The position numbers and the translations under genes were made by a program. From the NCBI GenBank assembly GCA_963700755.1, contig CAVOYW010000002.1, positions 46,968 through 110,967 of the forward strand: a stretch of 64,000 nucleotides of DNA, written 5' to 3'. This document shows, piece after piece, positions 1 through 64,000 of the stretch. The notes below the pieces were generated by a model. The model was given only the letters and a program-made list of their open reading frames with translations, had not been told where the DNA came from and did no database searches. Numbering within the stretch: the first letter of the stretch is position 1; each line of letters opens with the position of its first letter. Source of the DNA: an uncultured Acidimicrobiales bacterium. GTDB taxonomy: Bacteria > Actinomycetota > Acidimicrobiia > Acidimicrobiales > SZUA-35.

Positions 1-1242
1 CGGGTCCGTCGGAGCAGTGGGTCGGCCAACCCGAGGAGCTTGTCGGCGGCCGTGAGGACCCGACCCGACGCGCCGGGGGTGTCGGAGTCGACGAGGTTGC
101 CCATGACGCTCAGGGTGATGTTGGCGATCGACTGGGTGCCGACCGCGACCCTCAGGCCGGATCGGAGGATCAGCGGGTGGCCGATCAGGAAGGAGAATCG
201 GCGCCCGGTGCGCAGGAAGCTGTCGAACCGTTCACCGATCTGCCACGTCGTAGCGCTCGGGCGCCGTCGCCGGATTCTCGCAGGAACAGATCGGCGGCCA
301 GCATGCCCGACTCGAGTCCGTAGTCGATGCCCTCGCCGTTCATGGGATTGACGAGTCCGGCTGCATCGCCGATGGCGACCCAGCCGGCGCCGTGGCGTCG
401 AGTCGTACTCATGGGGAGCCGCCAGGCCCGAGGACGTTCGAGGTTGGGTCCGAGGTCCCATTCGTCGGTGACGAACGCCCGGTAGGACGTCGAGCAGGGT
501 GTTGAGGTTGAGCTTCTTGAACCCCTTCATCGTCGACAGCGCTCCGACGCCGATGTTCACGGTGCCGTCTCCGGCGGGGAACATCCAGCCGTAGCCGGGG
601 ATCGGGGTTCCGTGTTCGTCCTTCAACGTGAGGCAGGCCTCGAGATGTGCGTCGGCGTGTCGGGGTGACTCGGCGTAGGTCCGAATGGCGAGACCGAACG
701 GTTCGTCGGGGTCGCGGTCGGCGCCGAGCAGGCGGGAGGCGGCGCCCGGCGCGCCGCTGGCGAGGACGACGAGATCGGCGGCGAAGAACCGTCCGCCGGC
801 TTCGACGCCGATGACCCGCCCCGCGTCGTCGAGCGACGGGCATGGCCTCGGTCTCGAAGACCAGCTCGGCGCCGGCCTCGACGGCGGCGTCCATGAGGGC
901 GGCATCGAGGCGGCGGCGGGGCCACACGGCACCGTGGTTCGGGAAGCGGTTGGTGGTCGGCCAGTCGAGCTCGCGACGGGTCTTGTTTGCGATCATGCGG
1001 AGCCCGACGATGTGGTGGGCATCGGAGAGATCGATCTTGAGTTCGTTGAGGGCTCCGATGGCCCGGGGGGTCAACCCATCGCCGCACACCTTGTCTCGAC
1101 CGTGGCCGTCCCTTTCGAACACGATGACCTTGACGCCGCTGCCGGCGGCACGGATGGCGGTCGCGGCACCGGCTGGACCGGCACCGATCACGGCGATGTC
1201 ATAGGCGGCACCACGGGGAACGCGGTCGTCGTGGTTGGTCAC
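1..1242 (-). pseudogene. Geranylgeranyl reductase-family FAD-dependent oxidoreductase, disrupted by at least 3 frameshifts; the 3' end runs off the window
   Basis: The start is GTG at 1242, followed by AAYDIAVIGAGPAGAATAIRAA (GxGxxG), in the frame of ORF 409..1575 down to about 836. The recognisable sequence then continues in a second frame as LDDAGRVIGVEAGG...GYGWMFPAGDGTVNIGVG (about 835-488). It moves to the frame of ORF 185..412 as YRAFVTDEWDLG...WVAIGDAAGLVNPMNGEGIDYGLESG. It then changes frame again to ...GERFDSFLRTGRRFSFLIGHPL, running to position 1. Confidence 0.75.
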
Positions 1243-1368
1243 AGGAGAACTCGTTTCTGGGGTCACGCACCGGGATGGCCGGCGGCGGTCAGCGCTGGGC
1301 GAGGGGCGGCTCGAAATGCTGCCGCCGATGACCTCGGCCAACGTGGGGGAACCCCAGTGTCGAGCATT

Positions 1369-1442
1369 TGGAGCGGGTACGGGGAATCGAACCCCGATCG
1401 ACAGGATGGAAGCCTGTTGCTCTACCATTGAGCTACACCCGC
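1369..1442 (-). tRNA. tRNA-Gly (anticodon UCC), 74 nt with encoded CCA
   Basis: The reverse complement reads GCGGGTG-TA-GCTC-AATGGTA-GAGC-A-ACAGG-CTTCCAT-CCTGT-CGAT-CGGGG-TTCGATT-CCCCG-TACCCGC-T-CCA. This gives a full cloverleaf with a 7-bp acceptor stem, a TTCGATT T-loop and anticodon TCC (plus-strand 1408-1410). Confidence 0.92.
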
Positions 1443-1763
1443 ATGGGCAGACGGCGAACTCTACCAACTCTCCGCAGGGCTGACGCCTCGGATCGTCGAT
1501 GCTCGGGTCCGGCCCCCGCTGTCTCGATGGTCGGATGATCGGGTCCCCATGATCGGACCCGATCATGTGTTGCACATGGCTAACTTCGACCCCGATGCGG
1601 CGCCGATCAGATGACGATTTGATGACACCGCCGGGTCGGAGATCGGTGTTCGTGCAGGTCAGACGTGGTGGGGAGAGGGGTTTGTTTCACTCCGTTGGAA
1701 AGTCTCCCGGAAATCCTTTCAATCGTCGGATTCTGCCCCGAGAATAGTCGCAGGAGGTTCCCT

Positions 1764-1985
1764 GTGACCGAGAACGAAGAACGGCGACACCTTGCAAGTC
1801 TCCACGATGAGACCGCCGATGCGTGGGGACAATTCGCCGAGCGCAACGCGGTGACCATCGAGTCGCTGCTCGAGGCACTGGCCCCGATCCTGCTGGCGGC
1901 GACACCGGCGACGCTGAGTCTGCGGGCCGCTCTTCGTGATGCGGTCGAGTCGGCGAGATCGGTCTCGGCCCCGCTGACAGCCTGA
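1764..1985 (+). CDS. Small hypothetical protein (73 aa)
   Basis: GTG at 1764 is preceded by AGGAGG (1752-1757). The translation VTENEERRHLASLHDETADAWGQFAERNAVTIESLLEALAPILL is not low-complexity. I recognise no family. Confidence 0.35.
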   Translation: MTENEERRHLASLHDETADAWGQFAERNAVTIESLLEALAPILLAATPATLSLRAALRDAVESARSVSAPLTA

Positions 1986-2047
1986 ACCGGAGCCGATTGC
2001 CCGCTCCGGAGCCGGTTTCCCCTTCTGCGAAGACCGCGCGGTCTCCA

Positions 2048-3328
2048 TCAGCGAAGTTCGACGACCCCGGCTTCGGCCAGACGCTCGATCTCGTCGGAGG
2101 AGTACCCGGCCCTCGTGAGTACGTCCTCGGTGTGCTCGGCCCTGAGAGGGGCCGGCGCAGCTCGTCGGCGACCCGAGTCGTCGAACCGGAGCGGGGGCCT
2201 GATGGATCGAAACGGGCCGGCGACCGGGTGCTGGTGGTCTTCGAGGACGCCTCGATGGTGAGCGGGGTCGGACACGATGTCGTCGAGTGACGGGATCGGT
2301 GCCACCGGTACCCCGTGTCGGCTGCACAGGTCGATCCACTCGGCGGTCGTCCGGTTGGCCGCGATGCGGGCCAGCGTTCCGTACACCTCGTCGGCATTGT
2401 CGAGACGGGACCGGTGGGTCGCGAACACCGGCTGCTCCAGCAGGTGCTCCTGCCCGACGGCGGCGAACAGCGCCTGCCACTGTGCATCGGTGTAGGGCAG
2501 CATGGCGACGTGCCCGTCGAGGGTGCGGTGCGGGCCGCGATGGGGGGTCAGGACCCGGTTGTAGCCGGCCGGCTCTCCGGCAACGGCAGCTCGACCCAGG
2601 TGCTCCACCAGGTTGAAGGCCAGTGCCGCGTCGAACATCGGCACCTCGATTCGCTGGCCACGACCGGTCGTGCCGCGGGCGACCAGTGCGGCGAGAACAC
2701 CCTGTGCGATGAACATCCCGGCGACCTTGTCGGCGATGATCGACGGAACGAAGTGGGTCTGGTCGAACGCGATCTGGCCGAGCTGTGGGAAGCCGGCGAG
2801 GGCCTGGATGATGTCGTCGTAGGCCGGTCTCGCCGATTCGTCGCCGTCGGTGGCGAAACCCTGCGCCTGGCAGTAGACGAGTCGAGGGAGTCGGTCGGCC
2901 AGGCTCGCATGGTCGAGCCCGAGTCGTCGCAGCGGTTCGGGTCGAAGATTGGTGATCAGCACGTCGGACGACCCGAGCAGGCGCAGCACGATCTCTCGGC
3001 CGGCCGCCGCCTTGAGGTCGATGCCGATCGAACGCTTGTTGCGGTGCAGGTTCAGTGCGATGCCGCTGAGTTCGGGGTGCGGTCCGCCGCCCATGGCCCG
3101 GCTGCCATCACCGACCGAGGACTCGATCTTGATGACCTCGGCCCCGAGATCCCCGAGGAGTTGAGCGCCGTAGGGGGCCATGATGACCGTGGCGATCTCG
3201 ACGACGCGAATGCCGGCGAGTGGCCCCTGTCGTTCGGCCTCGACCGTGTCGTCGCGACGGTCCTCGGTCGGATCGGTGTGTCGGATCCCGTCGTCGACGG
3301 TGTCGTCGTGCCGCTGCTCGCCGGTCAC
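2048..3328 (-). CDS. CoA transferase, family III (CaiB/BaiF-like)
   Basis: 426 aa. The segment GIRVVEIATVIMAPYGAQLLGDLGAEVIKIE...LNLHRNKRSIGIDLK...SDVLITNLRP...YDDIIQA has the typical CaiB/BaiF N-terminal architecture. Confidence 0.9.
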   Translation of the reverse strand: MTGEQRHDDTVDDGIRHTDPTEDRRDDTVEAERQGPLAGIRVVEIATVIMAPYGAQLLGDLGAEVIKIESSVGDGSRAMGGGPHPELSGIALNLHRNKRSIGIDLKAAAGREIVLRLLGSSDVLITNLRPEPLRRLGLDHASLADRLPRLVYCQAQGFATDGDESARPAYDDIIQALAGFPQLGQIAFDQTHFVPSIIADKVAGMFIAQGVLAALVARGTTGRGQRIEVPMFDAALAFNLVEHLGRAAVAGEPAGYNRVLTPHRGPHRTLDGHVAMLPYTDAQWQALFAAVGQEHLLEQPVFATHRSRLDNADEVYGTLARIAANRTTAEWIDLCSRHGVPVAPIPSLDDIVSDPAHHRGVLEDHQHPVAGPFRSIRPPLRFDDSGRRRAAPAPLRAEHTEDVLTRAGYSSDEIERLAEAGVVELR

Positions 3329-3394
3329 GGTCGCTCGCTTTCTGCTCCAGCGCCGCGGCCCGTAGTGGGCGACGATCGTCTGCGCAGGATCGTT

Positions 3395-4903
3395 CTAGGT
3401 GAGCGACAGGAGTTCGTCGAATGCGTCGGCCACACAGCGCCGGAAATCATCGGGGGCGTCGATCGCCGATGGGTCGATGAACAGTCCGATGTCGAAACGG
3501 TTCTCGGCCGACATGGCCGTGGCGTTGCACGGCGTTCCGGCCAGCGGGCCCATGGGGACCGTTCCGACGATCCTGGCGCCACCGACGTAGAGCGGGAACG
3601 GAGCACTCCGGAGGTTGGAGGTGGCGAAATCGATGCGGGCCGCCTGGGACCGGGCTGCCTTGGTGACGACCGAGGTCGGGAGCAGGTTGGCGATCCCCGA
3701 AAGGGCCGTGACTCCGCCGCTGCGGGTTGCGGCTTCTCGTGCCTCGGCCAGCCGGTGATTGGTGTCGATCAGCCGTTCGGCGAGCGTCATTGCCCGGCCA
3801 TCGAGCGAAACCGGCACCGGGGTGAACGCGTTGCCTCCGCCTTCGTGGTCGGTTCGGGTACTGACGACGAACGAGGTGTGCAGGGTCTCGAGTTCGACGC
3901 CGCGGTCTTGGTGATAGGCCACGACCGCGTGGCCCATGGCGGCGAGGAAGGCATCGTTGATGGTGGCGCCATTCGCTTTCGCGGCCGCCTTCAGGCGGTC
4001 GAGGGGCACGACGACGTGTTCGAGGTGCCGATGCCGGGATCGATTCGCGAACAGGGGCGAGCCCGGGGTGCCGGCCTCGCCGCGGGGCACGAGCTGGCCA
4101 ACCGTTCCCTGGGCCAGGGTGGTCAGGTCACCGACCCGTTCGACGACCCGCGACGGATCGGCAGGCCAGATGGCGAGCTCGCCCATCAGGCGACGGCTGA
4201 GTCCGAGTTGGCGCCGAACGAGGTGGCCGGTCGACTTGGTGATCGTCGAGCGGAGGTCGATGGCGAGGTCGCCGCCCTGTTCCTTCGCCGTGTGTGAGGC
4301 GATGGCCTCGGCGAGCACGGCGTCGAGGTCGACGTCGGGGGCCGGGGGAGCGTCGGCTGCGGTGTCCTGGTAGAGCTCGGCCATCCGGATCTGCCCGATG
4401 CCGTCGCTGACGGCATGATGGGTGAGCATCCAGAGTGCTCCGCCGCCGTCCTCGAGGCCATCGATGACAACGAAACGCCACAGCGGTCGGGTGCGGTCGA
4501 GCGGGTCCTGATAGAGCTGGGCGGCGAGGTCGAACAGCTGCCGCCGGGTGCCCGGAGCGGGGAGGGTGACGTGGCGGAGGTGGTGGTCGAGATCGAATTC
4601 CGGATCCGGTGACCACGCAGGGGTCGAGATCCGCCCGAAGCCCGGGGTGACCCGCTGCATGAGGCGGGGCAGGTTGGCAACGGCGTGGCGCATCGTGTGC
4701 CGGAACCGGTCGAGGTCGATGGGTGTCTCGGTCAGCACCAGGGCGGCCCCGCTGGGGTTGAGCCACGGGTCCTTCTCGATGTTCCACATCAGTGCCTCGT
4801 GTTCCGACATGCGGTCGGCCGATGCCTGCGTTCGCGGTCGTCGTGGGGCACGGGTGACGGTGTCGTCGCCGTCGCCCCTCGTCGATGTGACCGGCCCGGT
4901 CAT
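3395..4903 (-). CDS. Wax ester synthase/diacylglycerol acyltransferase (WS/DGAT) family
   Basis: HHAVSDGIG matches the HHxxxDG active-site motif, and the N-terminus shows MSEHEALMWNIEKDPW. ATG at 4903 overlaps the upstream stop as ATGA (4900-4903). The ORF-track start at 5251 is upstream, Arg/Pro-rich and overlaps the neighbouring gene. Confidence 0.85.
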   Translation of the reverse strand: MTGPVTSTRGDGDDTVTRAPRRPRTQASADRMSEHEALMWNIEKDPWLNPSGAALVLTETPIDLDRFRHTMRHAVANLPRLMQRVTPGFGRISTPAWSPDPEFDLDHHLRHVTLPAPGTRRQLFDLAAQLYQDPLDRTRPLWRFVVIDGLEDGGGALWMLTHHAVSDGIGQIRMAELYQDTAADAPPAPDVDLDAVLAEAIASHTAKEQGGDLAIDLRSTITKSTGHLVRRQLGLSRRLMGELAIWPADPSRVVERVGDLTTLAQGTVGQLVPRGEAGTPGSPLFANRSRHRHLEHVVVPLDRLKAAAKANGATINDAFLAAMGHAVVAYHQDRGVELETLHTSFVVSTRTDHEGGGNAFTPVPVSLDGRAMTLAERLIDTNHRLAEAREAATRSGGVTALSGIANLLPTSVVTKAARSQAARIDFATSNLRSAPFPLYVGGARIVGTVPMGPLAGTPCNATAMSAENRFDIGLFIDPSAIDAPDDFRRCVADAFDELLSLT

Positions 4904-6333
4904 GACGACACCGACGTGTCGAAGCCGGGGCGGCGATCGAGCTCGGCGTTGGGGTCGCCCTTGTATCCCGGTGGGAACGTCAGTCGGAGCTCTTCCTCGG
5001 TCGGGGTGCGTCGCACCCGCGACTCCTCGGGGAGGAGGGCCGAGATCGCGGTCATGATCCGCTTGGTGTCGGAGTCGGCGCTGCGGTACTTGAGAGCAAC
5101 GGGAGGACCGACCGTGGCGGTCACCTTCGGGCGGTGTCGGGGGTCGATGTTCGGGAAACGAGCGCTGCGCGGCCAGACCTTCTCGGTGCCCCAGAGGCCG
5201 ATGGGGATGACCGGTGCCTTGGTCATGGCCGCGAGACGCGCCGCTCCCCACCGACCCTTCAGCTCGGGTTCGAAGAAGGCCGGACCCCGTGGGATCGTTC
5301 CCTCGGGTGCGATCATCAGGACCTCGCCGCCGGCCAAGGCCGTGGCCGCAGCCTCGAGCGGCTCGTCGGACCCGGTGCCTCGATCGACACGGACACCGCC
5401 GAGCCCCTTCATGAGGCGTCCGACGATCGGGACGTCGAAGACCTCTTTCTTGCCGAGGCCTCGCACGCTGCGACCGGCCTTGGCCATCACGTACCCCATC
5501 ACCGTCGGGTCGAAATAGGAGCGGTGGTTGAACACCACGATGGCCGGGCCGTCGGCGGGGATGTTCTCGATGCCCTCGATCTGCAGATCGGCCAGGGTCA
5601 GCAGTTCGGGCCGCATGAACGGCCGGGTCCAGTCCTGCAGCTCACGGCCGGCGATCTTGATGACGCCGTCGGACTTGTCGAAGTGCCGGGTCTTCCATCC
5701 CTTCAGCAGGGCGACGCCGCTGAGGCGGGGGTCGGGGTTGACGGCCACGGGGTCTCCGACCAGATCGAGCAGTGGTGCGTCGAAGTAGCTGTCGCTGTAG
5801 ACGTGGCTCCCCGACAGGTCGACACCATTGTCCTCGGCCCAAGCCGCGACGGCGCGGGCTTTCTCGCCGCCCCACACGAACGGGCCATCGAGCTCGCCGG
5901 TGAAGTGATCACCCTCGGTCTTCCACTCCGAGGCGACGACGGCATCGAACCCGAGTCGTTCGGCCAGGGGTCGCACGAACGGGGCGGGCGAGGTGGTCGC
6001 CAGGACGAGGAGATCGCCTGCGGCACGGTGTTGTTCGATCACGACCTTGGCGAAGGGCTGGAGTTCGTTCTCGATGTCGCGGGCCGCATCGGCCATGGCT
6101 GCGGCGACGTCGTCGATCTTCCAGCCGGCGGAGGTGCGCACCCCGAGTTTTGCCGGCTGCATCATGACCCAGCGCTCGCCGAACGTCTCGTAGAATTTCA
6201 AGAAGGCATCGGCCAGGGGGATGTGGGGCACGTCGGCCACACCGGCGGCGGCCAGGTGTTTCTGGAAGATCGGGGCCGAGGAGGATCGGATCAGGGTTCG
6301 GTCGAGGTCGAAGATGGCGGCCGTTCGGCTCAT
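4900..6333 (-). CDS. HAD-IB hydrolase / lysophospholipid acyltransferase (PlsC-type) fusion protein
   Basis: The N-terminal half has the HAD signature AIFDLDRTL. The C-terminal half has the acyltransferase motifs NHRSYFD (HX4D) and IAPEGT. The start is taken at ATG 6333 (MSRTAAIFDLDRT). Confidence 0.85.
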   Translation of the reverse strand: MSRTAAIFDLDRTLIRSSSAPIFQKHLAAAGVADVPHIPLADAFLKFYETFGERWVMMQPAKLGVRTSAGWKIDDVAAAMADAARDIENELQPFAKVVIEQHRAAGDLLVLATTSPAPFVRPLAERLGFDAVVASEWKTEGDHFTGELDGPFVWGGEKARAVAAWAEDNGVDLSGSHVYSDSYFDAPLLDLVGDPVAVNPDPRLSGVALLKGWKTRHFDKSDGVIKIAGRELQDWTRPFMRPELLTLADLQIEGIENIPADGPAIVVFNHRSYFDPTVMGYVMAKAGRSVRGLGKKEVFDVPIVGRLMKGLGGVRVDRGTGSDEPLEAAATALAGGEVLMIAPEGTIPRGPAFFEPELKGRWGAARLAAMTKAPVIPIGLWGTEKVWPRSARFPNIDPRHRPKVTATVGPPVALKYRSADSDTKRIMTAISALLPEESRVRRTPTEEELRLTFPPGYKGDPNAELDRRPGFDTSVSS

Positions 6334-6430
6334 GGCGGGTGTCCTCTGGGTTGCTGTCGTGTGACGTCGGTTGCCGGCAGCGGGTGGCTGTCGGTCTCCA
6401 CCGATCGGACATCGGGTGTCGGTCACGGGG

Positions 6431-6514
6431 TGTCGGTCGGTCTGTGTCGGTCGGTCTGTGTCGGTCGGTCTGTGTCGGTCGGTCTGTGTCGGTCGGTCTG
6501 TGTCGGTCGGTCTG
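6431..6514. repeat. Perfect tandem array, 6 x 14 bp (TGTCGGTCGGTCTG), followed by degenerate 14-bp-phased TGTCAG-type units to about 6614
   Basis: Read directly from the sequence. Units lie at 6431, 6445, 6459, 6473, 6487 and 6501. The array sits in the divergent intergenic region between 6333(-) and 6679(+). Confidence 0.95.
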
Positions 6515-6615
6515 TGTCAGGCAGTTTGTGTCAGACAGTTTGTGCCCGTCGGGCAGTTCGTGTCAGGTCGTCTGTGTGGTCAGTCCGTGCCAGGCAGTCT
6601 GCGACGGTCATTATG

Positions 6616-6630
6616 TGTCAGCCGCTGACA
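6616..6630. promoter_or_regulatory. 15-bp palindrome TGTCAG-CCG-CTGACA, candidate TetR operator
   Basis: It has perfect 6-bp inverted arms 12 bp upstream of the putative -35 of the TetR gene. The same hexamer (CTGACA) forms the -35 itself. Confidence 0.45.
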
Positions 6631-6641
6631 TTCGTCAATAG

Positions 6642-6670
6642 CTGACAAATGCCGGTGGCTGTCGTATGAT
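6642..6670 (+). promoter_or_regulatory. Sigma-70-like promoter for the TetR gene, probably giving a leaderless or near-leaderless mRNA
   Basis: The -35 is CTGACA (6642-6647), followed by a 17-nt spacer and the -10 TATGAT (6665-6670). ATG at 6679 lies 9 nt after the -10. Confidence 0.5.
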
Positions 6671-6678
6671 GTTCGGTC

Positions 6679-7407
6679 ATGACCGAGACCATGCTCAGCG
6701 GGCCCACGCTCACCGGGACCGTGCCGACCGGGACCGTGCCGACCGGGACCGTGCCGACCGGGACCGTGCCGACCGGGACCGTGCCGACCGGGACCGTGCC
6801 GACCGATGAGGTGGATGGCCGCCGCCGGGATCGCAAGAAACGGCAGACCCGCACGGCCCTGGTCGAGGCGGCCGCCGATCTGTTTGCCAGTCGTGGCTTC
6901 GACGAGATCACCACGGTCGACATCGCCGAGGCCGCCGACGTGTCCCAGCGCACGCTCTTCCGCCATTTCCCCACCAAAGAGGCACTGCTCTACGGCGACA
7001 TGGACGACCTGTACGACCGGCTCCGCTGGGCCTTCGCCGATCGGCCGGCCGACGAACCGATCGTGGATGTCGTTCGTCATGCCATGTCGAGCATCGCAGC
7101 CGACTTCGATCTGCATCGGGTCCGCCGGCTGCTCCAGGTGCGGCTGGCAGCGGCCACGCCGTCGGTGTCGGCCTACAGTCGTTCGGTGTTGCAGGCCAGC
7201 TGGGAGCGTGAAGTGATCCGGGCCGTCGCGGCACGGCTCGACGTGGATCCGATCGACGACCCACGACCCGAGATCCTCGCCGGAGCGGCCATGTCGGCGA
7301 TCCGGGTCGCCACCCGCCAGTGGTCCCGGTCCGATGGCGAGGTTCCGTTCGCCGACCTGGCCGATCGGGCGCTCGCGGCGATCGGGGCGCTCTCGCCACC
7401 GTCCTGA
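6679..7407 (+). CDS. TetR/AcrR family transcriptional regulator with an N-terminal (TGTVP)6 repeat
   Basis: The HTH region is TRTALVEAAADLFASRGFDEITTVDIAEAADVSQRTLFRHFPTKEALL. The stop is TGA at 7405-7407. Confidence 0.9.
   Translation: MTETMLSGPTLTGTVPTGTVPTGTVPTGTVPTGTVPTGTVPTDEVDGRRRDRKKRQTRTALVEAAADLFASRGFDEITTVDIAEAADVSQRTLFRHFPTKEALLYGDMDDLYDRLRWAFADRPADEPIVDVVRHAMSSIAADFDLHRVRRLLQVRLAAATPSVSAYSRSVLQASWEREVIRAVAARLDVDPIDDPRPEILAGAAMSAIRVATRQWSRSDGEVPFADLADRALAAIGALSPPS
6712..6801 (+). repeat. Perfect in-frame tandem array, 6 x 15 bp (ACCGGGACCGTGCCG), encoding (TGTVP)6
   Basis: Read directly from the sequence. The array lies inside the 5' end of the TetR CDS. Confidence 0.95.
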
Positions 7408-7428
7408 TGCTCATGTAAGGTCGCATTC

Positions 7429-8886
7429 GTGCCCATTGTCTCTCTTCTCGATCCCCACCCGGCCGACCAGATCGCACTCATCGAGGGTGATGAGCAGACG
7501 ACCTACGGCGAGCTGCGCGACCTCGTCGCCGAGACCCGCTCCGGGCTGGTCGCCGCCGGGCTGACCGCCGGTGACCGGGTGGCGATCATCTTCACCAATA
7601 CCCGTTCGTCGGTGGTGTCACTCCTGGCCGTGATCGGCGCCGGGATGGTGGCGGTCCCGCTCAATCCGTCGAGCCCGCCCCGCGAACTCGAACGCGAACT
7701 CGAGATGGTCTCGGCATCCCTGGTGCTCGTCGGGAGCGAGGACGCCGCCGACCTGTCGGTCCGCACCTCCACGCCGGCCGGCACGATCGTTCCGGGTGTG
7801 GAGCCCCTGCCCAAGGGTCCCCCCGTCGACCGGGTCGTCCTCACCGGCGAGCATCTCGCCGTGATGTTGTTCACCAGCGGAACTGCGGGTGCGCCCAAAC
7901 CGGCGATGCTCAGCTACGGGTGCCTGGTCTTCCTCCAGCGGTCGATCATCGACCACCCTCGTTCCGACGTCGACACCGAGACGGTCAATCTCGCCATCCT
8001 GCCGCTGTCGCACGTCTACGGCCTCAACGTGTCGCTCCTCACCACCCTGCGGGCCGGCGGTACCGTCGTCCTGGCACACCGGTTCAGCCCCACGCTCGCC
8101 GTCGAGCTGGTCGCCAGGCACAAGGTCACCCACTTCGCCGGTGTTCCACCCATGTGGCGGGCATTCCTCGATTCGCCCGACATCCCCGACGACGCGTTCG
8201 CCGGCGTCCGTCGCATGACATCGGGGGCCGCTGCTCTTCCCCGTGACCTGTTCGATGCCTTCCTCCAACGGTTCGGCGTCGAACTCAGTGAGGGCTACGG
8301 GCTGACCGAGACCGCCTCGGGTGTCACCTCCCATCTGGGCATCCCGATTCGTCCGGGCTCGGTTGGCCAGGCGTGGCCCGGCGTCGAGGTCCGGGTCGTC
8401 GACTACGACGATCGTCCGGCCCCGGTCGACGACTCCGGTGTGGTGAAGGTCCGTGGCCCCAACGTGTTCCTCGGATACTGGAACGACGAGGAGGCGACGA
8501 AGGCAGTCCTCGACGACGACGGGTGGCTCAACACCGGCGACATCGGGGTCCTGTCGGAAGACGGCTACCTCTACCTGGTCGACCGGGCCAAGGACCTCAT
8601 CATCGTGTCGGGCTTCAATGTCTACCCGTACGAGGTCGAAGAGGTCCTCAACCGCCACCCGGCGGTCGACCAGTGTGTCGTGGTCGGACGTCTTGACGAA
8701 CAGCGGGGCGAACGGGTGGTCGCCTACATCACCGTTGCCGACGGCCAGACCGCACCCACACTCGACGAGGTCGTCGACTTCTGCCGAGAGGAGTTGGCCC
8801 GCTACAAGTGTCCCACCGAACTGAAGGTCGTCGACACCCTGCCGATCGCCCCCAGCGGCAAGCCCGTCCGCCGGGACCTGATCTGA
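7429..8886 (+). CDS. AMP-dependent acyl-CoA synthetase/ligase (FadD-like)
   Basis: The AMP-binding motifs are MLFTSGTAGAPKPAML, GYGLTETA, TGDIG and DRAKDLIIVSGFNVYPYEVEEVL. The start is GTG at 7429. Confidence 0.9.
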   Translation: MPIVSLLDPHPADQIALIEGDEQTTYGELRDLVAETRSGLVAAGLTAGDRVAIIFTNTRSSVVSLLAVIGAGMVAVPLNPSSPPRELERELEMVSASLVLVGSEDAADLSVRTSTPAGTIVPGVEPLPKGPPVDRVVLTGEHLAVMLFTSGTAGAPKPAMLSYGCLVFLQRSIIDHPRSDVDTETVNLAILPLSHVYGLNVSLLTTLRAGGTVVLAHRFSPTLAVELVARHKVTHFAGVPPMWRAFLDSPDIPDDAFAGVRRMTSGAAALPRDLFDAFLQRFGVELSEGYGLTETASGVTSHLGIPIRPGSVGQAWPGVEVRVVDYDDRPAPVDDSGVVKVRGPNVFLGYWNDEEATKAVLDDDGWLNTGDIGVLSEDGYLYLVDRAKDLIIVSGFNVYPYEVEEVLNRHPAVDQCVVVGRLDEQRGERVVAYITVADGQTAPTLDEVVDFCREELARYKCPTELKVVDTLPIAPSGKPVRRDLI

Positions 8887-9647
8887 TGGCCTTCGAGACC
8901 GGTTGGCTCCAGCGCCCGCTGAAGACCGTCCTGCGCCCCGTGATCGAACGCCTGTGGGACATCGAGATCATCGGTCTGCAGAACGTTCCGGGCACGGGTC
9001 CGGCCCTGATCACGCCAAACCACATGGCGTTCATCGATTCGGTCTTCACCACGTTCATCATGCCCCGTCGCACGCTTGCCGTCGGCAAGGCCGAATACAT
9101 GGACAGCTGGAAGACCAAGTACATCTTTCCGGCCACCGGGATGATCCCCATCGACCGCTCCGGCGGCGCAGCCAGTGCCGACGCCCTCGAGGCGGCGGCC
9201 CAATCGCTGCTGGCGGGTGAACTCTTCTTGATCTACCCCGAGGGAACACGGACCCGCGACGGCTACCTGCACAAGGGTCGCACGGGGGCCGCCCGCCTGG
9301 CGCTGCGAACCGGTGCGCCGATCATCCCCGTCGGGCTCCGGGGCACCGCCGCCATCCAGCCGGTCGATACCACCAAACCCCGGTTCGGCCTGCCCTGTGA
9401 GATTCGCATCGGTCGTCCGATCGACGTCAGCCGCTTCCGGGACAAGACCGACGATCGCCGCCTGCTCCGCCAGATCACCGACGAGATGATGTTCGAGATC
9501 GCCGAACTGTCGGGCCAGACCTACGTGAACGTCTATGCGGGTGATCCGCTGCCCGACTCCCTGCCGCCAGAGGCACCCGCGGTCGAGCTCCGGAGCGGAC
9601 CCGGCAGCACCCATGCGGTCGAGGTTCCCTCGTCGGTCGTCGCCTGA
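8886..9647 (+). CDS. 1-acyl-sn-glycerol-3-phosphate acyltransferase (PlsC family)
   Basis: The motifs are PNHMAFIDS (HX4D) and IYPEGTRTRDG. ATG at 8886 overlaps the FadD stop as TGATG. Confidence 0.85.
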   Translation: MAFETGWLQRPLKTVLRPVIERLWDIEIIGLQNVPGTGPALITPNHMAFIDSVFTTFIMPRRTLAVGKAEYMDSWKTKYIFPATGMIPIDRSGGAASADALEAAAQSLLAGELFLIYPEGTRTRDGYLHKGRTGAARLALRTGAPIIPVGLRGTAAIQPVDTTKPRFGLPCEIRIGRPIDVSRFRDKTDDRRLLRQITDEMMFEIAELSGQTYVNVYAGDPLPDSLPPEAPAVELRSGPGSTHAVEVPSSVVA

Positions 9648-9666
9648 TCGTGTCCCGGTCGGTCCG

Positions 9667-10206
9667 ATGAACGAACCGGTAACCGACCCGGTGAACCAGG
9701 CCGTCGACAAGCGCTCGCTGAAGGCGCGCCTGATCGTCGGCGCCGTGCTCCTCGCCGGTCTCGTCTTCGCCTGGATCATGGGCAGCGCGGTGATCCCCCG
9801 ATGGTGGGGCCGTCGGATCGGTGATCTGGTCGACGGTCGGCTGTTCTACGGGAGCTTCCTCGGTGTCGTGATCGGCGCGGTCCTGACGCTCGTTCCGCTG
9901 ATGGTGCTCCTGATCGGCTGGCACTTTCGAGGCGGATGGAAACGGGGCCTCGGCTTCGTGCTGCTGGCCGGGATGTTGGCCACGCCGAATCTGGCCACGC
10001 TCGGGATCGTCGTCGGCGACGGCAGCGCGGCCCATGCCGGCGAGCGGATCCTCGACGTCGACGGACCGGGTTTCCGCGGCGGCACCCTGGTCGGTGTCGT
10101 GTTGGGCGCCCTGGCCGCCGTCGGACTCTGGTTTCTCACCTGGTCACGTCGCCGGAACAAGACCAAATTGAAGCAGCTGACCGCCGAACGCGCCGAGGAG
10201 TCGTGA
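9667..10206 (+). CDS. Hypothetical integral membrane protein (about 4 TM helices)
   Basis: The start is ATG at 9667 (MNEPVTDP). Four hydrophobic helices are visible, for example LIVGAVLLAGLVFAWIMG and VVLGALAAVGLWFLTW. I recognise no family. Confidence 0.6.
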   Translation: MNEPVTDPVNQAVDKRSLKARLIVGAVLLAGLVFAWIMGSAVIPRWWGRRIGDLVDGRLFYGSFLGVVIGAVLTLVPLMVLLIGWHFRGGWKRGLGFVLLAGMLATPNLATLGIVVGDGSAAHAGERILDVDGPGFRGGTLVGVVLGALAAVGLWFLTWSRRRNKTKLKQLTAERAEES

Positions 10207-10232
10207 CCGACGGCCCACCAGGAGGTTCAACC

Positions 10233-11153
10233 ATGGGAATCCGAGTCGCCGACGTTGCGTTCGTGCGCTTTGCCGCCCCCGACCTCGACGAGATGGAGTC
10301 GTTCCTCGTCGACTTCGGTCTGGTGCGCAGCGAGCGGACCGCCGACACGTTGTTCATGCGGGGTGTCGACGACGAAGGCTTCGTCCACGTCACCCATCTC
10401 GCCGAGGCACCGGCGTTCCTCGGCTTTGCGTTCGATGCCGAGTCGGTCGACGATCTCGAAACGCTGTCGGCACGCGACGACGTCTCGCCTGTGTTCGATC
10501 TCGAGGGCCCCGGTGGTGGCCGGACCGTGCGGCTGACCGACCCCGACGGATTCGAGATCGAGGTCGTCGCCGGCCGTGGGTCGGTCGGGGCGCTTGGTCT
10601 CGGTCGGTCGCTGGTCCACAACGACGCGCGGTCCCGGTCGCGGTTGGGGGAGCCGCTGCGGGTGAGCGCCGGGCCGTCGCAGGTGAAACGGCTGGGCCAC
10701 GTCGTGCTGAACGTGACCGACTTCGCGGTCTCGCAGTCGTGGTACAAGGAATGGTTCGGCCTGATCACCTCCGACGAGATCGTCCTCGATGAGCAGCGCT
10801 CGCTCGGGGCGTTCCTGCGCTGTGATCGCGGTGAACGGTTCGTCGATCATCACACCCTGTTCCTCATCGGGGCGGGATCGCCGTCGTTCAATCATGCTGC
10901 TTTCGAGGTCGTGAACGTCGACGATCTCATGGCCGGTCACACCCATCTCGGCGATCGAGACCGGCGTCACCATTGGGGCGTGGGCCGCCACGTGCTCGGC
11001 AGTCAGGTCTACGACTACTGGTGCGATCCCTGGGGTCAGGTGGTCGAACACTGGACCGACGGCGACCTGTTCGATGCGTCGACGCCGCCGGGCCGGGCCG
11101 GGTTGTCGGAACTGATGGGTTCGCAGTGGGGCCCGACCCACACCCGGCCGTGA
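10233..11153 (+). CDS. VOC-family (glyoxalase / extradiol dioxygenase-like) two-domain protein
   Basis: ATG at 10233 follows GGAGG. The two repeated VOC modules are VAFVRFAAPDLDEMESFLVDFGL...DPDGFEIEVV and LGHVVLNVTDFAVSQSWYKEWFGL...NHAAFEV. Confidence 0.8.
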   Translation: MGIRVADVAFVRFAAPDLDEMESFLVDFGLVRSERTADTLFMRGVDDEGFVHVTHLAEAPAFLGFAFDAESVDDLETLSARDDVSPVFDLEGPGGGRTVRLTDPDGFEIEVVAGRGSVGALGLGRSLVHNDARSRSRLGEPLRVSAGPSQVKRLGHVVLNVTDFAVSQSWYKEWFGLITSDEIVLDEQRSLGAFLRCDRGERFVDHHTLFLIGAGSPSFNHAAFEVVNVDDLMAGHTHLGDRDRRHHWGVGRHVLGSQVYDYWCDPWGQVVEHWTDGDLFDASTPPGRAGLSELMGSQWGPTHTRP

Positions 11154-11163
11154 GGAGCGCACC

Positions 11164-12768
11164 ATGACCGAAACCCCCGCCGCCGCCGTCTCGAGCCCGC
11201 GTCGGCCGAACGTCCTGTTCGTGATCACCGATCAGCAGCGGGCCGACCATGCCGGCTTTGCCGGCAATCCGGTGGTGCGGACCCCGCATCTCGATGCGCT
11301 GGCCGCCCGGGGCACCGTGTTCGAGTCGGCCTGGGTGGCCAACCCGATCTGCATGCCGAATCGCTCGACCATCATGACCGGCCGCATGCCCAGCGCCCAT
11401 GGGGTGATCTTCAACGATCGGTCCCTCGACTGGGGCGCCAACACGTTCGTCCGCTCCTTCGCCGATGCCGGATGGCGAACGGCCCTGATCGGGAAGTCCC
11501 ACCTGCAACACGGCATGAGCCGAAACTCGGTCATGCGGACCGATCGCGCTCCGGTCGGGGTCGACCCGTGGCCTCGAGGGTGGAACACGCTCGAGGACTT
11601 CGAGCACTTCCTCGACGGTGTCCCCGACTTCCCGGACTCGTTCTACGGGTTCGATCACGTGGAACTCTCGATCGACCACGGTGCCCGGATCACCGGGCAC
11701 CACCTGCACTGGGCACTCGATCGGGGTGGTCGCTACGAGGACCTGGTGGTGCCCATGTCCGACGAGGCACCGGCCCGGCGCCGCTCCGACCGGTGGTGGC
11801 AGGTCTACGAGCCGCCCTATGGGCCCGAACTGCATTCGACGACCTTCGTCACCGAGCGCACCATTGCCTTCATCGAGGAGGCCTCGGCCGAGGATCGCCC
11901 ATGGCTGGCGTTCGCGTCGTTCCCCGACCCGCACCATCCGATGACGCCACCGGGCGAATGGTTCGATCGTCACGATCCCGCCGACATGGAGCTGTCGCCC
12001 TCGATCGACGACCCGCTCGAGTCGGCACCGGCGTACCTGCGCCACTTCCAACAGACCCCACCGACCGAACAGCGGGGTTGGGTGGGGATGTGCGGTGCCA
12101 CCGACCATCAGGTGATGCGCGAGATGCTCGCCACCACCTACGGCCTCATCGAGATGATCGACGACGGAGTGGGCGCGGTGTTGGCGGCCATCGAGCGGCT
12201 CGGTCAGACCGACGACACGATCGTGGTCTTCACGTCGGATCACGGCGACATGATGGGTGATCACGGGCTCATGCTGAAGGGGTTCATGCCCTACCGAGGG
12301 ACCACCTCGGTCCCCCTGGTGATCGTGGATCCGTCGCGGTCGGCGGCTCGTACCGCGTCGCTGGCGGGCAGCATCGATCTCGGCCCGACACTGCTCGATC
12401 TGGTCGGGCTCCCGGGGTACGAGGGGATCCAGGGTCGGAGTCTCGTGCCACTGCTCGACGATCCGGCCGCAGCGGTGCGTGATGCTCTGCTGATCGAAGA
12501 CGACCTCCCATCCGGGATCGCGGCCCGCTCACCCATCCCGGCCAAGAGCCGCACGGTGGTGACCACCGACAACGGTGGCCGCACGGCCAAGTACACCCGT
12601 TTCAGCTCGGGTGAGGACCTGCTGTTCGATCTGACGGCCGACCCGCTGGAGCGACACGATCGATCGACCGACGACGCGGTCTTGCGTGCTCAGATGATCG
12701 AGCGGCTCACCGACACCCTGATCGCCTCGGCCGACGACGCCCGCGGCACGCCGACCCGCTCGGCCTGA
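11164..12768 (+). CDS. Sulfatase (arylsulfatase family)
   Basis: The motifs are PNVLFVITDQQRADH, CMPNRSTIMTG (the CxPxR formylglycine motif), and SDHGDMMGDHG. Confidence 0.9.
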   Translation: MTETPAAAVSSPRRPNVLFVITDQQRADHAGFAGNPVVRTPHLDALAARGTVFESAWVANPICMPNRSTIMTGRMPSAHGVIFNDRSLDWGANTFVRSFADAGWRTALIGKSHLQHGMSRNSVMRTDRAPVGVDPWPRGWNTLEDFEHFLDGVPDFPDSFYGFDHVELSIDHGARITGHHLHWALDRGGRYEDLVVPMSDEAPARRRSDRWWQVYEPPYGPELHSTTFVTERTIAFIEEASAEDRPWLAFASFPDPHHPMTPPGEWFDRHDPADMELSPSIDDPLESAPAYLRHFQQTPPTEQRGWVGMCGATDHQVMREMLATTYGLIEMIDDGVGAVLAAIERLGQTDDTIVVFTSDHGDMMGDHGLMLKGFMPYRGTTSVPLVIVDPSRSAARTASLAGSIDLGPTLLDLVGLPGYEGIQGRSLVPLLDDPAAAVRDALLIEDDLPSGIAARSPIPAKSRTVVTTDNGGRTAKYTRFSSGEDLLFDLTADPLERHDRSTDDAVLRAQMIERLTDTLIASADDARGTPTRSA

Positions 12769-12787
12769 TTCCGCCGACTCGGCTGCG

Positions 12788-12882
12788 GCACCCGTCCACC
12801 CGTTCTGGCGGGGTTGCGCACCCGTCCACCCGTTCTGGCGGGGTTGCGCACCCGTCCACCCGTTCTGGCGGGGTTGCGCACC
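12788..12882. repeat. Tandem array, about 3.2 x 30 bp (GCACCCGTCCACCCGTTCTGGCGGGGTTGC)
   Basis: Three perfect units start at 12788, 12818 and 12848, followed by a partial fourth. The array lies between the sulfatase stop and panE. Confidence 0.95.
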
Positions 12883-12945
12883 GGCCGGGGGACGCAGGCC
12901 CGCCAGAAGTTCGACAGAGGTGCGGTGGCTCGCCAGAATGCGAGC

Positions 12946-14037
12946 GTGACCGATCCTGCTCCCGACGATCCTGCTCCCGACGATTCTGCTGCCGACGATT
13001 CCGGCTCTCACGGTTCCGGCTCTCACGGTTCCGGCTCTGACGGTTCCGGCTCTCACGGTTCCGGCTCTCACGGTTCCGGCTCTCACGATTCTGGTTGTGG
13101 CGATCCTGGTTCTGGCGCGGCCGATGACGGGACGTCCGGGCCCGCCCGTGAGTCGGTCGTGGTCATCGGACCGGGCGCGATCGGTGGCGCGGTCGCCGGC
13201 GCCTTGATCCAGGCCGGGCACGATCCCGCTCTGGTGATGCGCTCGCCCTTCTCGACACTCGACGTCACCCTGCCCGACGGATCGGTCCGCGCCGAGGTGC
13301 GGGCCCTGACCGATCGCTCATCGGTCGGACCCGCCGATCAGGTGATCGTGGCCGTCAAGGCCCATCAGACCGGCACCATCGTGCCGTGGCTCGACGTGCT
13401 CGTCGACGACGACACCATGGTGACCATCCTCCAGAACGGTGTCGAGCACGTCGAGCGGTTTCGTCCGCTGGTGGCCTCGGGGGCCGAACTCGTACCGGTC
13501 GTGGTGGCGCTGCCGGCGCAGCGAACGGGACCCGGATCGGTCGTCGTCGGAGGGCGGGCCCGACTGACCGCCCCCCGGGGTGTCGGCGGTGACCGCCTGG
13601 CCGCCCTGCTGGCCGGAACGTTCATCGATGTCGTCCTGACCGAGGACTGGCCAACGGCGGCCTGGACCAAGCTCATGCTCAATGCGGCCTCGGGTGGGAT
13701 CTGTGTGTTCGCCGGGTCGGGCAACGGCCTGTTCGCCACCGACGGCGAGGCTTCCGCCCTGGCCGTGATGCTCATGGAGGAGGTCGCCGAGGTTGGGCGG
13801 GCCGAGGGCGCCCGGCTCGCCGGTGATCTCCCCGAGCGGGTCATGCGAGGTCTCGTCGACCGAGCCGGGGGGCATCGCAGCTCGATCGTGGTCGATCGGC
13901 TCGAGGGCCGGCCGATCGAGTGGGAGGCCCGCAACGGCGTCGTGGCCCGAGTCGCGCAGCGACACGGGATCGACGTTCCCCTGAATCGGCTGCTCGCGAC
14001 CCTGCTCCGACTGAGCGAGCCGACGATCGGGCCCTGA
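12946..14037 (+). CDS. panE: 2-dehydropantoate 2-reductase (ketopantoate reductase, PanE/ApbA family); start uncertain
   Basis: The Rossmann motif VVVIGPGAIGGAVAGAL is followed by VKAHQT and ILQNGV. GTG at 12946 would add a repeat-encoded D/S/G/P-rich leader. An alternative GTG lies at about 13156, right at the Rossmann fold. Confidence 0.8.
   Translation: MTDPAPDDPAPDDSAADDSGSHGSGSHGSGSDGSGSHGSGSHGSGSHDSGCGDPGSGAADDGTSGPARESVVVIGPGAIGGAVAGALIQAGHDPALVMRSPFSTLDVTLPDGSVRAEVRALTDRSSVGPADQVIVAVKAHQTGTIVPWLDVLVDDDTMVTILQNGVEHVERFRPLVASGAELVPVVVALPAQRTGPGSVVVGGRARLTAPRGVGGDRLAALLAGTFIDVVLTEDWPTAAWTKLMLNAASGGICVFAGSGNGLFATDGEASALAVMLMEEVAEVGRAEGARLAGDLPERVMRGLVDRAGGHRSSIVVDRLEGRPIEWEARNGVVARVAQRHGIDVPLNRLLATLLRLSEPTIGP
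12952..13116 (+). repeat. In-frame tandem array, 11 x 15 bp with a divergence gradient (GATCCTGCTCCCGAC to GGTTCCGGCTCTCAC to GATCCTGGTTCTGGC)
   Basis: Read directly from the sequence. It would encode DPAPD, DSAAD, (GSGSH)n and DSGCG if translated. Confidence 0.95.
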
Positions 14038-14189
14038 TCGACGTCGCTGTCCGCTTTCCCCTCGAGGCCGCGGCCCGGGTGATCGTGCCCTTTTCTCGTG
14101 ATTGGCTCGCATCATTGTCCGATAGTCCGTACATTTGAAGGCGGGTCGGGCATCGGGCGCTCGGCTGCAGACCGGATGAAGGGAATCCC

Positions 14190-15065
14190 ATGCGCGGACT
14201 ACTGGCCAGCCCCCTGGCCCTGCTCATCGGACTGTCGCTCGGCGCGCTCGGAGGCGGCGGTTCGATCCTGGCCATCCCGGCCCTGGTCTACGGCGCCGGG
14301 CAGGACGCCCGTTCCGCCACCTCGACCAGCCTCTTGATCGTCGGTCTGTCGGCGCTCATGAGCCTCACCGATCACGCCCGACGGGGCAACGTCCGCTGGT
14401 CATCGGGTCTTGCCTTCGGGGTGGCCGGGATCGGTGGGAACGTGATCGGCACCCACCTCAATCGCAGCGTCGACCCCGATCTGCTGCTGCTGGTCTTCAG
14501 CGGGCTCATGGTGGTCTCGGGGGTGGCCATGTTGCGTCGTTCCCGAGGTTCGGCCCCGGCGGCACGACGAGTTGATCAGGCGGTTGGGGCATCGGTGTCG
14601 ACGGCCTCGGGGTCGACCGTCGCCATCGGCGAATCCGGGTCCGCCGATGGACACGAACCCGCCACCGACGAGCCCGGCGGGACGATCGACAAGGGCCGTG
14701 TCCTGCGGATCGTGGCTGCCGGATCCCTCGTCGGCCTGCTGACCGGCTTCTTCGGTGTCGGTGGTGGCTTCGTGATCGTGCCGGCCCTGGTGCTGAGCCT
14801 CGGGTTCGCCATGCCCGAAGCGGTTGGGACGTCGCTCTTGATCATTGCCGTGAACGCAGGCGTGGCCCTTGCGCTGCGGGCGGGCGAGACCTCGATCGAC
14901 TGGTCCGTCGCCGGTCCGTTCGTGGTGGCGGCGGGGATCGGCGCCGTGCTTGGCAGCCGGGTTGCCTCGAAGGTCGATGCCGCTCGGCTGACCCGGTGGT
15001 TCGTCATGTTGTTGTTCGTGATCGCCGCCTACACCGCCGTGAGGAGTGCCGTCGCCCTGGCCTGA
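14190..15065 (+). CDS. TauE/SafE-family (sulfite exporter-like) membrane protein
   Basis: The two halves are GALGGGGSILAIPALVY and GFFGVGGGFVIVPALVL, the duplicated TauE signature. The protein is polytopic. Confidence 0.85.
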   Translation: MRGLLASPLALLIGLSLGALGGGGSILAIPALVYGAGQDARSATSTSLLIVGLSALMSLTDHARRGNVRWSSGLAFGVAGIGGNVIGTHLNRSVDPDLLLLVFSGLMVVSGVAMLRRSRGSAPAARRVDQAVGASVSTASGSTVAIGESGSADGHEPATDEPGGTIDKGRVLRIVAAGSLVGLLTGFFGVGGGFVIVPALVLSLGFAMPEAVGTSLLIIAVNAGVALALRAGETSIDWSVAGPFVVAAGIGAVLGSRVASKVDAARLTRWFVMLLFVIAAYTAVRSAVALA

Positions 15066-15101
15066 GTGGGTCGGCCCTGGCCTGACTGGAGGAGCGCGGG
15101 C

Positions 15102-17564
15102 CTACTCGGCGGGCTCGATGGTGTCGATCGGCCAGCAATTGCCGCTGTCGAGCGATTCGAGCTGGTGGAGCCCGTTGGCGATGCGGGTGCACAGCTTGTC
15201 GGGAACTCCGCCGGGGCTGCCGATGTCGGCCAGGGTCCCTTCGAAGTTCGATGCGTCGTCCCAAACGACCCAGGCGCCGGTGCCATCGGAGTAGGGCCCG
15301 GGCAGGCCGGCCGACTCGGGTTCGATGTTGGATCCGAAGATGTGGAGATGCAACGAATTGAGCGAGAAGAGCGCGGCGCCGTCTTCGGGGCTCCCGCGGT
15401 AGAAGGCCCGGATCAGCTCGCCGTCCCAGGTCACGTCCTGCATGCAGGCCCAGTTCTGCTTGGACCGGATCGCCTCGGTGCACTGCTCGTCGGGTTCCTG
15501 GTCGACCATGTCGTCGACGACGTCGGCGCCCTCGACAGAGGCGGCGTCGACGATCCGGGCGCGGGCCTGGTCGTCGAATACCCGACCGGTGAGTTCGACG
15601 GTCCGGCCACTCACGTCGACCGTCACGGGACTGAACGTCTCCTCGGCGACGGCGGCGACGGCGGCGGAGACCTCGGTCGGGTCGGGCATCGGTGACTCGG
15701 GCTCGGCGGTGGAACTGGTGGTGGTCGACTCCGAGGTCGTCGTCGCCGTGGTGCTCGACGCCGTGGGCGGGTCGGTGTCGCCGGCTGCGGTGTCATCGCC
15801 CCCCGACATCACGATGACCCCGCCGATCACGGCGGCCACCAGCAGGGCGCCGATCGCGGCCAGGAGCGGGATCCGACTGCGTCCGGCCGATTCGGGCTCT
15901 CGACTCCGGGCTGACCCCGGCGGGTCGAACGGAGGTGACGAGCCTGGACCCGACCCGTTCGGCGCATAGGTGGCACTACTGCCCTCGTGTGCGGAGGAGT
16001 GGGCGAACTCCGCTGCCGATGGGGGAGCGAACGCCGGAGGTGGCGAGGTGGTGAGGGTCTCGTTGGTGTTCGCCGAGGGGCCGGAATCGGTGGGGGCGGC
16101 CGCCGATGGGGTCGGGCCTGCGGTCGGGGTCGGGCCTGCAGCCGGGGTCGGGCCTGCGGTCGGGGTCGGGCCTGCAGCCGGGGTGGGGCCTGCGGTCGGG
16201 GTCGACCGGACATCGGGTGGCGGGCCCAGCGGTTCGGGTGTGGCGGGGGCCGGTGCCGCCGCAGCGGCTTCCCCGGCGGGTGTGGGTGCCGGTGGTGGGA
16301 CGATGGCCGCCGCCGCAGCGGGTGCGGCCGAGGGTGTGGGGGTCGGTGCGGGGGGTGGATCGGGCCACCGCGATTCGACCGGGGAGTCGGACTTCGGGGA
16401 CGGGACCTGGTTGGCGAGTAGGGCGGCAGCTGTTGCGGCGGCCGCAGTCGTCGCGACGGCCGCAGCCGTCGAGGCGGCCGACGCACCCGGCGACGAGCCA
16501 TACACCGCAGTACCGGCTGCGAGAGCAGCGCCGAGCGCGATGGCATGCTTGGGATGGGCGTCGACCGCAACCGGTCGGCCCAGTTCGGACCGGATCAACT
16601 GGGACACGAGCGGAATCCGCGACGAGCCCCCGACCAGGAGGACCGTGCTGATGTCGGAGTCGGTGATGTTGGCGTTGGCGATCGCTCGCTTCAGGGCGCC
16701 GATGCTGTCGTCGAGGCTCGGCCGGATCATCGTCTCGAACTCGCGACGGGTGAGCCGGACTTCGGTCTGCACGGTCGGGAGCAGGACCGGGATCGACACG
16801 TCGGTGTCGCTCGACAGCGCCTCCTTGGCGCCGACGCAGTCCTGGCGAACCCGGCTGACCGCCGTCAGCGATGCCGGGTCGTTCTCGTCGAGGGCCTCGA
16901 ATTCGTTGCCGAGACTGCGTACGACGTGGCGGAACACGGCGGCGTCGAAGTCGATCCCGCCGAGGCGCTCGATCCCTTCGGGCTGCCCGAGGATCTCGAA
17001 CCCCTCGACGGTCTTGCGGAGCACGGCGGCGTCGAAGGTGCCGCCACCGAGGTCGTAGACGGCGACGATCTGCCCCGGGGTGACCTGTTCCTTGGACGCG
17101 TAGTGGATGGCGGCGGCCTCGGGCTCGGTCAAGTAGGTGGCGACGCCGAGGTTGGCCATCCGGACGGCCTGGGCCAGGAGATCGAGTTTGTAGGGTCCCC
17201 AGTTCGCCGGGTGGCAAACGGCCAGGCCGGCGGCCGGTTCGCCCTGCCGCTGGGCGACCTCGTCGGCCACCCACCGTAGGAGCCGGGCCATCAATGCCTC
17301 GGCCGAATGGGGGCTGCCGCCGAGGAAGATCGGCGTGGTGTCGCCGACGCGCCGCTTGAATTCCCGGGCCACACGCTCGGGTTCGGTCACGCCCCGGCGA
17401 TTGGCCGCGTCGCCGGTCAGGATCGACAGATCCTCCTTGAGCAGCACGACCGATGGGATCGCTGCCGACTGATTGCCGAGGCTCGCGATCTCGGCGCGCC
17501 CGTCACGAAACGTCGCCGCAGCGGTGTATGCGGTACCGAGGTCGACCCCGAGTGCATAGGACAC
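15102..17564 (-). CDS. Hsp70-family ATPase fused to a Pro/Ala-rich linker, one TM helix and a Cys-containing C-terminal domain
   Basis: GTG at 17564 lies 9 nt after GGAGGG. The actin-like ATPase motifs are [13 protein letters not shown] and [14 protein letters not shown]. These are followed by a P/A/T-rich region, the TM helix [21 protein letters not shown], a BON-like stretch ([16 protein letters not shown]) and a domain containing four Cys residues. Confidence 0.85.
16108..16197 (-). repeat. In-frame tandem array, 5 x 18 bp (GGGGTCGGGCCTGC[GGTC/AGCC]), encoding [12 protein letters not shown] hexapeptides
   Basis: Read directly from the sequence. The array lies within the Pro-rich linker of the Hsp70-like gene. 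Confidence 0.9.
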
Positions 17565-17685
17565 GATGTGTTTCCCTCCAGAAATCTCGGGCCCGACCCT
17601 ACCCGAAGAGGCGATGGAAGGTCCATGGACCGCGGCCCGCCTAGGGTATTGGCGCACGCATTCCACCTCGCCAAGGGGTCCAGCC

Positions 17686-19018
17686 ATGACCGAACCCTTC
17701 TTCTCCTCGATCACCGAACCCATCCGCTACGCCGGTCCCGACAGCAGCGATCCCCTGAGCTTCCGTTGGTACGACGCCGACCGCGTCGTTGCCGGGCGCA
17801 CCATGGCCGATCACCTGCGGTTTGCGGCCTGCTACTGGCATTCGTTCGCCTGGGACGGGTCCGACATCTTCGGGTCGGGAACACTCGACCGGCCGTGGCT
17901 GAGCGGCAAGGGGGACCCGATCACACTGGCCGAGCACAAGCAGGACGCCGCCTTCGAGTTCTTCGCCAAGCTCGGGGTCCCCTTCTATTGCTTCCACGAC
18001 GTCGACATGGCGCCCGAGGGTGCCACCTTCGCCGAGTCGACGGCCAACCTCGACCACATGATCGAGAGGGCCCAGAGCCTAATGGCCGAGACCGGGGTGG
18101 AGCTGCTCTGGGGCACGGCCAACTTGTTCACGCATCCTCGCTACATGGGTGGAGCCGCCACCAACCCCGATCCCGAGGTCTTCGCCCGAGCGGCCGCCCA
18201 GGTGTGCAACATCCTCGAAGCCACCCATCGCCTCGGGGGAGCGAACTACGTGTTGTGGGGCGGCCGGGAAGGGTACGAGACCCTGCTCAACACCGATCTC
18301 GGTCGTGAGGGCGAGCAACTGGCTCGCTTCCTTCATCTCGTGGTCGAGCACAAACACCGCATCGGGTTCGACGGGCTCTTGCTACTCGAGCCCAAGCCGT
18401 TCGAGCCGACCAAGCATCAGTACGACCATGACACCGCCACCGTGCACGCGTTCCTGCAGCGCTGGGATCTCCTCGGGGAACTGTTCGTCAACATCGAGGT
18501 CAACCACGCCACGCTGGCCGGTCACGACTTCCAGCACGAGATCGCCTATGCGGTCGACGCCGGGATCTTCGGCTCGGTCGACGCCAACGCCGGCGACGAT
18601 CGCCTCGGCTGGGACGTCGATCGGTTCCCGGTCTCGGTCGAGCAGATGGCACTGGGCATGTACGAGGTCCTCCGAGGCGGCGGGCTCGGGCAGCGGCGGG
18701 CTCAATTTCGACGCCAAGCTCCGGCGTCAGAGCATCGACCGAAACGACCTCTTCCACGCCCACATCGGTGGCATGGACACCATGGCCCGTGCGCTGCTCG
18801 TTGCCGACTCCCTCCTGAGTTCGGGAGACCTCGAATCGTTGCGCACCGAGCGTTATGCCGGATGGGACACCGCCTTCGGGTCCGAGTTGCTGTCGGGATC
18901 GCTGAGCCTGCCCGACTTGCGCAGTCGCGCCGCCACGGCCACCGACCCCCAGCCGCGGTCGGGCCGCCAGGAGGAACTCGAGAACGTCGTCGCCCGTCAC
19001 GTCCAGCAGGCGATCTGA
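17686..19018 (+). pseudogene. xylA: Xylose isomerase with one +1 frameshift at about 18688-18690 (either a genuine lesion or a homopolymer sequencing error)
   Basis: From ATG 17686 the protein reads [30 protein letters not shown]...FHDVD...[16 protein letters not shown]. After ...VLRGGGLG the recognisable sequence ([29 protein letters not shown]...) continues in the frame of ORF 18149..19018. An extra G appears in CTCGGGCAGC. Confidence 0.85.
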
Positions 19019-19020
19019 GC

Positions 19021-20451
19021 GTGCCACTCGTGCTCGGGGTCGATTCGTCGACCCAGTCGACCAAGGTCGAACTCCGCCGGCTCGACGATGGCGGGCTCGT
19101 CGCCTCCGGCCGGTCGGGCCATCCCCCGACCTCGCCGCCGTGCAGCGAACAAGACCCCCGGGCCTGGTGGGAAGCGCTGGGTCGGGCGCTCGCCGAGGTC
19201 GGCGATCACCTGAGCGAGGTCGTCGCCCTGTCGGTGGCGGGCCAGCAGCACGGACTGGTCATCCTCGACGAACACGGCGAGCCACTCCGGCCGGCCAAGC
19301 TCTGGAACGACACCGAATCGGCGCCCCAGGCCGAGGCGATGGTCGCACGACTGGGCCCCGGAGCCTGGGCAAACGCCTGCGGATCGGTTCCGGTGGCCAG
19401 TTTCACGGTCACCAAGCTGGCCTGGGTCGCCGAACACGAGCCGCACCTCCTCGACCGGATCGCCCACGTCCTGCTGCCCCACGACTACCTCACCTACCGC
19501 CTGACCGGTCGGCCGGTCACCGACCGGGGCGACGCCTCCGGGACCGCCTGGTGGTCGCCGGTCCAGGGTCGGTACCGACCCGACCTGCTCGAGGCGGCCG
19601 GGCTCGCGCCGTCACTGATCGACCGCATGCCGACCGTGCTCGAACCGCTCGAGGCCGTCGGCGAGGTCACGGTGTCCGGGCTCGGCCTGCCCCCCGGCGT
19701 GGTCGTCGGGCCGGGATCGGGTGACAACATGGCCGGGGCGCTGGGGATCGGGCTGGCACCCGGTGACGTGGCCGTGTCGATCGGGACGTCGGGCACCGCG
19801 TACGCCGTGAGCGAGACGCCAACGGCCGACGCCACCGGCGCCGTCGCGGGGTTCGCCGACGCCAGTGGCCGCTATCTGCCGTTGATCGCCACCCTCAACG
19901 CCACCAAGGTGACCGACTGGATGGCCCGAATGCTCGGTCTCGATGCGCCGGCGTTGGCTGCACTGGCCCTCCAGGCCGAACCCGGCTCCGGTGGCGTGGT
20001 GACCGTGCCCTACTTCGATGGCGAGCGCACGCCGAATCGTCCCGACGCCACCGGAGCCCTGCACGGCCTCCGCACCGCGACCGAACGATCACAGCTGGCC
20101 CGGTCGGTTCACGAGGGGGTCGTGTGCGGACTCCTCGACGGTGTCGATGCGCTCATCGCGGCCGGGGTGCCGATCGACGGGTTGCTGCTGCTCATCGGAG
20201 GGGGTGCACGGTCGATGGCGTTCCGCACGATCATGGCGCAGCTCGCGGATCGGCCGGTCGTGGTCCCGAACGCCGACGAGGCCGTTGCCGCCGGCGCCTG
20301 CGTGCAGGCAGCGGCCGTCTTCACCGGGACCGATCCGGTCGCCGTTGCCAGGGCCTGGGGTATGGGCCACGGCCCGACGATCGACGTCGAGCCCGCCGAT
20401 GGCGCCGCCATCCGGGCTCACTACGGATCGGCTGCGGCCCTGGGCGACTGA
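19021..20451 (+). CDS. xylB: Xylulokinase (FGGY carbohydrate kinase family)
   Basis: GTG at 19021 lies 2 nt after the xylA stop. The motifs are [26 protein letters not shown] and [11 protein letters not shown]. Confidence 0.9.
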
Positions 20452-20476
20452 CCCCGCCCGGGCCCCCGGCGGGGGC

Positions 20477-22210
20477 CTAGCGGCCGGCGCGGAGGAGCCG
20501 ACCCGGCAGGGCGTCGGTTGGTCGGTCGTGATCCACGACGACGACCCCGTCGACGATCGTGGCGACGTAGCCGACGGCGTCCTGTACGAGTCTCTTGCCG
20601 CCGCCGGGGAGGTCGTAGGTCATGCGCGGTGTCGCCAGCGAGAGCCGGTCGTGGTCGATGACGTTGACGTCGGCCCTGGCTCCGACGACCAGTCGTCCGC
20701 GATCGTGGAAACCGAACAGCGAGGCCGGGTCGGCGGTGAGTCGCCGGACGACGAAGGGCACGTCGAGCCGATCACCGCGGGTTCGGTCTCGGGTCCAGTA
20801 GGACAGGGTCGAGGTGGTGGCGCTGGCATCGCAGATCACGCTGCAGTGCGCGCCGGCATCGCCGAGTCCCGGGACGGCCCCGTCGAAACGGATCATGTCG
20901 AGGGCGAAGTCGAGATTGCCGTCTGCATAGTTGCCGCTCGTCAGCAGCACGACCCCGTGGCCGCGTGCGCTCTGGTAGTGGTCGTAGAGCAGGGCCAGAG
21001 GCGGCGTGTTCGCGGCCCGGGCCCGGGCGCCGATCGATTCGCCGGGGTCCGGCTCGTAGTCGGGGTTCGGACCGAGGGCGAACATCGAGTCGACGACGGC
21101 GTCGTAGCCGGTACCCATCTCGGTGGCCTCGATGAGGATCTGCTCCCGGATGCCCTCGTCGGCCAGTGCGTGGAAGCGTCGCTCGAGGGGCAGGTCGGCG
21201 ATGACCGCGTAGGTCGGGCAATGGCTGAACGGGTGGCGGTTGGTCTCCCATCCGATCACGGCTCCGGTGGGCCGGGCCAGAACCTGCGGCCGCAGGTCCA
21301 CGCCATCGGCCCTTGCTGCGGCGGTGAGGTCGAGCATCCGGCGCCAACCATCGGGATGCGACCGGGTTTGCTTCAACGAATAGGTGATGGTGATCCCGGT
21401 GGACCGGGCGACCTCGATCAGCATGGCCAGTTCGTTGAGGACGTCGGGATAGCGGTTGAACTCGGGTGCGACCTGGAGCACCCCATGGCCGACCTCGGCG
21501 ATGGCCGAACCCAGGGCCAGGTATTCGTCGCGGTCGGCGAAACGGGACGGTGCCGGTCGACCGTCGCGGGTTCGTTGACCGACCAGGCGGGTCGACCCGA
21601 TGCCGACGGCCCCGGCCGCCAGCGCGTCGGCGGCCAGAGCCCGCATGGTGGCGCGTTCCGCGGCGTTCGCCGGTTCACCGCCGAGAGCCCGATCGAGTCC
21701 CATGGCCTCGACCCGGAGGCACGAGTGGGGCACCAGGCCGGCAAGGTTCATGTCGTAGGACCGCTCGGCGATGACGTCGAGGTAGTCGGGATAGCTCTCC
21801 CATGACCAGGACAGGCCGAGTTCGAGGACTGCTCGGGGGATGTCCTCGACCCCTTCCATGAGGTCGATGGTGAACTCGCGGTGTTCGGGCCGGCAGGGAG
21901 CGAAGCCGACCCCGCAGTTGCCCATGACGGTGGTCGTGATGCCGTGACCGGAGTTTGGGACCATGCGGTGTTCCCAGGTTGCGGCGGCGTCGAGGTGCGA
22001 GTGGGTGTCGATGAAGCCCGGGGTGACCAGGAGGCCGGTGGCGTCGATGTCGTGGCGGCCCGAACGCCGATCGGCACCCGGGCCCGGGTTCTCGACGGGC
22101 TCGACGGCGGTGATGTGCCCGTCGTCGATGACCACATCGCCTCGGAACGGCTCGCCGCCCGATCCGTCGACGACGAGACCGCCGCGGATGATCAGGTCGT
22201 GGTCGGTCAC
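20477..22210 (-). CDS. N-acyl-D-amino-acid deacylase (D-aminoacylase) family amidohydrolase
   Basis: The motifs are [28 protein letters not shown] and [16 protein letters not shown]. Confidence 0.9.
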
Positions 22211-22214
22211 CGTC

Positions 22215-23057
22215 TCACAGCCCCTGCCACTGCGGCGGCCGCTTCTCGCGGAACGCCCGGGTGGCCTCGGCCACCTCGCCGGTGGCGCTGCACATGATCT
22301 GGGTCCGGTTCTCGAGGTCGAGGGCGTGACGCAACGATGGGGCGTCGATGGTCTGCCACATGGTCTCCTTCGTCATCCAGGTTCCGAAGGGTGCGTTGAC
22401 CCGGATCAGGCGTGCGGTGTCGAGCGCCCGATCGACCACCGATCCATCGGGGACCACATCGACGACCAGGCCGATGGATTCGGCTTCGGCAGCCTCGAAG
22501 ATCCGGGCCGTCAGCAACAGCTCGGCCGATCGCGAGGCCCCGACGAGTCGGGGCAGGAAGTAACTGGTTCCCATGTCGCAGTTCGAGACGCCGATCTTCA
22601 AGAAGACGGCGCCGAAGGTCGCCGACTCGGCGGCGTGGCGGATGTCGCAGGCCAGCGCCATGGCGAACCCGCCACCGACACACGGCCCGTTGACGGCGGC
22701 GATCCAGGGCTTGCGGGAACGATGGATGCGTTCGTTGAGGGTGGCGATCTGGTCCTGACCCATGAACCCCGAGGCGATGGGCCCCGTGCCCTCCGAGCCG
22801 GGAGCCCGGGAATCGGTTCCGAGCAGATCGAGGCCGGCACAGAAACCGCGGCCGGCTCCGGTCAGGATCACGGCCCGAATGTGGGGGTCGAGGTCGACGG
22901 CGTCGACCACGGTCGTCACCTCGGCGATCAGTTGGGGGGTGATGGCGTTGAGGCGGTCCGGCCGGTTCAGGGTGACGAGGACCACGTCGTCGTCGATCTC
23001 GGCGACCGTGATGCAGGCGAACTCGGGAAGCCCGGACAGGGCGGCAGTGGCGGACAT
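22215..23057 (-). CDS. Enoyl-CoA hydratase/isomerase (crotonase) family
   Basis: The motifs are LVTLNRPDRLNAIT, ILTGAGRGFCAGLDL and AAVNGPCVGGGFAMALACDIR. Confidence 0.9.
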   Translation of the reverse strand: MSATAALSGLPEFACITVAEIDDDVVLVTLNRPDRLNAITPQLIAEVTTVVDAVDLDPHIRAVILTGAGRGFCAGLDLLGTDSRAPGSEGTGPIASGFMGQDQIATLNERIHRSRKPWIAAVNGPCVGGGFAMALACDIRHAAESATFGAVFLKIGVSNCDMGTSYFLPRLVGASRSAELLLTARIFEAAEAESIGLVVDVVPDGSVVDRALDTARLIRVNAPFGTWMTKETMWQTIDAPSLRHALDLENRTQIMCSATGEVAEATRAFREKRPPQWQGL

Positions 23058-23101
23058 GGGGTCAGTTCAGCACCGACTTCGCAGACTCCCAAACCCAGTC
23101 G

Positions 23102-23881
23102 TCAGCGAGCGCTGGCCCCGCCGTCGATGGTCAGGGTGGTCCCACTGATGTGGGAGGCCCGATCCGAAACGAGGAAGGTGACCACGTCGGCCACCTGTCG
23201 AACCGTTCCCGGTGGGGGATCGGTGGGCATGAGTTCCTCCCAGCGGCTTTCGTCGCCGAACCGGGCCTCGGCCTGACGGCGAAGGAGATCGGTCATCCGG
23301 TCGGTGTTGATCAGACCGGGGTTGACGGCGAGGACTCGAACGCCGGTGCGCATCGACGTGCTGCCGATCGCCCGGGTCATGGCGGCCAACGCCGAATTGC
23401 CGGCCGCGCCGGCGATGTAGCCGGGGCTCGGATGGTCGGCAGCCGCTCCGATGACGTTCAGGAGGACGCCCGCTGTGCGGACGCCGCTCGGTTCCAGCGC
23501 GGGGAGGAGCAGGCGCATGAGATTGATGTAGCCGAAGACCTTGAGGTCCCACGCCTCACGCCAGGTCTCCTCGTCGATCGTCGACAGCGACCCGCCGGGG
23601 ATGGCGCCGGCGTTGTTGATCACGATGTCGAGACGACCGGCCGTCGCCTGCTCGGCGAGTCGGTGCTGGTCGGCCGAACTCGACAGGTCGACGGCCGCCA
23701 CGTCGACGGTGACGCCGAACCGGTCGTGGAGGTCGGTGGCGATCCGGTGGAGCCGGTCGCCCGAGCGGGCGGCGAGCAGGAGGTCGACGCCTTCGCCGGC
23801 CAGCGATTCGGCGATGCCGAGACCGATGCCCTTCGAAGCGCCGGTGATGAGGGCCCGCCGACCGTTCAGTCCGAGTTCCAT
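23102..23881 (-). CDS. SDR-family oxidoreductase
   Basis: The motifs are ALITGASKGIGLGIA (TGxxxGxG), NNAG and the catalytic YxxxK region. Confidence 0.9.
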   Translation of the reverse strand: MELGLNGRRALITGASKGIGLGIAESLAGEGVDLLLAARSGDRLHRIATDLHDRFGVTVDVAAVDLSSSADQHRLAEQATAGRLDIVINNAGAIPGGSLSTIDEETWREAWDLKVFGYINLMRLLLPALEPSGVRTAGVLLNVIGAAADHPSPGYIAGAAGNSALAAMTRAIGSTSMRTGVRVLAVNPGLINTDRMTDLLRRQAEARFGDESRWEELMPTDPPPGTVRQVADVVTFLVSDRASHISGTTLTIDGGASAR

Positions 23882-23888
23882 TGCCGGT

Positions 23889-24614
23889 CTACCTCGCCAT
23901 CCGCTCGGCCATGTCGTCGGGTCGTCCGAACGGCAGGCCCCGTTCGTGGACGAGTGCCTCGGTCCGGGTCATGTCGGAACCGGAAGCGATGAGTCGCTTG
24001 ACGATTCGATTGGTTCCGGCGGAGTTGGCGACGATCTCGGTGGCCAAGGCCTGGACCGCAGCATCGAGTTGGTCGTCGGCGACGGCGTGGTCGACCAACC
24101 CGATCGCGGCAGCCGAGACGCCATCGATGCGCCGAGCCGTGAACATGAGCTCCTTGGCCATCGAGCGGCCGACCCGCTCGGGGAGTCGGATCGACATGCC
24201 CCAGATCGGCACCAGCCCCCACTGGCCGTGGGTGTCGCCGAGTGTGGTCGACTCGGCGGCGATCAGGAGGTCGCAGGCCAGGGCGAGTTCGAGACCGCCG
24301 GTGAAGCAGTGGCCGTGGATCTTGGCGATCGTGGGCTGGGGCAGGGCTTCGAGCGCGTCGACGGTCTCGGGCTCGAAGTCCTTGCTGGGGGCGTGTTCGC
24401 CGCTGGCGATCGAGCCGAGATCATGGCCTGCGCAGAAGGACCGACCGGCGCCGGTCAGGACGACGCACCGAACGGTTGGGTCGGCGGCGAGGTCGTCGAG
24501 GTGCTCACGGAGTCGGACGAAGACCGCCGGTGTCAGTGCATTGAGCTTGTCGGGTCGATTGAGCGTCAGGGTGCAGATGCCATCGTCGTCGGTTCGGATG
24601 ACGAGATCGGTCAT
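23889..24614 (-). CDS. Enoyl-CoA hydratase/isomerase family
   Basis: The start is ATG at 24614 (MTDLVIRTDDDGICTLTLNRPDKLNALT). Other motifs are VLTGAGRSFCAGHDL and GHCFTGGLELALACDL. Confidence 0.9.
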   Translation of the reverse strand: MTDLVIRTDDDGICTLTLNRPDKLNALTPAVFVRLREHLDDLAADPTVRCVVLTGAGRSFCAGHDLGSIASGEHAPSKDFEPETVDALEALPQPTIAKIHGHCFTGGLELALACDLLIAAESTTLGDTHGQWGLVPIWGMSIRLPERVGRSMAKELMFTARRIDGVSAAAIGLVDHAVADDQLDAAVQALATEIVANSAGTNRIVKRLIASGSDMTRTEALVHERGLPFGRPDDMAERMAR

Positions 24615-24636
24615 GGTCGTTCCTCTTCCGGAGGGG

Positions 24637-25092
24637 TCAGTCGGGTGTGGGTGTGCGTTGGTCGGCCGCCTGGCAGGCGCGGCACCGTCCCTCGAGTGCG
24701 AAGTGCCGTGGTCGGGCCGCGAACCCGTAGCGGTCGAGGAGGCCCTTGGTGTGTGCCCGGAAGTCCGCCGCCGGGACCTCGATGATCGTTTCGCAATCGG
24801 AGCACACCAGGTGGACGTGGTCGGGGACGGGTTGCACGTGGTAGACGGCGGGTCCGTGCGCGAGGTGGCCGTGCTCGACGATGTCGAGTTCGGTGAGGGT
24901 GTCGAGGAACCGGTAGATGGTGGACTCGGCGATTTCGGGGTGGTCGGCCGACACCGCATCGGCGAGTTCGATCGGGGTGAAGTGGTCGGGCATCGACAGC
25001 ATGGCGGTGGCCAGGATTCGTCGCGGTCCGGTGATGCGGTGACCGTTGGCGGCCAGGACGTCGAGGATCTGGGTGACATCGGCATCGGACAT
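24637..25092 (-). CDS. Fur-family metalloregulator (Zur/Fur/Mur type not resolved)
   Basis: 151 aa starting at ATG 25092. It has a winged-helix segment (STIYRFLDTLTELDIV), HVHLVCSDCETI and a C-terminal CRAC, so both CxxC pairs are present. Confidence 0.85.
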   Translation of the reverse strand: MSDADVTQILDVLAANGHRITGPRRILATAMLSMPDHFTPIELADAVSADHPEIAESTIYRFLDTLTELDIVEHGHLAHGPAVYHVQPVPDHVHLVCSDCETIIEVPAADFRAHTKGLLDRYGFAARPRHFALEGRCRACQAADQRTPTPD

Positions 25093-25181
25093 GTCCGCCA
25101 CCGTATCGATCGGGCCCGGCTGCTTCGCCCCGGCTCCGGCGAACGGGACCGGTCGGGACCTGTGGGCAGGGCGCGCCGGGC

Positions 25182-26867
25182 TCACGAACGCGAGAACTGG
25201 CGGATGACCCGTCCCGGACGTTCGCCGGTGTTGGTGCCCTGCTCGGTGACGACGGCCCCGTTGACGATCGTGGCGGCGTAGCCCCGGGAGCCGATCTTGA
25301 GGCGGCCGGCGCCGTTGGGGAAGTCGTTCGCATAGACCGGATGGTTTGAGGCGAGCGCGTCGAGATCGAAGACGTTCAGATCGGCAAAGTTCCCCGGGGC
25401 GAGCGTGCCTCGATCGATGAGCCCGAGTACCCCGGCGGGCATTGCGGTGAGGCGGCGCACCGCCTCGGGCAGCGAGGCGATGTTGCGGGTGCGATGCCAG
25501 TAGGCCAGATAGTGCGTGCTCATGTCGGCATCGCAGATCTGGCCGGCGTGGGCACCGGTGTCGGCGAGGCCGGGGTAGACGTGGTCGAGGGTGAGCAGGT
25601 GGTGGAGGCCCTCGGTGTTGCGGTTGAAGAACCACGTGTTGAACAGCTCTCGGCCGTCGCTCTCGATGAGCCGGTCGATCACGAACTCGACCGGGTGGAC
25701 GCCGAGTTCCTCTGCGTAGTGCGCGAGGGACCGGCCGCCGGCCTCGCTGTAGTCGGGTGAGGGGCCGTTGCCGAGGGGATAGATGTGGTTGGGGTCGTAC
25801 CACATGCCTTTCGTCTTGCCTTCGTCGACCAATCGGGCGCGAGTGGCCGGGTCCTTCAGTGCCGCAACCCGGTCGGCGAGCGTTGGCAGGTCGAGGAGCG
25901 CCTTCCACTGCTTGCCCTTGACCGGGGCGATCTGCGCCAGTCCGCAGAGCGACCCGCCCGGCCGTGACTGGCTCGCGAGCGTGATCCGCCCCACGTTGGC
26001 ATTGGTGTCGGCGAGAAAGCGGCCGAACATCTCGACTCCGGCGGTGCCGTGCCCGTTGCCGGCGCCGCCCGAGAAGAGCACGTCGCCACACGACCGGGCC
26101 ATTTCCCGGAGCAGGGTCATCTCGTGGTCGAACTTGGTGGCGAAGTCGTTGACCGCCTGGAAGAGTCCGCCTCCGGCTGCATTCATGCCGTCGGCGACGG
26201 CGAGGTATTCGTCGATGGGGGCCAGAGTGCCGGGCACGTAGCGGCCGTCGGGGACGACGTGGAGCAGGATGCGTGAGGTCGAGAAGCCGACGGCGCCACC
26301 GGCCACCGACTCCTCGGCGATGTCGCGCATCCGATTCAGTTCCTCGGGGGTGGCCGGCTCGTCGGTCAACGAGCGTTCGCCCATGACGTGATAGCGCACG
26401 GCGCAATGCCCGACCAGACCGACGATGTTGAGCGACGGCTTCATGCGTTCGACCGAGTCGAGGTATTCGGGATAGGTCTCCCAGTCCCACGGCAGCCCGT
26501 TCATGATGGCGTCGCGGGGGACGTCCTCGACGCTCTCCATCATCTCGGCCAGGTATTGGCGGTCGTCGGGGGCGACCGGAGCGAAGGTGACACCACAGTT
26601 GCCCATCAACACCGTGGTCACGCCGTGCCACGAACTCGACGTCATCAGGGGGTCCCACCCGACCTGGGCATCGAGATGGGTGTGGAGATCGACGAATCCG
26701 GGCGACACGATCAGCCCGTCGGCGTCGATCTCACGACGTGCGACGGCGGAGGACAGGTCACCGATCTCGGTGATCCGGTCGCCGTCGACGGCGACGTCGG
26801 CCCGGTAGGGTTCGCCCCCGGTTCCGTCGACGACCGTGCCCCTGCGGATGATGAGATCGTGTGCCAT
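25182..26867 (-). CDS. N-acyl-D-amino-acid deacylase family amidohydrolase (paralogue of 20477..22210)
   Basis: The motifs are LIIRRGTVVDGTGGEP, SPGFVDLHTHLD and GVTTVLMGNCGVTFAP. Confidence 0.9.
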   Translation of the reverse strand: MAHDLIIRRGTVVDGTGGEPYRADVAVDGDRITEIGDLSSAVARREIDADGLIVSPGFVDLHTHLDAQVGWDPLMTSSSWHGVTTVLMGNCGVTFAPVAPDDRQYLAEMMESVEDVPRDAIMNGLPWDWETYPEYLDSVERMKPSLNIVGLVGHCAVRYHVMGERSLTDEPATPEELNRMRDIAEESVAGGAVGFSTSRILLHVVPDGRYVPGTLAPIDEYLAVADGMNAAGGGLFQAVNDFATKFDHEMTLLREMARSCGDVLFSGGAGNGHGTAGVEMFGRFLADTNANVGRITLASQSRPGGSLCGLAQIAPVKGKQWKALLDLPTLADRVAALKDPATRARLVDEGKTKGMWYDPNHIYPLGNGPSPDYSEAGGRSLAHYAEELGVHPVEFVIDRLIESDGRELFNTWFFNRNTEGLHHLLTLDHVYPGLADTGAHAGQICDADMSTHYLAYWHRTRNIASLPEAVRRLTAMPAGVLGLIDRGTLAPGNFADLNVFDLDALASNHPVYANDFPNGAGRLKIGSRGYAATIVNGAVVTEQGTNTGERPGRVIRQFSRS

Positions 26868-26992
26868 GGGTCCCCCTCGGTGGTTGACCGACGCTACACA
26901 TGCCTCGCCGGTGGCGACAAAAGGGGGGCGCGTCGAGGAATCCTACCGCCCGACCTGTTGTTGCGAGCTGCTTGCCATTAGCCTGACGGACC

Positions 26993-28012
26993 ATGGCTTC
27001 CAAACTGCTTGCCCTGTTGGTGGCGCTGACCCTCGGTGCCGCTGCCTGCTCTTCCAGCGACGAGTCGAGCTCGACCGATGCGTCGGCGGCCGGGAGCGAG
27101 TCCTCCGGTCTCGTCATCGCCACCACGGTCGCCCCGATCACGAGCCTGACCAGTCAGATCGTGGGTGACCGGGCCGAAGTCGTCGGCATCGTGCCCGAGG
27201 GCACGAACTCGCACACCTATGAACCCAAGCCGAGCGTGGCCGAATTGCTCAACCGGGCCGACCTGGTCTTCGTCAACGGTCTCAAGCTCGAGGACCCGAC
27301 CCTCGAACTGGCCGAGGCCAACATGCGTGACGACGCCGAACTCGTCGAGCTCGGCACGGTCGTGTTGCCCGAGAGCGACTACCTCTACGACTTCTCGTTC
27401 CCCGAGTCCGAGGGCAAGCCCAATCCGCATCTGTGGACCGATCCGACCTATGCGCTGCAGTACGCCGAGGTCATCCGCGACACCGTGTCGGGGGCCGATC
27501 CCGACAACGCCGACTACTACGCCGAGAACTACGACGCCTTCGCCGCCCTGATCGACGAGTTCGACACGGCGATGCGCACGGCGTTCGACACGATCCCCGA
27601 GGGGCAGAAGAAGCTGCTCACCTATCACGACGCCTATGCCTACTTCGCCAAGACCTATGGCTGGGAGGTGATCGGGGCCATCCAGGTGTCGGACTTCGAG
27701 GATCCCAGTCCCCGGGAACTCGCCGACCTGATCGATCAGGTGAAGGCCGAGGGTGTCACCGCGGTGTTCGGTTCCGAGGTCTTCCCCAGCCCGGTGCTCG
27801 AGCAGATCGGGAACGAGGCCGGTGTCGAGTACGTCGACGTCCTGCGAGACGACGACCTTCCGGGTGAACCCGGCGATCCCGAGCACTCCTGGTTGGGCCT
27901 GATGGTGTTCGACTATGTCACCATGACCCGGGCGTTGGGCGGGGACCCGTCGGCGATCGAGGCCCTCGAGGTCCGCAACGTCGCCCCCGACACCGCGACC
28001 TACCCCCAATGA
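26993..28012 (+). CDS. Metal ABC transporter substrate-binding lipoprotein (ZnuA/TroA/MntC cluster-9 family)
   Basis: The signal peptide carries a lipobox (LTLGAAAC). Other motifs are NSHTYEPKPS, NPHLWTDP and LLTYHDAYAYFAKTYG. Confidence 0.9.
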   Translation: MASKLLALLVALTLGAAACSSSDESSSTDASAAGSESSGLVIATTVAPITSLTSQIVGDRAEVVGIVPEGTNSHTYEPKPSVAELLNRADLVFVNGLKLEDPTLELAEANMRDDAELVELGTVVLPESDYLYDFSFPESEGKPNPHLWTDPTYALQYAEVIRDTVSGADPDNADYYAENYDAFAALIDEFDTAMRTAFDTIPEGQKKLLTYHDAYAYFAKTYGWEVIGAIQVSDFEDPSPRELADLIDQVKAEGVTAVFGSEVFPSPVLEQIGNEAGVEYVDVLRDDDLPGEPGDPEHSWLGLMVFDYVTMTRALGGDPSAIEALEVRNVAPDTATYPQ

Positions 28013-28025
28013 CCGGAGAAACCCG

Positions 28026-28808
28026 ATGATCCGTTCCGGTGAACTGATCCAGCTCGAGCACGTCACCTGCAGCTACGGCGAGAGCCCGGTCCTGGTCGAT
28101 GTCGACCTGACCATCGCCGACCGCCAGTTCACCGGGATCGTCGGGCCATCGGGGTCGGGGAAGACCACCCTGTTGAAGGTCCTGCTCGGCACCATGCGGC
28201 CGATACACGGCTCGGTCTATCGGAGCTCGGGTCTCCAGATCGGCTACGTGCCACAGGTCGAGACCGTCGACTGGAGCTTCCCGCTCACCGTTGGTGAGTG
28301 TGTCCTCCTGGCCAGTCCCGGGAATCGGCGGTTGCCCTGGCCGAGCAAGGCCGAACGCAGTGCTGCTCGCGACGTGATGGATCGGCTGGGCATCGGCTCG
28401 CTTGCGGACCGCCATATTCGTGACCTGTCGGGTGGTCAGCAGCAGCGCATGTTCATCGCCCGGGCGTTGCTCGGCAAGCCCGAGCTGCTGGTGATGGACG
28501 AGCCGACATCGGGTGTCGATGTCAAGACCCGGCACGAGGTGCTCCACCTGCTGGCCGACCTGAACGACGAGGGACTGGCGGTGGTGCTCACGACGCACGA
28601 TCTCAACGGTATGGCATCGCACCTCCCGCACCTGGTGTGCATGAACACGCGGATCATCGAGAGCGGCCCGCCGTCTCGGGTGCTCACCTCCGAGGTGATG
28701 GAAGCGACGTTCGGGGCGGCCATGGACGTGTTCGACTACAGCGGACACCCCGTCGTCGTCGATCGTAAGGGCCCCAACCGGGTGATCCCGCTACGGAAGG
28801 AAGCCTGA
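28026..28808 (+). CDS. Metal ABC transporter ATP-binding protein (ZnuC-like)
   Basis: Walker A is GPSGSGKTTL, the signature is LSGGQQQRMFIARAL, and Walker B is LLVMDEPTSGVD. Confidence 0.9.
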   Translation: MIRSGELIQLEHVTCSYGESPVLVDVDLTIADRQFTGIVGPSGSGKTTLLKVLLGTMRPIHGSVYRSSGLQIGYVPQVETVDWSFPLTVGECVLLASPGNRRLPWPSKAERSAARDVMDRLGIGSLADRHIRDLSGGQQQRMFIARALLGKPELLVMDEPTSGVDVKTRHEVLHLLADLNDEGLAVVLTTHDLNGMASHLPHLVCMNTRIIESGPPSRVLTSEVMEATFGAAMDVFDYSGHPVVVDRKGPNRVIPLRKEA

Positions 28809-29650
28809 TGGACGAGTTCCTCCGGCCATTCGAGTTCGAGTTCTTCCGCAATGGGCTGATGGTCGCCACACTGGCCGGGGCACTGTGCGGCCTGATCGGG
28901 GTCTTCGTCGTGCTCAAGGGCATGAGCTACATCGGGCACGGTCTGTCACACGCCATCTTCGGCGGGTTCGCGGCGAGTGCGCTCCTCGGGATCAATTTCG
29001 TGCTCGGGGCCGGTGTGTGGGGTGTGGCTTCGGCGTTGATGATCAACGGGGTGACCCGGCGGCGGGTGATCGGTGCCGATGCGGCCATCGGGGTGATCAC
29101 GACGGCCTCGTTCGCCCTCGGCCTCGCCCTGTTCGCGTTGTTCGGTCGGCAGGGGCGAAGTTTCGAGGCCGCACTGTTCGGGAGCATCCTGGGTGTCGGG
29201 TACGACGACGTCGCCGCCGTGGCGATCGTGACGGTGCTCGTTTCGCTCGTGGTGTTCTTCGGCTATCGCCAGCTGCTGTTCACCACCTTCGATCCCGATG
29301 TCGCCGAATCGGCCGGGATCCGCACCGCTCGGGTCGATGCCATGTTGATGGTGGTGCTGGCCGCATCGATCCTGGTGAGCATGCAGGTGCTCGGTGTCAC
29401 CCTCATCGCCGCGACCCTCACGATCCCGGCTGCGGTGGCCAGGATGATGACCAATTCGTTCTCCACGATGTTGGGGCTGGCCACCGCAATCGGCGCGTTC
29501 ACCGGGTTCCTCGGCATGAACCTGAGCTATCACCTCGACATCCAGTCCGGGCCGACGATCGTGCTGGTCGGGGCCCTGTTGTTCGCCGGCACGTTCGTGA
29601 TCTCGGGTTCCCGGAACCGCAGTCGGTTGGCCGGGATCGATCACCACTGA
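28808..29650 (+). CDS. Metal ABC transporter permease (ZnuB/ABC-3 family)
   Basis: The protein is polytopic and its start overlaps the ATPase stop by 1 nt. It shows ABC-3 type sequence (GLSHAIFGG and LIAATLTIPAA). Confidence 0.9.
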   Translation: MDEFLRPFEFEFFRNGLMVATLAGALCGLIGVFVVLKGMSYIGHGLSHAIFGGFAASALLGINFVLGAGVWGVASALMINGVTRRRVIGADAAIGVITTASFALGLALFALFGRQGRSFEAALFGSILGVGYDDVAAVAIVTVLVSLVVFFGYRQLLFTTFDPDVAESAGIRTARVDAMLMVVLAASILVSMQVLGVTLIAATLTIPAAVARMMTNSFSTMLGLATAIGAFTGFLGMNLSYHLDIQSGPTIVLVGALLFAGTFVISGSRNRSRLAGIDHH

Positions 29651-29731
29651 GCGTCTCCGCCAGACAACGGAGACGCCCGATCGGGGCCAAGGTCCCGCCG
29701 ATCGGGCCGATCGCCCGGGCACACTCGATCC

Positions 29732-31297
29732 GTGATCGATGTCCTGGCCGACGAACCGATGCTGCTGCTCGGCCTGGTGCTCGCGGTCGGCTCGATCATC
29801 GGGGTCATCGAGGTCCGAGGTGTGAGCATCGGTCCGGCCGGCGCGCTCTTTGCCGGTCTCGCAGCGTCGGCGATCGACGACCGACTCGTCATCCCGAACA
29901 TCGTGGGTGTCGTCGGGCTGGCGTTGTTCACGTACTGCATCGGCTTGTCGACCGGGCCCGAATTCGTCAAGAGCCTCCGTTCGAGCATGCTGACGATGGC
30001 GATGATGGCGGTGGTCCTGGCGGGTCTGGCGCCGCTGGCCGCGGTGCTCGGTGCCGCTGCCGGCCTGGCTGATCCGCAGGTCGCCGGCCTCTATGCCGGC
30101 GCGTTGACCAACACACCGGCCCTGGCCGGGGTGCAGTCGTTGCTCGACGGATCCGACCTGGGACTACCGGTGGTGGGGTATGCGCTCGCCTATCCGTTCG
30201 GTGTCCTGGGCATGATCGCCGCGGCGGCGGTCGCCGGTCGATCGGGTGACGTCGATGACCATGCCGCCGTCGGTCTCGACAACGTCTCGGTCTGTGTCGG
30301 CCAGGGACGACCCGCCACGGTCGGTGCCTTGCGTCAGGTGCTCGGCGATCGGATCGTGCTCGGGCGCCTCCAGCGAGAGGACCACGAGTGGATCCCGTCC
30401 GATCGAGACGAGCTGCGGGCCAACGACATCGTGTCGATCACCGGCAACCCCGATCAGATCGACGATGCCGTTGCGGTGATCGGCGGTCGGATGCCGGGTC
30501 GTCTGGCCGACGATCGCCGCCGCCTGGACTTCCGCCGGATCGTCGTCTCGAACGAGTCGGTGGCCGGAGCTCGGCTCGCGGATCTCGAGTTCCCACAGCG
30601 GTACGGCGCGATCATCACCAGGATCCGTCGTGGTCGACAGGATCTCCTGGCCCATCGCGACTCGCGTCTCGAACCGGGGGATCGGGTCCGGGTGGTCGCA
30701 CCGCCCGAGGCCATGGATGCCATCGCCGCCGAACTCGGAGACGACGAGCGCCGGGCGGCGGAGTTCTACCCGCGGGGATTCTCGGTCGGCCTCGTCCTGG
30801 GTTTGTTGGTCGGGATCGTGCCGATCCCGATACCCGGAGCGGGAACGATCACGCTGGGAGCCGCGGGCGGGCCGCTCCTGGTCGGTCTGCTGCTCGGGTG
30901 GCGGGAGCGAACCGGTCCCCTCGTGTGGCAGGTGCCCCACGGCGTGAGCACCACGCTCCGCCAGCTGGGGAGCCTGCTCTTCCTGGGCATGGCCGGCACC
31001 TCCGGGGGCGCTGCGCTCCGCAAGGCGCTCTCCGACGGTGATGCCATCGCTCTTCTGGCCATCGGAGCGGTCATCACGACGGCATCGGCGTTGGCCATGA
31101 TGGCGATCGCCCGGGCTCGGTCGCTCGGCCCGGCCTCGACCGCCGGACTGCTCGGTGGAGCACAGACCCAACCGGCCGTGCTGGCCTTCGCCGCCGGACG
31201 CACCGACGACCCGGCGCTCGAGATCAACTACGCCCTCGCCCTGCCCGCCGCCATGGTCGTCAAGATCATCGCCGCTCAGCTGATGGTCCTGCTCTGA
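29732..31297 (+). CDS. YidE/YbjL-like (AspT/YidE/YbjL antiporter duplication) transporter with two central RCK_C/TrkA-C domains
   Basis: Two hydrophobic halves flank two soluble repeats (...LGRLQREDHEWIPSDRDELRANDIVSITG... and ...GAIITRIRRGRQDLLAHRDSRLEPGDRVRVVAP). Confidence 0.8.
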   Translation: MIDVLADEPMLLLGLVLAVGSIIGVIEVRGVSIGPAGALFAGLAASAIDDRLVIPNIVGVVGLALFTYCIGLSTGPEFVKSLRSSMLTMAMMAVVLAGLAPLAAVLGAAAGLADPQVAGLYAGALTNTPALAGVQSLLDGSDLGLPVVGYALAYPFGVLGMIAAAAVAGRSGDVDDHAAVGLDNVSVCVGQGRPATVGALRQVLGDRIVLGRLQREDHEWIPSDRDELRANDIVSITGNPDQIDDAVAVIGGRMPGRLADDRRRLDFRRIVVSNESVAGARLADLEFPQRYGAIITRIRRGRQDLLAHRDSRLEPGDRVRVVAPPEAMDAIAAELGDDERRAAEFYPRGFSVGLVLGLLVGIVPIPIPGAGTITLGAAGGPLLVGLLLGWRERTGPLVWQVPHGVSTTLRQLGSLLFLGMAGTSGGAALRKALSDGDAIALLAIGAVITTASALAMMAIARARSLGPASTAGLLGGAQTQPAVLAFAAGRTDDPALEINYALALPAAMVVKIIAAQLMVLL

Positions 31298-31321
31298 GCC
31301 CTGGTTCTCTGAGCCCTGGTT
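31292..31321. repeat. 2 x 15 bp tandem duplication (CTCTGAGCCCTGGTT) spanning the stop codon of the transporter gene
   Basis: Read directly from the sequence. It is followed by a short inverted repeat, CTGCT-CCG-AGCAG, between convergent genes. Confidence 0.85.
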
Positions 31322-31356
31322 CTGCTCCGAGCAGTGCGCCGATGGGTCCGGAAGGG

Positions 31357-32385
31357 TCAGAGGTTGTAGACGCGGGTGGCGGTTCCCCGGAACATCTGGT
31401 CCTGCTCGTCCGCCGTGTAGCCGGCAGCCAGCTTCTTGGCCGCGTTCCAGAACGTGCGGTACGAGAGCGAGAACCGATCGACGGGGAAGTTCGACTCGAA
31501 CATGCACCGATCCGGACCGAAGCACTCGATGGTGTGGTGGTAGTAGCGCGCCTGTGCCTCGACCAGCTCGTCGGACGAGGCGGGGCGGTCTCGCAGGTGC
31601 CAGCCGAAACCGTTGTCGGGCATGGCCAGACCACCCAGCTTGGCGACGACGTTGGGGCACTCGGCGATGGCGGCGATGTCGTCCTTCCACGACTCGAAGA
31701 TCTCGTCGGCCCGGCCGGCGAAGCGACCCACACCGAGTGGGGTCCCGAAGTGGTCGAGGATCATCGTGGTGCCGGGCACCGCCGCTGCGAGTTCGGCGAA
31801 GTCGGCGTTCTGGTGGTGGTAGTGCCAGGTGTCGAAGGTGAACCCCCGTTCCCCGAGACGGGCAACCCCTTCGCGGTACGCCGGATCGGCGTAGAGCCCA
31901 GCCGGCGCCCGGCCGGGAATGGAGAGGGCTCCCGGATCGGGGTCGCTGGCCCCGGCGTGCCGGATGCCCTTGAACAATCCACCGCCGGCTTCCACGTGTG
32001 CGTCGAGCACGGTGTCGAGCGACGCTCCGAGGCGCAGATCCGCCCTGGCCACGATGCCGGCGATCGTCGCCTTGCTTGGCGCCTCGGCCGAGCGGCGGGC
32101 GTTGTCGGCGACGAACTCGGTCTCGCCGACGCAGCGCAGGAGGTCTGGGCCCTCGGTCCGGTATGCGGCTCCGCATTCGATGAACACGGTCTTGTCGATC
32201 CGGTGGCCGTCGCCGGTGTCGGCGTGGAGGTCGGCCAGTTCGTAGGGGAGCGAGCCGCCGGGAGGCCAGAGGTGATGGTGAGGATCGACGATCACCCGAT
32301 CGGGGTCGATCACGTCTTCGAGACCGGTGGCCAACCATGCGGGCGTCTGCGGATCGGGGCGGTTGGTCGCTGACATGGCGGTCAT
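31357..32385 (-). CDS. Amidohydrolase-2 (TIM-barrel metal-dependent hydrolase) family protein
   Basis: The motifs are VDPHHHLW, MILDHFG and FESNFPVD. ATG at 32385 lies 8 nt after GGAG. Confidence 0.85.
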   Translation of the reverse strand: MTAMSATNRPDPQTPAWLATGLEDVIDPDRVIVDPHHHLWPPGGSLPYELADLHADTGDGHRIDKTVFIECGAAYRTEGPDLLRCVGETEFVADNARRSAEAPSKATIAGIVARADLRLGASLDTVLDAHVEAGGGLFKGIRHAGASDPDPGALSIPGRAPAGLYADPAYREGVARLGERGFTFDTWHYHHQNADFAELAAAVPGTTMILDHFGTPLGVGRFAGRADEIFESWKDDIAAIAECPNVVAKLGGLAMPDNGFGWHLRDRPASSDELVEAQARYYHHTIECFGPDRCMFESNFPVDRFSLSYRTFWNAAKKLAAGYTADEQDQMFRGTATRVYNL

Positions 32386-32467
32386 CGTCGTCGCTCCGGC
32401 GCAGCCACGCAATTGCGGCGCTCGGGTGGTGGCCGGTGGCGGGTGTTCTCGAGTGGTGGGTGCGACG

Positions 32468-33241
32468 TCAGTCGGCGAGATCGAGCGAGCGGCGCCGGAG
32501 GCGTTGCATCCCGCCGATCCAGCGGTCGACGTCGTCGCCCTTGCGCCGCACGTATTCGGCGACCTCGGGATGGGGCAGGATGTGGAACCGCTCGGCGGCC
32601 AGCCCTTCGACCACGGTCTCGGCCAACTGGTCGGCCTCGATGATGCCGTCGGTCTGTCCGTCGCCGAGGCCCCGCGGGGCCATGGCCGTGTTGACCCCCT
32701 GGGGGCAGAGCACCGAGACCTTGATGCCGTCGTCGCCGTGGGTGATCGCCAGGAACTCGGCCAGTTTGACCGCAGCGGCCTTGGTCACCGAGTAGGGACC
32801 CGAGCCGAGGGCGGCGAGGAGTCCGGCGGCGGATGCCGTGTTGAGCAGGTAGCCCTCGCCCCGGGCGATCATCGACGGCAACACGGCTCGGGCCGCATAG
32901 AGGTGGGACATCACGTGCAGTTCCCACTGCTGCTGCCAGACCTCGTTGGCGGCGTCGGTCAGCACCCCGGTTGCTCCGGCGCCGGCGTTGGAGCAGAAGA
33001 GATCGATCGGGCCGTGCCGTTCCATGGTCCACTCGACGAGATCGATGATCTGTTGCTCGTCGGTGACATCGCAGGCCCGGCCGTCACAGCCGAGTTTGGC
33101 GGCGGCTGCCATGACGGCCTCCTCGCTCAGGTCGGCGAGGACGATCGCCCGGGCCCCCCGATCGAGGAAGGCCTTGGCCATCGCCCGCCCGATACCCCCA
33201 CTTCCGCCGGTGATGACCACGACCTTGTCCTGGAGTTCCAT
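32468..33241 (-). CDS. SDR-family oxidoreductase
   Basis: The motifs are VVVITGGSGGIGRAMA, CSNAG and YSVTKAA. Confidence 0.9.
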   Translation of the reverse strand: MELQDKVVVITGGSGGIGRAMAKAFLDRGARAIVLADLSEEAVMAAAAKLGCDGRACDVTDEQQIIDLVEWTMERHGPIDLFCSNAGAGATGVLTDAANEVWQQQWELHVMSHLYAARAVLPSMIARGEGYLLNTASAAGLLAALGSGPYSVTKAAAVKLAEFLAITHGDDGIKVSVLCPQGVNTAMAPRGLGDGQTDGIIEADQLAETVVEGLAAERFHILPHPEVAEYVRRKGDDVDRWIGGMQRLRRRSLDLAD

Positions 33242-33567
33242 GGCCGCCGACCCTAATGGGACCCGACCGGCGTTGCCGAGTCCGTGTTGCCGGTACCGGG
33301 CCTGGGCCGGTTGGACCGGTCAGTCACACCGAACCGAGGAGCCGGCGTCCGATCCCGAACAACTGCGGGGCCTGCGTTCGCCGCACCGTTCGGAGGCCCC
33401 GCAGAATTCCGGAAGACGACGCTCGCCCCACGGTCGGGTGGTGGGGTAGTTGGGTGGTGGAGTGGTCGGAGGGTCGGAGGGTCGGGTGGCGACGGGGTCG
33501 GTCGGACCGGGCTGAGGTCCGACACCGGGGGTCGTGCGAAGATGTCCCGAGACGAAAGGGGAGCGAG

Positions 33568-34419
33568 GTGCTCACGAGACGCGGTGGTTACCTGCGGTGG
33601 GTGGCGGATGATTCGGTGCCGGCAGCGAGCCGGCAACTGCAGAACGAGGGATGGGTCCTGCTCCGGTCCGTACTGGACCACGACGAGGTCGCTGCGCTCG
33701 CCCGGTCGGTCGACGAGGTCTTCCGCACCCTGCCCGGCGATCGGAGGCGCCCCGACGCCGAGCCGGCGTTGGTCGACCAGTTCCGCTACGAGATGCTCAA
33801 TCGTTCGTCCGAGGCGCAGCAGGTCCTGGGGAACCGGCGCATCCTCGACGTGATCGAGCCGCTGTTGGGCGAGGACTGCCATGTCATCGCCAACACGGCG
33901 TGGCGCAATCCGCCGAACATCGAACACACCCACGGCGGAGGGTTCTGGCACATCGACGCCGGTCCCCACGTCCCCCTGCCCCCCGGCGTGGACTGGGACG
34001 AGGCGATTCCGCATCCGGTCTTCGCCGTCGCCGCTCACGTGCTCCTCCAGGACTGCCCGATCGAGTGCGGCCCCACCGGTGTGATCCCCCGGTCGCACCT
34101 CTCGGGTGAGCCCCCGCCGGCCGACCGGCGTGCGGATCCGTCTCTGCGCTGGCGGGACCGCGAATCGGTCGTCCTCGAGGCGGCGGCCGGCGACGTGCAG
34201 CTGTTCGTGTCCGATGTCTGGCATCGACGCATGCCGACCGGACCCGGTGACGCCGGACGCTTCTTCCTGCAGATCCACTACGGGCGGCGCGACATCGCGC
34301 AACGTCTCCGGACCACCGAGGAGTCGAACCAACTGTCGCCGGCGGCAATCGACCGAGCAGGCGACGATCGAGGGCGAACGCTGATCGGGCTCCATTCACC
34401 GTTCTTCTACGACGGCTGA
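33568..34419 (+). CDS. Phytanoyl-CoA dioxygenase (PhyH) family Fe(II)/2-oxoglutarate oxygenase
   Basis: GTG at 33568 follows AAAGGGGAG. FWHIDAG is the HxD motif, and GPTGVIPRSH and DVWHRR are also present. Confidence 0.8.
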   Translation: MLTRRGGYLRWVADDSVPAASRQLQNEGWVLLRSVLDHDEVAALARSVDEVFRTLPGDRRRPDAEPALVDQFRYEMLNRSSEAQQVLGNRRILDVIEPLLGEDCHVIANTAWRNPPNIEHTHGGGFWHIDAGPHVPLPPGVDWDEAIPHPVFAVAAHVLLQDCPIECGPTGVIPRSHLSGEPPPADRRADPSLRWRDRESVVLEAAAGDVQLFVSDVWHRRMPTGPGDAGRFFLQIHYGRRDIAQRLRTTEESNQLSPAAIDRAGDDRGRTLIGLHSPFFYDG

Positions 34420-34483
34420 GGGCCGATCCGTCGCCGACCCGGGCGATTGTCGACCATCACGGTCCTGACCTAGCGTTTCGGCC

Positions 34484-35281
34484 ATGGAACCCGTTCGTTA
34501 CGTCGACCTGTTGAACCAGCGCTACCGCCAGCAGGGATTCCCGCCCTACGAGTGGACGGTCAACGAACCGACCGGGCTCACCCCGCTCACCAAGCCGCTG
34601 GCCGAATGCCGGGTGTCGATGCTCACATCGGGCGGCGTCGCGCACTGCACGATGCCCACCTGGGACGCCACAGCCCGCAACGACTTCCGCCTCGACACCG
34701 TCGATCCGGCGGCGGCCGGCGCCGACTTCACGGTCAGCGACAGCTACTACGACACCGCCGACGCCGAGACCGACGTCAACACCGTGTTCCCGATCGACCG
34801 CCTCCGTGAACTCGAAGCCGACGGGACCATCGGTTCGGTGGCGCCCCGACTGTGGAGCGGTTTCATGGGACGGATCTACAAACGAACACACGTCACCGAC
34901 GTGGCGGCCCCGGCCCTGGCCGCCGAACTCCACGCCGACGAGGTCGACCTCGTCCTGCTGGTGCCCGCCTGACCTCTCGACCACCAGACAGTTGGTCTGG
35001 TCGCACGAGTGATCGAAGCCTCGGGTATCCCCACGGTGCTGGTCTCGACCGGCCGGGACCTCACCGAACTGGTCTGTCCACCCCGTTCGCTGTTCGTGAA
35101 CTTCCCGATGGGCAACCCGTTCGGCCCGCCGCACCAGCCCGACGTCCAGCGGGGAATCCTGCGCACGGCGCTCGAGCTGGCCGGCACCGACCTGGTCCCC
35201 GGCCAGATCGTCGACCTGCCCGATCAATGGCCCAGCGACTTCACCGACAAGGTGACCAAATCGCTCCTGGCCATGAGCTGA
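34484..35281 (+). CDS. GrdB/PrdB-family (glycine/sarcosine/betaine/D-proline reductase component B-like) protein with in-frame TGA at 34970-34972; candidate selenoprotein (265 codons)
   Basis: ORFs 34484..34972 and 35009..35281 share one frame. The junction reads LVLLVPA-TGA-PLDHQTVGLVARVIEASGIPTV. The N-terminal segment PLTKPLAECRVSMLTSGGV is typical of the family. Confidence 0.7.
34983..35001 (+). promoter_or_regulatory. Candidate bacterial SECIS stem-loop for the UGA at 34970
   Basis: The structure is A-CCAGAC / AGUUG / GUCUGG-U, a 7-bp stem. The loop G and U lie at +22 and +23 from the U of UGA. Confidence 0.5.
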
Positions 35282-35377
35282 GTCGTCTGTGGCGCGGTGC
35301 TGAGCTGTCGGGGTGCGCTGGCGCGCTGAGTCGTCGAGGCTGCGACACCGACCGGGGCGGCCGGGAGCCGACGCCGA

Positions 35378-36205
35378 TCAGCGGCCGTGGAAGGTCGGCT
35401 GGCGCTTCTCGGCGAAGGCCTTCGACGCCTCGAGATGGTCCTGGGTGCGAGCGGTGTGGCGGTGGTGGGTCGACTCGAGGTCGAGGGTTTCGCGGAGCTC
35501 GCCGGTGACCGACCGGTTGATGTTCTCCTTCATGTAGCGGTAGGCGATCGTCGGTCCGTTGGCGAGGCGCTCGGCGATCGAGCGCCAGGTGGTCTCGAGT
35601 TCGTCGGCCGGGACCACGGTGTTGACCAGGCCGAGCGACAACGCGGTGTCCATGTCGATGCGGTCCGACAGGTAGTAGAGCTCCTTGGCCTTGGCCGGGC
35701 CGACCAGTTGGGTCAGGAACCAGGTCCCGCCGTAGTCACCGGCCAACCCGACCTTGGCGAAAGCCGTGGTCATGACGGCGGTGTCGAGCGCAATCCGGAG
35801 GTCGCAGGCGAGGGCGAGCGAGAGCCCGGCACCGGCGGCCGCACCCGGGAGCACGGCCATGGTCGGTTTCGGCATCTCGAAGAGGGCTCCGGCGGTCGCT
35901 CGATGGCTCAGGCGCTGTTCGTGCACGCCCGCATCCCACGACGACGATCCGGCCGAGGCGCCTCCCCCTTCGGCGAAGCCCTTGACGTCACCGCCGGCAC
36001 AGAACGCTCCTCCGGCACCGGTGAGCACGACACAGCGGGCATCCTCGGCGGTTTCGATCTCGGCCAAGGCCCGACCGAGGCCCGACAGCATGGCGCCGGT
36101 CACGGCGTTGCGGCGCTCGGGGCGGTCGAAGGTGATCAGGGCGATGCCGTCGTCGTCGATCTCGGCTCGGAGGTTGTCGGTTCCGGTGTCGATGGTGCGG
36201 GCCAT
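35378..36205 (-). CDS. Enoyl-CoA hydratase/isomerase family
   Basis: ATG at 36205 follows GAGGAG. The motifs are ITFDRPERRNAV, VLTGAGGAFCAGGDV and PGAAAGAGLSLALACDLR. Confidence 0.9.
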   Translation of the reverse strand: MARTIDTGTDNLRAEIDDDGIALITFDRPERRNAVTGAMLSGLGRALAEIETAEDARCVVLTGAGGAFCAGGDVKGFAEGGGASAGSSSWDAGVHEQRLSHRATAGALFEMPKPTMAVLPGAAAGAGLSLALACDLRIALDTAVMTTAFAKVGLAGDYGGTWFLTQLVGPAKAKELYYLSDRIDMDTALSLGLVNTVVPADELETTWRSIAERLANGPTIAYRYMKENINRSVTGELRETLDLESTHHRHTARTQDHLEASKAFAEKRQPTFHGR

Positions 36206-36334
36206 GGTCGTACTCCTCGGGGCGTGCCGTCGTTCCGACGGCGTCGGGCTCGATGGCAGCCTGCTGGTCGAGGTGGCTTCGGTCAAGCCGACACCGGTCG
36301 GCCGCTTCGTTTCGCCGAGCCCGGTGTTCGGACC

Positions 36335-37141
36335 TCAGCCGGGCCCGGGTCCGTCGCCGTCCCAGAGGATCGGGAAGAGCGGGTGGTCCATCTCGACCCC
36401 GGCGGCGAGTTCGGACTCGAGGCCGGGGAACGGGGGCGAGGTCGTCCAGGGTCGGGGTGCGTGGACCATGTCGTCGCCGAGCAGGCGGACCGACAGCACC
36501 CGGCGGCGGTTCGGGCCCGCCACCCCTCCGGCGCCGTGGACGGTCGCCATGTCGAAGAACACCGCGTCGCCCGGTTCGAGCGCCCATCCGATGACCGGCC
36601 ACCGTTCGGGATCGGCGGCGAAGTCGGGCAGCTCGGCCAGGCTGCCCTCGGGGAACCACTTCGCCTGATCGTCGAGGAAGGTGCGGGGCAGGTACCAGGG
36701 GCCACGGTGGCTGCCGGCGATGAATTCGAGCGTGGCCGACCGGTCGACCGGATCGACCGGGAACCACATGCTGGCGTTCTGGCGCCCGTCGACGTTGTAG
36801 TAGGGCTGGTCCTGGTGCCACGGCGTGCGCTGCCTCGTCCCGGGCTCCTTCACCAGCACGTGGTCGTGATAGAGCCGGATGCGACGCGACCCGGTGAGTT
36901 CGGCGGCGATCCGGGCCGCGGGTGAGTGACGGATGAACCGCTCCATCGACGGCAGACGCGTCCAGTTGCAGAAGTCCTCGATGAACGGGGCGTCGTCGTC
37001 GGCGCTGGCCCGCTTGGCCCGAGGTGACAGATCGGCCAGGTTGGCGTCGATGGCCGCGGCGGCCCACTCGACGTGCTCGGCGCTGAAGGCCTGCCGCACG
37101 CAGACCGCCCCGTCGCGTTCGTAGTCGCCTTCGACGATCAT
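36335..37141 (-). CDS. Phytanoyl-CoA dioxygenase (PhyH) family oxygenase
   Basis: The motifs are TPWHQDQPY (HxD), FIAGSH and VHGAGG. Confidence 0.85.
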   Translation of the reverse strand: MIVEGDYERDGAVCVRQAFSAEHVEWAAAAIDANLADLSPRAKRASADDDAPFIEDFCNWTRLPSMERFIRHSPAARIAAELTGSRRIRLYHDHVLVKEPGTRQRTPWHQDQPYYNVDGRQNASMWFPVDPVDRSATLEFIAGSHRGPWYLPRTFLDDQAKWFPEGSLAELPDFAADPERWPVIGWALEPGDAVFFDMATVHGAGGVAGPNRRRVLSVRLLGDDMVHAPRPWTTSPPFPGLESELAAGVEMDHPLFPILWDGDGPGPG

Positions 37142-37259
37142 GTTGGTCGCTCGTCGGCCGCCTTCAGCACCGGATCAGTCTGCCACGTCGGCGTTCCCGG
37201 GCACGGCCGAGTCGGGCCCGGTAGGGTCGGTTTCATCGGCGAGCGAGGGGAAGACGCAC

Positions 37260-37961
37260 GTGGCAGACATCGAGCTGATGGACCGGGGCTATGCCGCCGT
37301 CATGGCGCAGATCGTGAAGACCGGCGCGGCGCCGCACTTCACCGAGCTGGCGGCCGAGCTCGGCATTCCGATCACCGACGCCCGGGATCTCATCCACGAA
37401 CTGGTCGCGGTCACGCCGGGGTGGACCCACCCGGGCACCGACTACCTGGCGTCGTTCCCGCCGTTCAACCTCCAGCCGACCCACTATCGCGTTTCGATCG
37501 ACGGTGAGCAGCGCTGGTACGCCCAGTGTGGTTTCGAGGCCATGGCCGTTCGCTGGCTCGTCCCGGGTCGTGAGGTTCGGATCGACGCCCCGTGCCTGTG
37601 CTGCGGCGAACCGATCTCGGTGACGATGTGCGACGAGGAGCTGTCGCTGATCGAACCGGCCGAGACCGTCGGCTACACCGCCTCGCAGGTCGGGGGTGAT
37701 GCGGCCAGTCGGCCGTTCCGCTGAGCGAACATGAACCTCTTCCGGTCGGAAGAACACGCACGCCGCTGGTCCGGATTCGACGAGTCGATGGCCTCGAGCC
37801 TGATGCCCGTCGCCGAGTGGGCCGACATCTTCTCGAACCCCTTCTTCCGGGAACGGGGCCGCCCCGACTACCTCTCGTGGACCCGTTCCGACGAAGGCGC
37901 CGCCGCGTTCACCGAACTCCGGGCCCGCCTGCCTCAACCCAGCCACCCCGACTCGGCCTGA
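37260..37961 (+). CDS. Organomercurial lyase (MerB)-like protein with in-frame TGA at 37722-37724; candidate selenoprotein
   Basis: ORFs 37140..37724 and 37731..37961 share one frame. RWYAQCGFEAMAV aligns with MerB YAWCALDTLIF, and APCLCCGEPISVTM aligns with SSHCAATGAPVSLTV. PFR-TGA-ANMNLFRSEEHARRW aligns with SFCCHVHFFASVPTAEDW. The start is GTG at 37260, with ATG 37278 as an alternative. Confidence 0.6.
37738..37753 (+). promoter_or_regulatory. Candidate bacterial SECIS stem-loop for the UGA at 37722
   Basis: The structure is UCUUCC / GGUC / GGAAGA, a 6-bp stem with a GGUC tetraloop at +23 to +26 from the U of UGA. From memory, the E. coli fdhF SECIS has GGUC at +22 to +25. Confidence 0.6.
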
Positions 37962-37965
37962 TTCG

Positions 37966-38001
37966 GAGAGTCTGAGCGACGGAACCGTCGCTCAGCCTCT
38001 C
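37966..38001. terminator. Long imperfect hairpin between convergent genes, followed on the plus strand by a G-rich tract to about 38058
   Basis: The structure is GAGAG-T-CTGAGCGAC / GGAACC / GTCGCTCAG-C-CTCTC, with 5 + 9 bp, one mismatch and a 6-nt loop. It is near-identical to the hairpin at 53063..53100. Confidence 0.55.
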
Positions 38002-38058
38002 GAGAACCCCGGGGAGAACCGGGGGAGGGGCGGGCGTGGGTTGGGGTCGGACGGTCGG

Positions 38059-39012
38059 TCAGGCTCGGGGCGAGTGGTTGCGTTGGCGGAACTCGTGCAC
38101 GGACAGGGAACGAAGCGTGGTCGGCTCGCTGGCCCGGACGGTGGCGCTGCGGGGTTGGCCGAGCATCGGGGCCAACTCGCCGATGTATTCGCCGGGGCCT
38201 CGCTGGGTCAGGACCGTCTCGGTGCCGTCGATGGCTTCGCGTACCACGTCGAGGCGGCCCTGCTCGACCAGATAGACCCGACTCCCCGTCGATCCCTGGC
38301 GGAACAGGATGTCGCCCGACGCGAGCTCGACGCTCGTCTCGGTGGAGTCGTCGTCGAGCGATGGAACGAGATCGATGGAGGTGTCGGCGATGGGCATCAG
38401 CCGGTCGTCGTGGGTCGACACCACCACGGTGTGGCCGGCGGTTGCGATGTCGCGCAGCAGCGAGATGATGCCCTCGGCCTGGACGTAGTCGAGGTTGGCG
38501 GTCGGTTCGTCGGCCAGCAGGAGCGGGGCCCCGCTGGCCAGACCTCGGGCGATTGCCACCCGCTGTTGCTGCCCCCCGGAGAGGTGACTCGGCCGGTGAT
38601 GGGCTCGGTCGCCGAGGCCGACCTGGTCGAGCAGGTTGGCCGCTCGTTGGCGGGCGGCTCCGGCCGACGTTCCGGTGAGGCGGAGCGGCATGGCGATGTT
38701 GTCGAGCGCCGAGAGCGAGGGGATGAGGTTGAACGCCTGGAAGACGAAGCCCACCGAGTTGCGGCGGTGCGACAACAGGGAGCGGTCGTCGAGGCCGGCG
38801 ATGTCGGTGCCGTCGACCATGATCTGTCCGGCCGTCGGTCGGAGGATGCCTCCGAGGCACGACAGCAGCGTGGTCTTGCCGCACCCGGATGGGCCGAGCA
38901 ACAGCGCCAGATCGCCGTCGCCGATGGAGGCGTTCAACCCGTCCAGGGGGCGGATCGGATAGCCGTTCGAGGTGTATTCGACGACGAGATCGCGTATCTG
39001 CAGGTTCGGCAT
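38059..39012 (-). CDS. ABC transporter ATP-binding protein (MacB/LolD-type) with a C-terminal cyclic-nucleotide-binding domain
   Basis: Walker A is GPSGCGKTTL, the signature is LSGGQQQRVAIARGL, and Walker B is LLLADEPTANLD. The C-terminal segment GEYIGELAPMLGQPRSATVRA is a cNMP-binding phosphate-binding cassette. ATG at 39012 lies 1 nt after the upstream stop. Confidence 0.9.
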   Translation of the reverse strand: MPNLQIRDLVVEYTSNGYPIRPLDGLNASIGDGDLALLLGPSGCGKTTLLSCLGGILRPTAGQIMVDGTDIAGLDDRSLLSHRRNSVGFVFQAFNLIPSLSALDNIAMPLRLTGTSAGAARQRAANLLDQVGLGDRAHHRPSHLSGGQQQRVAIARGLASGAPLLLADEPTANLDYVQAEGIISLLRDIATAGHTVVVSTHDDRLMPIADTSIDLVPSLDDDSTETSVELASGDILFRQGSTGSRVYLVEQGRLDVVREAIDGTETVLTQRGPGEYIGELAPMLGQPRSATVRASEPTTLRSLSVHEFRQRNHSPRA

Positions 39013-39013
39013 G

Positions 39014-41965
39014 TCAGGCTCCCGGCCCACCGAAGGCTGCGGCAGGATCGGTTCGTAGCGTTCGTCTGATGGCGCCGTAGCTGGCGGCGGCGGCCACGAT
39101 CATCGACACCGCGACCAGGACGATCCGGTCGCCGAGGTCGAGGTAGACACGAAGCGGGAAGACCGGGGCGAGCAGGGTCTGGACGATCAGGGCGATGATC
39201 GATGCCACCAATCCGATGACCAGGGCCTGGGCGGCCACGCCGATCGAGATCGGGCGGGACGCAACGCCCATGGCTCGGAGGACGGCGATGTCGCGCAGTC
39301 GATCGAGCGTGGCCAGGAAGACGACGGCTCCGATGATGAGCGAGGCAACGACCGCGAGGAGGACCTGCACGAGCCGCATCGTGGCGATCGGTCGTTCGAT
39401 CGGTCCAAGGGCGTCCTCGGCCACCTCGGCCGGCTCGAGTGATCGCAGGGTGGGCGGAAGTTCGGGGAGCTGGTCGACCACCAGGGCCGAGAGCAATGGT
39501 TGACCCTCGACGACGAGGTCGCGAGCTGCGTCGAGCGGAACGAACACCAGGGGCATCCCGGCGAAGACGGTCGTTTCGGCGACGACGCCGGTGACGGTGG
39601 CGTCGAGCGGGCCGAGTCGAACCCGGTCACCGACGCCGAAGGTCGAGTCTTCGGACACCACGACCTCGGCGGCACCCTGGGCCTGGCGACCGTCGATCAA
39701 GGGGGGAGCGTCGTCGGGCAGGTCGGCGTGGCCGACGAGGATCACGTCGAGATCGTTTGCGCCCTCGGCATCGGCCAGGCGATAGCGAGCGATCAGGACC
39801 CGCCCGAGGGCGTCGGCGCCGACCGGACCGAGGTCGGCCAGTGCCGAGTCGGCGAACGTGGCGCTCGAGGTGAAGATGCCGTCGGCCCCGGCCGGGACGA
39901 TCCAGTGCGAGCCGCCGAAGGACGAAACGGCCACGGTCGGTTCCCGGTTGAGTTGGTTGACGACGCCGGTCATCAGGAGGAGGAGGGCGAGCACGACGCT
40001 GGTGGCGGCAACGGCGACGACGAATCGGCGGGCCCGGAGCCGGAGGTCGGCCCATGCGAGCGACAGCGATCCGATGAGGGCGGCACCGGGCGATCGGTCG
40101 GGGGCCGGGCCGGTGTCGGTCGGTCTCGGTCGTGATCGCCCGGCTTCGAGTGCGGCGATCAGTGTCGGGTCGCCAACCGGCGGTTCGGCGCCGGCGAGGA
40201 ACGCGTCGATCAGGGCGGCCGATTGGGTTGCGCCGAGGGCGATCACCTGGCGGACCTTGCCGAATTCCAGAACGCTGAACTCCGACAGGTTGAGGTGCAC
40301 ATGACAGTCCACCGACCCGAGCGCCTCGACCCGGCGGCTGGCCGAGGCCACGGTGGTCGAACGCATCAGGGTGTCGAGCGGGTTCGGCACCCGGTTGGAT
40401 CGCATGCCCGGGATCAGGCGCCGAGCCAGCAGTCGCGGCCCCGACATCACGCGGGGGAGCGGTTCGGTCTTGCGGCCGTGGGGCGGGGCGAGGTCGACCA
40501 CGATCATCGAGCCCTCCCCGGTGAGAGCCCGCGCCCCCTCGACGGGGATGGCGTCGAAGACGGCGCCATCGATGTGAACGTGACCGTCGATGTCGACCGG
40601 CGGGAACACACCGGGGATCGAGATACTGGCGTAGATCGCGTCGGCCATCGGCCCGGTGGTGTGATTCACCGATTCGCCGAGGGTGAGATCGGTGGTGGCA
40701 ATCGAGAGCGGGATCCAGGTGTCGGTGATGTCACGGTCGCCGCACGCCTGCTGAATGCGGCGCCAGGCTCGCCCACCGGCGATGACCGCCCCCACCGGGA
40801 GCGTGTAGTCGAGCAGTTTGCGCATCGACCAGTCGGTCTTCTCGTCGAGGCCGTCGACCGCTCCCAGTACTCCCAGCCAGGCGGCGACGATCGAGCCGCC
40901 GCTCACCCCGGCCACGGCATCGACGGCGATTCCCCGATCGGCGAGGGCCTGGATCGTGCCGACGGCTCCGGCCGATCGCACACCCCCGGCGCCGATGGCC
41001 ATCGTGAGTGGACGACCAACGGCATGGCGAGCGACGCGGTCGAGGTCGGACGGCGTCCGCCGCCGCAGGTGGAGATGCCGGTCGACCTGGCGGCGCACGA
41101 GCCACTCCCGCGTCAGGCGGGGCCGGTCGGCGTCGGCCGGATGTACCAGCACGAGCAGGCGGACCGCGTTCGCCGCTCGGGGCACCGATTCGAGCAGCTG
41201 CTGTTCGGCCTGGCCGATGTCGGGGCCGTCGGCGGTGTCGAGAACGAACACGAGCCGGTCGGCAACCTTGGCGATGGCCCGGTTCCACTCGGGCCGGGCC
41301 GGGTCGCCGAGCAGCGTCACGCCTCGACTCCCGGCCGTTTCGGTGTCTTCCCGTCGGTGTTCGAAGTCGTCGAGCCAGCCGAGGGTTCCGGCCGAGGCGG
41401 CCTGTTCGAGCTCGGGGTGATCGGTGGGATCGATCACGACGTGCTGCCCGATCGACGCCGCCGCGGCGGCCAGAGCGCGTGCCTCGCCCATCACGGTCGA
41501 GTCCAACGGAACGAAGGCCACGACCTCGGTCGGCCCGCCGAGGTCGTCGGCGCCTCGGGTCAGGACGGCGTGCATGATGGCCATGGCTACGTCGGGTTGT
41601 GCGGCCATGAGCGAGATCAGCCACTCCCGGTCGAGCACGGCCAGTTCGGTGCGGCGAGCGGCCCGCATTCGGGCCCGGCGCACCCCGACCTCGAGCAGGG
41701 CCGCTTCGCCGATCAGTTCGCCGGGCCCGTGGAGCCCGATTCGTTGTTCGACACCGTTGCCGTCGATCCGGCTGGCGTGGATCCGGCCCCGGACGACGAC
41801 CCAGGCCGAGTGGCCGGAGTCGCCCACTTCGCAGAGCAGTTCCCCGGCATCGAGCTCGTGGGTGGTCAAGGCCGAGAGGTCGGAATGCCGACCCGCGCCC
41901 GGCAGCGCCCGCTCGAGGGCATCACGCAACAGGGCATCGGGGTCGGCGTCGGGCATGCAGGTCAT
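39014..41965 (-). CDS. Fusion protein: cNMP-binding domain, patatin-like phospholipase (NTE-like) and MacB/FtsX-type ABC permease
   Basis: The N-terminal cNMP-binding segment is GELIGEAALL...RRARMRA. The patatin motifs are GAGGVRSAG (GxGxxG), GVSGGS (GxSxG) and IDGAVFD (the catalytic Asp). The C-terminus has one TM helix, a large loop and three TM helices, with an FtsX-type AVLRAMGVASRPI segment. Confidence 0.85.
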   Translation of the reverse strand: MTCMPDADPDALLRDALERALPGAGRHSDLSALTTHELDAGELLCEVGDSGHSAWVVVRGRIHASRIDGNGVEQRIGLHGPGELIGEAALLEVGVRRARMRAARRTELAVLDREWLISLMAAQPDVAMAIMHAVLTRGADDLGGPTEVVAFVPLDSTVMGEARALAAAAASIGQHVVIDPTDHPELEQAASAGTLGWLDDFEHRREDTETAGSRGVTLLGDPARPEWNRAIAKVADRLVFVLDTADGPDIGQAEQQLLESVPRAANAVRLLVLVHPADADRPRLTREWLVRRQVDRHLHLRRRTPSDLDRVARHAVGRPLTMAIGAGGVRSAGAVGTIQALADRGIAVDAVAGVSGGSIVAAWLGVLGAVDGLDEKTDWSMRKLLDYTLPVGAVIAGGRAWRRIQQACGDRDITDTWIPLSIATTDLTLGESVNHTTGPMADAIYASISIPGVFPPVDIDGHVHIDGAVFDAIPVEGARALTGEGSMIVVDLAPPHGRKTEPLPRVMSGPRLLARRLIPGMRSNRVPNPLDTLMRSTTVASASRRVEALGSVDCHVHLNLSEFSVLEFGKVRQVIALGATQSAALIDAFLAGAEPPVGDPTLIAALEAGRSRPRPTDTGPAPDRSPGAALIGSLSLAWADLRLRARRFVVAVAATSVVLALLLLMTGVVNQLNREPTVAVSSFGGSHWIVPAGADGIFTSSATFADSALADLGPVGADALGRVLIARYRLADAEGANDLDVILVGHADLPDDAPPLIDGRQAQGAAEVVVSEDSTFGVGDRVRLGPLDATVTGVVAETTVFAGMPLVFVPLDAARDLVVEGQPLLSALVVDQLPELPPTLRSLEPAEVAEDALGPIERPIATMRLVQVLLAVVASLIIGAVVFLATLDRLRDIAVLRAMGVASRPISIGVAAQALVIGLVASIIALIVQTLLAPVFPLRVYLDLGDRIVLVAVSMIVAAAASYGAIRRTLRTDPAAAFGGPGA

Positions 41966-42064
41966 GTCAATGTCCTGGTGAGCGTCATGTCAAGTCGTCG
42001 CAGAGCGCATGAGGTTCCTCGTCTCGCGGGCCCCTCTGTCGGTCCCGGTCTCACGGTAGGTGGC

Positions 42065-42085
42065 GCGCTGTCAGTGCGCTGTCAG
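42065..42085. promoter_or_regulatory. Direct repeat GCGCTGTCAG-T-GCGCTGTCAG with 11-bp phasing, in the divergent promoter region
   Basis: Read directly from the sequence. It lies 100 bp upstream of ATG 41965(-) and about 230 bp upstream of 42313(+). Confidence 0.35.
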
Positions 42086-42128
42086 ACCGGGAACGCGGGC
42101 CTTCGGCGGGGCCGCTCGGCGCCGGCGG

Positions 42129-42146
42129 CTGACAGCAGAGTGTCAG
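42129..42146. promoter_or_regulatory. Inverted repeat CTGACA-N6-TGTCAG
   Basis: Read directly from the sequence. It uses the same hexamer as the direct repeats at 42065-42085. Confidence 0.3.
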
Positions 42147-42312
42147 CGTCGTCCGTACCGTCTGCAGAACGGCGACAATCGGCGGTGACCCGATACGCCG
42201 GCCGACCCCGCCCGAGCAGCACGGACGCGTTGCAGACCGACTGCAGACGGCATTTCGTACGGTCGGACGAGAACGACGTGCAACACTGTTCGACAAGCCC
42301 TGGGGGGTGGCG

Positions 42313-45300
42313 ATGGAGGTCCGGGTTCTCGGCCCGCTGGAGGTGTCGATCGACGGCTCTTCAATCGCGGTCGGCGGGCCACGCCTGCGCCGTCTCCTGC
42401 TCTGCCTCGTCGGTGGTGACGGGTCGGTGCGGTCGATCGACACCCTGATCGACGCCGTGTGGCCCGAGGAGGAACCACCCGAGGGCGCTCGCCGCACGCT
42501 GATGTCGTACGTGTCGCGACTCCGGGGCGTGTTGGTCGACGGCGCGATCGAGCAGATGGGCGCCGGTTACCGGCTGCGCACCGAGCTGGTCTCGGTCGAT
42601 GCGAACCGCTTCGTCGAACTGGTCGACCGCGGTCGGCGGGCGGCCCGGTCGGGCAACGCCTCCGGCGCCGTGACGCTGTACGACGAGGGGCTGGCTCTCT
42701 GGCGGGGCGAACCCGCCGCCGAGTTCGCGGGCGAGCACTGGATCGAGCCGGAACGAGTGCGGCTCGACGAACTGAGGCTGGCCGCCCTCGAGGGCCGGTT
42801 CGAGGCCAAGCTCGCGCTCGATGCCCATGCCGAGGTCCTCGTCGACCTCGAGCAGGCCGACGCGGCTCACCCCGAGCGGGAACGACTGGCCTACCTGTAC
42901 ATGCTGGCGCTCTACCGCTGTGGGCGTCAGATCGAGGCACTCCGACACTTCCAGGCCGTCCGCACCCGATTGGCCGATCTCGGCCTGGAACCGGCCCCGG
43001 AGCTGCGCGACCTCGAACGACAGATCCTCGATCACGATGCGGTGCTCCTGAGCAGCGACCCGGAGCCCGGGACGTCGATCCGGGGCTACGAACTGGGCGA
43101 GCGCATCGGTGAAGGGTCGTTCGGCACGATCCATCGGGCGATCCAGCCATCGGTCGGACGTGAGGTGGCGATCAAGGTGATCCGGCCCGAATTCGCCAAC
43201 GACCCCGGTTCGTCCGCCGGTTCGAGACCGAGGCCCAGCTCGTCGCCCGCCTCGAACACCCGCACATCGTGCCGCTCTACGACTACTGGCGCGAGCCCGA
43301 CGGCGCCTACCTGGTGATGCGGCTGCTGCGCGGCGGCAACGCCGAGGAGAGACTGGTCGCCCGAGGTCCGCTGCCCCTGCCCGATGTCGTCACGATCATC
43401 GACCAGATCGGGGGTGCGCTGGCCGTCGCCCACGCTCGCGGGGTGATCCATCGAGACGTGAAGCCGGCCAACATCTTGTTCGACGACGACGACATCGCCT
43501 ATCTGGCCGACTTCGGGATCGCCGTGCGGGACGAACTCGACACCGCCGACGGGGAGCTGCATTCGGCGGGGTCGCCGCTCTACGCCAGCCCCGAACAGGT
43601 ACGGGGTGGCGAGATCACGGTCCGGTCCGACATCTACAGCCTCGGGATCGCCGCCTACGAGTTGCTGGCGGGGCGGACGGCGTTCTCGGCGGATTCGGTC
43701 CAGGCGCTGCTCGAGACGAAGCTTCGGGCCTCGGTTCCGAGTGTCCGCGTGGTTCGTCCCGATGTGCCGCCTGCGGTCGACGTGGTCATCGATCGGGCGA
43801 CTGCGGTCGATCCCGAGCGTCGGTTCCCCGACATGGGCGAGATGGTGTTGGCGTTCCGGGCGGCGGCCGCATCATCGGCCCAGGCGGTCATGACCGGGGA
43901 TCCGGGGCGAGCCCGGCTCGAGGAGCGACCGCGGGCGGCCGCCAGTCGCACGCTGGTGAACGTCGAGCTGGCCCGAGTCAATCCCTACAAGGGTCTGCGG
44001 GCGTTCCAGGAAGCCGACAGCCAGGACTTCCATGGGCGAGACGTGCTCATCGGCGAGCTGGTCGAGCGGGTCTCGGCCCATCGGCTCGTCGCCGTGGTCG
44101 GGGCCTCGGGCTCGGGCAAGTCGTCGGTCGTGCGGGCCGGCCTGCTCCCGGCGGTCGCCGATCGATCGTGGTTCGTGGTCACGATCCTGCCCGGCGCCCA
44201 CCCGTTGGAGGAGCTCGAAGCGGGCCTGCTCCGGGTGGCGTCCGACGAGGTGCCCGGGCTGTTGGAACAACTGCAGAGCGAGGACCGTGGCCTGATCCGG
44301 GCCGTGCGGCGGGTCCTGCCCCCCGACGACAGCGAACTGTTGCTGGTGATCGATCAGTTCGAGGAGGTCTTCACGGCGGCCGCGGCCGAGGAGCGGGATC
44401 GCTTCCTCGATGGCCTCGTCCAGGCCATCGACGACGACCGCTCGAGGATCCGGGTCGTCGCCACGATCCGGGCCGATTTCTACGACCGCCCGCTCCGTCA
44501 CCGTGGCTTCGGCGCCCTGTTGCAGGACGCCACCCTCAACGTGTTGCCGATGTCGGCCGAGGAGCTCACCGCGGCCATCGAGGCGCCGGCGACACGGCTC
44601 GGGTCCCGGTTCGAGCCGGGACTGGTCGACATGATCGTCGCCGATGTCGGTGAGAACGCCGGGATGTTGCCGTTGCTGCAATACGCGCTGACCGAGCTCT
44701 ACGACCGTCGGATCGGCGACGAGATGACGCTGGCCGGTTACCGCGACATCGGCGGCGTCACCGGTGCCTTGGCCCGCCGGGCCGAGGAGCTGTTTTCGGA
44801 TCTCCACGAGCACGATCAGGCCGGCGCCCGGAGACTGTTCACCCGTCTGGTCACCCCGGGTGAGGGTGTCGAGGACACCCGCCGCCGAGCCCTTCGTTCC
44901 GAACTGACCGTCGTGTCCGACGAGATCATCGATTCGTTCGGTGCCCACCGGCTGCTGTCGTTCGACCGTGATCCGGCCACCCGGGCACCGACGGTCGAGG
45001 TGGCGCACGAGGCGTTGATCCGGGAGTGGGGCCGGTTGCGTCACTGGGTCGACGAGGACCGTCAGGGCCTCCGTACGTTGCGACATCTCACGGCGTCGAC
45101 GAAAGGCTGGATCGACGCCGATCGTGACCCGGCCGAGCTCTATCGCGGCGGCCGTCTCGACGCGGCCGCGGAGTGGGCTGACCAGCATCGCAACGACCTG
45201 GCCCCCGACGAGGTCGAGTTCCTCGAGGCCAGCCGGTCGTTGCGTGAGGTCGAACTGCGGGAGCAGGCCGAGCGGGCGGCGCTCCGCGAGCGGCAGAACC

Positions 45301-47616
45301 AGCGGCTCCGGCGGAGCCTCGTCGGGGTCGGGGTGTTGGCGATCATGGCCCTGCTGGCCGGCGGATTCGCCTTCCAGCAGTGGGGCAGCGCGGGCGCTCG
45401 GGCCGACGAGGCGGCCGAGGCCCGTGCCGCGGCCGAGACCAGGCGTCTGATCTCCGATGCCGGACAGTTGGCGCCCACCAATCGGCGCGTGGCGCTGCTG
45501 CTCGCTGCCGAGGGGTACCGGCGTGACCCCGGCCCAGCCGCCCTCGGTGGGCTGCAAGCGGTGCTCACCGACTCGACCGAGTTCCTCGGATTCCTGGCCG
45601 GCGACATCTCGTTCAACGACATCGCCTGGACCGGCAACGGCGATCTCGTCGGCACCCACTCGACCGGGGTGACATTGCTGTCGCCCGAAGGGGAACGGCT
45701 CCTCGAGATCCCGTTCTCGGGCGCACGGTTGCTGGCGGTGAGCAGCGACGACACCCTCGTCGCCGTGTCCGGACGCGACTCGACGGTGCGGGTCTTCGAC
45801 CTCCGCACCGGCGAACCGGCAACGGAGCCGCTGGTGCACGGTGCGGCGGTCACCAGCATGGCGTTCAGCGACACCGGAGGCCGGTTCGCCACCGGGGACT
45901 GGGCCGGCGACGTGCGGGTCTTCGACGACCGTTTCGAGCTGGTCCAGCAGATCGCCGCCCATCACGACGCCGGGCTCGAGCTGGATCCCGACAATCTACC
46001 GGAGGGGGTCGAACCACCGTTGGCCCACGACCCGCGGAGCTTCAATCTCGGTGTCGTCGATGTCGCGCTCGACATCGGATGGGCGCACGGTGGCGTCGGT
46101 CGGCGGTCAGGTCGTTCGCGCCTGGGATGTCGAGACGCTCGATCTGCTCGTCGATCGGCCACTGAGCCGGCTCACGGCTGATGGCGGGGAGGTCGCCATC
46201 GCTCCGACCGCGGTCGGATTCCTCGATGTCGATGGACGCGAGGTGATCGGCGCCGCCTCGTTGGCCTCGGTCCAGTTGGTGTCGCCCGATTCCGGCGAGC
46301 CGATCGATCGCTGGCCATTCGCCGGTGGGACACCAGGATTCCTTCGTGTCGAGACCACGACCAGCGTGGCCTTCGGTTCGGACATGGTGGCAACGCTGAG
46401 CGCCGATGGGCGAGTGCGGACCGCAGCGCCGGAACCCGATGACGCGACGATCTTCGACAGTCAGCTGACCGGTGAGCTGTCGCTCGACCTCGACGAGGAA
46501 CGAGGAAGGATCGTGGTGGCGGGGCCGGAGGGGGCCATGCGGTTGTCGCTCAACGGCGCCGGACTGATCTCGCGTTCGGTGCCCACAGGAGGGCTCTACG
46601 AGTTCTTCGTCTCCAACGACGGCCAGACCGTCCTCGGCTCCACGGTCGACGAACTCCCCTCGACGATGTGGCGGCTGGTCGGCGACGAGTACCGGGTCGC
46701 GCCGATCAGCGGTCCGACCGTGCACTTCGCCTTCACCGGGATGCCTGGCGGTCTGGGGATCGATCTCTCGACACTCATGATGCAGGAACGGGATCCGGTC
46801 ACCTTCGAGCCGTTCGGACCGGTCTACGGTCCCCACCGGACGTCGGAGGTCCTGACCTCGCCCGATGGGCGGTGGCTGGCGCTCTCGGTCGACCCTCCGG
46901 GTGACGTCGTCGGAGCACGGGTGTACGAGCGTTCGACCGGCGAGGTCGCCGCCGATCTGGACGAGGTCCTCGTCGACCCGAAGGACGCCATCCGGTCTCT
47001 CGGGTTCAGCCCCGACAGCAACCGAATGGTGGTCACGTCCATGGCAGGGGCAGCCCGGGTTTATGACACGGCGACGTGGAAGCCACTGGAACCCATGCTC
47101 AGCGGGGGAGGAGGAGCGGTGGTCGGAGCGGCCTTCACCCCCGACGGGAAGCACCTGGTGACCGCATCGATCGACGGGACCATCACCGTGCGAGACCCCG
47201 CAACGTTCCAACCCGACGGTCTGGCGATGCTCGGAAACACCGGTGCGGTCGAGGGGCAGGCCGTCGGGTCCCTTTTCAGTCCGGACGGCCACTGGATGGT
47301 GACGACCATGGACGGCGAGGCCAGGCTCTGGGACCTCGCCCAGCGTGTCGTGGTCGGAAGGCCGTTTCCGCACAACGGTGAGGCCAACCCCATGGCATCG
47401 GCCAACGCCCGCTACGTCCTGACCCACCTGGATGGGCGGACGGTCGTGTGGGAACTCGATCTCGATCGATGGCCGGAGATCGCCTGCCGGGCCGCCGGCC
47501 GGAACCTGACGATCGCCGAATGGGAGCAGTACGGCCCGGCCGGCGAGCCCTACATCGCGACGTGCCCGCAGTGGCCGTCACCGGACCAGATCGACGACAA
47601 CGGAGGTGCATCATGA
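42313..47616 (+). pseudogene. Giant SARP(BTAD)-Ser/Thr kinase-nSTAND-type P-loop NTPase-TM-WD40/beta-propeller protein, interrupted by two 1-nt frameshifts (about 43209 and about 46072)
   Basis: The N-terminus MEVRVLGPLEV...BTAD (LALYRCGRQIEALRHFQ) is SARP-type. The kinase starts at GEGSFGTIHRA...VAIKV in frame 1 and continues as FVRRFETEAQL...HRDVKPANIL...DFGIA in the frame of ORF 43269. The NTPase segment is NPYKGLRAFQEADSQDFHGRD...VVGASGSGKSS. The TM helix is LVGVGVLAIMALLAGGFAF. The WD-like blades continue after 46072 in the frame of ORF 45841 (SDGRTVASVGGQVVRAWDV). Confidence 0.85.
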
Positions 47617-48266
47617 CCGAGGAACAACACATCGAGGTGCAGGTCACTCGGCGGGCGGCGTTGAAACGCCTCGTGTTCGGCAGCGGCCTCGTGGTCGCCG
47701 GTGCCGTGGCCGGCGGGACCGCCGCTGCGGCCAGCACCGGGGGCGGAGGCTGGAAGCGTCAGAGCATCACGTTCGACGTGGCCTGTCTGGGTGAGACCTG
47801 GCGGGACTCCCCGGCCAACTGGGCCGCCGACGAAAGTGACTTCAGGGGGATTCCGTTCGCCGTCGAGGGCTGGATCTACCCCGAGAACCACATCCCGACG
47901 CCGGGCGATGGGTTCATCCCCACCCAGGACGGTTCGATCGGTCGCTGGCTGTGCCGGGGCAGCGTGCTCGTGCACGCCGAGCGACTCGAACCGCATGTGC
48001 AGACGACCCAGGAGTTCATCTTCGGGACCATGCTCGGTGACGATCTCTTCCCCGACGACACCATCACGACCGCCGGGAACGAAGGCACGTTCGAGACCCA
48101 TCAACTGGCCCGCCGGTCGGTCACCGGCGGAACGGGCATCTACATGGGGGCGACGGGTGAGGAGTTCCAGGACTGGAACGGGTTCAACACGTCGCTCAAC
48201 ACCGACGGAACCGGCAATGCCGCGAACTTCCGGATGCGGTTCGACCTGCTCTTGCCGGATCTGTGA
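47613..48266 (+). CDS. Tat-signal secreted hypothetical protein (217 aa)
   Basis: ATG at 47613 overlaps the upstream stop as ATGA and follows GGAGG. The twin-arginine leader is VTRRAALKRLVFGSGLVVAGAVAGGTAAAAS. The mature part has a GGTGIYMGATGE motif reminiscent of dirigent/allene-oxide-cyclase-like barrels, a resemblance I recall from memory. Confidence 0.75.
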   Translation: MTEEQHIEVQVTRRAALKRLVFGSGLVVAGAVAGGTAAAASTGGGGWKRQSITFDVACLGETWRDSPANWAADESDFRGIPFAVEGWIYPENHIPTPGDGFIPTQDGSIGRWLCRGSVLVHAERLEPHVQTTQEFIFGTMLGDDLFPDDTITTAGNEGTFETHQLARRSVTGGTGIYMGATGEEFQDWNGFNTSLNTDGTGNAANFRMRFDLLLPDL

Positions 48267-49849
48267 TGACCGGCGTGGCCGCACCCCCGCTCGACGCTCG
48301 ACCGCAGTTGCGGCTCGGTCGGTCGTCGTATCCGGTGGTGTTGCCGCGCCTGACCGACACCCGGCTCCACGTGGCGTCGGTCATCGTGTCGCTCCACGTC
48401 CTGGGCCAGCTCGTGCTGGGATTCCGGGTCTCGGTACCCCAGATCCTGGCCGCGATCTTGAGCTGCGCCCTGGCCGAGATGATCATCGCGTTCCGTCGGG
48501 AGCGAAGCATCGTGTGGCCGGCCAGCGCCATGCTGACCGGCAGCGGTGTCGGTCTGATCCTGCGTGACGCGTCGACCGAGGCCGGCGAGCACTGGACGTT
48601 TCGCCATTGGTGGCTGTTCGCCGGGATCGCCCTGTTCTCGCTGGCCACCAAGTACGCCATTCGCTGGCGCGGGTCCCACGTCTTCAACCCGTCGAACCTC
48701 GGCCTGGTCGTCGCCTTCATCGTCCTGGGGAGCGACCGGATCGAACCCCTCGACTTCTGGTGGGGACCGTTCAGCGTCTGGATGTTGCTGGCCTACTGGC
48801 TGATCGTTTCCGGCGGTGTTCTCGTGACCGAACGCCTCGGCCTGCTCGAGCTGGCCGGCGCCTTCTGGACCACGTTTGCACTCTGCATGGCAGCACTGTC
48901 GGCGTCGGGGCACTGCATCACGGCTCCGTGGTCGGCCTCGGCGGTGTGCGGCGGCCGATTCTGGTGGACCATCGTGACGTCACCCGAGCTCCTGGTCTTC
49001 GTGTTCTTCATGATCACCGACCCGCGCACCGTGCCGTCGAGTCGGGTCGGACGTGTCGCCTTCGGCATCGGCGTCGCCGTGGTCAGTTCGCTCCTGATCG
49101 CACCGCAGACCACCGAGTTCGGGGCCAAGGTGGGTCTCCTCGGAGGGCTGGTCGTGATGTGCGCCATCCCCCCGGTCATGCAGGTACTCGGCGTGCCGTC
49201 GGCCTGGGAACGGTCACGGCTGCGCACCGCCGGCGACCGGCACCTCATCGTCCGATCGTTCGCCGGAGTTGTCGTGCTCGGTCTCGTCCTGCCCGCCGTC
49301 GCCGCGGCCGGGGCCCCGGCCCGGTCGGCCGTCTCGGCCGCGGTGATCGAACCGCGGCCCGATCCCCGTGAGTACGTCTTCGATGTCGACGAAGCCCGCC
49401 TCGGCGTCATCACCGTCGATCCCGAGGTCGAGGTCCTCGACCCCGACCTGGTCGGACCCGGATCCCGGCTCGCTGCCATCGAACTGCTCCGCGGCCTCGA
49501 TGTCGAAGTCCTCGCCTTCGAACGTGGCGACGCCACCGTGTTGAGTGCCGTCGACCACGGCGGTCGACTCGTCGAGATGCGAGATCGATTGGCCCGGTAC
49601 CAGCCGGGTGACACGATCCCGAGCGACCACCGTTTCGACACCATGGAGCTCTCCGTCGTTCGGAGCCGAGGGCAGGGTGGGCTCCGGCTCGCCATCACCG
49701 GACGGGGTAGCATCGAGGAACGGGTTCTCGACGAGAGCGGTGGCATCCTCGCTCGGCATCGGGCCGGGTTCTCCGCCCAATTCGTCCTGAGGGCGGGCGA
49801 CGATGGACGATGGTTCATCGTCGAAGAACGCGCACAGGAAGATGGATGA
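48263..49849 (+). CDS. Polytopic membrane protein (RnfD/NqrB-like or UnbU-like core) with a soluble C-terminal domain
   Basis: The start overlaps the upstream stop (GTGATG). There are about 8 TM helices, with HVFNPSNLGL and FFMITDPRTVP motifs that resemble the RnfD/NqrB family (from memory). The C-terminal 170 aa are soluble. Confidence 0.8.
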   Translation: MMTGVAAPPLDARPQLRLGRSSYPVVLPRLTDTRLHVASVIVSLHVLGQLVLGFRVSVPQILAAILSCALAEMIIAFRRERSIVWPASAMLTGSGVGLILRDASTEAGEHWTFRHWWLFAGIALFSLATKYAIRWRGSHVFNPSNLGLVVAFIVLGSDRIEPLDFWWGPFSVWMLLAYWLIVSGGVLVTERLGLLELAGAFWTTFALCMAALSASGHCITAPWSASAVCGGRFWWTIVTSPELLVFVFFMITDPRTVPSSRVGRVAFGIGVAVVSSLLIAPQTTEFGAKVGLLGGLVVMCAIPPVMQVLGVPSAWERSRLRTAGDRHLIVRSFAGVVVLGLVLPAVAAAGAPARSAVSAAVIEPRPDPREYVFDVDEARLGVITVDPEVEVLDPDLVGPGSRLAAIELLRGLDVEVLAFERGDATVLSAVDHGGRLVEMRDRLARYQPGDTIPSDHRFDTMELSVVRSRGQGGLRLAITGRGSIEERVLDESGGILARHRAGFSAQFVLRAGDDGRWFIVEERAQEDG

Positions 49850-49853
49850 TCCG

Positions 49854-50906
49854 ATGAAGGAGGGTGGCGCCGTGGAATCCAGGACGAACGACGAACTCGT
49901 CGATGGGCGTGGCTCGCCCCGGCCTCGGCAACCAGCACCGACTACGCCGGCGCCGATGCCGATCGCCCGGCCGGCCGTCGTGGTTCGTTCGCCCGGCCGG
50001 ACACCGCTCCATCTCATGGTGACCGAACCGATCGAGATCGGACGCGAATGCGCCGGACTCCTCCTGGATGACCCGTTGATCTCTCGTCGCCACCTCGAGG
50101 TCCGCGCCGACGGAGACCGGGTCGTCGTGACCGATCTCGGGAGCACCAACGGCACCACGATCAGCGGCCGTCCGCTGACGGGGTCCAGTGTGATCGGGGT
50201 GGCCGACACCGTGAACTTCGGCGATTCGACCATCCACCTCGTCGTCGACGTCAAGGCCACCATGGCACCGGGACTGGTGAAGCCATCGTCGTCGGTGCCG
50301 GTGGACCTGCGGCGGACCTCGATCGACATCGTGGCCGAGGCCTACTCCGTCGATCGGCCCGCCGTCGACGAGGTGCCGGTCTCGCACGGAACGACCACCA
50401 TCGTGTTCAGCGACATCGAATCGTCGACAGCACGAGCCGAGGAGCTCGGGGACCAACGCTGGTTCGAGCTGCTGTCCACCCACAACGACGTGGTGCGTCG
50501 CCGGGTCGAATCCTTCCACGGCAAGGAGATCAAGGCCCAGGGCGACGGGTTCATGTTGTCGTTCCCGTCGGCCCGCGGTGCCGTGCAGTGCATGCTCGCC
50601 GTGCAACAGGACCTCGACGAACACAACCGTCGTCACCCCGATCGCCCCATCCGGGTCCGGGTCGGGATCCACACCGGCGAGGCCATCGTCGACGGCGACG
50701 GTGACCTGTTCGGAAAGCACGTGATCCTGGCGGCCCGGATCGCCAACGAGGCCGTCGGCGGTGAGATCCTCGTGTCGTCGCTGGTGCGCCAGATCATCGA
50801 AGCCCACGGCGACATGGAATTCGGTGAGGGCCGGGTCACTCAGCTGAAGGGGCTCGCCGGGACCTACACCGTGTTCCCGATCCTCCGCCGCTCGACCGAA
50901 AGCTGA
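49854..50906 (+). CDS. FHA domain-containing class III adenylate/guanylate cyclase
   Basis: The FHA segment is IEIGRECAGLLLDDPLISRRHLEV...VTDLGSTNGTTISG. The cyclase segment is TIVFSDIESSTARAE...KAQGDGFMLSF...VRVGIHTGEAI...FGKHVILAARI. The start is ambiguous: ATG at 49803, 49842 or 49854. Confidence 0.85.
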   Translation: MKEGGAVESRTNDELVDGRGSPRPRQPAPTTPAPMPIARPAVVVRSPGRTPLHLMVTEPIEIGRECAGLLLDDPLISRRHLEVRADGDRVVVTDLGSTNGTTISGRPLTGSSVIGVADTVNFGDSTIHLVVDVKATMAPGLVKPSSSVPVDLRRTSIDIVAEAYSVDRPAVDEVPVSHGTTTIVFSDIESSTARAEELGDQRWFELLSTHNDVVRRRVESFHGKEIKAQGDGFMLSFPSARGAVQCMLAVQQDLDEHNRRHPDRPIRVRVGIHTGEAIVDGDGDLFGKHVILAARIANEAVGGEILVSSLVRQIIEAHGDMEFGEGRVTQLKGLAGTYTVFPILRRSTES

Positions 50907-50936
50907 CCGGTTCCGGCGATCCCGACAGCCCGCCGA

Positions 50937-51977
50937 TCAGGAGCCGGTCGTCGCCGGAAGCTCGACCCGCGGATCGACCACGACCACGTGCCATTCCCGC
51001 AGGGAGATCGGACCCCAGCGCAGGATCTTCCGGCCGCCGATGCGCACGACCCAGCGCAGTTGCGTCTTCGCCCCGCTGAAGCTCGGTGCTGCGTCGATCG
51101 GGACCTCGAAGGTGGCGACACCCGAGTCGTCGAAGCGCAGCTGGTGCTGGTACGCCTCGAAGGTCTCGAATTGGCCGGCGGTCACCCGCCCACCGCGCGC
51201 CTCGAACGACCTGCGGTTCGCGCCCGTCACCAGCCCGCCCGCAGAAGGGATCCCCGACGTGTAGATTCCCATGTAGCTCTCGACCCCCAAAAAGACGACG
51301 GGCCGCAGTCGACCGCCCACGTGTCGAACGGTGACCCGATCGCCCGGGCGGACCACGGTCGGCTCGACGACGAGATCCGGCGATCGCGGTGTTCGGGGCC
51401 ACACCGTGCGGAGCGCCAGGAAAGCGGCCGCGAGCGGAACGATCGAGACCACGAGGGCTCCGATCGGAAGCGCAGTCGGAGGCGGGTTCTCCACGTCGGC
51501 CATCAGGGCGTAGAGGCCGAAGGCGGCGAACATGGCGAAGAACGACAGTCCCATGAAGATCGAGAGGACGTGCTCGCCGATGAGGCTTCGAAGCCTCGGG
51601 GGGCGTCCTCCGGCCGTCGCCAGGATCTCGGGGCTCGGGCCCGGCGGATGCGAATTGTCGATCTCGATCGGGGCGGACTGTTCGCCGACGAGCGCGGCGG
51701 CCTTGCCTCTGGTCACCACGACCCAGGTGATGCCGACCCGCTTGGCCTTCTGCGTCGGCAGGGCATCGTCGGGCACCTGGATCTGGAATCGACCGGTGGC
51801 CGAGTCGGACGTCGTGCGTCCGTACGGAACGCCTGTGACCGGGAGCGTGACCGTGCCGTTGGATTCGCGGCGTTCCAGCCAGACATCCACCGAGCGCGGG
51901 TCGCCGTCGTCGTCGACGATCGATCCGTTGACGAAATCGCCGGCCCGTACATGCGTCGTATCGAGTTCGATGGCCAT
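50937..51977 (-). CDS. Hypothetical membrane protein (two central TM helices between two beta-rich halves)
   Basis: ATG at 51977 follows GGAGGG. The TM helices are VLSIFMGLSFFAMFAAFGLYAL and IGALVVSIVPLAAAFLAL. I recognise no family. Confidence 0.7.
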   Translation of the reverse strand: MAIELDTTHVRAGDFVNGSIVDDDGDPRSVDVWLERRESNGTVTLPVTGVPYGRTTSDSATGRFQIQVPDDALPTQKAKRVGITWVVVTRGKAAALVGEQSAPIEIDNSHPPGPSPEILATAGGRPPRLRSLIGEHVLSIFMGLSFFAMFAAFGLYALMADVENPPPTALPIGALVVSIVPLAAAFLALRTVWPRTPRSPDLVVEPTVVRPGDRVTVRHVGGRLRPVVFLGVESYMGIYTSGIPSAGGLVTGANRRSFEARGGRVTAGQFETFEAYQHQLRFDDSGVATFEVPIDAAPSFSGAKTQLRWVVRIGGRKILRWGPISLREWHVVVVDPRVELPATTGS

Positions 51978-52041
51978 CGGTTCCCTCCAAGGCTCGACGA
52001 ACCGTAGCCGCGGTGACCCGACGCGAGCTTGGGCGAGCGGG

Positions 52042-53040
52042 TCAGAGCGGACGAAGGTGATCGGGGACGTCGATCCCGAGCTCGGTCGCCAGCCCCATGC
52101 CGGGCTCGTTGACCCGGACACCGATGGCATCGAGGAGCCGGTTCATCATCTCGAAGTTGCCGGCACAACCGGCGGCGCGAACGACCCCGTCGTCTCCGGT
52201 CACTCGCCGCAGGGCCTCACGAGCGCCCGGCATCTCATCCGCGTCTCGGAGAACGGCTGCGTCGGCGAAGGCCAGCAGCTCGCGTCCGCCGGCCAGGAGG
52301 GGATCGGCGAAGGGATCGATGATCGCCCGGAGATCGACCGGCCGATCGGTTCGTTTGCCGCTCACACGGAGCATGCCGGCATGGGCCAGCAGTCAATAGA
52401 AGCACTCGTTGAGCCGCGACGTCCGCGCCGCAACGAGTTCCATCTGCGTTCGGTGCAGACCCCGGTCGATGTCCATGTCGACCATCTGTTGCATCGACAG
52501 GTAGAGCGTGGTGTGGACGTCGTGCATGGCCTCGTGCTCGGAGGGCACGAGCGAGAGTGCGGACGGAGGCCAGGCCACGCCGACGGTCGGTACCCATCCG
52601 CCATCGATGGCGGCATCGGCTGCGATGGCGCCGGTCGGCGGTTCGGTGCTGCCCGCGGGGACCTCCACCGGTGGAACGCCGAGCGCGAAACAGAACGTGT
52701 CGACGGCGGTCAATCGGGCCACGATCCCCAGGACCTCGACATAGGCCGCAGCGTCGATGCCTGCGGCGTCGAGTTCGGTCAGCCATTCGGGTCGAATCGT
52801 GTGCGACGCGACGGTGAGGCGCCACACGAGCTCACCCGGGGGATCCTCTGGTGGGTCAGCGGGACGGCCAAGGGCGAACTCTCGGCTCAACGTCGCCACC
52901 TCGCCGCGCTGGAGCCCGGTGAGCGACGGACCCGGCGCAGCGATCGTGGCCGCGGTCCGCTCCAGCAAGGCCGCTTCCGGACCGGGGATCGACGGTTGCA
53001 TCACCGAACCATAGGCCGATGCCCCGGTCCTCCGCCGCAC
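52042..53040 (-). CDS. AhpD/carboxymuconolactone-decarboxylase (CMD)-like protein with in-frame TGA (plus-strand 52393-52395) giving a C-F-Y-U motif; candidate selenoprotein
   Basis: ORFs 52393..53040 and 52042..52374 share one frame. The junction reads ELVAARTSRLNECFY-TGA-LLAHAGM, which matches the CMD signature E-x(7-9)-N-x-C-x-x-C-x(3)-H with the second Cys replaced. The start is 53040 or ATG 53001. Confidence 0.65.
52357..52380 (-). promoter_or_regulatory. Possible SECIS stem-loop for the UGA at 52395 (weaker than the other two)
   Basis: The minus-strand RNA is GCC-GGCAU-GCUC / CGUGU / GAGC-GGC, with loop G and U at +29 and +30. An alternative hairpin, GCUGG/CCCAUG/CCGGC, lies at +6 to +21. 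Confidence 0.3.
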
Positions 53041-53062
53041 GCGCTCGATCCCCAGGCGATTT

Positions 53063-53100
53063 CGAGAGCCTGAGCGTCGATTCTGTCGCTCAGACTCTCG
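53063..53100. terminator. Long imperfect hairpin, a sibling of the one at 37966..38001
   Basis: The arms are CGAGAG-C-CTGAGCG ... CGCTCAG-A-CTCTCG, with 14-nt arms, one mismatch and a central GATTCT-type loop. It lies downstream (minus sense) of the gene ending at 53255 and upstream of the CMD-like gene. Confidence 0.5.
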
Positions 53101-53105
53101 AAATC

Positions 53106-53254
53106 GGCGGGGTGGGTGGGGTGGGTGGGGCGGTGGGGTGGGTGGGGCGCAGCGGGGCGGTGGGGTGGGTGGGGCGGGTGGGGTGGGTGGGGCGCAGCGG
53201 GGCGGTGGGGTGGGTGGGGCGCAGTGGATCGGTGGGGTGGGTCGCGGATCGGGG
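53106..53254. repeat. G-rich (plus strand) or C-rich (minus strand) tandem array built from GGTGGGGTGGGTGGGGCG-type units with a higher-order repeat of about 45 bp
   Basis: Read directly from the sequence. It contains more than 20 runs of GGG/GGGG separated by 1-3 nt. It starts immediately after the stop codon (53255-53257) of the minus-strand amidohydrolase. Confidence 0.9.
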
Positions 53255-55105
53255 TCAGGCGGCGCGGCGGGAGCGGGTCAGGTGGTCGGCGATGAACTGC
53301 GCCACCTCGCAGCCGCAGCCGTGGTCACCGCCCAGGGACGTCGCGGCACGGGGCGCCGAGCCCAGCAGACCGGCTGCGGCGCCCCCGGCACGAGTGGCCC
53401 GGAGCCCGTCGGCGACCGGGAACCAGCGTCCCTCGAAGATCGTGCCCCTGACCGGGATGCGACCGAGGTCGGCGGGGTCGACCTCGAACGGGTCGTCGCC
53501 CAGGACCGTGAAGGTGGCGAGCTTGCCGACCTCGATCGAGCCGAGCTCGTCTTCGCGCTGCCACGAGTGGGCGGCACCGATCGTGACCGCCTCGAGCGCC
53601 TGCTGCACCGAGATCCGCTGATCGGGTCCGGCCACCCGACCGTTGCCCGTGACGCGGTTGACGGCGAACGACGCCAGAGCGAGGGGGTCGCTCGGTCCCA
53701 TGGGAAGATCGGAGTGGAACGAGAGCGGGATGCCGCGCTCGACCACCGACGCGGACCGGACCATGACGTCGGCCCGCTCGGGGCCCAACCCGACCTCACC
53801 GTACTTGTCGGCGAAACCGACCGGGTAGTAGGGGTTGGCCGAGACGATGGCCCCCAACCGGGCGATGCGGTCGACCTGCTCTTCGGTCGAGTTGGCGAAG
53901 TGGACGACGACGGTTCGATGATCGATCCGGGGCCGACGTCGCATGGCGTCGTCGATCACGTCGAGCAGAACGTCGAGACCCAGATCGCCGTTGACGTGGA
54001 CATGGATCTGCCACCCGGCATCCCAGTACACGTCGAAGAACCGACGGAGCTCATCGGGCTCCATGATCCACTCGCCGTGATGATGCGGATCGCGGCGGCC
54101 CTCGGCGTCGAGGTAGCCGTCCCGCATCTGCATCAGCTGCGAGATGATGGCGCCGTCGGCGAACAGCTTCACCTGGCCCGACTCCACGCGAACCTTGCCG
54201 TCGGGGGCCCGGGCGATCTGGGTCAGGGCGTCGTCGACGGCGGTGGCGGGATCGAGGCCTCGAACCGATTGGGTTCGCCCGTCGACGAGGAACGTCGAGC
54301 CGAACGGCACGTCGTCGGCTCCCAGGATCTCCTGGTAGAGCTCCCAGGGTTCGATCGCCCAGGCGATGCCCGGTTCGTTGATGGCGGTCACGCCGTTCAT
54401 GTGGAGATAGTCGACCAGCTGTGACAGGCCGGCTCGGAACCGTTCCTCGGTGAGGAACCGGGGCATGAGGTACCGCGACAGCAGCACCATGAACCCGTTC
54501 TCCCAGAAATGACCCCGTTCGAGGTCGACCATGTCGCTGGCCGGCCCGTGACCGGCCATGTTCTCGGCCGTGATCCCGAGCGCGTCGATGGCGGCACTGT
54601 TGAGGTACCACTCGTGGCACGAGCGCTGCCAGACCGCCGTCGGGCGGTCACCGACGATGACGTCGAGCCGGGACCGGCTGAGGTCGCCGTGCCAGAGCGA
54701 ATGGAAGCCCCACGAGTAGAGCCACTCGCCGGGCTCGAGCGAGTCGTGGGCTTCGAGGAGTCGGGCGTCGTAGGCCTCGACCGTTTCGGCCGCGGGGAAG
54801 ACCCGCCGGGGCAGCACCCACGCCTCGGGTGCGATCACCTCGGTCGTCAGCGTGCTCGCCCCGAGCAACGGGTGGAGGTGTTGGTCGATCAGGCCTGGAA
54901 CCAGCACCGTGTCGACGAATCGGTCATCGAACTCGTGGCGGACGTCGCCGATTTCGGCCAGCACCTCGGTGACCGATCCGACAGCCACGATCCTGCCGTC
55001 GGCGACGGCAACGCTGTCGGCCCGAGGCCGAGTTGGATCCATCGTGATGACCGAACGGGCACGAAGAATCCTCGTCGTACCGGTACCGGTCTCGTCGTTG
55101 GTCAC
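53255..55105 (-). CDS. Amidohydrolase-3 family (large metal-dependent TIM-barrel hydrolase)
   Basis: The motifs are VPGLIDQHLHPL, QIHVHVNGD, VVVHFAN and SFHSDLP. The start is GTG at 55105 (VTNDETG), with ATG 55174 as an alternative. Confidence 0.85.
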   Translation of the reverse strand: MTNDETGTGTTRILRARSVITMDPTRPRADSVAVADGRIVAVGSVTEVLAEIGDVRHEFDDRFVDTVLVPGLIDQHLHPLLGASTLTTEVIAPEAWVLPRRVFPAAETVEAYDARLLEAHDSLEPGEWLYSWGFHSLWHGDLSRSRLDVIVGDRPTAVWQRSCHEWYLNSAAIDALGITAENMAGHGPASDMVDLERGHFWENGFMVLLSRYLMPRFLTEERFRAGLSQLVDYLHMNGVTAINEPGIAWAIEPWELYQEILGADDVPFGSTFLVDGRTQSVRGLDPATAVDDALTQIARAPDGKVRVESGQVKLFADGAIISQLMQMRDGYLDAEGRRDPHHHGEWIMEPDELRRFFDVYWDAGWQIHVHVNGDLGLDVLLDVIDDAMRRRPRIDHRTVVVHFANSTEEQVDRIARLGAIVSANPYYPVGFADKYGEVGLGPERADVMVRSASVVERGIPLSFHSDLPMGPSDPLALASFAVNRVTGNGRVAGPDQRISVQQALEAVTIGAAHSWQREDELGSIEVGKLATFTVLGDDPFEVDPADLGRIPVRGTIFEGRWFPVADGLRATRAGGAAAGLLGSAPRAATSLGGDHGCGCEVAQFIADHLTRSRRAA

Positions 55106-55263
55106 GGCGAGAAACGTAGGGGCCGGCCGTCGTCGCCGCAACCGGAGTCGACCGTGCCGTTCGGGTCGCCTCATCAGGGGTACGGTGGAGTCCGGGCCCG
55201 CAGCAGGGGCGCCGGATGAGGCGTCGGCCGGGGGCCGACCAGGGGTCGGGAGACCGGCAGCAA

Positions 55264-55319
55264 CACATCGCCACATCGCCACATCGCCACATCGGGGCAT
55301 CGAGGCATCGAGGATCGGG
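55264..55319. repeat. Tandem array, 7 x 8 bp with a CATCG core (CACATCGC x3, CACATCGG, GGCATCGA x2, GGATCGGG)
   Basis: Read directly from the sequence. The array ends 8 nt before ATG 55327. Confidence 0.9.
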
Positions 55320-55326
55320 GGACAGC

Positions 55327-58300
55327 ATGGCCATTCCGTCGGGCGACTACCGCATCGAGAACCGGTATGCCGAGGAGTCGGGTCGCGTGATCCTGACCGG
55401 CGTGCAGGCGCTCGCCCGCCTGCCGATCGAGCAGCTGCGGGCCGATCGGCTCACCGGCCGCCACACGGCGGCCTTCGTCAGTGGATACCAGGGTTCACCG
55501 CTCGGCGGCATGGGGGAGGAGGCCGCCAGGGCGGCCCGTCTCGCCCCCGATCTCGAGATCGTGGTTCGGCCCGGCACCAACGAAGAGTTGGCGGCAACGG
55601 CGGTCATGGGGTCGCAGTTGGCGTCGTCGCAGCCCGATGCCCGTCACGACGGCGTGGTCGGGATCTGGTACGGGAAGGCCCCAGGCGTCGATCGGGCCGT
55701 TGATGCCCTGCGGCATGCGGTCTACGCCGGTACGTCACGCTGGGGCGGCGCGGTTGCGCTCGTCGGTGACGACCCGAACGCCAAGAGTTCGACCATTCCC
55801 TCGTCGTCGGCAGGCGTGGTTGCCGACATGCACATGCCGCTGCTGTACCCGGGGGATCCCTCCGAGGTACTCGATCTCGGACGCCATGCCATCGCGCTGT
55901 CCCGTTTCAGCGGGCTCTGGACCGCCATCAAGATCGTGGCCGACGTCGCCGACGGGATGGCCTCGGTCGATCTGGCCCCCGACCGCGTGCGGCCGCTGGC
56001 TCCCGACGGTTTCGACGAGGCCACTCGACGCCGTCCCGACGGTCGTCTCCTGACACCTCGCACCGTCGAACTCGAGCAGGAGATCTACGACATCCGCTAC
56101 CCGCTGGCCGTGAGCTACGCATCGAAGAACAACCTCAACTCCACCACCGTCGACCCCTCCGACGCATGGATCGGAATCGCCGCTTCGGGCATCACCTACC
56201 GCGAGGTCCGTGAGGCGCTGTCCCGTCTCGGTCTCGCCTCCGACGACGACATTGCTGCAGCCGGCATTCGCCTCCTGCGCATGCACATGCCGATCCCGTT
56301 CGATCCCGAGACGATCCGTCACTTCGCCCGAGGCGTCGAGACACTTCTGGTCGTCGAAGAAAAGCAGCCATTCGTCGAGGCGCTGATCACGCAAGCGCTC
56401 TACTCGTCGCCGCACCGACCCGCGGTACTGGGCAAACACGATCATCGTGGAGCACCGCTGTTCAGGACCTACGGCCACCTCGACGCCGACGAGATCATCG
56501 GCCCGCTCCGGCGGGTCCTGTCCGAACGCGTCGCCGATCGGCTGGTGCCCGAGAAGCCGGCGCGGCAGCGCATCCCGGTCGACGTCGGAACGACCCGATC
56601 CCCCTACTACTGCTCGGGTTGCCCTCACAATCGCAGCACCGAGGTGCCCGAGGGATCGTTGGTGGGTGCCGGGATCGGGTGCCACACGATGGCGCTCCTG
56701 ATGGACGAGCATCGGGTCGGCGACATCGCCGGTATCACGTGCATGGGCAACGAGGGAACCCAGTGGATCGGCATGGCCGAGTTCGTCGAGCGGGACCACT
56801 TCATCCAGAACCTCGGCGACGGCACCTACTTCCACAGCGGTCAGGTCGCCATCCAGGCCGCTCGGGCCGCCGGTGTCAACATCACCTACAAACTGCTCTA
56901 CAACGGCACGGTGGCCATGACCGGTGGCCAGGATCCGCAGGGTCAGCTCGGCGTCGGACAGGTCGCGGCCATGCTCCGGTCGAGCGGTGTGTCACAGGTG
57001 CTGGTCACGACCGACGAGCCGTCGAAGTACGCCCGGGGTGAACTGCCGCCGGGCGTCGAGGTGTGGGACCGCACCCGGATCGTCGAGGCCCAGGAGGCCC
57101 TGGCCCGTGTCCCCGGGGTGACGGTGCTCATCCACGATCAACGCTGTGCCGCCGAGCTGCGCCGTGATCGCAAGCGGGGTACGGTCGTCGCCCCGACCCA
57201 GCGGGTGGTGATCAACCACCGCATCTGCGAGGGCTGCGGCGACTGCGGTCAGGTGAGCAACTGTCTGTCGGTGCAGCCGCTCGATACCGCGTACGGCCGC
57301 AAGACCACGATCGACCAGTCGACCTGCAACCTCGACTTCTCGTGTCTCGAAGGCGATTGCCCGTCGTTCATGACCATCGAACTCGACGACGCCCCACGGG
57401 TCGCGAGTGCTTCGGCGTTCACGGCGCCGGCCTCACCCGAGCCGACGCTGGTCGTGCCGGCCGACCACTTCTCGATGCGGATCACCGGTATCGGCGGGAC
57501 GGGAATCGTCACGGTGTCGCAGATCATCGGGACCGCAGGGATGCTCGATGGCTACACCGTCACCGGGCTCGATCAGATCGGGCTGTCGCAGAAGGCCGGA
57601 CCGGTCGTCAGCGATGTCCGGTTGTCGAGACTGGGACCCGACGCCACGAATCGACTGGGACGCGAACAGGCCGACCTCCTCCTGGCCTGTGACCAGCTCG
57701 TTGCGGCCACCGACCGCTCGCTCGACGTCTGCTCACCGGGCCATACCGTGGTGGTGGGCTCGACGGCCTCGACCCCGACCGGCGAGATGATCCTCGACCC
57801 CGAACGCCACCTGGCCTCGCCCGAGGAATTGGCAGCGGTGATCGCTTCGGAGACCGCCGCCGAACACCACGTCTGGGCCGATGCCGAGGCCATCACCATC
57901 GCCTTGTTCGGTGACGCCGTCATGGCCAACACCTTCGTGCTCGGCATGGCCGTCCAGGCCGGTGCCCTCCCCGTCTCGTCGGCGTCGCTGCGCCGAGCCA
58001 TCGAGCTGAACGGTGTTGCCGTCGACAAGAACCTCGCCGCCTTCGACTGGGGGCGGGCCCACGTGCACGACCCGTCCTCGACCGAGCATCTGCGGGCCGC
58101 CGCCCCGGTGATGTCGGTCGAGCTCCCAGCTGCTTTGGCGGCCCGGGTCGATGAGCTCGGGGCGATCACGGGCCTGCGACCCGATCTGATTCGGCTGGTC
58201 GACGATCTGATCGGCTTCCAGGACGAGACCACGGCGGCCGGCTATCTCGACCTCATCGAGCGAGTGGCCAAGGCCGACGCCGACATCGGTCGGGGCTTCG

Positions 58301-58794
58301 AGCTGACCCGTGCCGCCGCGATCAACCTGCACAAGGTCACGGCCTACAAGGACGAATACGAGGTCGCCCGACTGATGCTTGCCGACGAGGGTTTGGCCGA
58401 GGCCCGCCGACTCGCCGGTTCGGACAGCCGGATCCGGTACCGGCTGCACCCGCCGATGCTGAGGGCCTTGGGTATGCATCGCAAGTTGGCGGTGCCGGTG
58501 AAGGCGGGTGCCGCCTTCGGTGTGCTGGCCAAGGGCAAACGGCTGCGGGGAACCAAGCTCGATCCGTTCCGATTCCCCGAGGTCCGACGGATCGAACGGG
58601 AACTCGTCGGCGAGTACCGCCAAACGCTCGGGCGCCTGATCTGCGGGCTCGACGAATCGAACTACGACCTCGCCGTCGAGATAGCGGGCCTGCCCGACAT
58701 CGTGCGGGGTTACGAAGAGCTGAAGATCGAGCGGGCGGGCGAATACCGTCGTCGAAGCGTCGAGCTGATGTCGAGGTTCCACGGGCGGCCCTGA
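55327..58794 (+). CDS. Indolepyruvate:ferredoxin oxidoreductase family protein (fused IorA/IorB, 1155 aa)
   Basis: The motifs are RVILTGVQALARLPIEQ, YQGSPLGG, YCSGCPHN, GIGCHTM, GDGTYFHSG and a CEGCGDCG ferredoxin-like cluster. Confidence 0.9.
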   Translation: MAIPSGDYRIENRYAEESGRVILTGVQALARLPIEQLRADRLTGRHTAAFVSGYQGSPLGGMGEEAARAARLAPDLEIVVRPGTNEELAATAVMGSQLASSQPDARHDGVVGIWYGKAPGVDRAVDALRHAVYAGTSRWGGAVALVGDDPNAKSSTIPSSSAGVVADMHMPLLYPGDPSEVLDLGRHAIALSRFSGLWTAIKIVADVADGMASVDLAPDRVRPLAPDGFDEATRRRPDGRLLTPRTVELEQEIYDIRYPLAVSYASKNNLNSTTVDPSDAWIGIAASGITYREVREALSRLGLASDDDIAAAGIRLLRMHMPIPFDPETIRHFARGVETLLVVEEKQPFVEALITQALYSSPHRPAVLGKHDHRGAPLFRTYGHLDADEIIGPLRRVLSERVADRLVPEKPARQRIPVDVGTTRSPYYCSGCPHNRSTEVPEGSLVGAGIGCHTMALLMDEHRVGDIAGITCMGNEGTQWIGMAEFVERDHFIQNLGDGTYFHSGQVAIQAARAAGVNITYKLLYNGTVAMTGGQDPQGQLGVGQVAAMLRSSGVSQVLVTTDEPSKYARGELPPGVEVWDRTRIVEAQEALARVPGVTVLIHDQRCAAELRRDRKRGTVVAPTQRVVINHRICEGCGDCGQVSNCLSVQPLDTAYGRKTTIDQSTCNLDFSCLEGDCPSFMTIELDDAPRVASASAFTAPASPEPTLVVPADHFSMRITGIGGTGIVTVSQIIGTAGMLDGYTVTGLDQIGLSQKAGPVVSDVRLSRLGPDATNRLGREQADLLLACDQLVAATDRSLDVCSPGHTVVVGSTASTPTGEMILDPERHLASPEELAAVIASETAAEHHVWADAEAITIALFGDAVMANTFVLGMAVQAGALPVSSASLRRAIELNGVAVDKNLAAFDWGRAHVHDPSSTEHLRAAAPVMSVELPAALAARVDELGAITGLRPDLIRLVDDLIGFQDETTAAGYLDLIERVAKADADIGRGFELTRAAAINLHKVTAYKDEYEVARLMLADEGLAEARRLAGSDSRIRYRLHPPMLRALGMHRKLAVPVKAGAAFGVLAKGKRLRGTKLDPFRFPEVRRIERELVGEYRQTLGRLICGLDESNYDLAVEIAGLPDIVRGYEELKIERAGEYRRRSVELMSRFHGRP

Positions 58795-58876
58795 GAGCCG
58801 CCGACCGTCTGCCGGCCGTCCAACATGGAACGGTCGAAACCGTGCCGAGTCGCCCGACTGGCGGGCCCGGATCGGC

Positions 58877-59896
58877 TCAGCGGCCCTCGACCGGTGTGAG
58901 CCAGCCGTGGGTGTCTTCGGCCTTGCCGATCTGGATGTCGGTGAGTGCCTCGCGCAGCCGGAGGGTGTTCGGTCCGGGTTGTCCGTCCTGCACGGTCTTG
59001 GTCCGGTCGGCGTCGACGAGGGTGCCGACGGGTGCGATGACGGCGGCGGTGCCCGAGAGGAACACCTCGCCGTCCCAGGCGAAGAGTTCGTCGAGCGGGA
59101 TCGAGCGTTCCTCGACGGTGTACCCGAGGTCGTGTCCGATCTGGATGACCGATTTGCGGGTCACGCCGTGCAGGAACGAGTCGTCGAGGTGACGGGTGAT
59201 CAGGCGGTCGTCGTCGACGAGGAAGAAGTTGGACGCACCGGTCTCGGTGGTGTCGCCACCGGTGGCGAACAGCACCTGGTCGACGCCGTACTTCGCCTTG
59301 GCCTCGAGGGTCGGTCCGAGCGCCATCACGTAGTTGGCTCCGCTCTTGACCATGCCGAACTGTGGTGTGGTGCGTGGGGTGACGGTTTCGACGTAGATGC
59401 TGAGCGGGCGGATCCCGCCGGCGAAATAGTCGCCGACGGGTGAGTTGATGACGTAGAAGATGCCGGTGGAACTCGGGGCGGCGGCGGCACCGATGTTCTC
59501 CTGGGTGCCGATCAGGGTGGGACGGACGTAGAGCGAACCCGGGGGCATCGGTGTCGCCGCCGCATTGGCCGAGCAGGCATCGATGATCATCCGACGAACC
59601 ATCTCGGGCTCGGGAACTCGCATCATGAGGCGGCGGACCGACTGTTCGAATCGGGCAACGTGGTCGTCGAGCCGGAAGATGGCGACCGAGCCGTCGATCT
59701 GGCGATGCGCCTTCAGGCCCTCGAAGCACTCCGACGCATAGTGGAACACGTGGGCTCCGGGATGCATCTCGAACGGCCGGAGTGGTTCGGCCGAGCCCGA
59801 ATACACATAGCCGTCGCCGTCGTCGACGGCGACGGTGAACGAGTCGGCGAAGAGCGAGCCGAAGGGGGCGGTGGCGGGATCGAGGTCTTGGGTCAT
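58877..59896 (-). CDS. ilvE: Branched-chain amino acid aminotransferase
   Basis: The motifs are HYASECFEGLKA, YVRPTLIG, KSGANY, ETGASNFF, GVTRKS and LSGTAA. Confidence 0.9.
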   Translation of the reverse strand: MTQDLDPATAPFGSLFADSFTVAVDDGDGYVYSGSAEPLRPFEMHPGAHVFHYASECFEGLKAHRQIDGSVAIFRLDDHVARFEQSVRRLMMRVPEPEMVRRMIIDACSANAAATPMPPGSLYVRPTLIGTQENIGAAAAPSSTGIFYVINSPVGDYFAGGIRPLSIYVETVTPRTTPQFGMVKSGANYVMALGPTLEAKAKYGVDQVLFATGGDTTETGASNFFLVDDDRLITRHLDDSFLHGVTRKSVIQIGHDLGYTVEERSIPLDELFAWDGEVFLSGTAAVIAPVGTLVDADRTKTVQDGQPGPNTLRLREALTDIQIGKAEDTHGWLTPVEGR

Positions 59897-60089
59897 GGGC
59901 GGCGCATTCCGATCGGATTCCGGGAAGCCCCAAGACTACGCCGCGTCGACGCCACTGTCGGCTTCGTTTCGATCGCGCGGTCGGTCACCGGTCCGCCCTG
60001 AGCCGCGTCGACCGGTGGGGCCTCGGACGTGTCGACCGCAGACGTGGAACTCGCCCGACCGTTCGTGGGTGCGGCGCTGCAGGCTGGTC

Positions 60090-60767
60090 TCAGATGGGAA
60101 CGTCGCCGCCGGCGATGTCTTCGAGGAGCCCGGTGTCGACGATGGTGATCCGTCCTCGGCCCGTCGCGATCGCCCCGGCCCGTCGCAACAGCGCCAGCGA
60201 CCGTGCGGCCGCCTCACGGGTGGCGCCCACCCATGCCGCGACCTCGTCCTGGGTGACGGGCACCTCGATCGATGTCCCGTTCCCATGCCGTTCGAACTTG
60301 GTGCCCAACTCGACGAGGAGATTGGCCACCCGTTGGTTGGAGGTCTCGGCCGATCGGGCGGAGAGCCGTATGTTGGCCCGCATGAGGTGCGAGACCAGTT
60401 CCCGCAGGACGACGAGGGCCAGATCCGACTCGCCGTCGAGCGCATCGAGGAAGGCCGGGCCGGGGAGGCAGTGGACCACGGTCGGTTCCATCGCCTGCGC
60501 AGTCGCGGATCGCACCGATCGGGAGATGGCCGAGAGTTCACCGAATCCCTCGACCGGGGTCTTCGTGCCCAGGATGACCTCTCGGCCGTTCGGCGAGGTG
60601 ACGAACAGGTTGATGCGGCCCTTCGTGCAGGCATAGACGGTCGACGACCGTTCGCCCTGCAAGAAGAGCGTCTCGCCGGCGTCGAGATGCTGCGGTTCAC
60701 CGCGGTGGGTGACGAACGCACCCAGCGCCATTCGGTGCTCGGCACCGGGCGGTGGCGGGCGATTCAC
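60090..60767 (-). CDS. Crp/Fnr-family transcriptional regulator
   Basis: It has a cNMP-binding fold (GFGELSAISRSVRSATAQA) and a C-terminal HTH (TQDEVAAWVGATREAAARSLALLRRAG). ATG 60731 is an alternative start. Confidence 0.85.
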   Translation of the reverse strand: MNRPPPPGAEHRMALGAFVTHRGEPQHLDAGETLFLQGERSSTVYACTKGRINLFVTSPNGREVILGTKTPVEGFGELSAISRSVRSATAQAMEPTVVHCLPGPAFLDALDGESDLALVVLRELVSHLMRANIRLSARSAETSNQRVANLLVELGTKFERHGNGTSIEVPVTQDEVAAWVGATREAAARSLALLRRAGAIATGRGRITIVDTGLLEDIAGGDVPI

Positions 60768-60880
60768 GAGATTCCTTCGTGCCGTGTGATGGCCGTCATG
60801 GAAGAGCCCTCCTCATCGGCGCAGAGTGATCGTAGCGCTCGCAACCGATGCGGGTGGGAGGATCAGGACAGGGGAGTCCA

Positions 60881-61117
60881 ATGCTCATCATCAGCCATCG
60901 CTCACATCAACCGATCGAAGTCGGCGCTTCGGTCGAGACACGGACCGCTGCCGATCATGCGGGACGAATCACGGCCACACTCTCGGCCTTCTTCCATCGC
61001 CTGGTCGCCTTTGCCCGGATGACACCGGAGTTCCACAACACCCCCGAGCAGCGGATCGAGCGGGCCAACTTCATGGCCCACCGTGATCAGGTCCGGTCGG
61101 AGACCTTCTTCCGCTGA
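60881..61117 (+). CDS. Small hypothetical protein (78 aa)
   Basis: ATG at 60881 follows AGGGGAG. The translation is non-repetitive. I recognise no family. Confidence 0.3.
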   Translation: MLIISHRSHQPIEVGASVETRTAADHAGRITATLSAFFHRLVAFARMTPEFHNTPEQRIERANFMAHRDQVRSETFFR

Positions 61118-61217
61118 GGGGTCAGGGGGCGGGCTGGATCTGCCGATCCTCACCGATCCGTTGCTGGGCTAGCGTTGCCGACGCAGCGCCGGGCGCAGCC
61201 GGAGCCGGAGAGGATCG

Positions 61218-62468
61218 ATGATGACCCAGTTCGCGACCAACCGACTCGCTCTCGATCGGGAATGGCGGGATCGTGCCGCCTCGGTGATCCCCGGCGGGAT
61301 GTACGGCCATCAGAGTGCGGTTCACCTGCCCGACGCCTACCCCCAGTTCTTCGAACGGGGCGAGGGTTCGCACATCTGGGACGTCGACGGCAACGAATAC
61401 ATCGACTTCATGTGCAGCTATGGGCCGATCATCATGGGGCATCACCACCCAGGCATCGATGCTGCGGCCCAGGCCCAGGCGGCGCTGGCCGACTGCCAGA
61501 ACGGGCCGGCCACGGTTGCGGTGGAACTGGCCGAGCGGCTCGTCGAGCGGGTGAGTCACGCCGAATGGGCGATCTTCTCGAAGAACGGGACCGATGCGAC
61601 GACGGCATGTGTCACCATCGCCCGGGCGGCCACCCGACGAGGCCAGGTGCTCGTCGCCAAGGGCGCCTATCACGGTGCCGCCCCGTGGTGCACGCCGAAT
61701 CCCAATGGGGTGATGCCCGAAGACCGGGCCCATCTCGATCACTACCGGTTCAACGACCTCGACTCCGTGATTGCCGCCGTCGAGCGGGCCGGCGACGATC
61801 TCGCCGCCATCGTCGTGTCGCCGTTTCGTCACGACGCTCGCCACGAGCAGGAACTGGTCGATCCCGACTTCGCCCGTGGGCTGCGCCGCATCTGCGATGA
61901 CACCGGCGCGGCGCTGATCCTCGACGACGTCCGATGCGGGTTCCGACTCTCGACCGGTGGCAGCTGGGAAACGATCGGCGTCGAGCCGGATCTGTCGGCG
62001 TGGAGCAAGGGCATCGCCAACGGGTACGCACTCGCGGCGGTCCTCGGCAACGACCGGTTCCGAGACGGCGCGGCCAGGATCTTCGTGACGGGTTCGTTCT
62101 GGTTCTCGGCGGTGTCGATGGCCGCGTCGCTCGCCACCCTCGACGCACTCGTCGCCGAGCACGCCATCGAGACGATGGTGTCGACCGGGCAGCGGCTCCG
62201 TGACGGGTTGGCCTCGCAGGCCTCGAGTCATGGACTCGTGATCAACCAGACCGGGCCCGTCCAGATGCCGCTGCTCACCTTCGCCGACGACGCCGACTTC
62301 GCCAAGGCCAATCTCTGGGCCAACGAGGCGGTTCGTCGGGGTACCTATGTGCACCCCTGGCACAACTGGTTCATGAGCGCCGCCCACACGACCGACGACA
62401 TCGACCGGGCGTTGCTGGCCACCGACGACGCATTCGCCGCGGTCGTTGCCGCCCACGGCCGGAGCTGA
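61218..62468 (+). CDS. Class-III PLP aminotransferase (glutamate-1-semialdehyde aminomutase-like)
   Basis: The motifs are DVDGNEYIDFMCSYGPIIMGH, SKNGTDAT, LILDDVRCGFR and the PLP-Lys segment WSKGIANG. Confidence 0.9.
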   Translation: MMTQFATNRLALDREWRDRAASVIPGGMYGHQSAVHLPDAYPQFFERGEGSHIWDVDGNEYIDFMCSYGPIIMGHHHPGIDAAAQAQAALADCQNGPATVAVELAERLVERVSHAEWAIFSKNGTDATTACVTIARAATRRGQVLVAKGAYHGAAPWCTPNPNGVMPEDRAHLDHYRFNDLDSVIAAVERAGDDLAAIVVSPFRHDARHEQELVDPDFARGLRRICDDTGAALILDDVRCGFRLSTGGSWETIGVEPDLSAWSKGIANGYALAAVLGNDRFRDGAARIFVTGSFWFSAVSMAASLATLDALVAEHAIETMVSTGQRLRDGLASQASSHGLVINQTGPVQMPLLTFADDADFAKANLWANEAVRRGTYVHPWHNWFMSAAHTTDDIDRALLATDDAFAAVVAAHGRS

Positions 62469-62474
62469 CCGCGT

Positions 62475-63374
62475 TCAGGGGCCCAGCAGGAGTTCTCGGA
62501 ACGGCGCAACGCCGCCGGGCAGGGCCTCGGTGCTCTCGACGAAGTCCCGGATGGTCTCGACGAGACGGGCCGGATCCTCGACGTGGGGGAAGTGGCCGCA
62601 ACCCTCGAACACCTCGAGCCGGCTGTGGGGAATGGCCTCGTGAGCGGCTCGGGCGTGGGCGATCGGGATGATCGGATCGCGATCACCCCACACGATCAGG
62701 GTCGGCATCGCAGCCGCCAGGTACAGACGATCGGTGGCGTTCACGGTCTGCCCGCCGGGGTCGATCACCGATCGAAGGGTCCGCACGAAAGCACGCCGGT
62801 TCTCGGCCTGGCTGAGCGAGGAGTAGGCCCGCCACATCTCGCCCAGTTGGGGGATGCCGAAGCCACGGTCGTGGATCGCCTGGCTGATCGCGTCGCCTGG
62901 CTCGCGAACGAAGTTGGGGAAGATGAGCGGCATCAGGTATTCGGCGCCCGGTAGCGTCAAGATTCGCAGCAACCAACTGACCTCGCGCCCCAGCCCTCCG
63001 CTTCCGACCAGGACCAGACGGTCGACCAGCTCGGGGTGTTGGTAGGCCAGTTGCATCGCCACCCCGCCACCGAGCGAATGGCCGACGACGGTCACCGGTC
63101 CGATGCCGAGCACGGCGAGTAGGTCACGGAGTCCGCTGGCGAAGGCCCCCAACGAGTAGTCACCCATCGGCTTGGCCGACTCACCGTGCCCGATCAGGTC
63201 GGGTGCGAGAACCGTGTAGTCCTCGGCCAGCGCCGGCATCACGTTCTTCCAGGTCCGGGAGTTGCCGGCCATCCCGTGGATCAGCAGGATCGTCGGGCGT
63301 GATGGGTCGGACTCGGACAGCCGGTACGTGACGTCGTGCCCGTGGATCGTGACATGGCGCGCCGGAATGCTCAT
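62475..63374 (-). CDS. Alpha/beta-fold hydrolase
   Basis: The motifs are LLIHGMAGNS, the nucleophile elbow VGHSLGG, and the C-terminal GCGHFPH. Confidence 0.9.
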   Translation of the reverse strand: MSIPARHVTIHGHDVTYRLSESDPSRPTILLIHGMAGNSRTWKNVMPALAEDYTVLAPDLIGHGESAKPMGDYSLGAFASGLRDLLAVLGIGPVTVVGHSLGGGVAMQLAYQHPELVDRLVLVGSGGLGREVSWLLRILTLPGAEYLMPLIFPNFVREPGDAISQAIHDRGFGIPQLGEMWRAYSSLSQAENRRAFVRTLRSVIDPGGQTVNATDRLYLAAAMPTLIVWGDRDPIIPIAHARAAHEAIPHSRLEVFEGCGHFPHVEDPARLVETIRDFVESTEALPGGVAPFRELLLGP

Positions 63375-63419
63375 GCCATCAAGTTACTCCTGGGTAACCG
63401 GGGTGCCCAGGGTACGAGG

Positions 63420-64000
63420 TCACCGGGCGTCGGGCTGCGACAACCCCACGAACGCGTCGGCCATGACCTCGGCGAAACGATCCCAGACGGTGGCGATCCA
63501 GCGGGGGTCGTCGTCGGCGAACGCCGCCCGGACCTGGGCCCGGATGGTTGCGGCATCGGGCGAGCGGGGATCACCGTGGGCGTGGAGCCAGGCGTCGGCC
63601 CGCAGTGCCTGGAGCACGGTGATCGGGTCGACGGTGCCGAACTCGAGCGCAGCCGCCGTGACGTCGGCCTTCGGAGCGAGCGAACCCACGACCCCGAGCC
63701 AGTCTCCCTGCAGTTCGGCCGAGACGCTTTGTTCGGAGCCCATGGGGATCACCTCGCCCCACCAGGCCAACGCCCGGCGGTGCTCGGGACTGCCGGCGGC
63801 CTCGTGCCCGATCAGTTCACCGTGCCCGGACGGACCGAGCCCGGTGTGGAGATCGATCACGCCCACTCGCCGAGCGGCAGCGAGTGCGTCCGCCGACCAG
63901 GTCCGAAGCCAGCGATGCGACCAGATCGGCCCGCCACCCCCGTGGAACACCCCGGTCGGATCGTTGTACTGGCCTCGGCTGATGATGTCCTGTGCGTGTT
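63420..64000 (-). CDS. DUF2817/M14-carboxypeptidase-like family protein (C-terminal part; the 5' end lies outside the window)
   Basis: The frame is open to the window edge. It shows VIDLHTGLGPSGHGE and EFGT motifs. The family assignment is from memory only. Confidence 0.6.
   Translation of the reverse strand, partial: HAQDIISRGQYNDPTGVFHGGGGPIWSHRWLRTWSADALAAARRVGVIDLHTGLGPSGHGELIGHEAAGSPEHRRALAWWGEVIPMGSEQSVSAELQGDWLGVVGSLAPKADVTAAALEFGTVDPITVLQALRADAWLHAHGDPRSPDAATIRAQVRAAFADDDPRWIATVWDRFAEVMADAFVGLSQPDAR

What the first reader, a model, noticed from the sequence alone, without database searches (positions are those of the whole stretch)
38059..50906. A self-contained kinase, FHA-cyclase and cNMP-effector neighbourhood in two divergent operons
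Two gene strings diverge from the 347-bp region 41966-42312.
- Leftward lie the cNMP-patatin-FtsX fusion and the ABC ATPase-cNMP gene. Together they provide three cNMP receptor domains if the Crp gene at 60090 is also counted.
- Rightward lie four tightly coupled genes. These are a SARP-Ser/Thr kinase-STAND-WD40 protein, a Tat-secreted protein (ATGA overlap), a polytopic membrane protein (GTGATG overlap), and an FHA-domain class III adenylate cyclase whose start lies 4 nt after the previous stop.

FHA domains bind phospho-threonine. A parsimonious wiring follows. The extracytoplasmic WD40 or secreted components would sense a signal and activate the kinase. The kinase would control the FHA-cyclase through phosphorylation. 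The resulting cAMP would gate the lipase-ABC machine. Meanwhile the SARP DNA-binding domain would act on the shared promoter region. Every link is inferred from domain logic and gene adjacency only.
Basis: inference. Interest (0 to 1): 0.7.

Follow-up and report, generated by a model that had tools for sequence, protein, structure and literature searches.

The report
Kinase, cyclase and cAMP-gated lipase cluster
A receptor kinase, a phospho-threonine-reading adenylate cyclase and a rare cAMP-sensing lipase/ABC machine stay next to each other in related Acidimicrobiia although their order is reshuffled, and they share regulator-type promoter boxes, so they probably form one signalling pathway, but the kinase gene in this genome carries two frameshifts.

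Summary
The kinase gene is split into three frames by two single-base indels, at 43204-43208 and at 46071.

Comparison with related loci now supports the proposed link between the genes.
- The kinase (K), FHA-cyclase (C), cNMP-patatin-FtsX protein (P) and ABC-cNMP protein (A) are neighbours in three different gene orders. These are A<-P<-|->K->T->R->C (window, L097), K->T->R->C->P->A (L007) and U<-C<-|->K->P->A (L096, L095).
- Stop and start codons overlap as ATGA at C/P and at K/P.
- Two kinds of AfsR-like tandem 11-bp repeat box sit 4-5 bp upstream of -10-like hexamers in front of these operons. Both kinds lie in the window's 347-bp divergent region.
- The catalytic and ligand-binding residues are intact.

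The order of signalling steps is still inferred. K may be inactive here, although it shows purifying selection (dN/dS about 0.1). The P-A promoter also carries a different box type from K's own promoter. I rate this a new variant of known signalling kinds, of moderate interest.

The parts
38059..39012 (-). A: an ABC ATPase with a C-terminal cyclic-nucleotide-binding domain, 317 aa from the ATG at 39012.
   Evidence: Pfam finds ABC_tran and cNMP_binding. The phosphate-binding cassette GELA..PRSATV is canonical. The start lies 1 nt after the P stop. A follows P directly in all 7 loci examined.
39014..41965 (-). P: a 983-aa fusion of a cNMP-binding domain, an NTE P-loop-like domain, a patatin lipase, a MacB-type periplasmic domain and an FtsX permease.
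   Evidence: Pfam finds all five domains. Transmembrane helix 1 is at residues 648-666 and three more lie at 868-962. The family conserves GE..R.A, G.GG.Rs, G.S.G and DG. Only about 17 full-length members were found among 5.8 billion proteins.
42053..42084 (-). Box 2 promoter facing P-A: TGACAGC-N4-TGACAGC at 42084-42067, followed by a -10-like TACCGT at 42058-42053.
   Evidence: The match is exact and is the only exact one in the 64-kb window. The same box with the same 4-bp gap to a TAnnnT hexamer lies upstream of the K-P-A and C-U operons in L096 and L095.
42130..42161 (+). Second box 2 copy facing right, with 1 mismatch (TGACAGCAGAGTGTCAGC), followed by a -10-like TACCGT at 42156-42161. 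It forms a divergent double box with the copy at 42084.
   Evidence: The two boxes start 46 bp apart, against 45 bp in L096 and 46 bp in L095. The sequence also reads as an inverted repeat (I14), so its role is less certain.
42231..42263 (+). Box 1 promoter of the K operon: TGCAGAC-N4-TGCAGAC at 42231-42248, followed by a -10-like TACGGT at 42258-42263.
   Evidence: This is the only match in the window. Only 4 matches with at most 1 mismatch occur in 1.69 Mb of loci, and all lie just upstream of K in K-T-R-C clusters: window, L097, L003 and L007.
42313..47616 (+). K: a protein of about 1767 aa with SARP (Trans_reg_C plus BTAD), a Ser/Thr kinase, an nSTAND1 NTPase, one transmembrane helix and WD40 propellers. 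The reading frame is broken at 43204-43208 (1 nt missing) and at 46071 (1 nt extra).
   Evidence: Pfam finds the domains. The gene is colinear with the intact L003 gene, and the indels are pinned down. The transmembrane helix lies at about residues 1002-1020. The motifs GxGxxG, VAIK, HRD, DFG and SPE and the Walker A and B motifs are visible in the translation. dN/dS against L097 is 0.10-0.12.
47613..48266 (+). T: a 217-aa Tat-signal protein with a dirigent/allene-oxide-cyclase-like eight-stranded barrel.
   Evidence: It has a TRRAALK motif and a hydrophobic region. The AlphaFold model has pLDDT 87. Foldseek matches dirigent, allene oxide cyclase and Diels-Alderase barrels at E 1e-6, with a target-normalised TM-score of 0.65-0.7. 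In 12 loci it always lies directly after a WD40 3' end.
48263..49849 (+). R: a 528-aa polytopic membrane protein with an RnfD/NqrB-like core and a C-terminal NTF2-like domain.
   Evidence: Pfam scores it at 31 bits. The model has pLDDT 82, and Foldseek matches RnfD with a target-normalised TM-score of 0.57. The family is large and is mostly found without the other partners.
49854..50906 (+). C: an FHA domain joined to a class III adenylate cyclase of the Ma1120 type, 350 aa.
   Evidence: Pfam finds both domains. The best solved relative is Ma1120, at E 2e-41. The family conserves FSDIE, K.QGDGFM, DLFG and R...LKG, and the FHA motifs GR, SRxH and NG.
60090..60812 (-). A Crp-type regulator with cNMP_binding and HTH_Crp_2. 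It is a peripheral cAMP receptor 9 kb away.
   Evidence: Pfam finds both domains. No evidence of conserved linkage to the cluster was obtained.

Best explanation
This is one copy of a signalling gene cluster conserved in a clade of Acidimicrobiia related to Ilumatobacteraceae.

**Parts that are shown**
- K is a single-pass membrane receptor. Its cytoplasmic part has a SARP DNA-binding module, a Hanks-type Ser/Thr kinase and an nSTAND1 NTPase. About 745 aa of WD40 propellers lie outside the membrane. A Tat-exported small-molecule-binding barrel (T) often accompanies it.
- C is a soluble Ma1120-type adenylate cyclase that carries a competent phospho-threonine-binding FHA domain.
- P and A together form a MacB/FtsX-type ABC machine. 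The permease carries a cytoplasmic cNMP-binding domain and a patatin lipase. The ATPase carries its own cNMP-binding domain.
- All of these operons are preceded by AfsR-like tandem 11-bp repeat boxes.

**Mechanism that is inferred**
1. An extracytoplasmic cue, sensed by the WD40 part with T, switches on the STAND module and the kinase.
2. Phospho-threonines on K, or on the conserved R-T-S-I-D linker of C, recruit or de-repress C through its FHA domain. Class III cyclases must dimerise to be active.
3. The cAMP produced binds both cNMP-binding domains and turns on lipid hydrolysis coupled to ABC-driven movement in the envelope.
4. The SARP module activates the box-bearing promoters, giving feedback.

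**In this genome**
K is interrupted twice. Either the consensus sequence is wrong at two bases, or K was inactivated very recently. In the second case a 336-aa stand-alone SARP product would remain, and C would depend on another kinase.
For: **Domains and motifs**
- Domain calls.
- Cyclase residues: one search aligns K, D and R with Ma1120 K101, D157 and R168. PMC4215837 shows that Ma1120 is an active adenylate cyclase although it lacks the canonical Asn, as this family does.
- FHA and cyclase family conservation. P family motifs. Membrane topology.

**Linkage**
- L003 has K-T-R-C with an intact 1766-aa K.
- L007 has all six genes on one strand, with ATGA overlaps at C/P and P/A.
- L096 has U<-C<-|->K->P->A, with an ATGA overlap at K/P.
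- L095 has the same order and lies on the same 1.47-Mb contig as L003.
- L097 is syntenic with the window at 87% nucleotide identity.
- L005 and L006 have C next to K without T or R.
- Background: none of 75 unrelated loci had an nSTAND1, FHA or patatin hit.

**Promoter boxes**
- Each box type is unique in the window.
- Box 1 matches only 4 times in 1.69 Mb, always upstream of K. Box 2 lies upstream of the K-P-A, C-U and window P-A operons.
- The geometry of two 11-bp direct repeats overlapping the -35 region matches the AfsR afs box (PMC10936776).

**Selection**
- dN/dS between the window and L097 is 0.10-0.12 for K, 0.15 for P and 0.06 for A.
- The window's K has fewer private amino-acid changes than L097's K, 30 against 57.
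Against: - There is no expression, phosphorylation, cAMP or lipase data of any kind.
- K has two frameshifts, while about 45 other genes in the window give full-length family matches. If sequencing errors were spread evenly, both falling in K would be unlikely, at about 1%.
- The P-A promoter has box 2, not K's own box 1. L097 has lost box 2.
- Distant P-A pairs (L098, L099) lack K and C within 10 kb.
- One close cyclase homologue (L004, 63% identity) sits among flagellar genes with no K.
- Several loci come from error-prone long-read assemblies, so some gene states there are uncertain.
- Only about 10 independent loci were seen, from a few lineages.
Confidence: 0.6

Rival explanations
1. It is a STAND-based conflict or abortive-infection system. 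The nSTAND1 protein senses an invader or envelope damage. The cyclase makes a nucleotide second messenger, and the cNMP-gated patatin lipase with its ABC partner destroys the membrane. The logic would resemble CBASS CapV or Pycsar.
For: - nSTAND1 was defined in predicted counter-invader systems, where kinase and FHA domains occur among the associated modules (PMC8195603).
- The cNMP-binding domains and the cyclase give weak, domain-level hits to Pycsar effector and PycC models.
- One genome has several paralogous clusters (L003 and L095).
- The gene order is reshuffled between relatives, and the WD40 part evolves fastest (dN/dS 0.25).
- K genes are often interrupted.
Against: - No PADLOC system-specific model matches. 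All hits are to generic kinase, ABC or cNMP-binding domains.
- The sensor repeats are predicted to lie outside the membrane.
- The cyclase has the ATP-specifying K/D pair of Ma1120.
- K carries a transcription-factor module with cognate promoter boxes.
- The neighbours are ordinary metabolic genes, with uniform G+C and no mobile-element genes seen.
- The P-A pair occurs alone in other Acidimicrobiia.
Confidence: 0.15
2. In this genome the kinase is a real, recently formed pseudogene and the pathway is rewired. A truncated stand-alone SARP (residues 1-297 plus an out-of-frame tail) may still activate box 1. C would be controlled by another Ser/Thr kinase, and P-A by a box-2-type paralogue elsewhere in the genome.
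For: - Both frameshifts lie in one gene, while about 45 other genes look intact.
- The second indel is not in a homopolymer.
- Frameshift 1 falls after the complete BTAD domain, between VAIK and helix C of the kinase, so all kinase activity would be lost.
- P-A carries box 2, whose cognate K type is absent from the window.
Against: - dN/dS of about 0.1 in all three frame pieces and no excess of private substitutions allow only a very recent inactivation.
- Frameshift 1 is a C5-to-C4 homopolymer change, a classic consensus error.
- Related long-read assemblies show frameshifts in K at other positions.
- No reads spanning the two sites could be found.
Confidence: 0.4
3. The adjacency has no functional meaning. 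Signalling genes are abundant in Actinomycetota and simply happen to lie together here.
For: - Kinases, cyclases and cNMP-binding proteins are common gene families.
- Some homologues occur without the partners (L004, L098, L099).
Against: - The same four partners recur in three different orders, with overlapping stop and start codons.
- Shared box motifs are found nowhere else in 1.69 Mb.
- The background frequency of nSTAND1, FHA and patatin hits was zero in 75 control loci.
Confidence: 0.05

Closest known systems
AfsK-AfsR of Streptomyces coelicolor
   Same: - AfsR combines a SARP module with a STAND NTPase and a repeat sensor.
- A Ser/Thr kinase with a beta-propeller C-terminus (AfsK) phosphorylates it.
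- AfsR binds a 22-bp box of two 11-bp direct repeats that overlaps the -35 region (PMC10936776).
- The boxes found here have the same 11-bp periodicity and lie 4-5 bp from a -10-like hexamer.
   Different: - Here the SARP module, kinase, NTPase and propeller are fused in one membrane-spanning polypeptide.
- The NTPase is nSTAND1, not NB-ARC. The repeats are WD40 and predicted to be extracytoplasmic.
- The target operons encode a cyclase and cNMP effectors rather than afsS.
PknH-EmbR of Mycobacterium tuberculosis (from established knowledge; not tested here)
   Same: It uses the same three modules: a receptor Ser/Thr kinase, a SARP regulator and an FHA domain that docks on phospho-threonine.
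   Different: In EmbR the FHA domain is fused to the SARP module. Here the SARP module is fused to the kinase and the FHA domain is fused to an adenylate cyclase, so the output would be cAMP as well as transcription.
Ma1120 (Rv1120c-type) class III adenylate cyclase
   Same: - It is the best solved relative (E 2e-41).
- Both have the K/D ATP-specifying pair and the conserved Arg, and both lack the canonical Asn (PMC4215837).
- The segment just before the catalytic domain also aligns (R-T-S-I-D here, R-S-S-I-E in Ma1120).
   Different: The protein here has an N-terminal FHA domain. It has Ile where Ma1120 has Ala164. Its activity is untested.
Bacterial NTE-like cNMP-patatin proteins, including the MFS-cNMP-patatin fusions
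   Same: They share the cNMP_binding, NTE_Ploop and Patatin core. Weaker hits have this core alone or fused to MFS transporters.
   Different: Here the core is fused to a MacB_PCD/FtsX permease and paired with an ABC ATPase that has its own cNMP-binding domain. Only about 17 full-length examples were found.
MacB / FtsEX / LolCDE type ABC systems
   Same: The permease has four transmembrane helices with a large loop between helices 1 and 2 (MacB_PCD), and the ATPase is a separate, translationally coupled gene.
   Different: A 645-aa cytoplasmic sensor-lipase precedes the permease, and both subunits carry cNMP-binding domains. No MacA- or TolC-like partner was seen.
CBASS CapV and Pycsar effectors
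   Same: The logic is the same: a nucleotide cyclase together with a cyclic-nucleotide-gated lipase or other effector.
   Different: Only domain-level similarity was found in PADLOC. The cyclase is a canonical class III K/D enzyme, and the sensor is a membrane receptor kinase with a transcription-factor module.

Membership tests
SARP (OmpR-type winged helix plus BTAD) | A Trans_reg_C DNA-binding domain followed by a BTAD domain. | tested here: met
   BTAD at E 2e-39, covering profile positions 1-146 of 146, and Trans_reg_C at E 6e-7. Both lie upstream of frameshift 1.
SARP (OmpR-type winged helix plus BTAD) | Target promoters carry tandem direct repeats with 11-bp periodicity next to the -10 element. 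| tested here: met
   Searches found boxes 1 and 2, conserved in position across 6 loci. Binding itself is not testable with these tools.
Hanks-type Ser/Thr protein kinase | One continuous catalytic domain with a Gly-rich loop, VAIK Lys, HRD, DFG and APE/SPE. | tested here: inconclusive
   All motifs are present. However, frameshift 1 at 43204-43208 separates VAIK from the rest of the domain. Whether the frameshift is real could not be settled.
nSTAND1 NTPase | A full-length match to the nSTAND1 model, with Walker A and Walker B motifs. | tested here: met
   E 1e-119, covering profile positions 1-378 of 379. GASGSGKS and LLLVIDQFEE are seen in the translation.
FHA domain | The conserved phospho-threonine-binding residues Gly-Arg, Ser-x-x-His and Asn-Gly. 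| tested here: met
   E 3e-12. GR, SRrH and StNG are conserved in at least 90% of 121 family members.
Class III adenylate cyclase | Two metal-binding Asp residues, the Lys/Asp substrate-specifying pair and a transition-state Arg (with Asn in the canonical set). | tested here: met
   FSDIE, K.QGDG, DLFG and R...LKG are conserved. The Asn position is Ile, comparable to Ala164 in the active enzyme Ma1120. Enzyme activity is not testable here.
Cyclic-nucleotide-binding (CAP/PKA-type) domain | A phosphate-binding cassette with Gly-Glu and Arg-x-Ala. | tested here: met
   One search finds the domain in P, A and Crp. A has GELA..PRSAT. The P family keeps GE..R.A invariant. Specificity for cAMP over cGMP was not tested.
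Patatin-like phospholipase | An oxyanion-hole GGxR motif, the GxSxG nucleophile and the DG Asp of the catalytic dyad. | tested here: met
   E 4e-21. G.GG.Rs, G.S.G and DG are conserved in 14 family members.
MacB/FtsX-type ABC transporter | A permease with four transmembrane helices and an extracytoplasmic domain between helices 1 and 2, with an adjacent ABC ATPase. | tested here: met
   One search finds MacB_PCD and FtsX. One search finds helices at 648-666, 868-886, 910-928 and 944-962. One search shows the adjacent ATPase gene.
Rnf/Nqr redox complex (RnfD/NqrB subunit) | The gene is encoded together with the other Rnf or Nqr subunits. | tested here: not met
   No other Rnf or Nqr subunit lies in the window cluster or in 80 related loci. 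Only the membrane core resembles RnfD. R should not be filed as Rnf or Nqr.
Tat-exported protein | An N-terminal S/T-R-R-x-F-L-K-like motif followed by a hydrophobic stretch. | tested here: met
   T-R-R-A-A-L-K plus a hydrophobic region is present. The RR pair is invariant in 4 orthologues, and the first of the two Arg (R13) is conserved in at least 90% of 37 family members. Export itself is not testable.
Dirigent / allene oxide cyclase barrel | Sequence-family membership and an eight-stranded barrel fold. | tested here: inconclusive
   The fold matches (E 1e-6, target-normalised TM-score 0.65-0.7, 13-17% identity), but no Pfam family hits the protein. This is a resemblance in fold only.
CBASS / Pycsar defence systems | A match to system-specific cyclase and effector models. 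| tested here: not met
   only weak domain-level hits (PycC at E 5e-6, Pycsar effector cNMP-binding region at E 3e-11). No system model matched.

The most novel reading that the evidence does not exclude
The cluster could be a bacterial NLR-like (STAND) danger or envelope-damage response that uses ordinary cAMP as its alarm signal. A receptor kinase-STAND protein would switch on an FHA-cyclase by phospho-threonine docking. The cAMP produced would directly gate a membrane-embedded patatin lipase/ABC machine. This would be a kinase-relayed, cAMP-based counterpart of CBASS or Pycsar, with built-in SARP transcriptional feedback.
Probability: 0.15. Interest if true: 0.8.

Novelty: new variant of a known kind. 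Interest (0 to 1): 0.58.

Why it matters
- Ser/Thr-kinase/FHA signalling and cAMP signalling are both well studied in Actinomycetota, but I found no description of a conserved cluster that joins them. Three literature searches for these combinations returned nothing relevant.
- The cluster offers a defined, testable route from a receptor kinase to a second messenger and then to a physical effector.
- It gives a candidate function to two rare architectures: the SARP-kinase-nSTAND1-WD40 receptor and the cNMP-patatin-FtsX permease.
- Both subunits of the ABC machine carry a cyclic-nucleotide sensor, which is unusual for an ABC system.
- It supplies two concrete SARP operator motifs outside Streptomyces that can be tested by gel shift.

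Tried and rejected
- **Exact look-up of the window's own proteins.** Both look-ups failed, so the source contig's gene calls and sequencing technology remain unknown.
- **The RnfD-like protein as anchor for the one genome-wide scan.** This was too broad. The family has more than 2700 members, and 75 of the 80 loci returned carry none of the partners. No conserved upstream Tat gene was found in them either. These loci were reused as a background set.
- **The swarm of 1-2-nt indels in L097's WD40 region.** I first read it as pseudogene decay. I rejected that because the swarm lies within 2.2 kb of the contig end and the L097 Tat gene stays open, so it is probably a polishing artefact.
- **Sequencing runs.** Only three sediment metagenomes hold 5-12% of the sampled words. 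Their contigs do not span either frameshift site at 99% identity or better, so the frameshifts could not be checked.
- **PADLOC.** It gave only generic domain hits.
- **Literature.** Searches for patatin with cNMP and FtsX, and for FHA-cyclases, found nothing relevant.
- **Programmed frameshifting.** I considered and rejected it because the intact orthologues L003, L007 and L096 are in frame at both sites.


Full report
**1. What is in the sequence**

The region has about 69% G+C, with no compositional break. On the minus strand lie two genes.
- A is an ABC ATPase with a C-terminal cyclic-nucleotide-binding domain.
- P is a 983-aa fusion of a cNMP-binding domain, an NTE P-loop-like domain, a patatin lipase, a MacB periplasmic domain and an FtsX permease.

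On the plus strand, after a 347-bp gap, lie four genes.
- K has a SARP module, a Ser/Thr kinase, an nSTAND1 NTPase and WD40 repeats.
- T is a 217-aa protein with a TRRAALK twin-arginine signal.
- R is a 528-aa RnfD-like membrane protein.
- C is an FHA domain joined to a class III cyclase.

K/T overlap as ATGA, T/R form GTGATG, and C starts 4 nt after the stop of R. A most likely starts at the ATG at 39012, 1 nt after the stop of P, as in every homologue. A Crp-type cNMP regulator lies at 60090-60812.

**2. The kinase gene is interrupted**

An intact 1766-aa orthologue (L003) aligns colinearly with three different frames of the window.
- One base is missing at 43204-43208. The window reads GACCCCGG, where L007 has CCGCGG and the restored reading would be N-D-P-R-F-V-R-R-F.
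- One base is extra at 46071, in CGAC[A]TCGG. This is not a homopolymer.

Frameshift 1 falls after the complete SARP module and between the VAIK lysine and the rest of the kinase. If it is real, kinase activity is lost and a 336-aa SARP-only product remains.

About 45 other genes in the window give full-length family matches. Two randomly placed consensus errors would both land in K with a probability of about 1%.

Other evidence points the opposite way.
- dN/dS between the window and its 87%-identical relative L097 is 0.10-0.12 for each frame piece of K. It is 0.15 for P and 0.06 for A.
- The window's K has fewer private amino-acid changes than L097's K, 30 against 57.

Any inactivation must therefore be very recent. 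Public runs hold only fragments of this organism, and none spans the two sites. The question stays open.

**3. Is the neighbourhood conserved?**

It is, within a clade, and the gene order is reshuffled between members.
- L003 (cyclase 79% identical): K->T->R->C, with an FG-GAP gene upstream instead of P-A.
- L095 lies about 12 kb away on the same 1.47-Mb contig as L003. It holds a second set: U<-C<-|->K->..->P->A, followed by another cNMP protein. U is a Usp-cNMP protein.
- L096 (GCA_038212405.1): U<-C<-|->K(1796 aa)->P->A, with an ATGA overlap at K/P.
- L007 (an Ilumatobacteraceae MAG): all six genes on one strand, K->T->R->C->P->A, with ATGA overlaps at C/P and at P/A.
- L097 together with L001 has the window's arrangement.
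- L005 and L006 have C next to K without T or R.
- L004 has C among flagellar genes with no K.
- Distant P homologues at 41% identity keep the P->A pair but have no K or C within 10 kb. These are Actinospongicola halichondriae (L098) and L099.

The P fusion is rare. About 17 full-length members were found among 5.8 billion proteins.

T always lies directly after the 3' end of an nSTAND1-WD40 gene, in all 8 metagenome loci and 4 genome loci that carry it. Its family is small, with 197 representatives. R belongs to a very large family that is mostly found alone.

For background, 75 unrelated loci totalling about 1.3 Mb contained no nSTAND1, FHA or patatin hit. Retention of the same partners through three rearrangements, with overlapping stop and start codons, is the classical signature of a functional link.

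**4. Shared cis elements**

The divergent region holds two kinds of tandem heptamer repeated with 11-bp periodicity.
- Box 1 is TGCAGAC-N4-TGCAGAC at 42231-42248. A TACGGT hexamer lies 5 bp after the 22-bp unit. Box 1 matches only four times in 1.69 Mb of collected sequence, each time just upstream of K in a K-T-R-C cluster (window, L097, L003, L007). In every case a TAnnnT hexamer follows at the same distance.
- Box 2 is TGACAGC-N4-TGACAGC at 42084-42067 on the minus strand, followed by TACCGT. It faces P-A.
- In L096 and L095, box 2 occurs as a divergent pair 45-46 bp apart, driving C-U on one side and K-P-A on the other. The window keeps the same pair 46 bp apart, with the second copy at 42130-42147 carrying one mismatch.

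Two 11-bp direct repeats overlapping the -35 position is the architecture of the AfsR afs box (PMC10936776). This supports SARP-mediated control of all the operons.

There is a complication. K proteins behind box 1 and K proteins behind box 2 share only 34-36% identity in their SARP modules. The window contains only the box 1 type of K, yet its P-A promoter carries box 2.

**5. Are the parts competent?**

- The closest solved relative of the cyclase is Ma1120 (E 2e-41). The family conserves both metal-binding Asp residues, the Lys/Asp ATP-specifying pair and the Arg.
- The canonical Asn is absent, as it is in Ma1120, which is nevertheless an active adenylate cyclase (PMC4215837).
- A conserved R-T-S-I-D segment between the FHA domain and the catalytic domain aligns with the N-terminal segment of Ma1120.
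- The FHA domain keeps its GR, SRxH and NG residues.
- The P family keeps the cNMP-binding GE..R.A motif and the patatin GGxR, GxSxG and DG motifs. A has a canonical phosphate-binding cassette.
- K has one transmembrane helix after nSTAND1, preceded by RLRRS, so the WD40 part is predicted to lie outside the membrane. P has the MacB four-helix topology.
- T models with pLDDT 87 as an eight-stranded barrel. It resembles dirigent proteins, allene oxide cyclases and Diels-Alderases, all of which bind small hydrophobic molecules.
- R has an RnfD-like membrane core and an NTF2-like C-terminal domain. No Rnf or Nqr partner subunits are present.

**6. Mechanism**

The following is shown:
- the domain content, the intact motifs and the membrane topology;
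- the conserved linkage and the translational coupling;
- the conserved SARP-type boxes.

The following is inferred:
1. An extracytoplasmic cue is sensed by the WD40 part, with T as a possible ligand-binding partner.
2. The STAND module and the kinase are activated.
3. The FHA domain recruits or de-represses the cyclase by docking on phospho-threonine.
4. cAMP binds the cNMP-binding domains of P and A.
5. Lipid hydrolysis is coupled to ABC-driven movement in the envelope.
6. The SARP module gives transcriptional feedback through boxes 1 and 2.

**7. Rivals**

- A STAND-based defence system with a cAMP-gated lytic lipase is not excluded, because nSTAND1 comes from predicted conflict systems. 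Several features count against it:
  - the absence of PADLOC system hits;
  - the extracytoplasmic sensor;
  - the K/D-type cyclase;
  - the transcription-factor module;
  - the ordinary metabolic neighbours.
- Chance adjacency is contradicted by sections 3 and 4.
- A genuinely dead K in this genome remains plausible (section 2).

**8. Comparison and novelty**

The nearest systems are these.
- AfsK-AfsR, which has a SARP-STAND regulator, a propeller-bearing Ser/Thr kinase and 11-bp direct-repeat boxes.
- PknH-EmbR, which combines a kinase, a SARP module and an FHA domain.
- Ma1120-type cyclases.
- NTE-like cNMP-patatin proteins.
- MacB/FtsEX ABC systems.

Three things are new here:
- the fusion of SARP, kinase, STAND and propeller in one membrane receptor;
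- the placement of the FHA domain on a cyclase;
- the cNMP-gated lipase-ABC effector, conserved as part of one cluster.

Literature searches found no description of this combination. I rate it a new variant of known kinds, of moderate interest.

Noticed in passing
L097:1-2200 (corresponds to window 46100-48300): About 30 one- or two-base indels relative to the window are packed into the last 2.2 kb before the end of the L097 contig. The other 17 kb of the alignment has almost none. This is probably a contig-end polishing artefact of a long-read assembly, but strain heterogeneity in the WD40 sensor region is not excluded.
   Followed up: partly
L095:2412-3269 and L096:406-1263: A 285-aa protein with a universal stress protein domain and a cNMP-binding domain is co-transcribed with the FHA-cyclase in the box 2 type of cluster. 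It is a further candidate cAMP effector. tblastn found no copy in the window.
   Followed up: partly
window 48263-49849 and loci L008-L086: The RnfD-like protein belongs to a very large family of about 520 aa, about 50% identical across Actinomycetota and Chloroflexota. Its strongly conserved motifs include FMITDP[KR]T and WPASAMLT, and it has an NTF2-like C-terminal domain. It almost always occurs without Rnf or Nqr partners. Its function is unknown.
   Followed up: partly
window 50937-52130 (-): A 397-aa ORF with two or three hydrophobic helices and no Pfam match lies convergent to the cyclase. A 346-aa counterpart sits in the same position in L001 and L002.
   Followed up: no
window 34469-34969 (+): A 167-aa ORF matches only the C-terminal half (profile positions 188-345 of 347) of glycine/sarcosine/betaine reductase component B. 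L097 has the same short gene (162 aa), so it is probably a natural short form and not a break.
   Followed up: no
window 17560-20448 (+): A 963-aa stop-to-stop frame combines a xylose-isomerase-like TIM barrel (residues 163-333) with a complete FGGY sugar kinase (residues 491-919). This is either a fusion or two genes in the same frame. A large HSP70-like ORF lies convergent to it at 15105-17726.
   Followed up: no
L002:1-1075: A second contig from the same sample as L001 carries the identical cyclase. Its Tat protein and RnfD-like genes are frameshifted, and the RnfD-like gene has an internal deletion. This is either a decayed second copy or strain, or assembly noise.
   Followed up: no
L089:~4700-4760: A more distant K gene (about 40% identical) from a metagenome contig is preceded by TTGACAGGTCC-TTGAAAGGTCG and then TAGCAAT. 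This is a box-2-like tandem repeat, which suggests the operator type is older than the cluster seen here.
   Followed up: no
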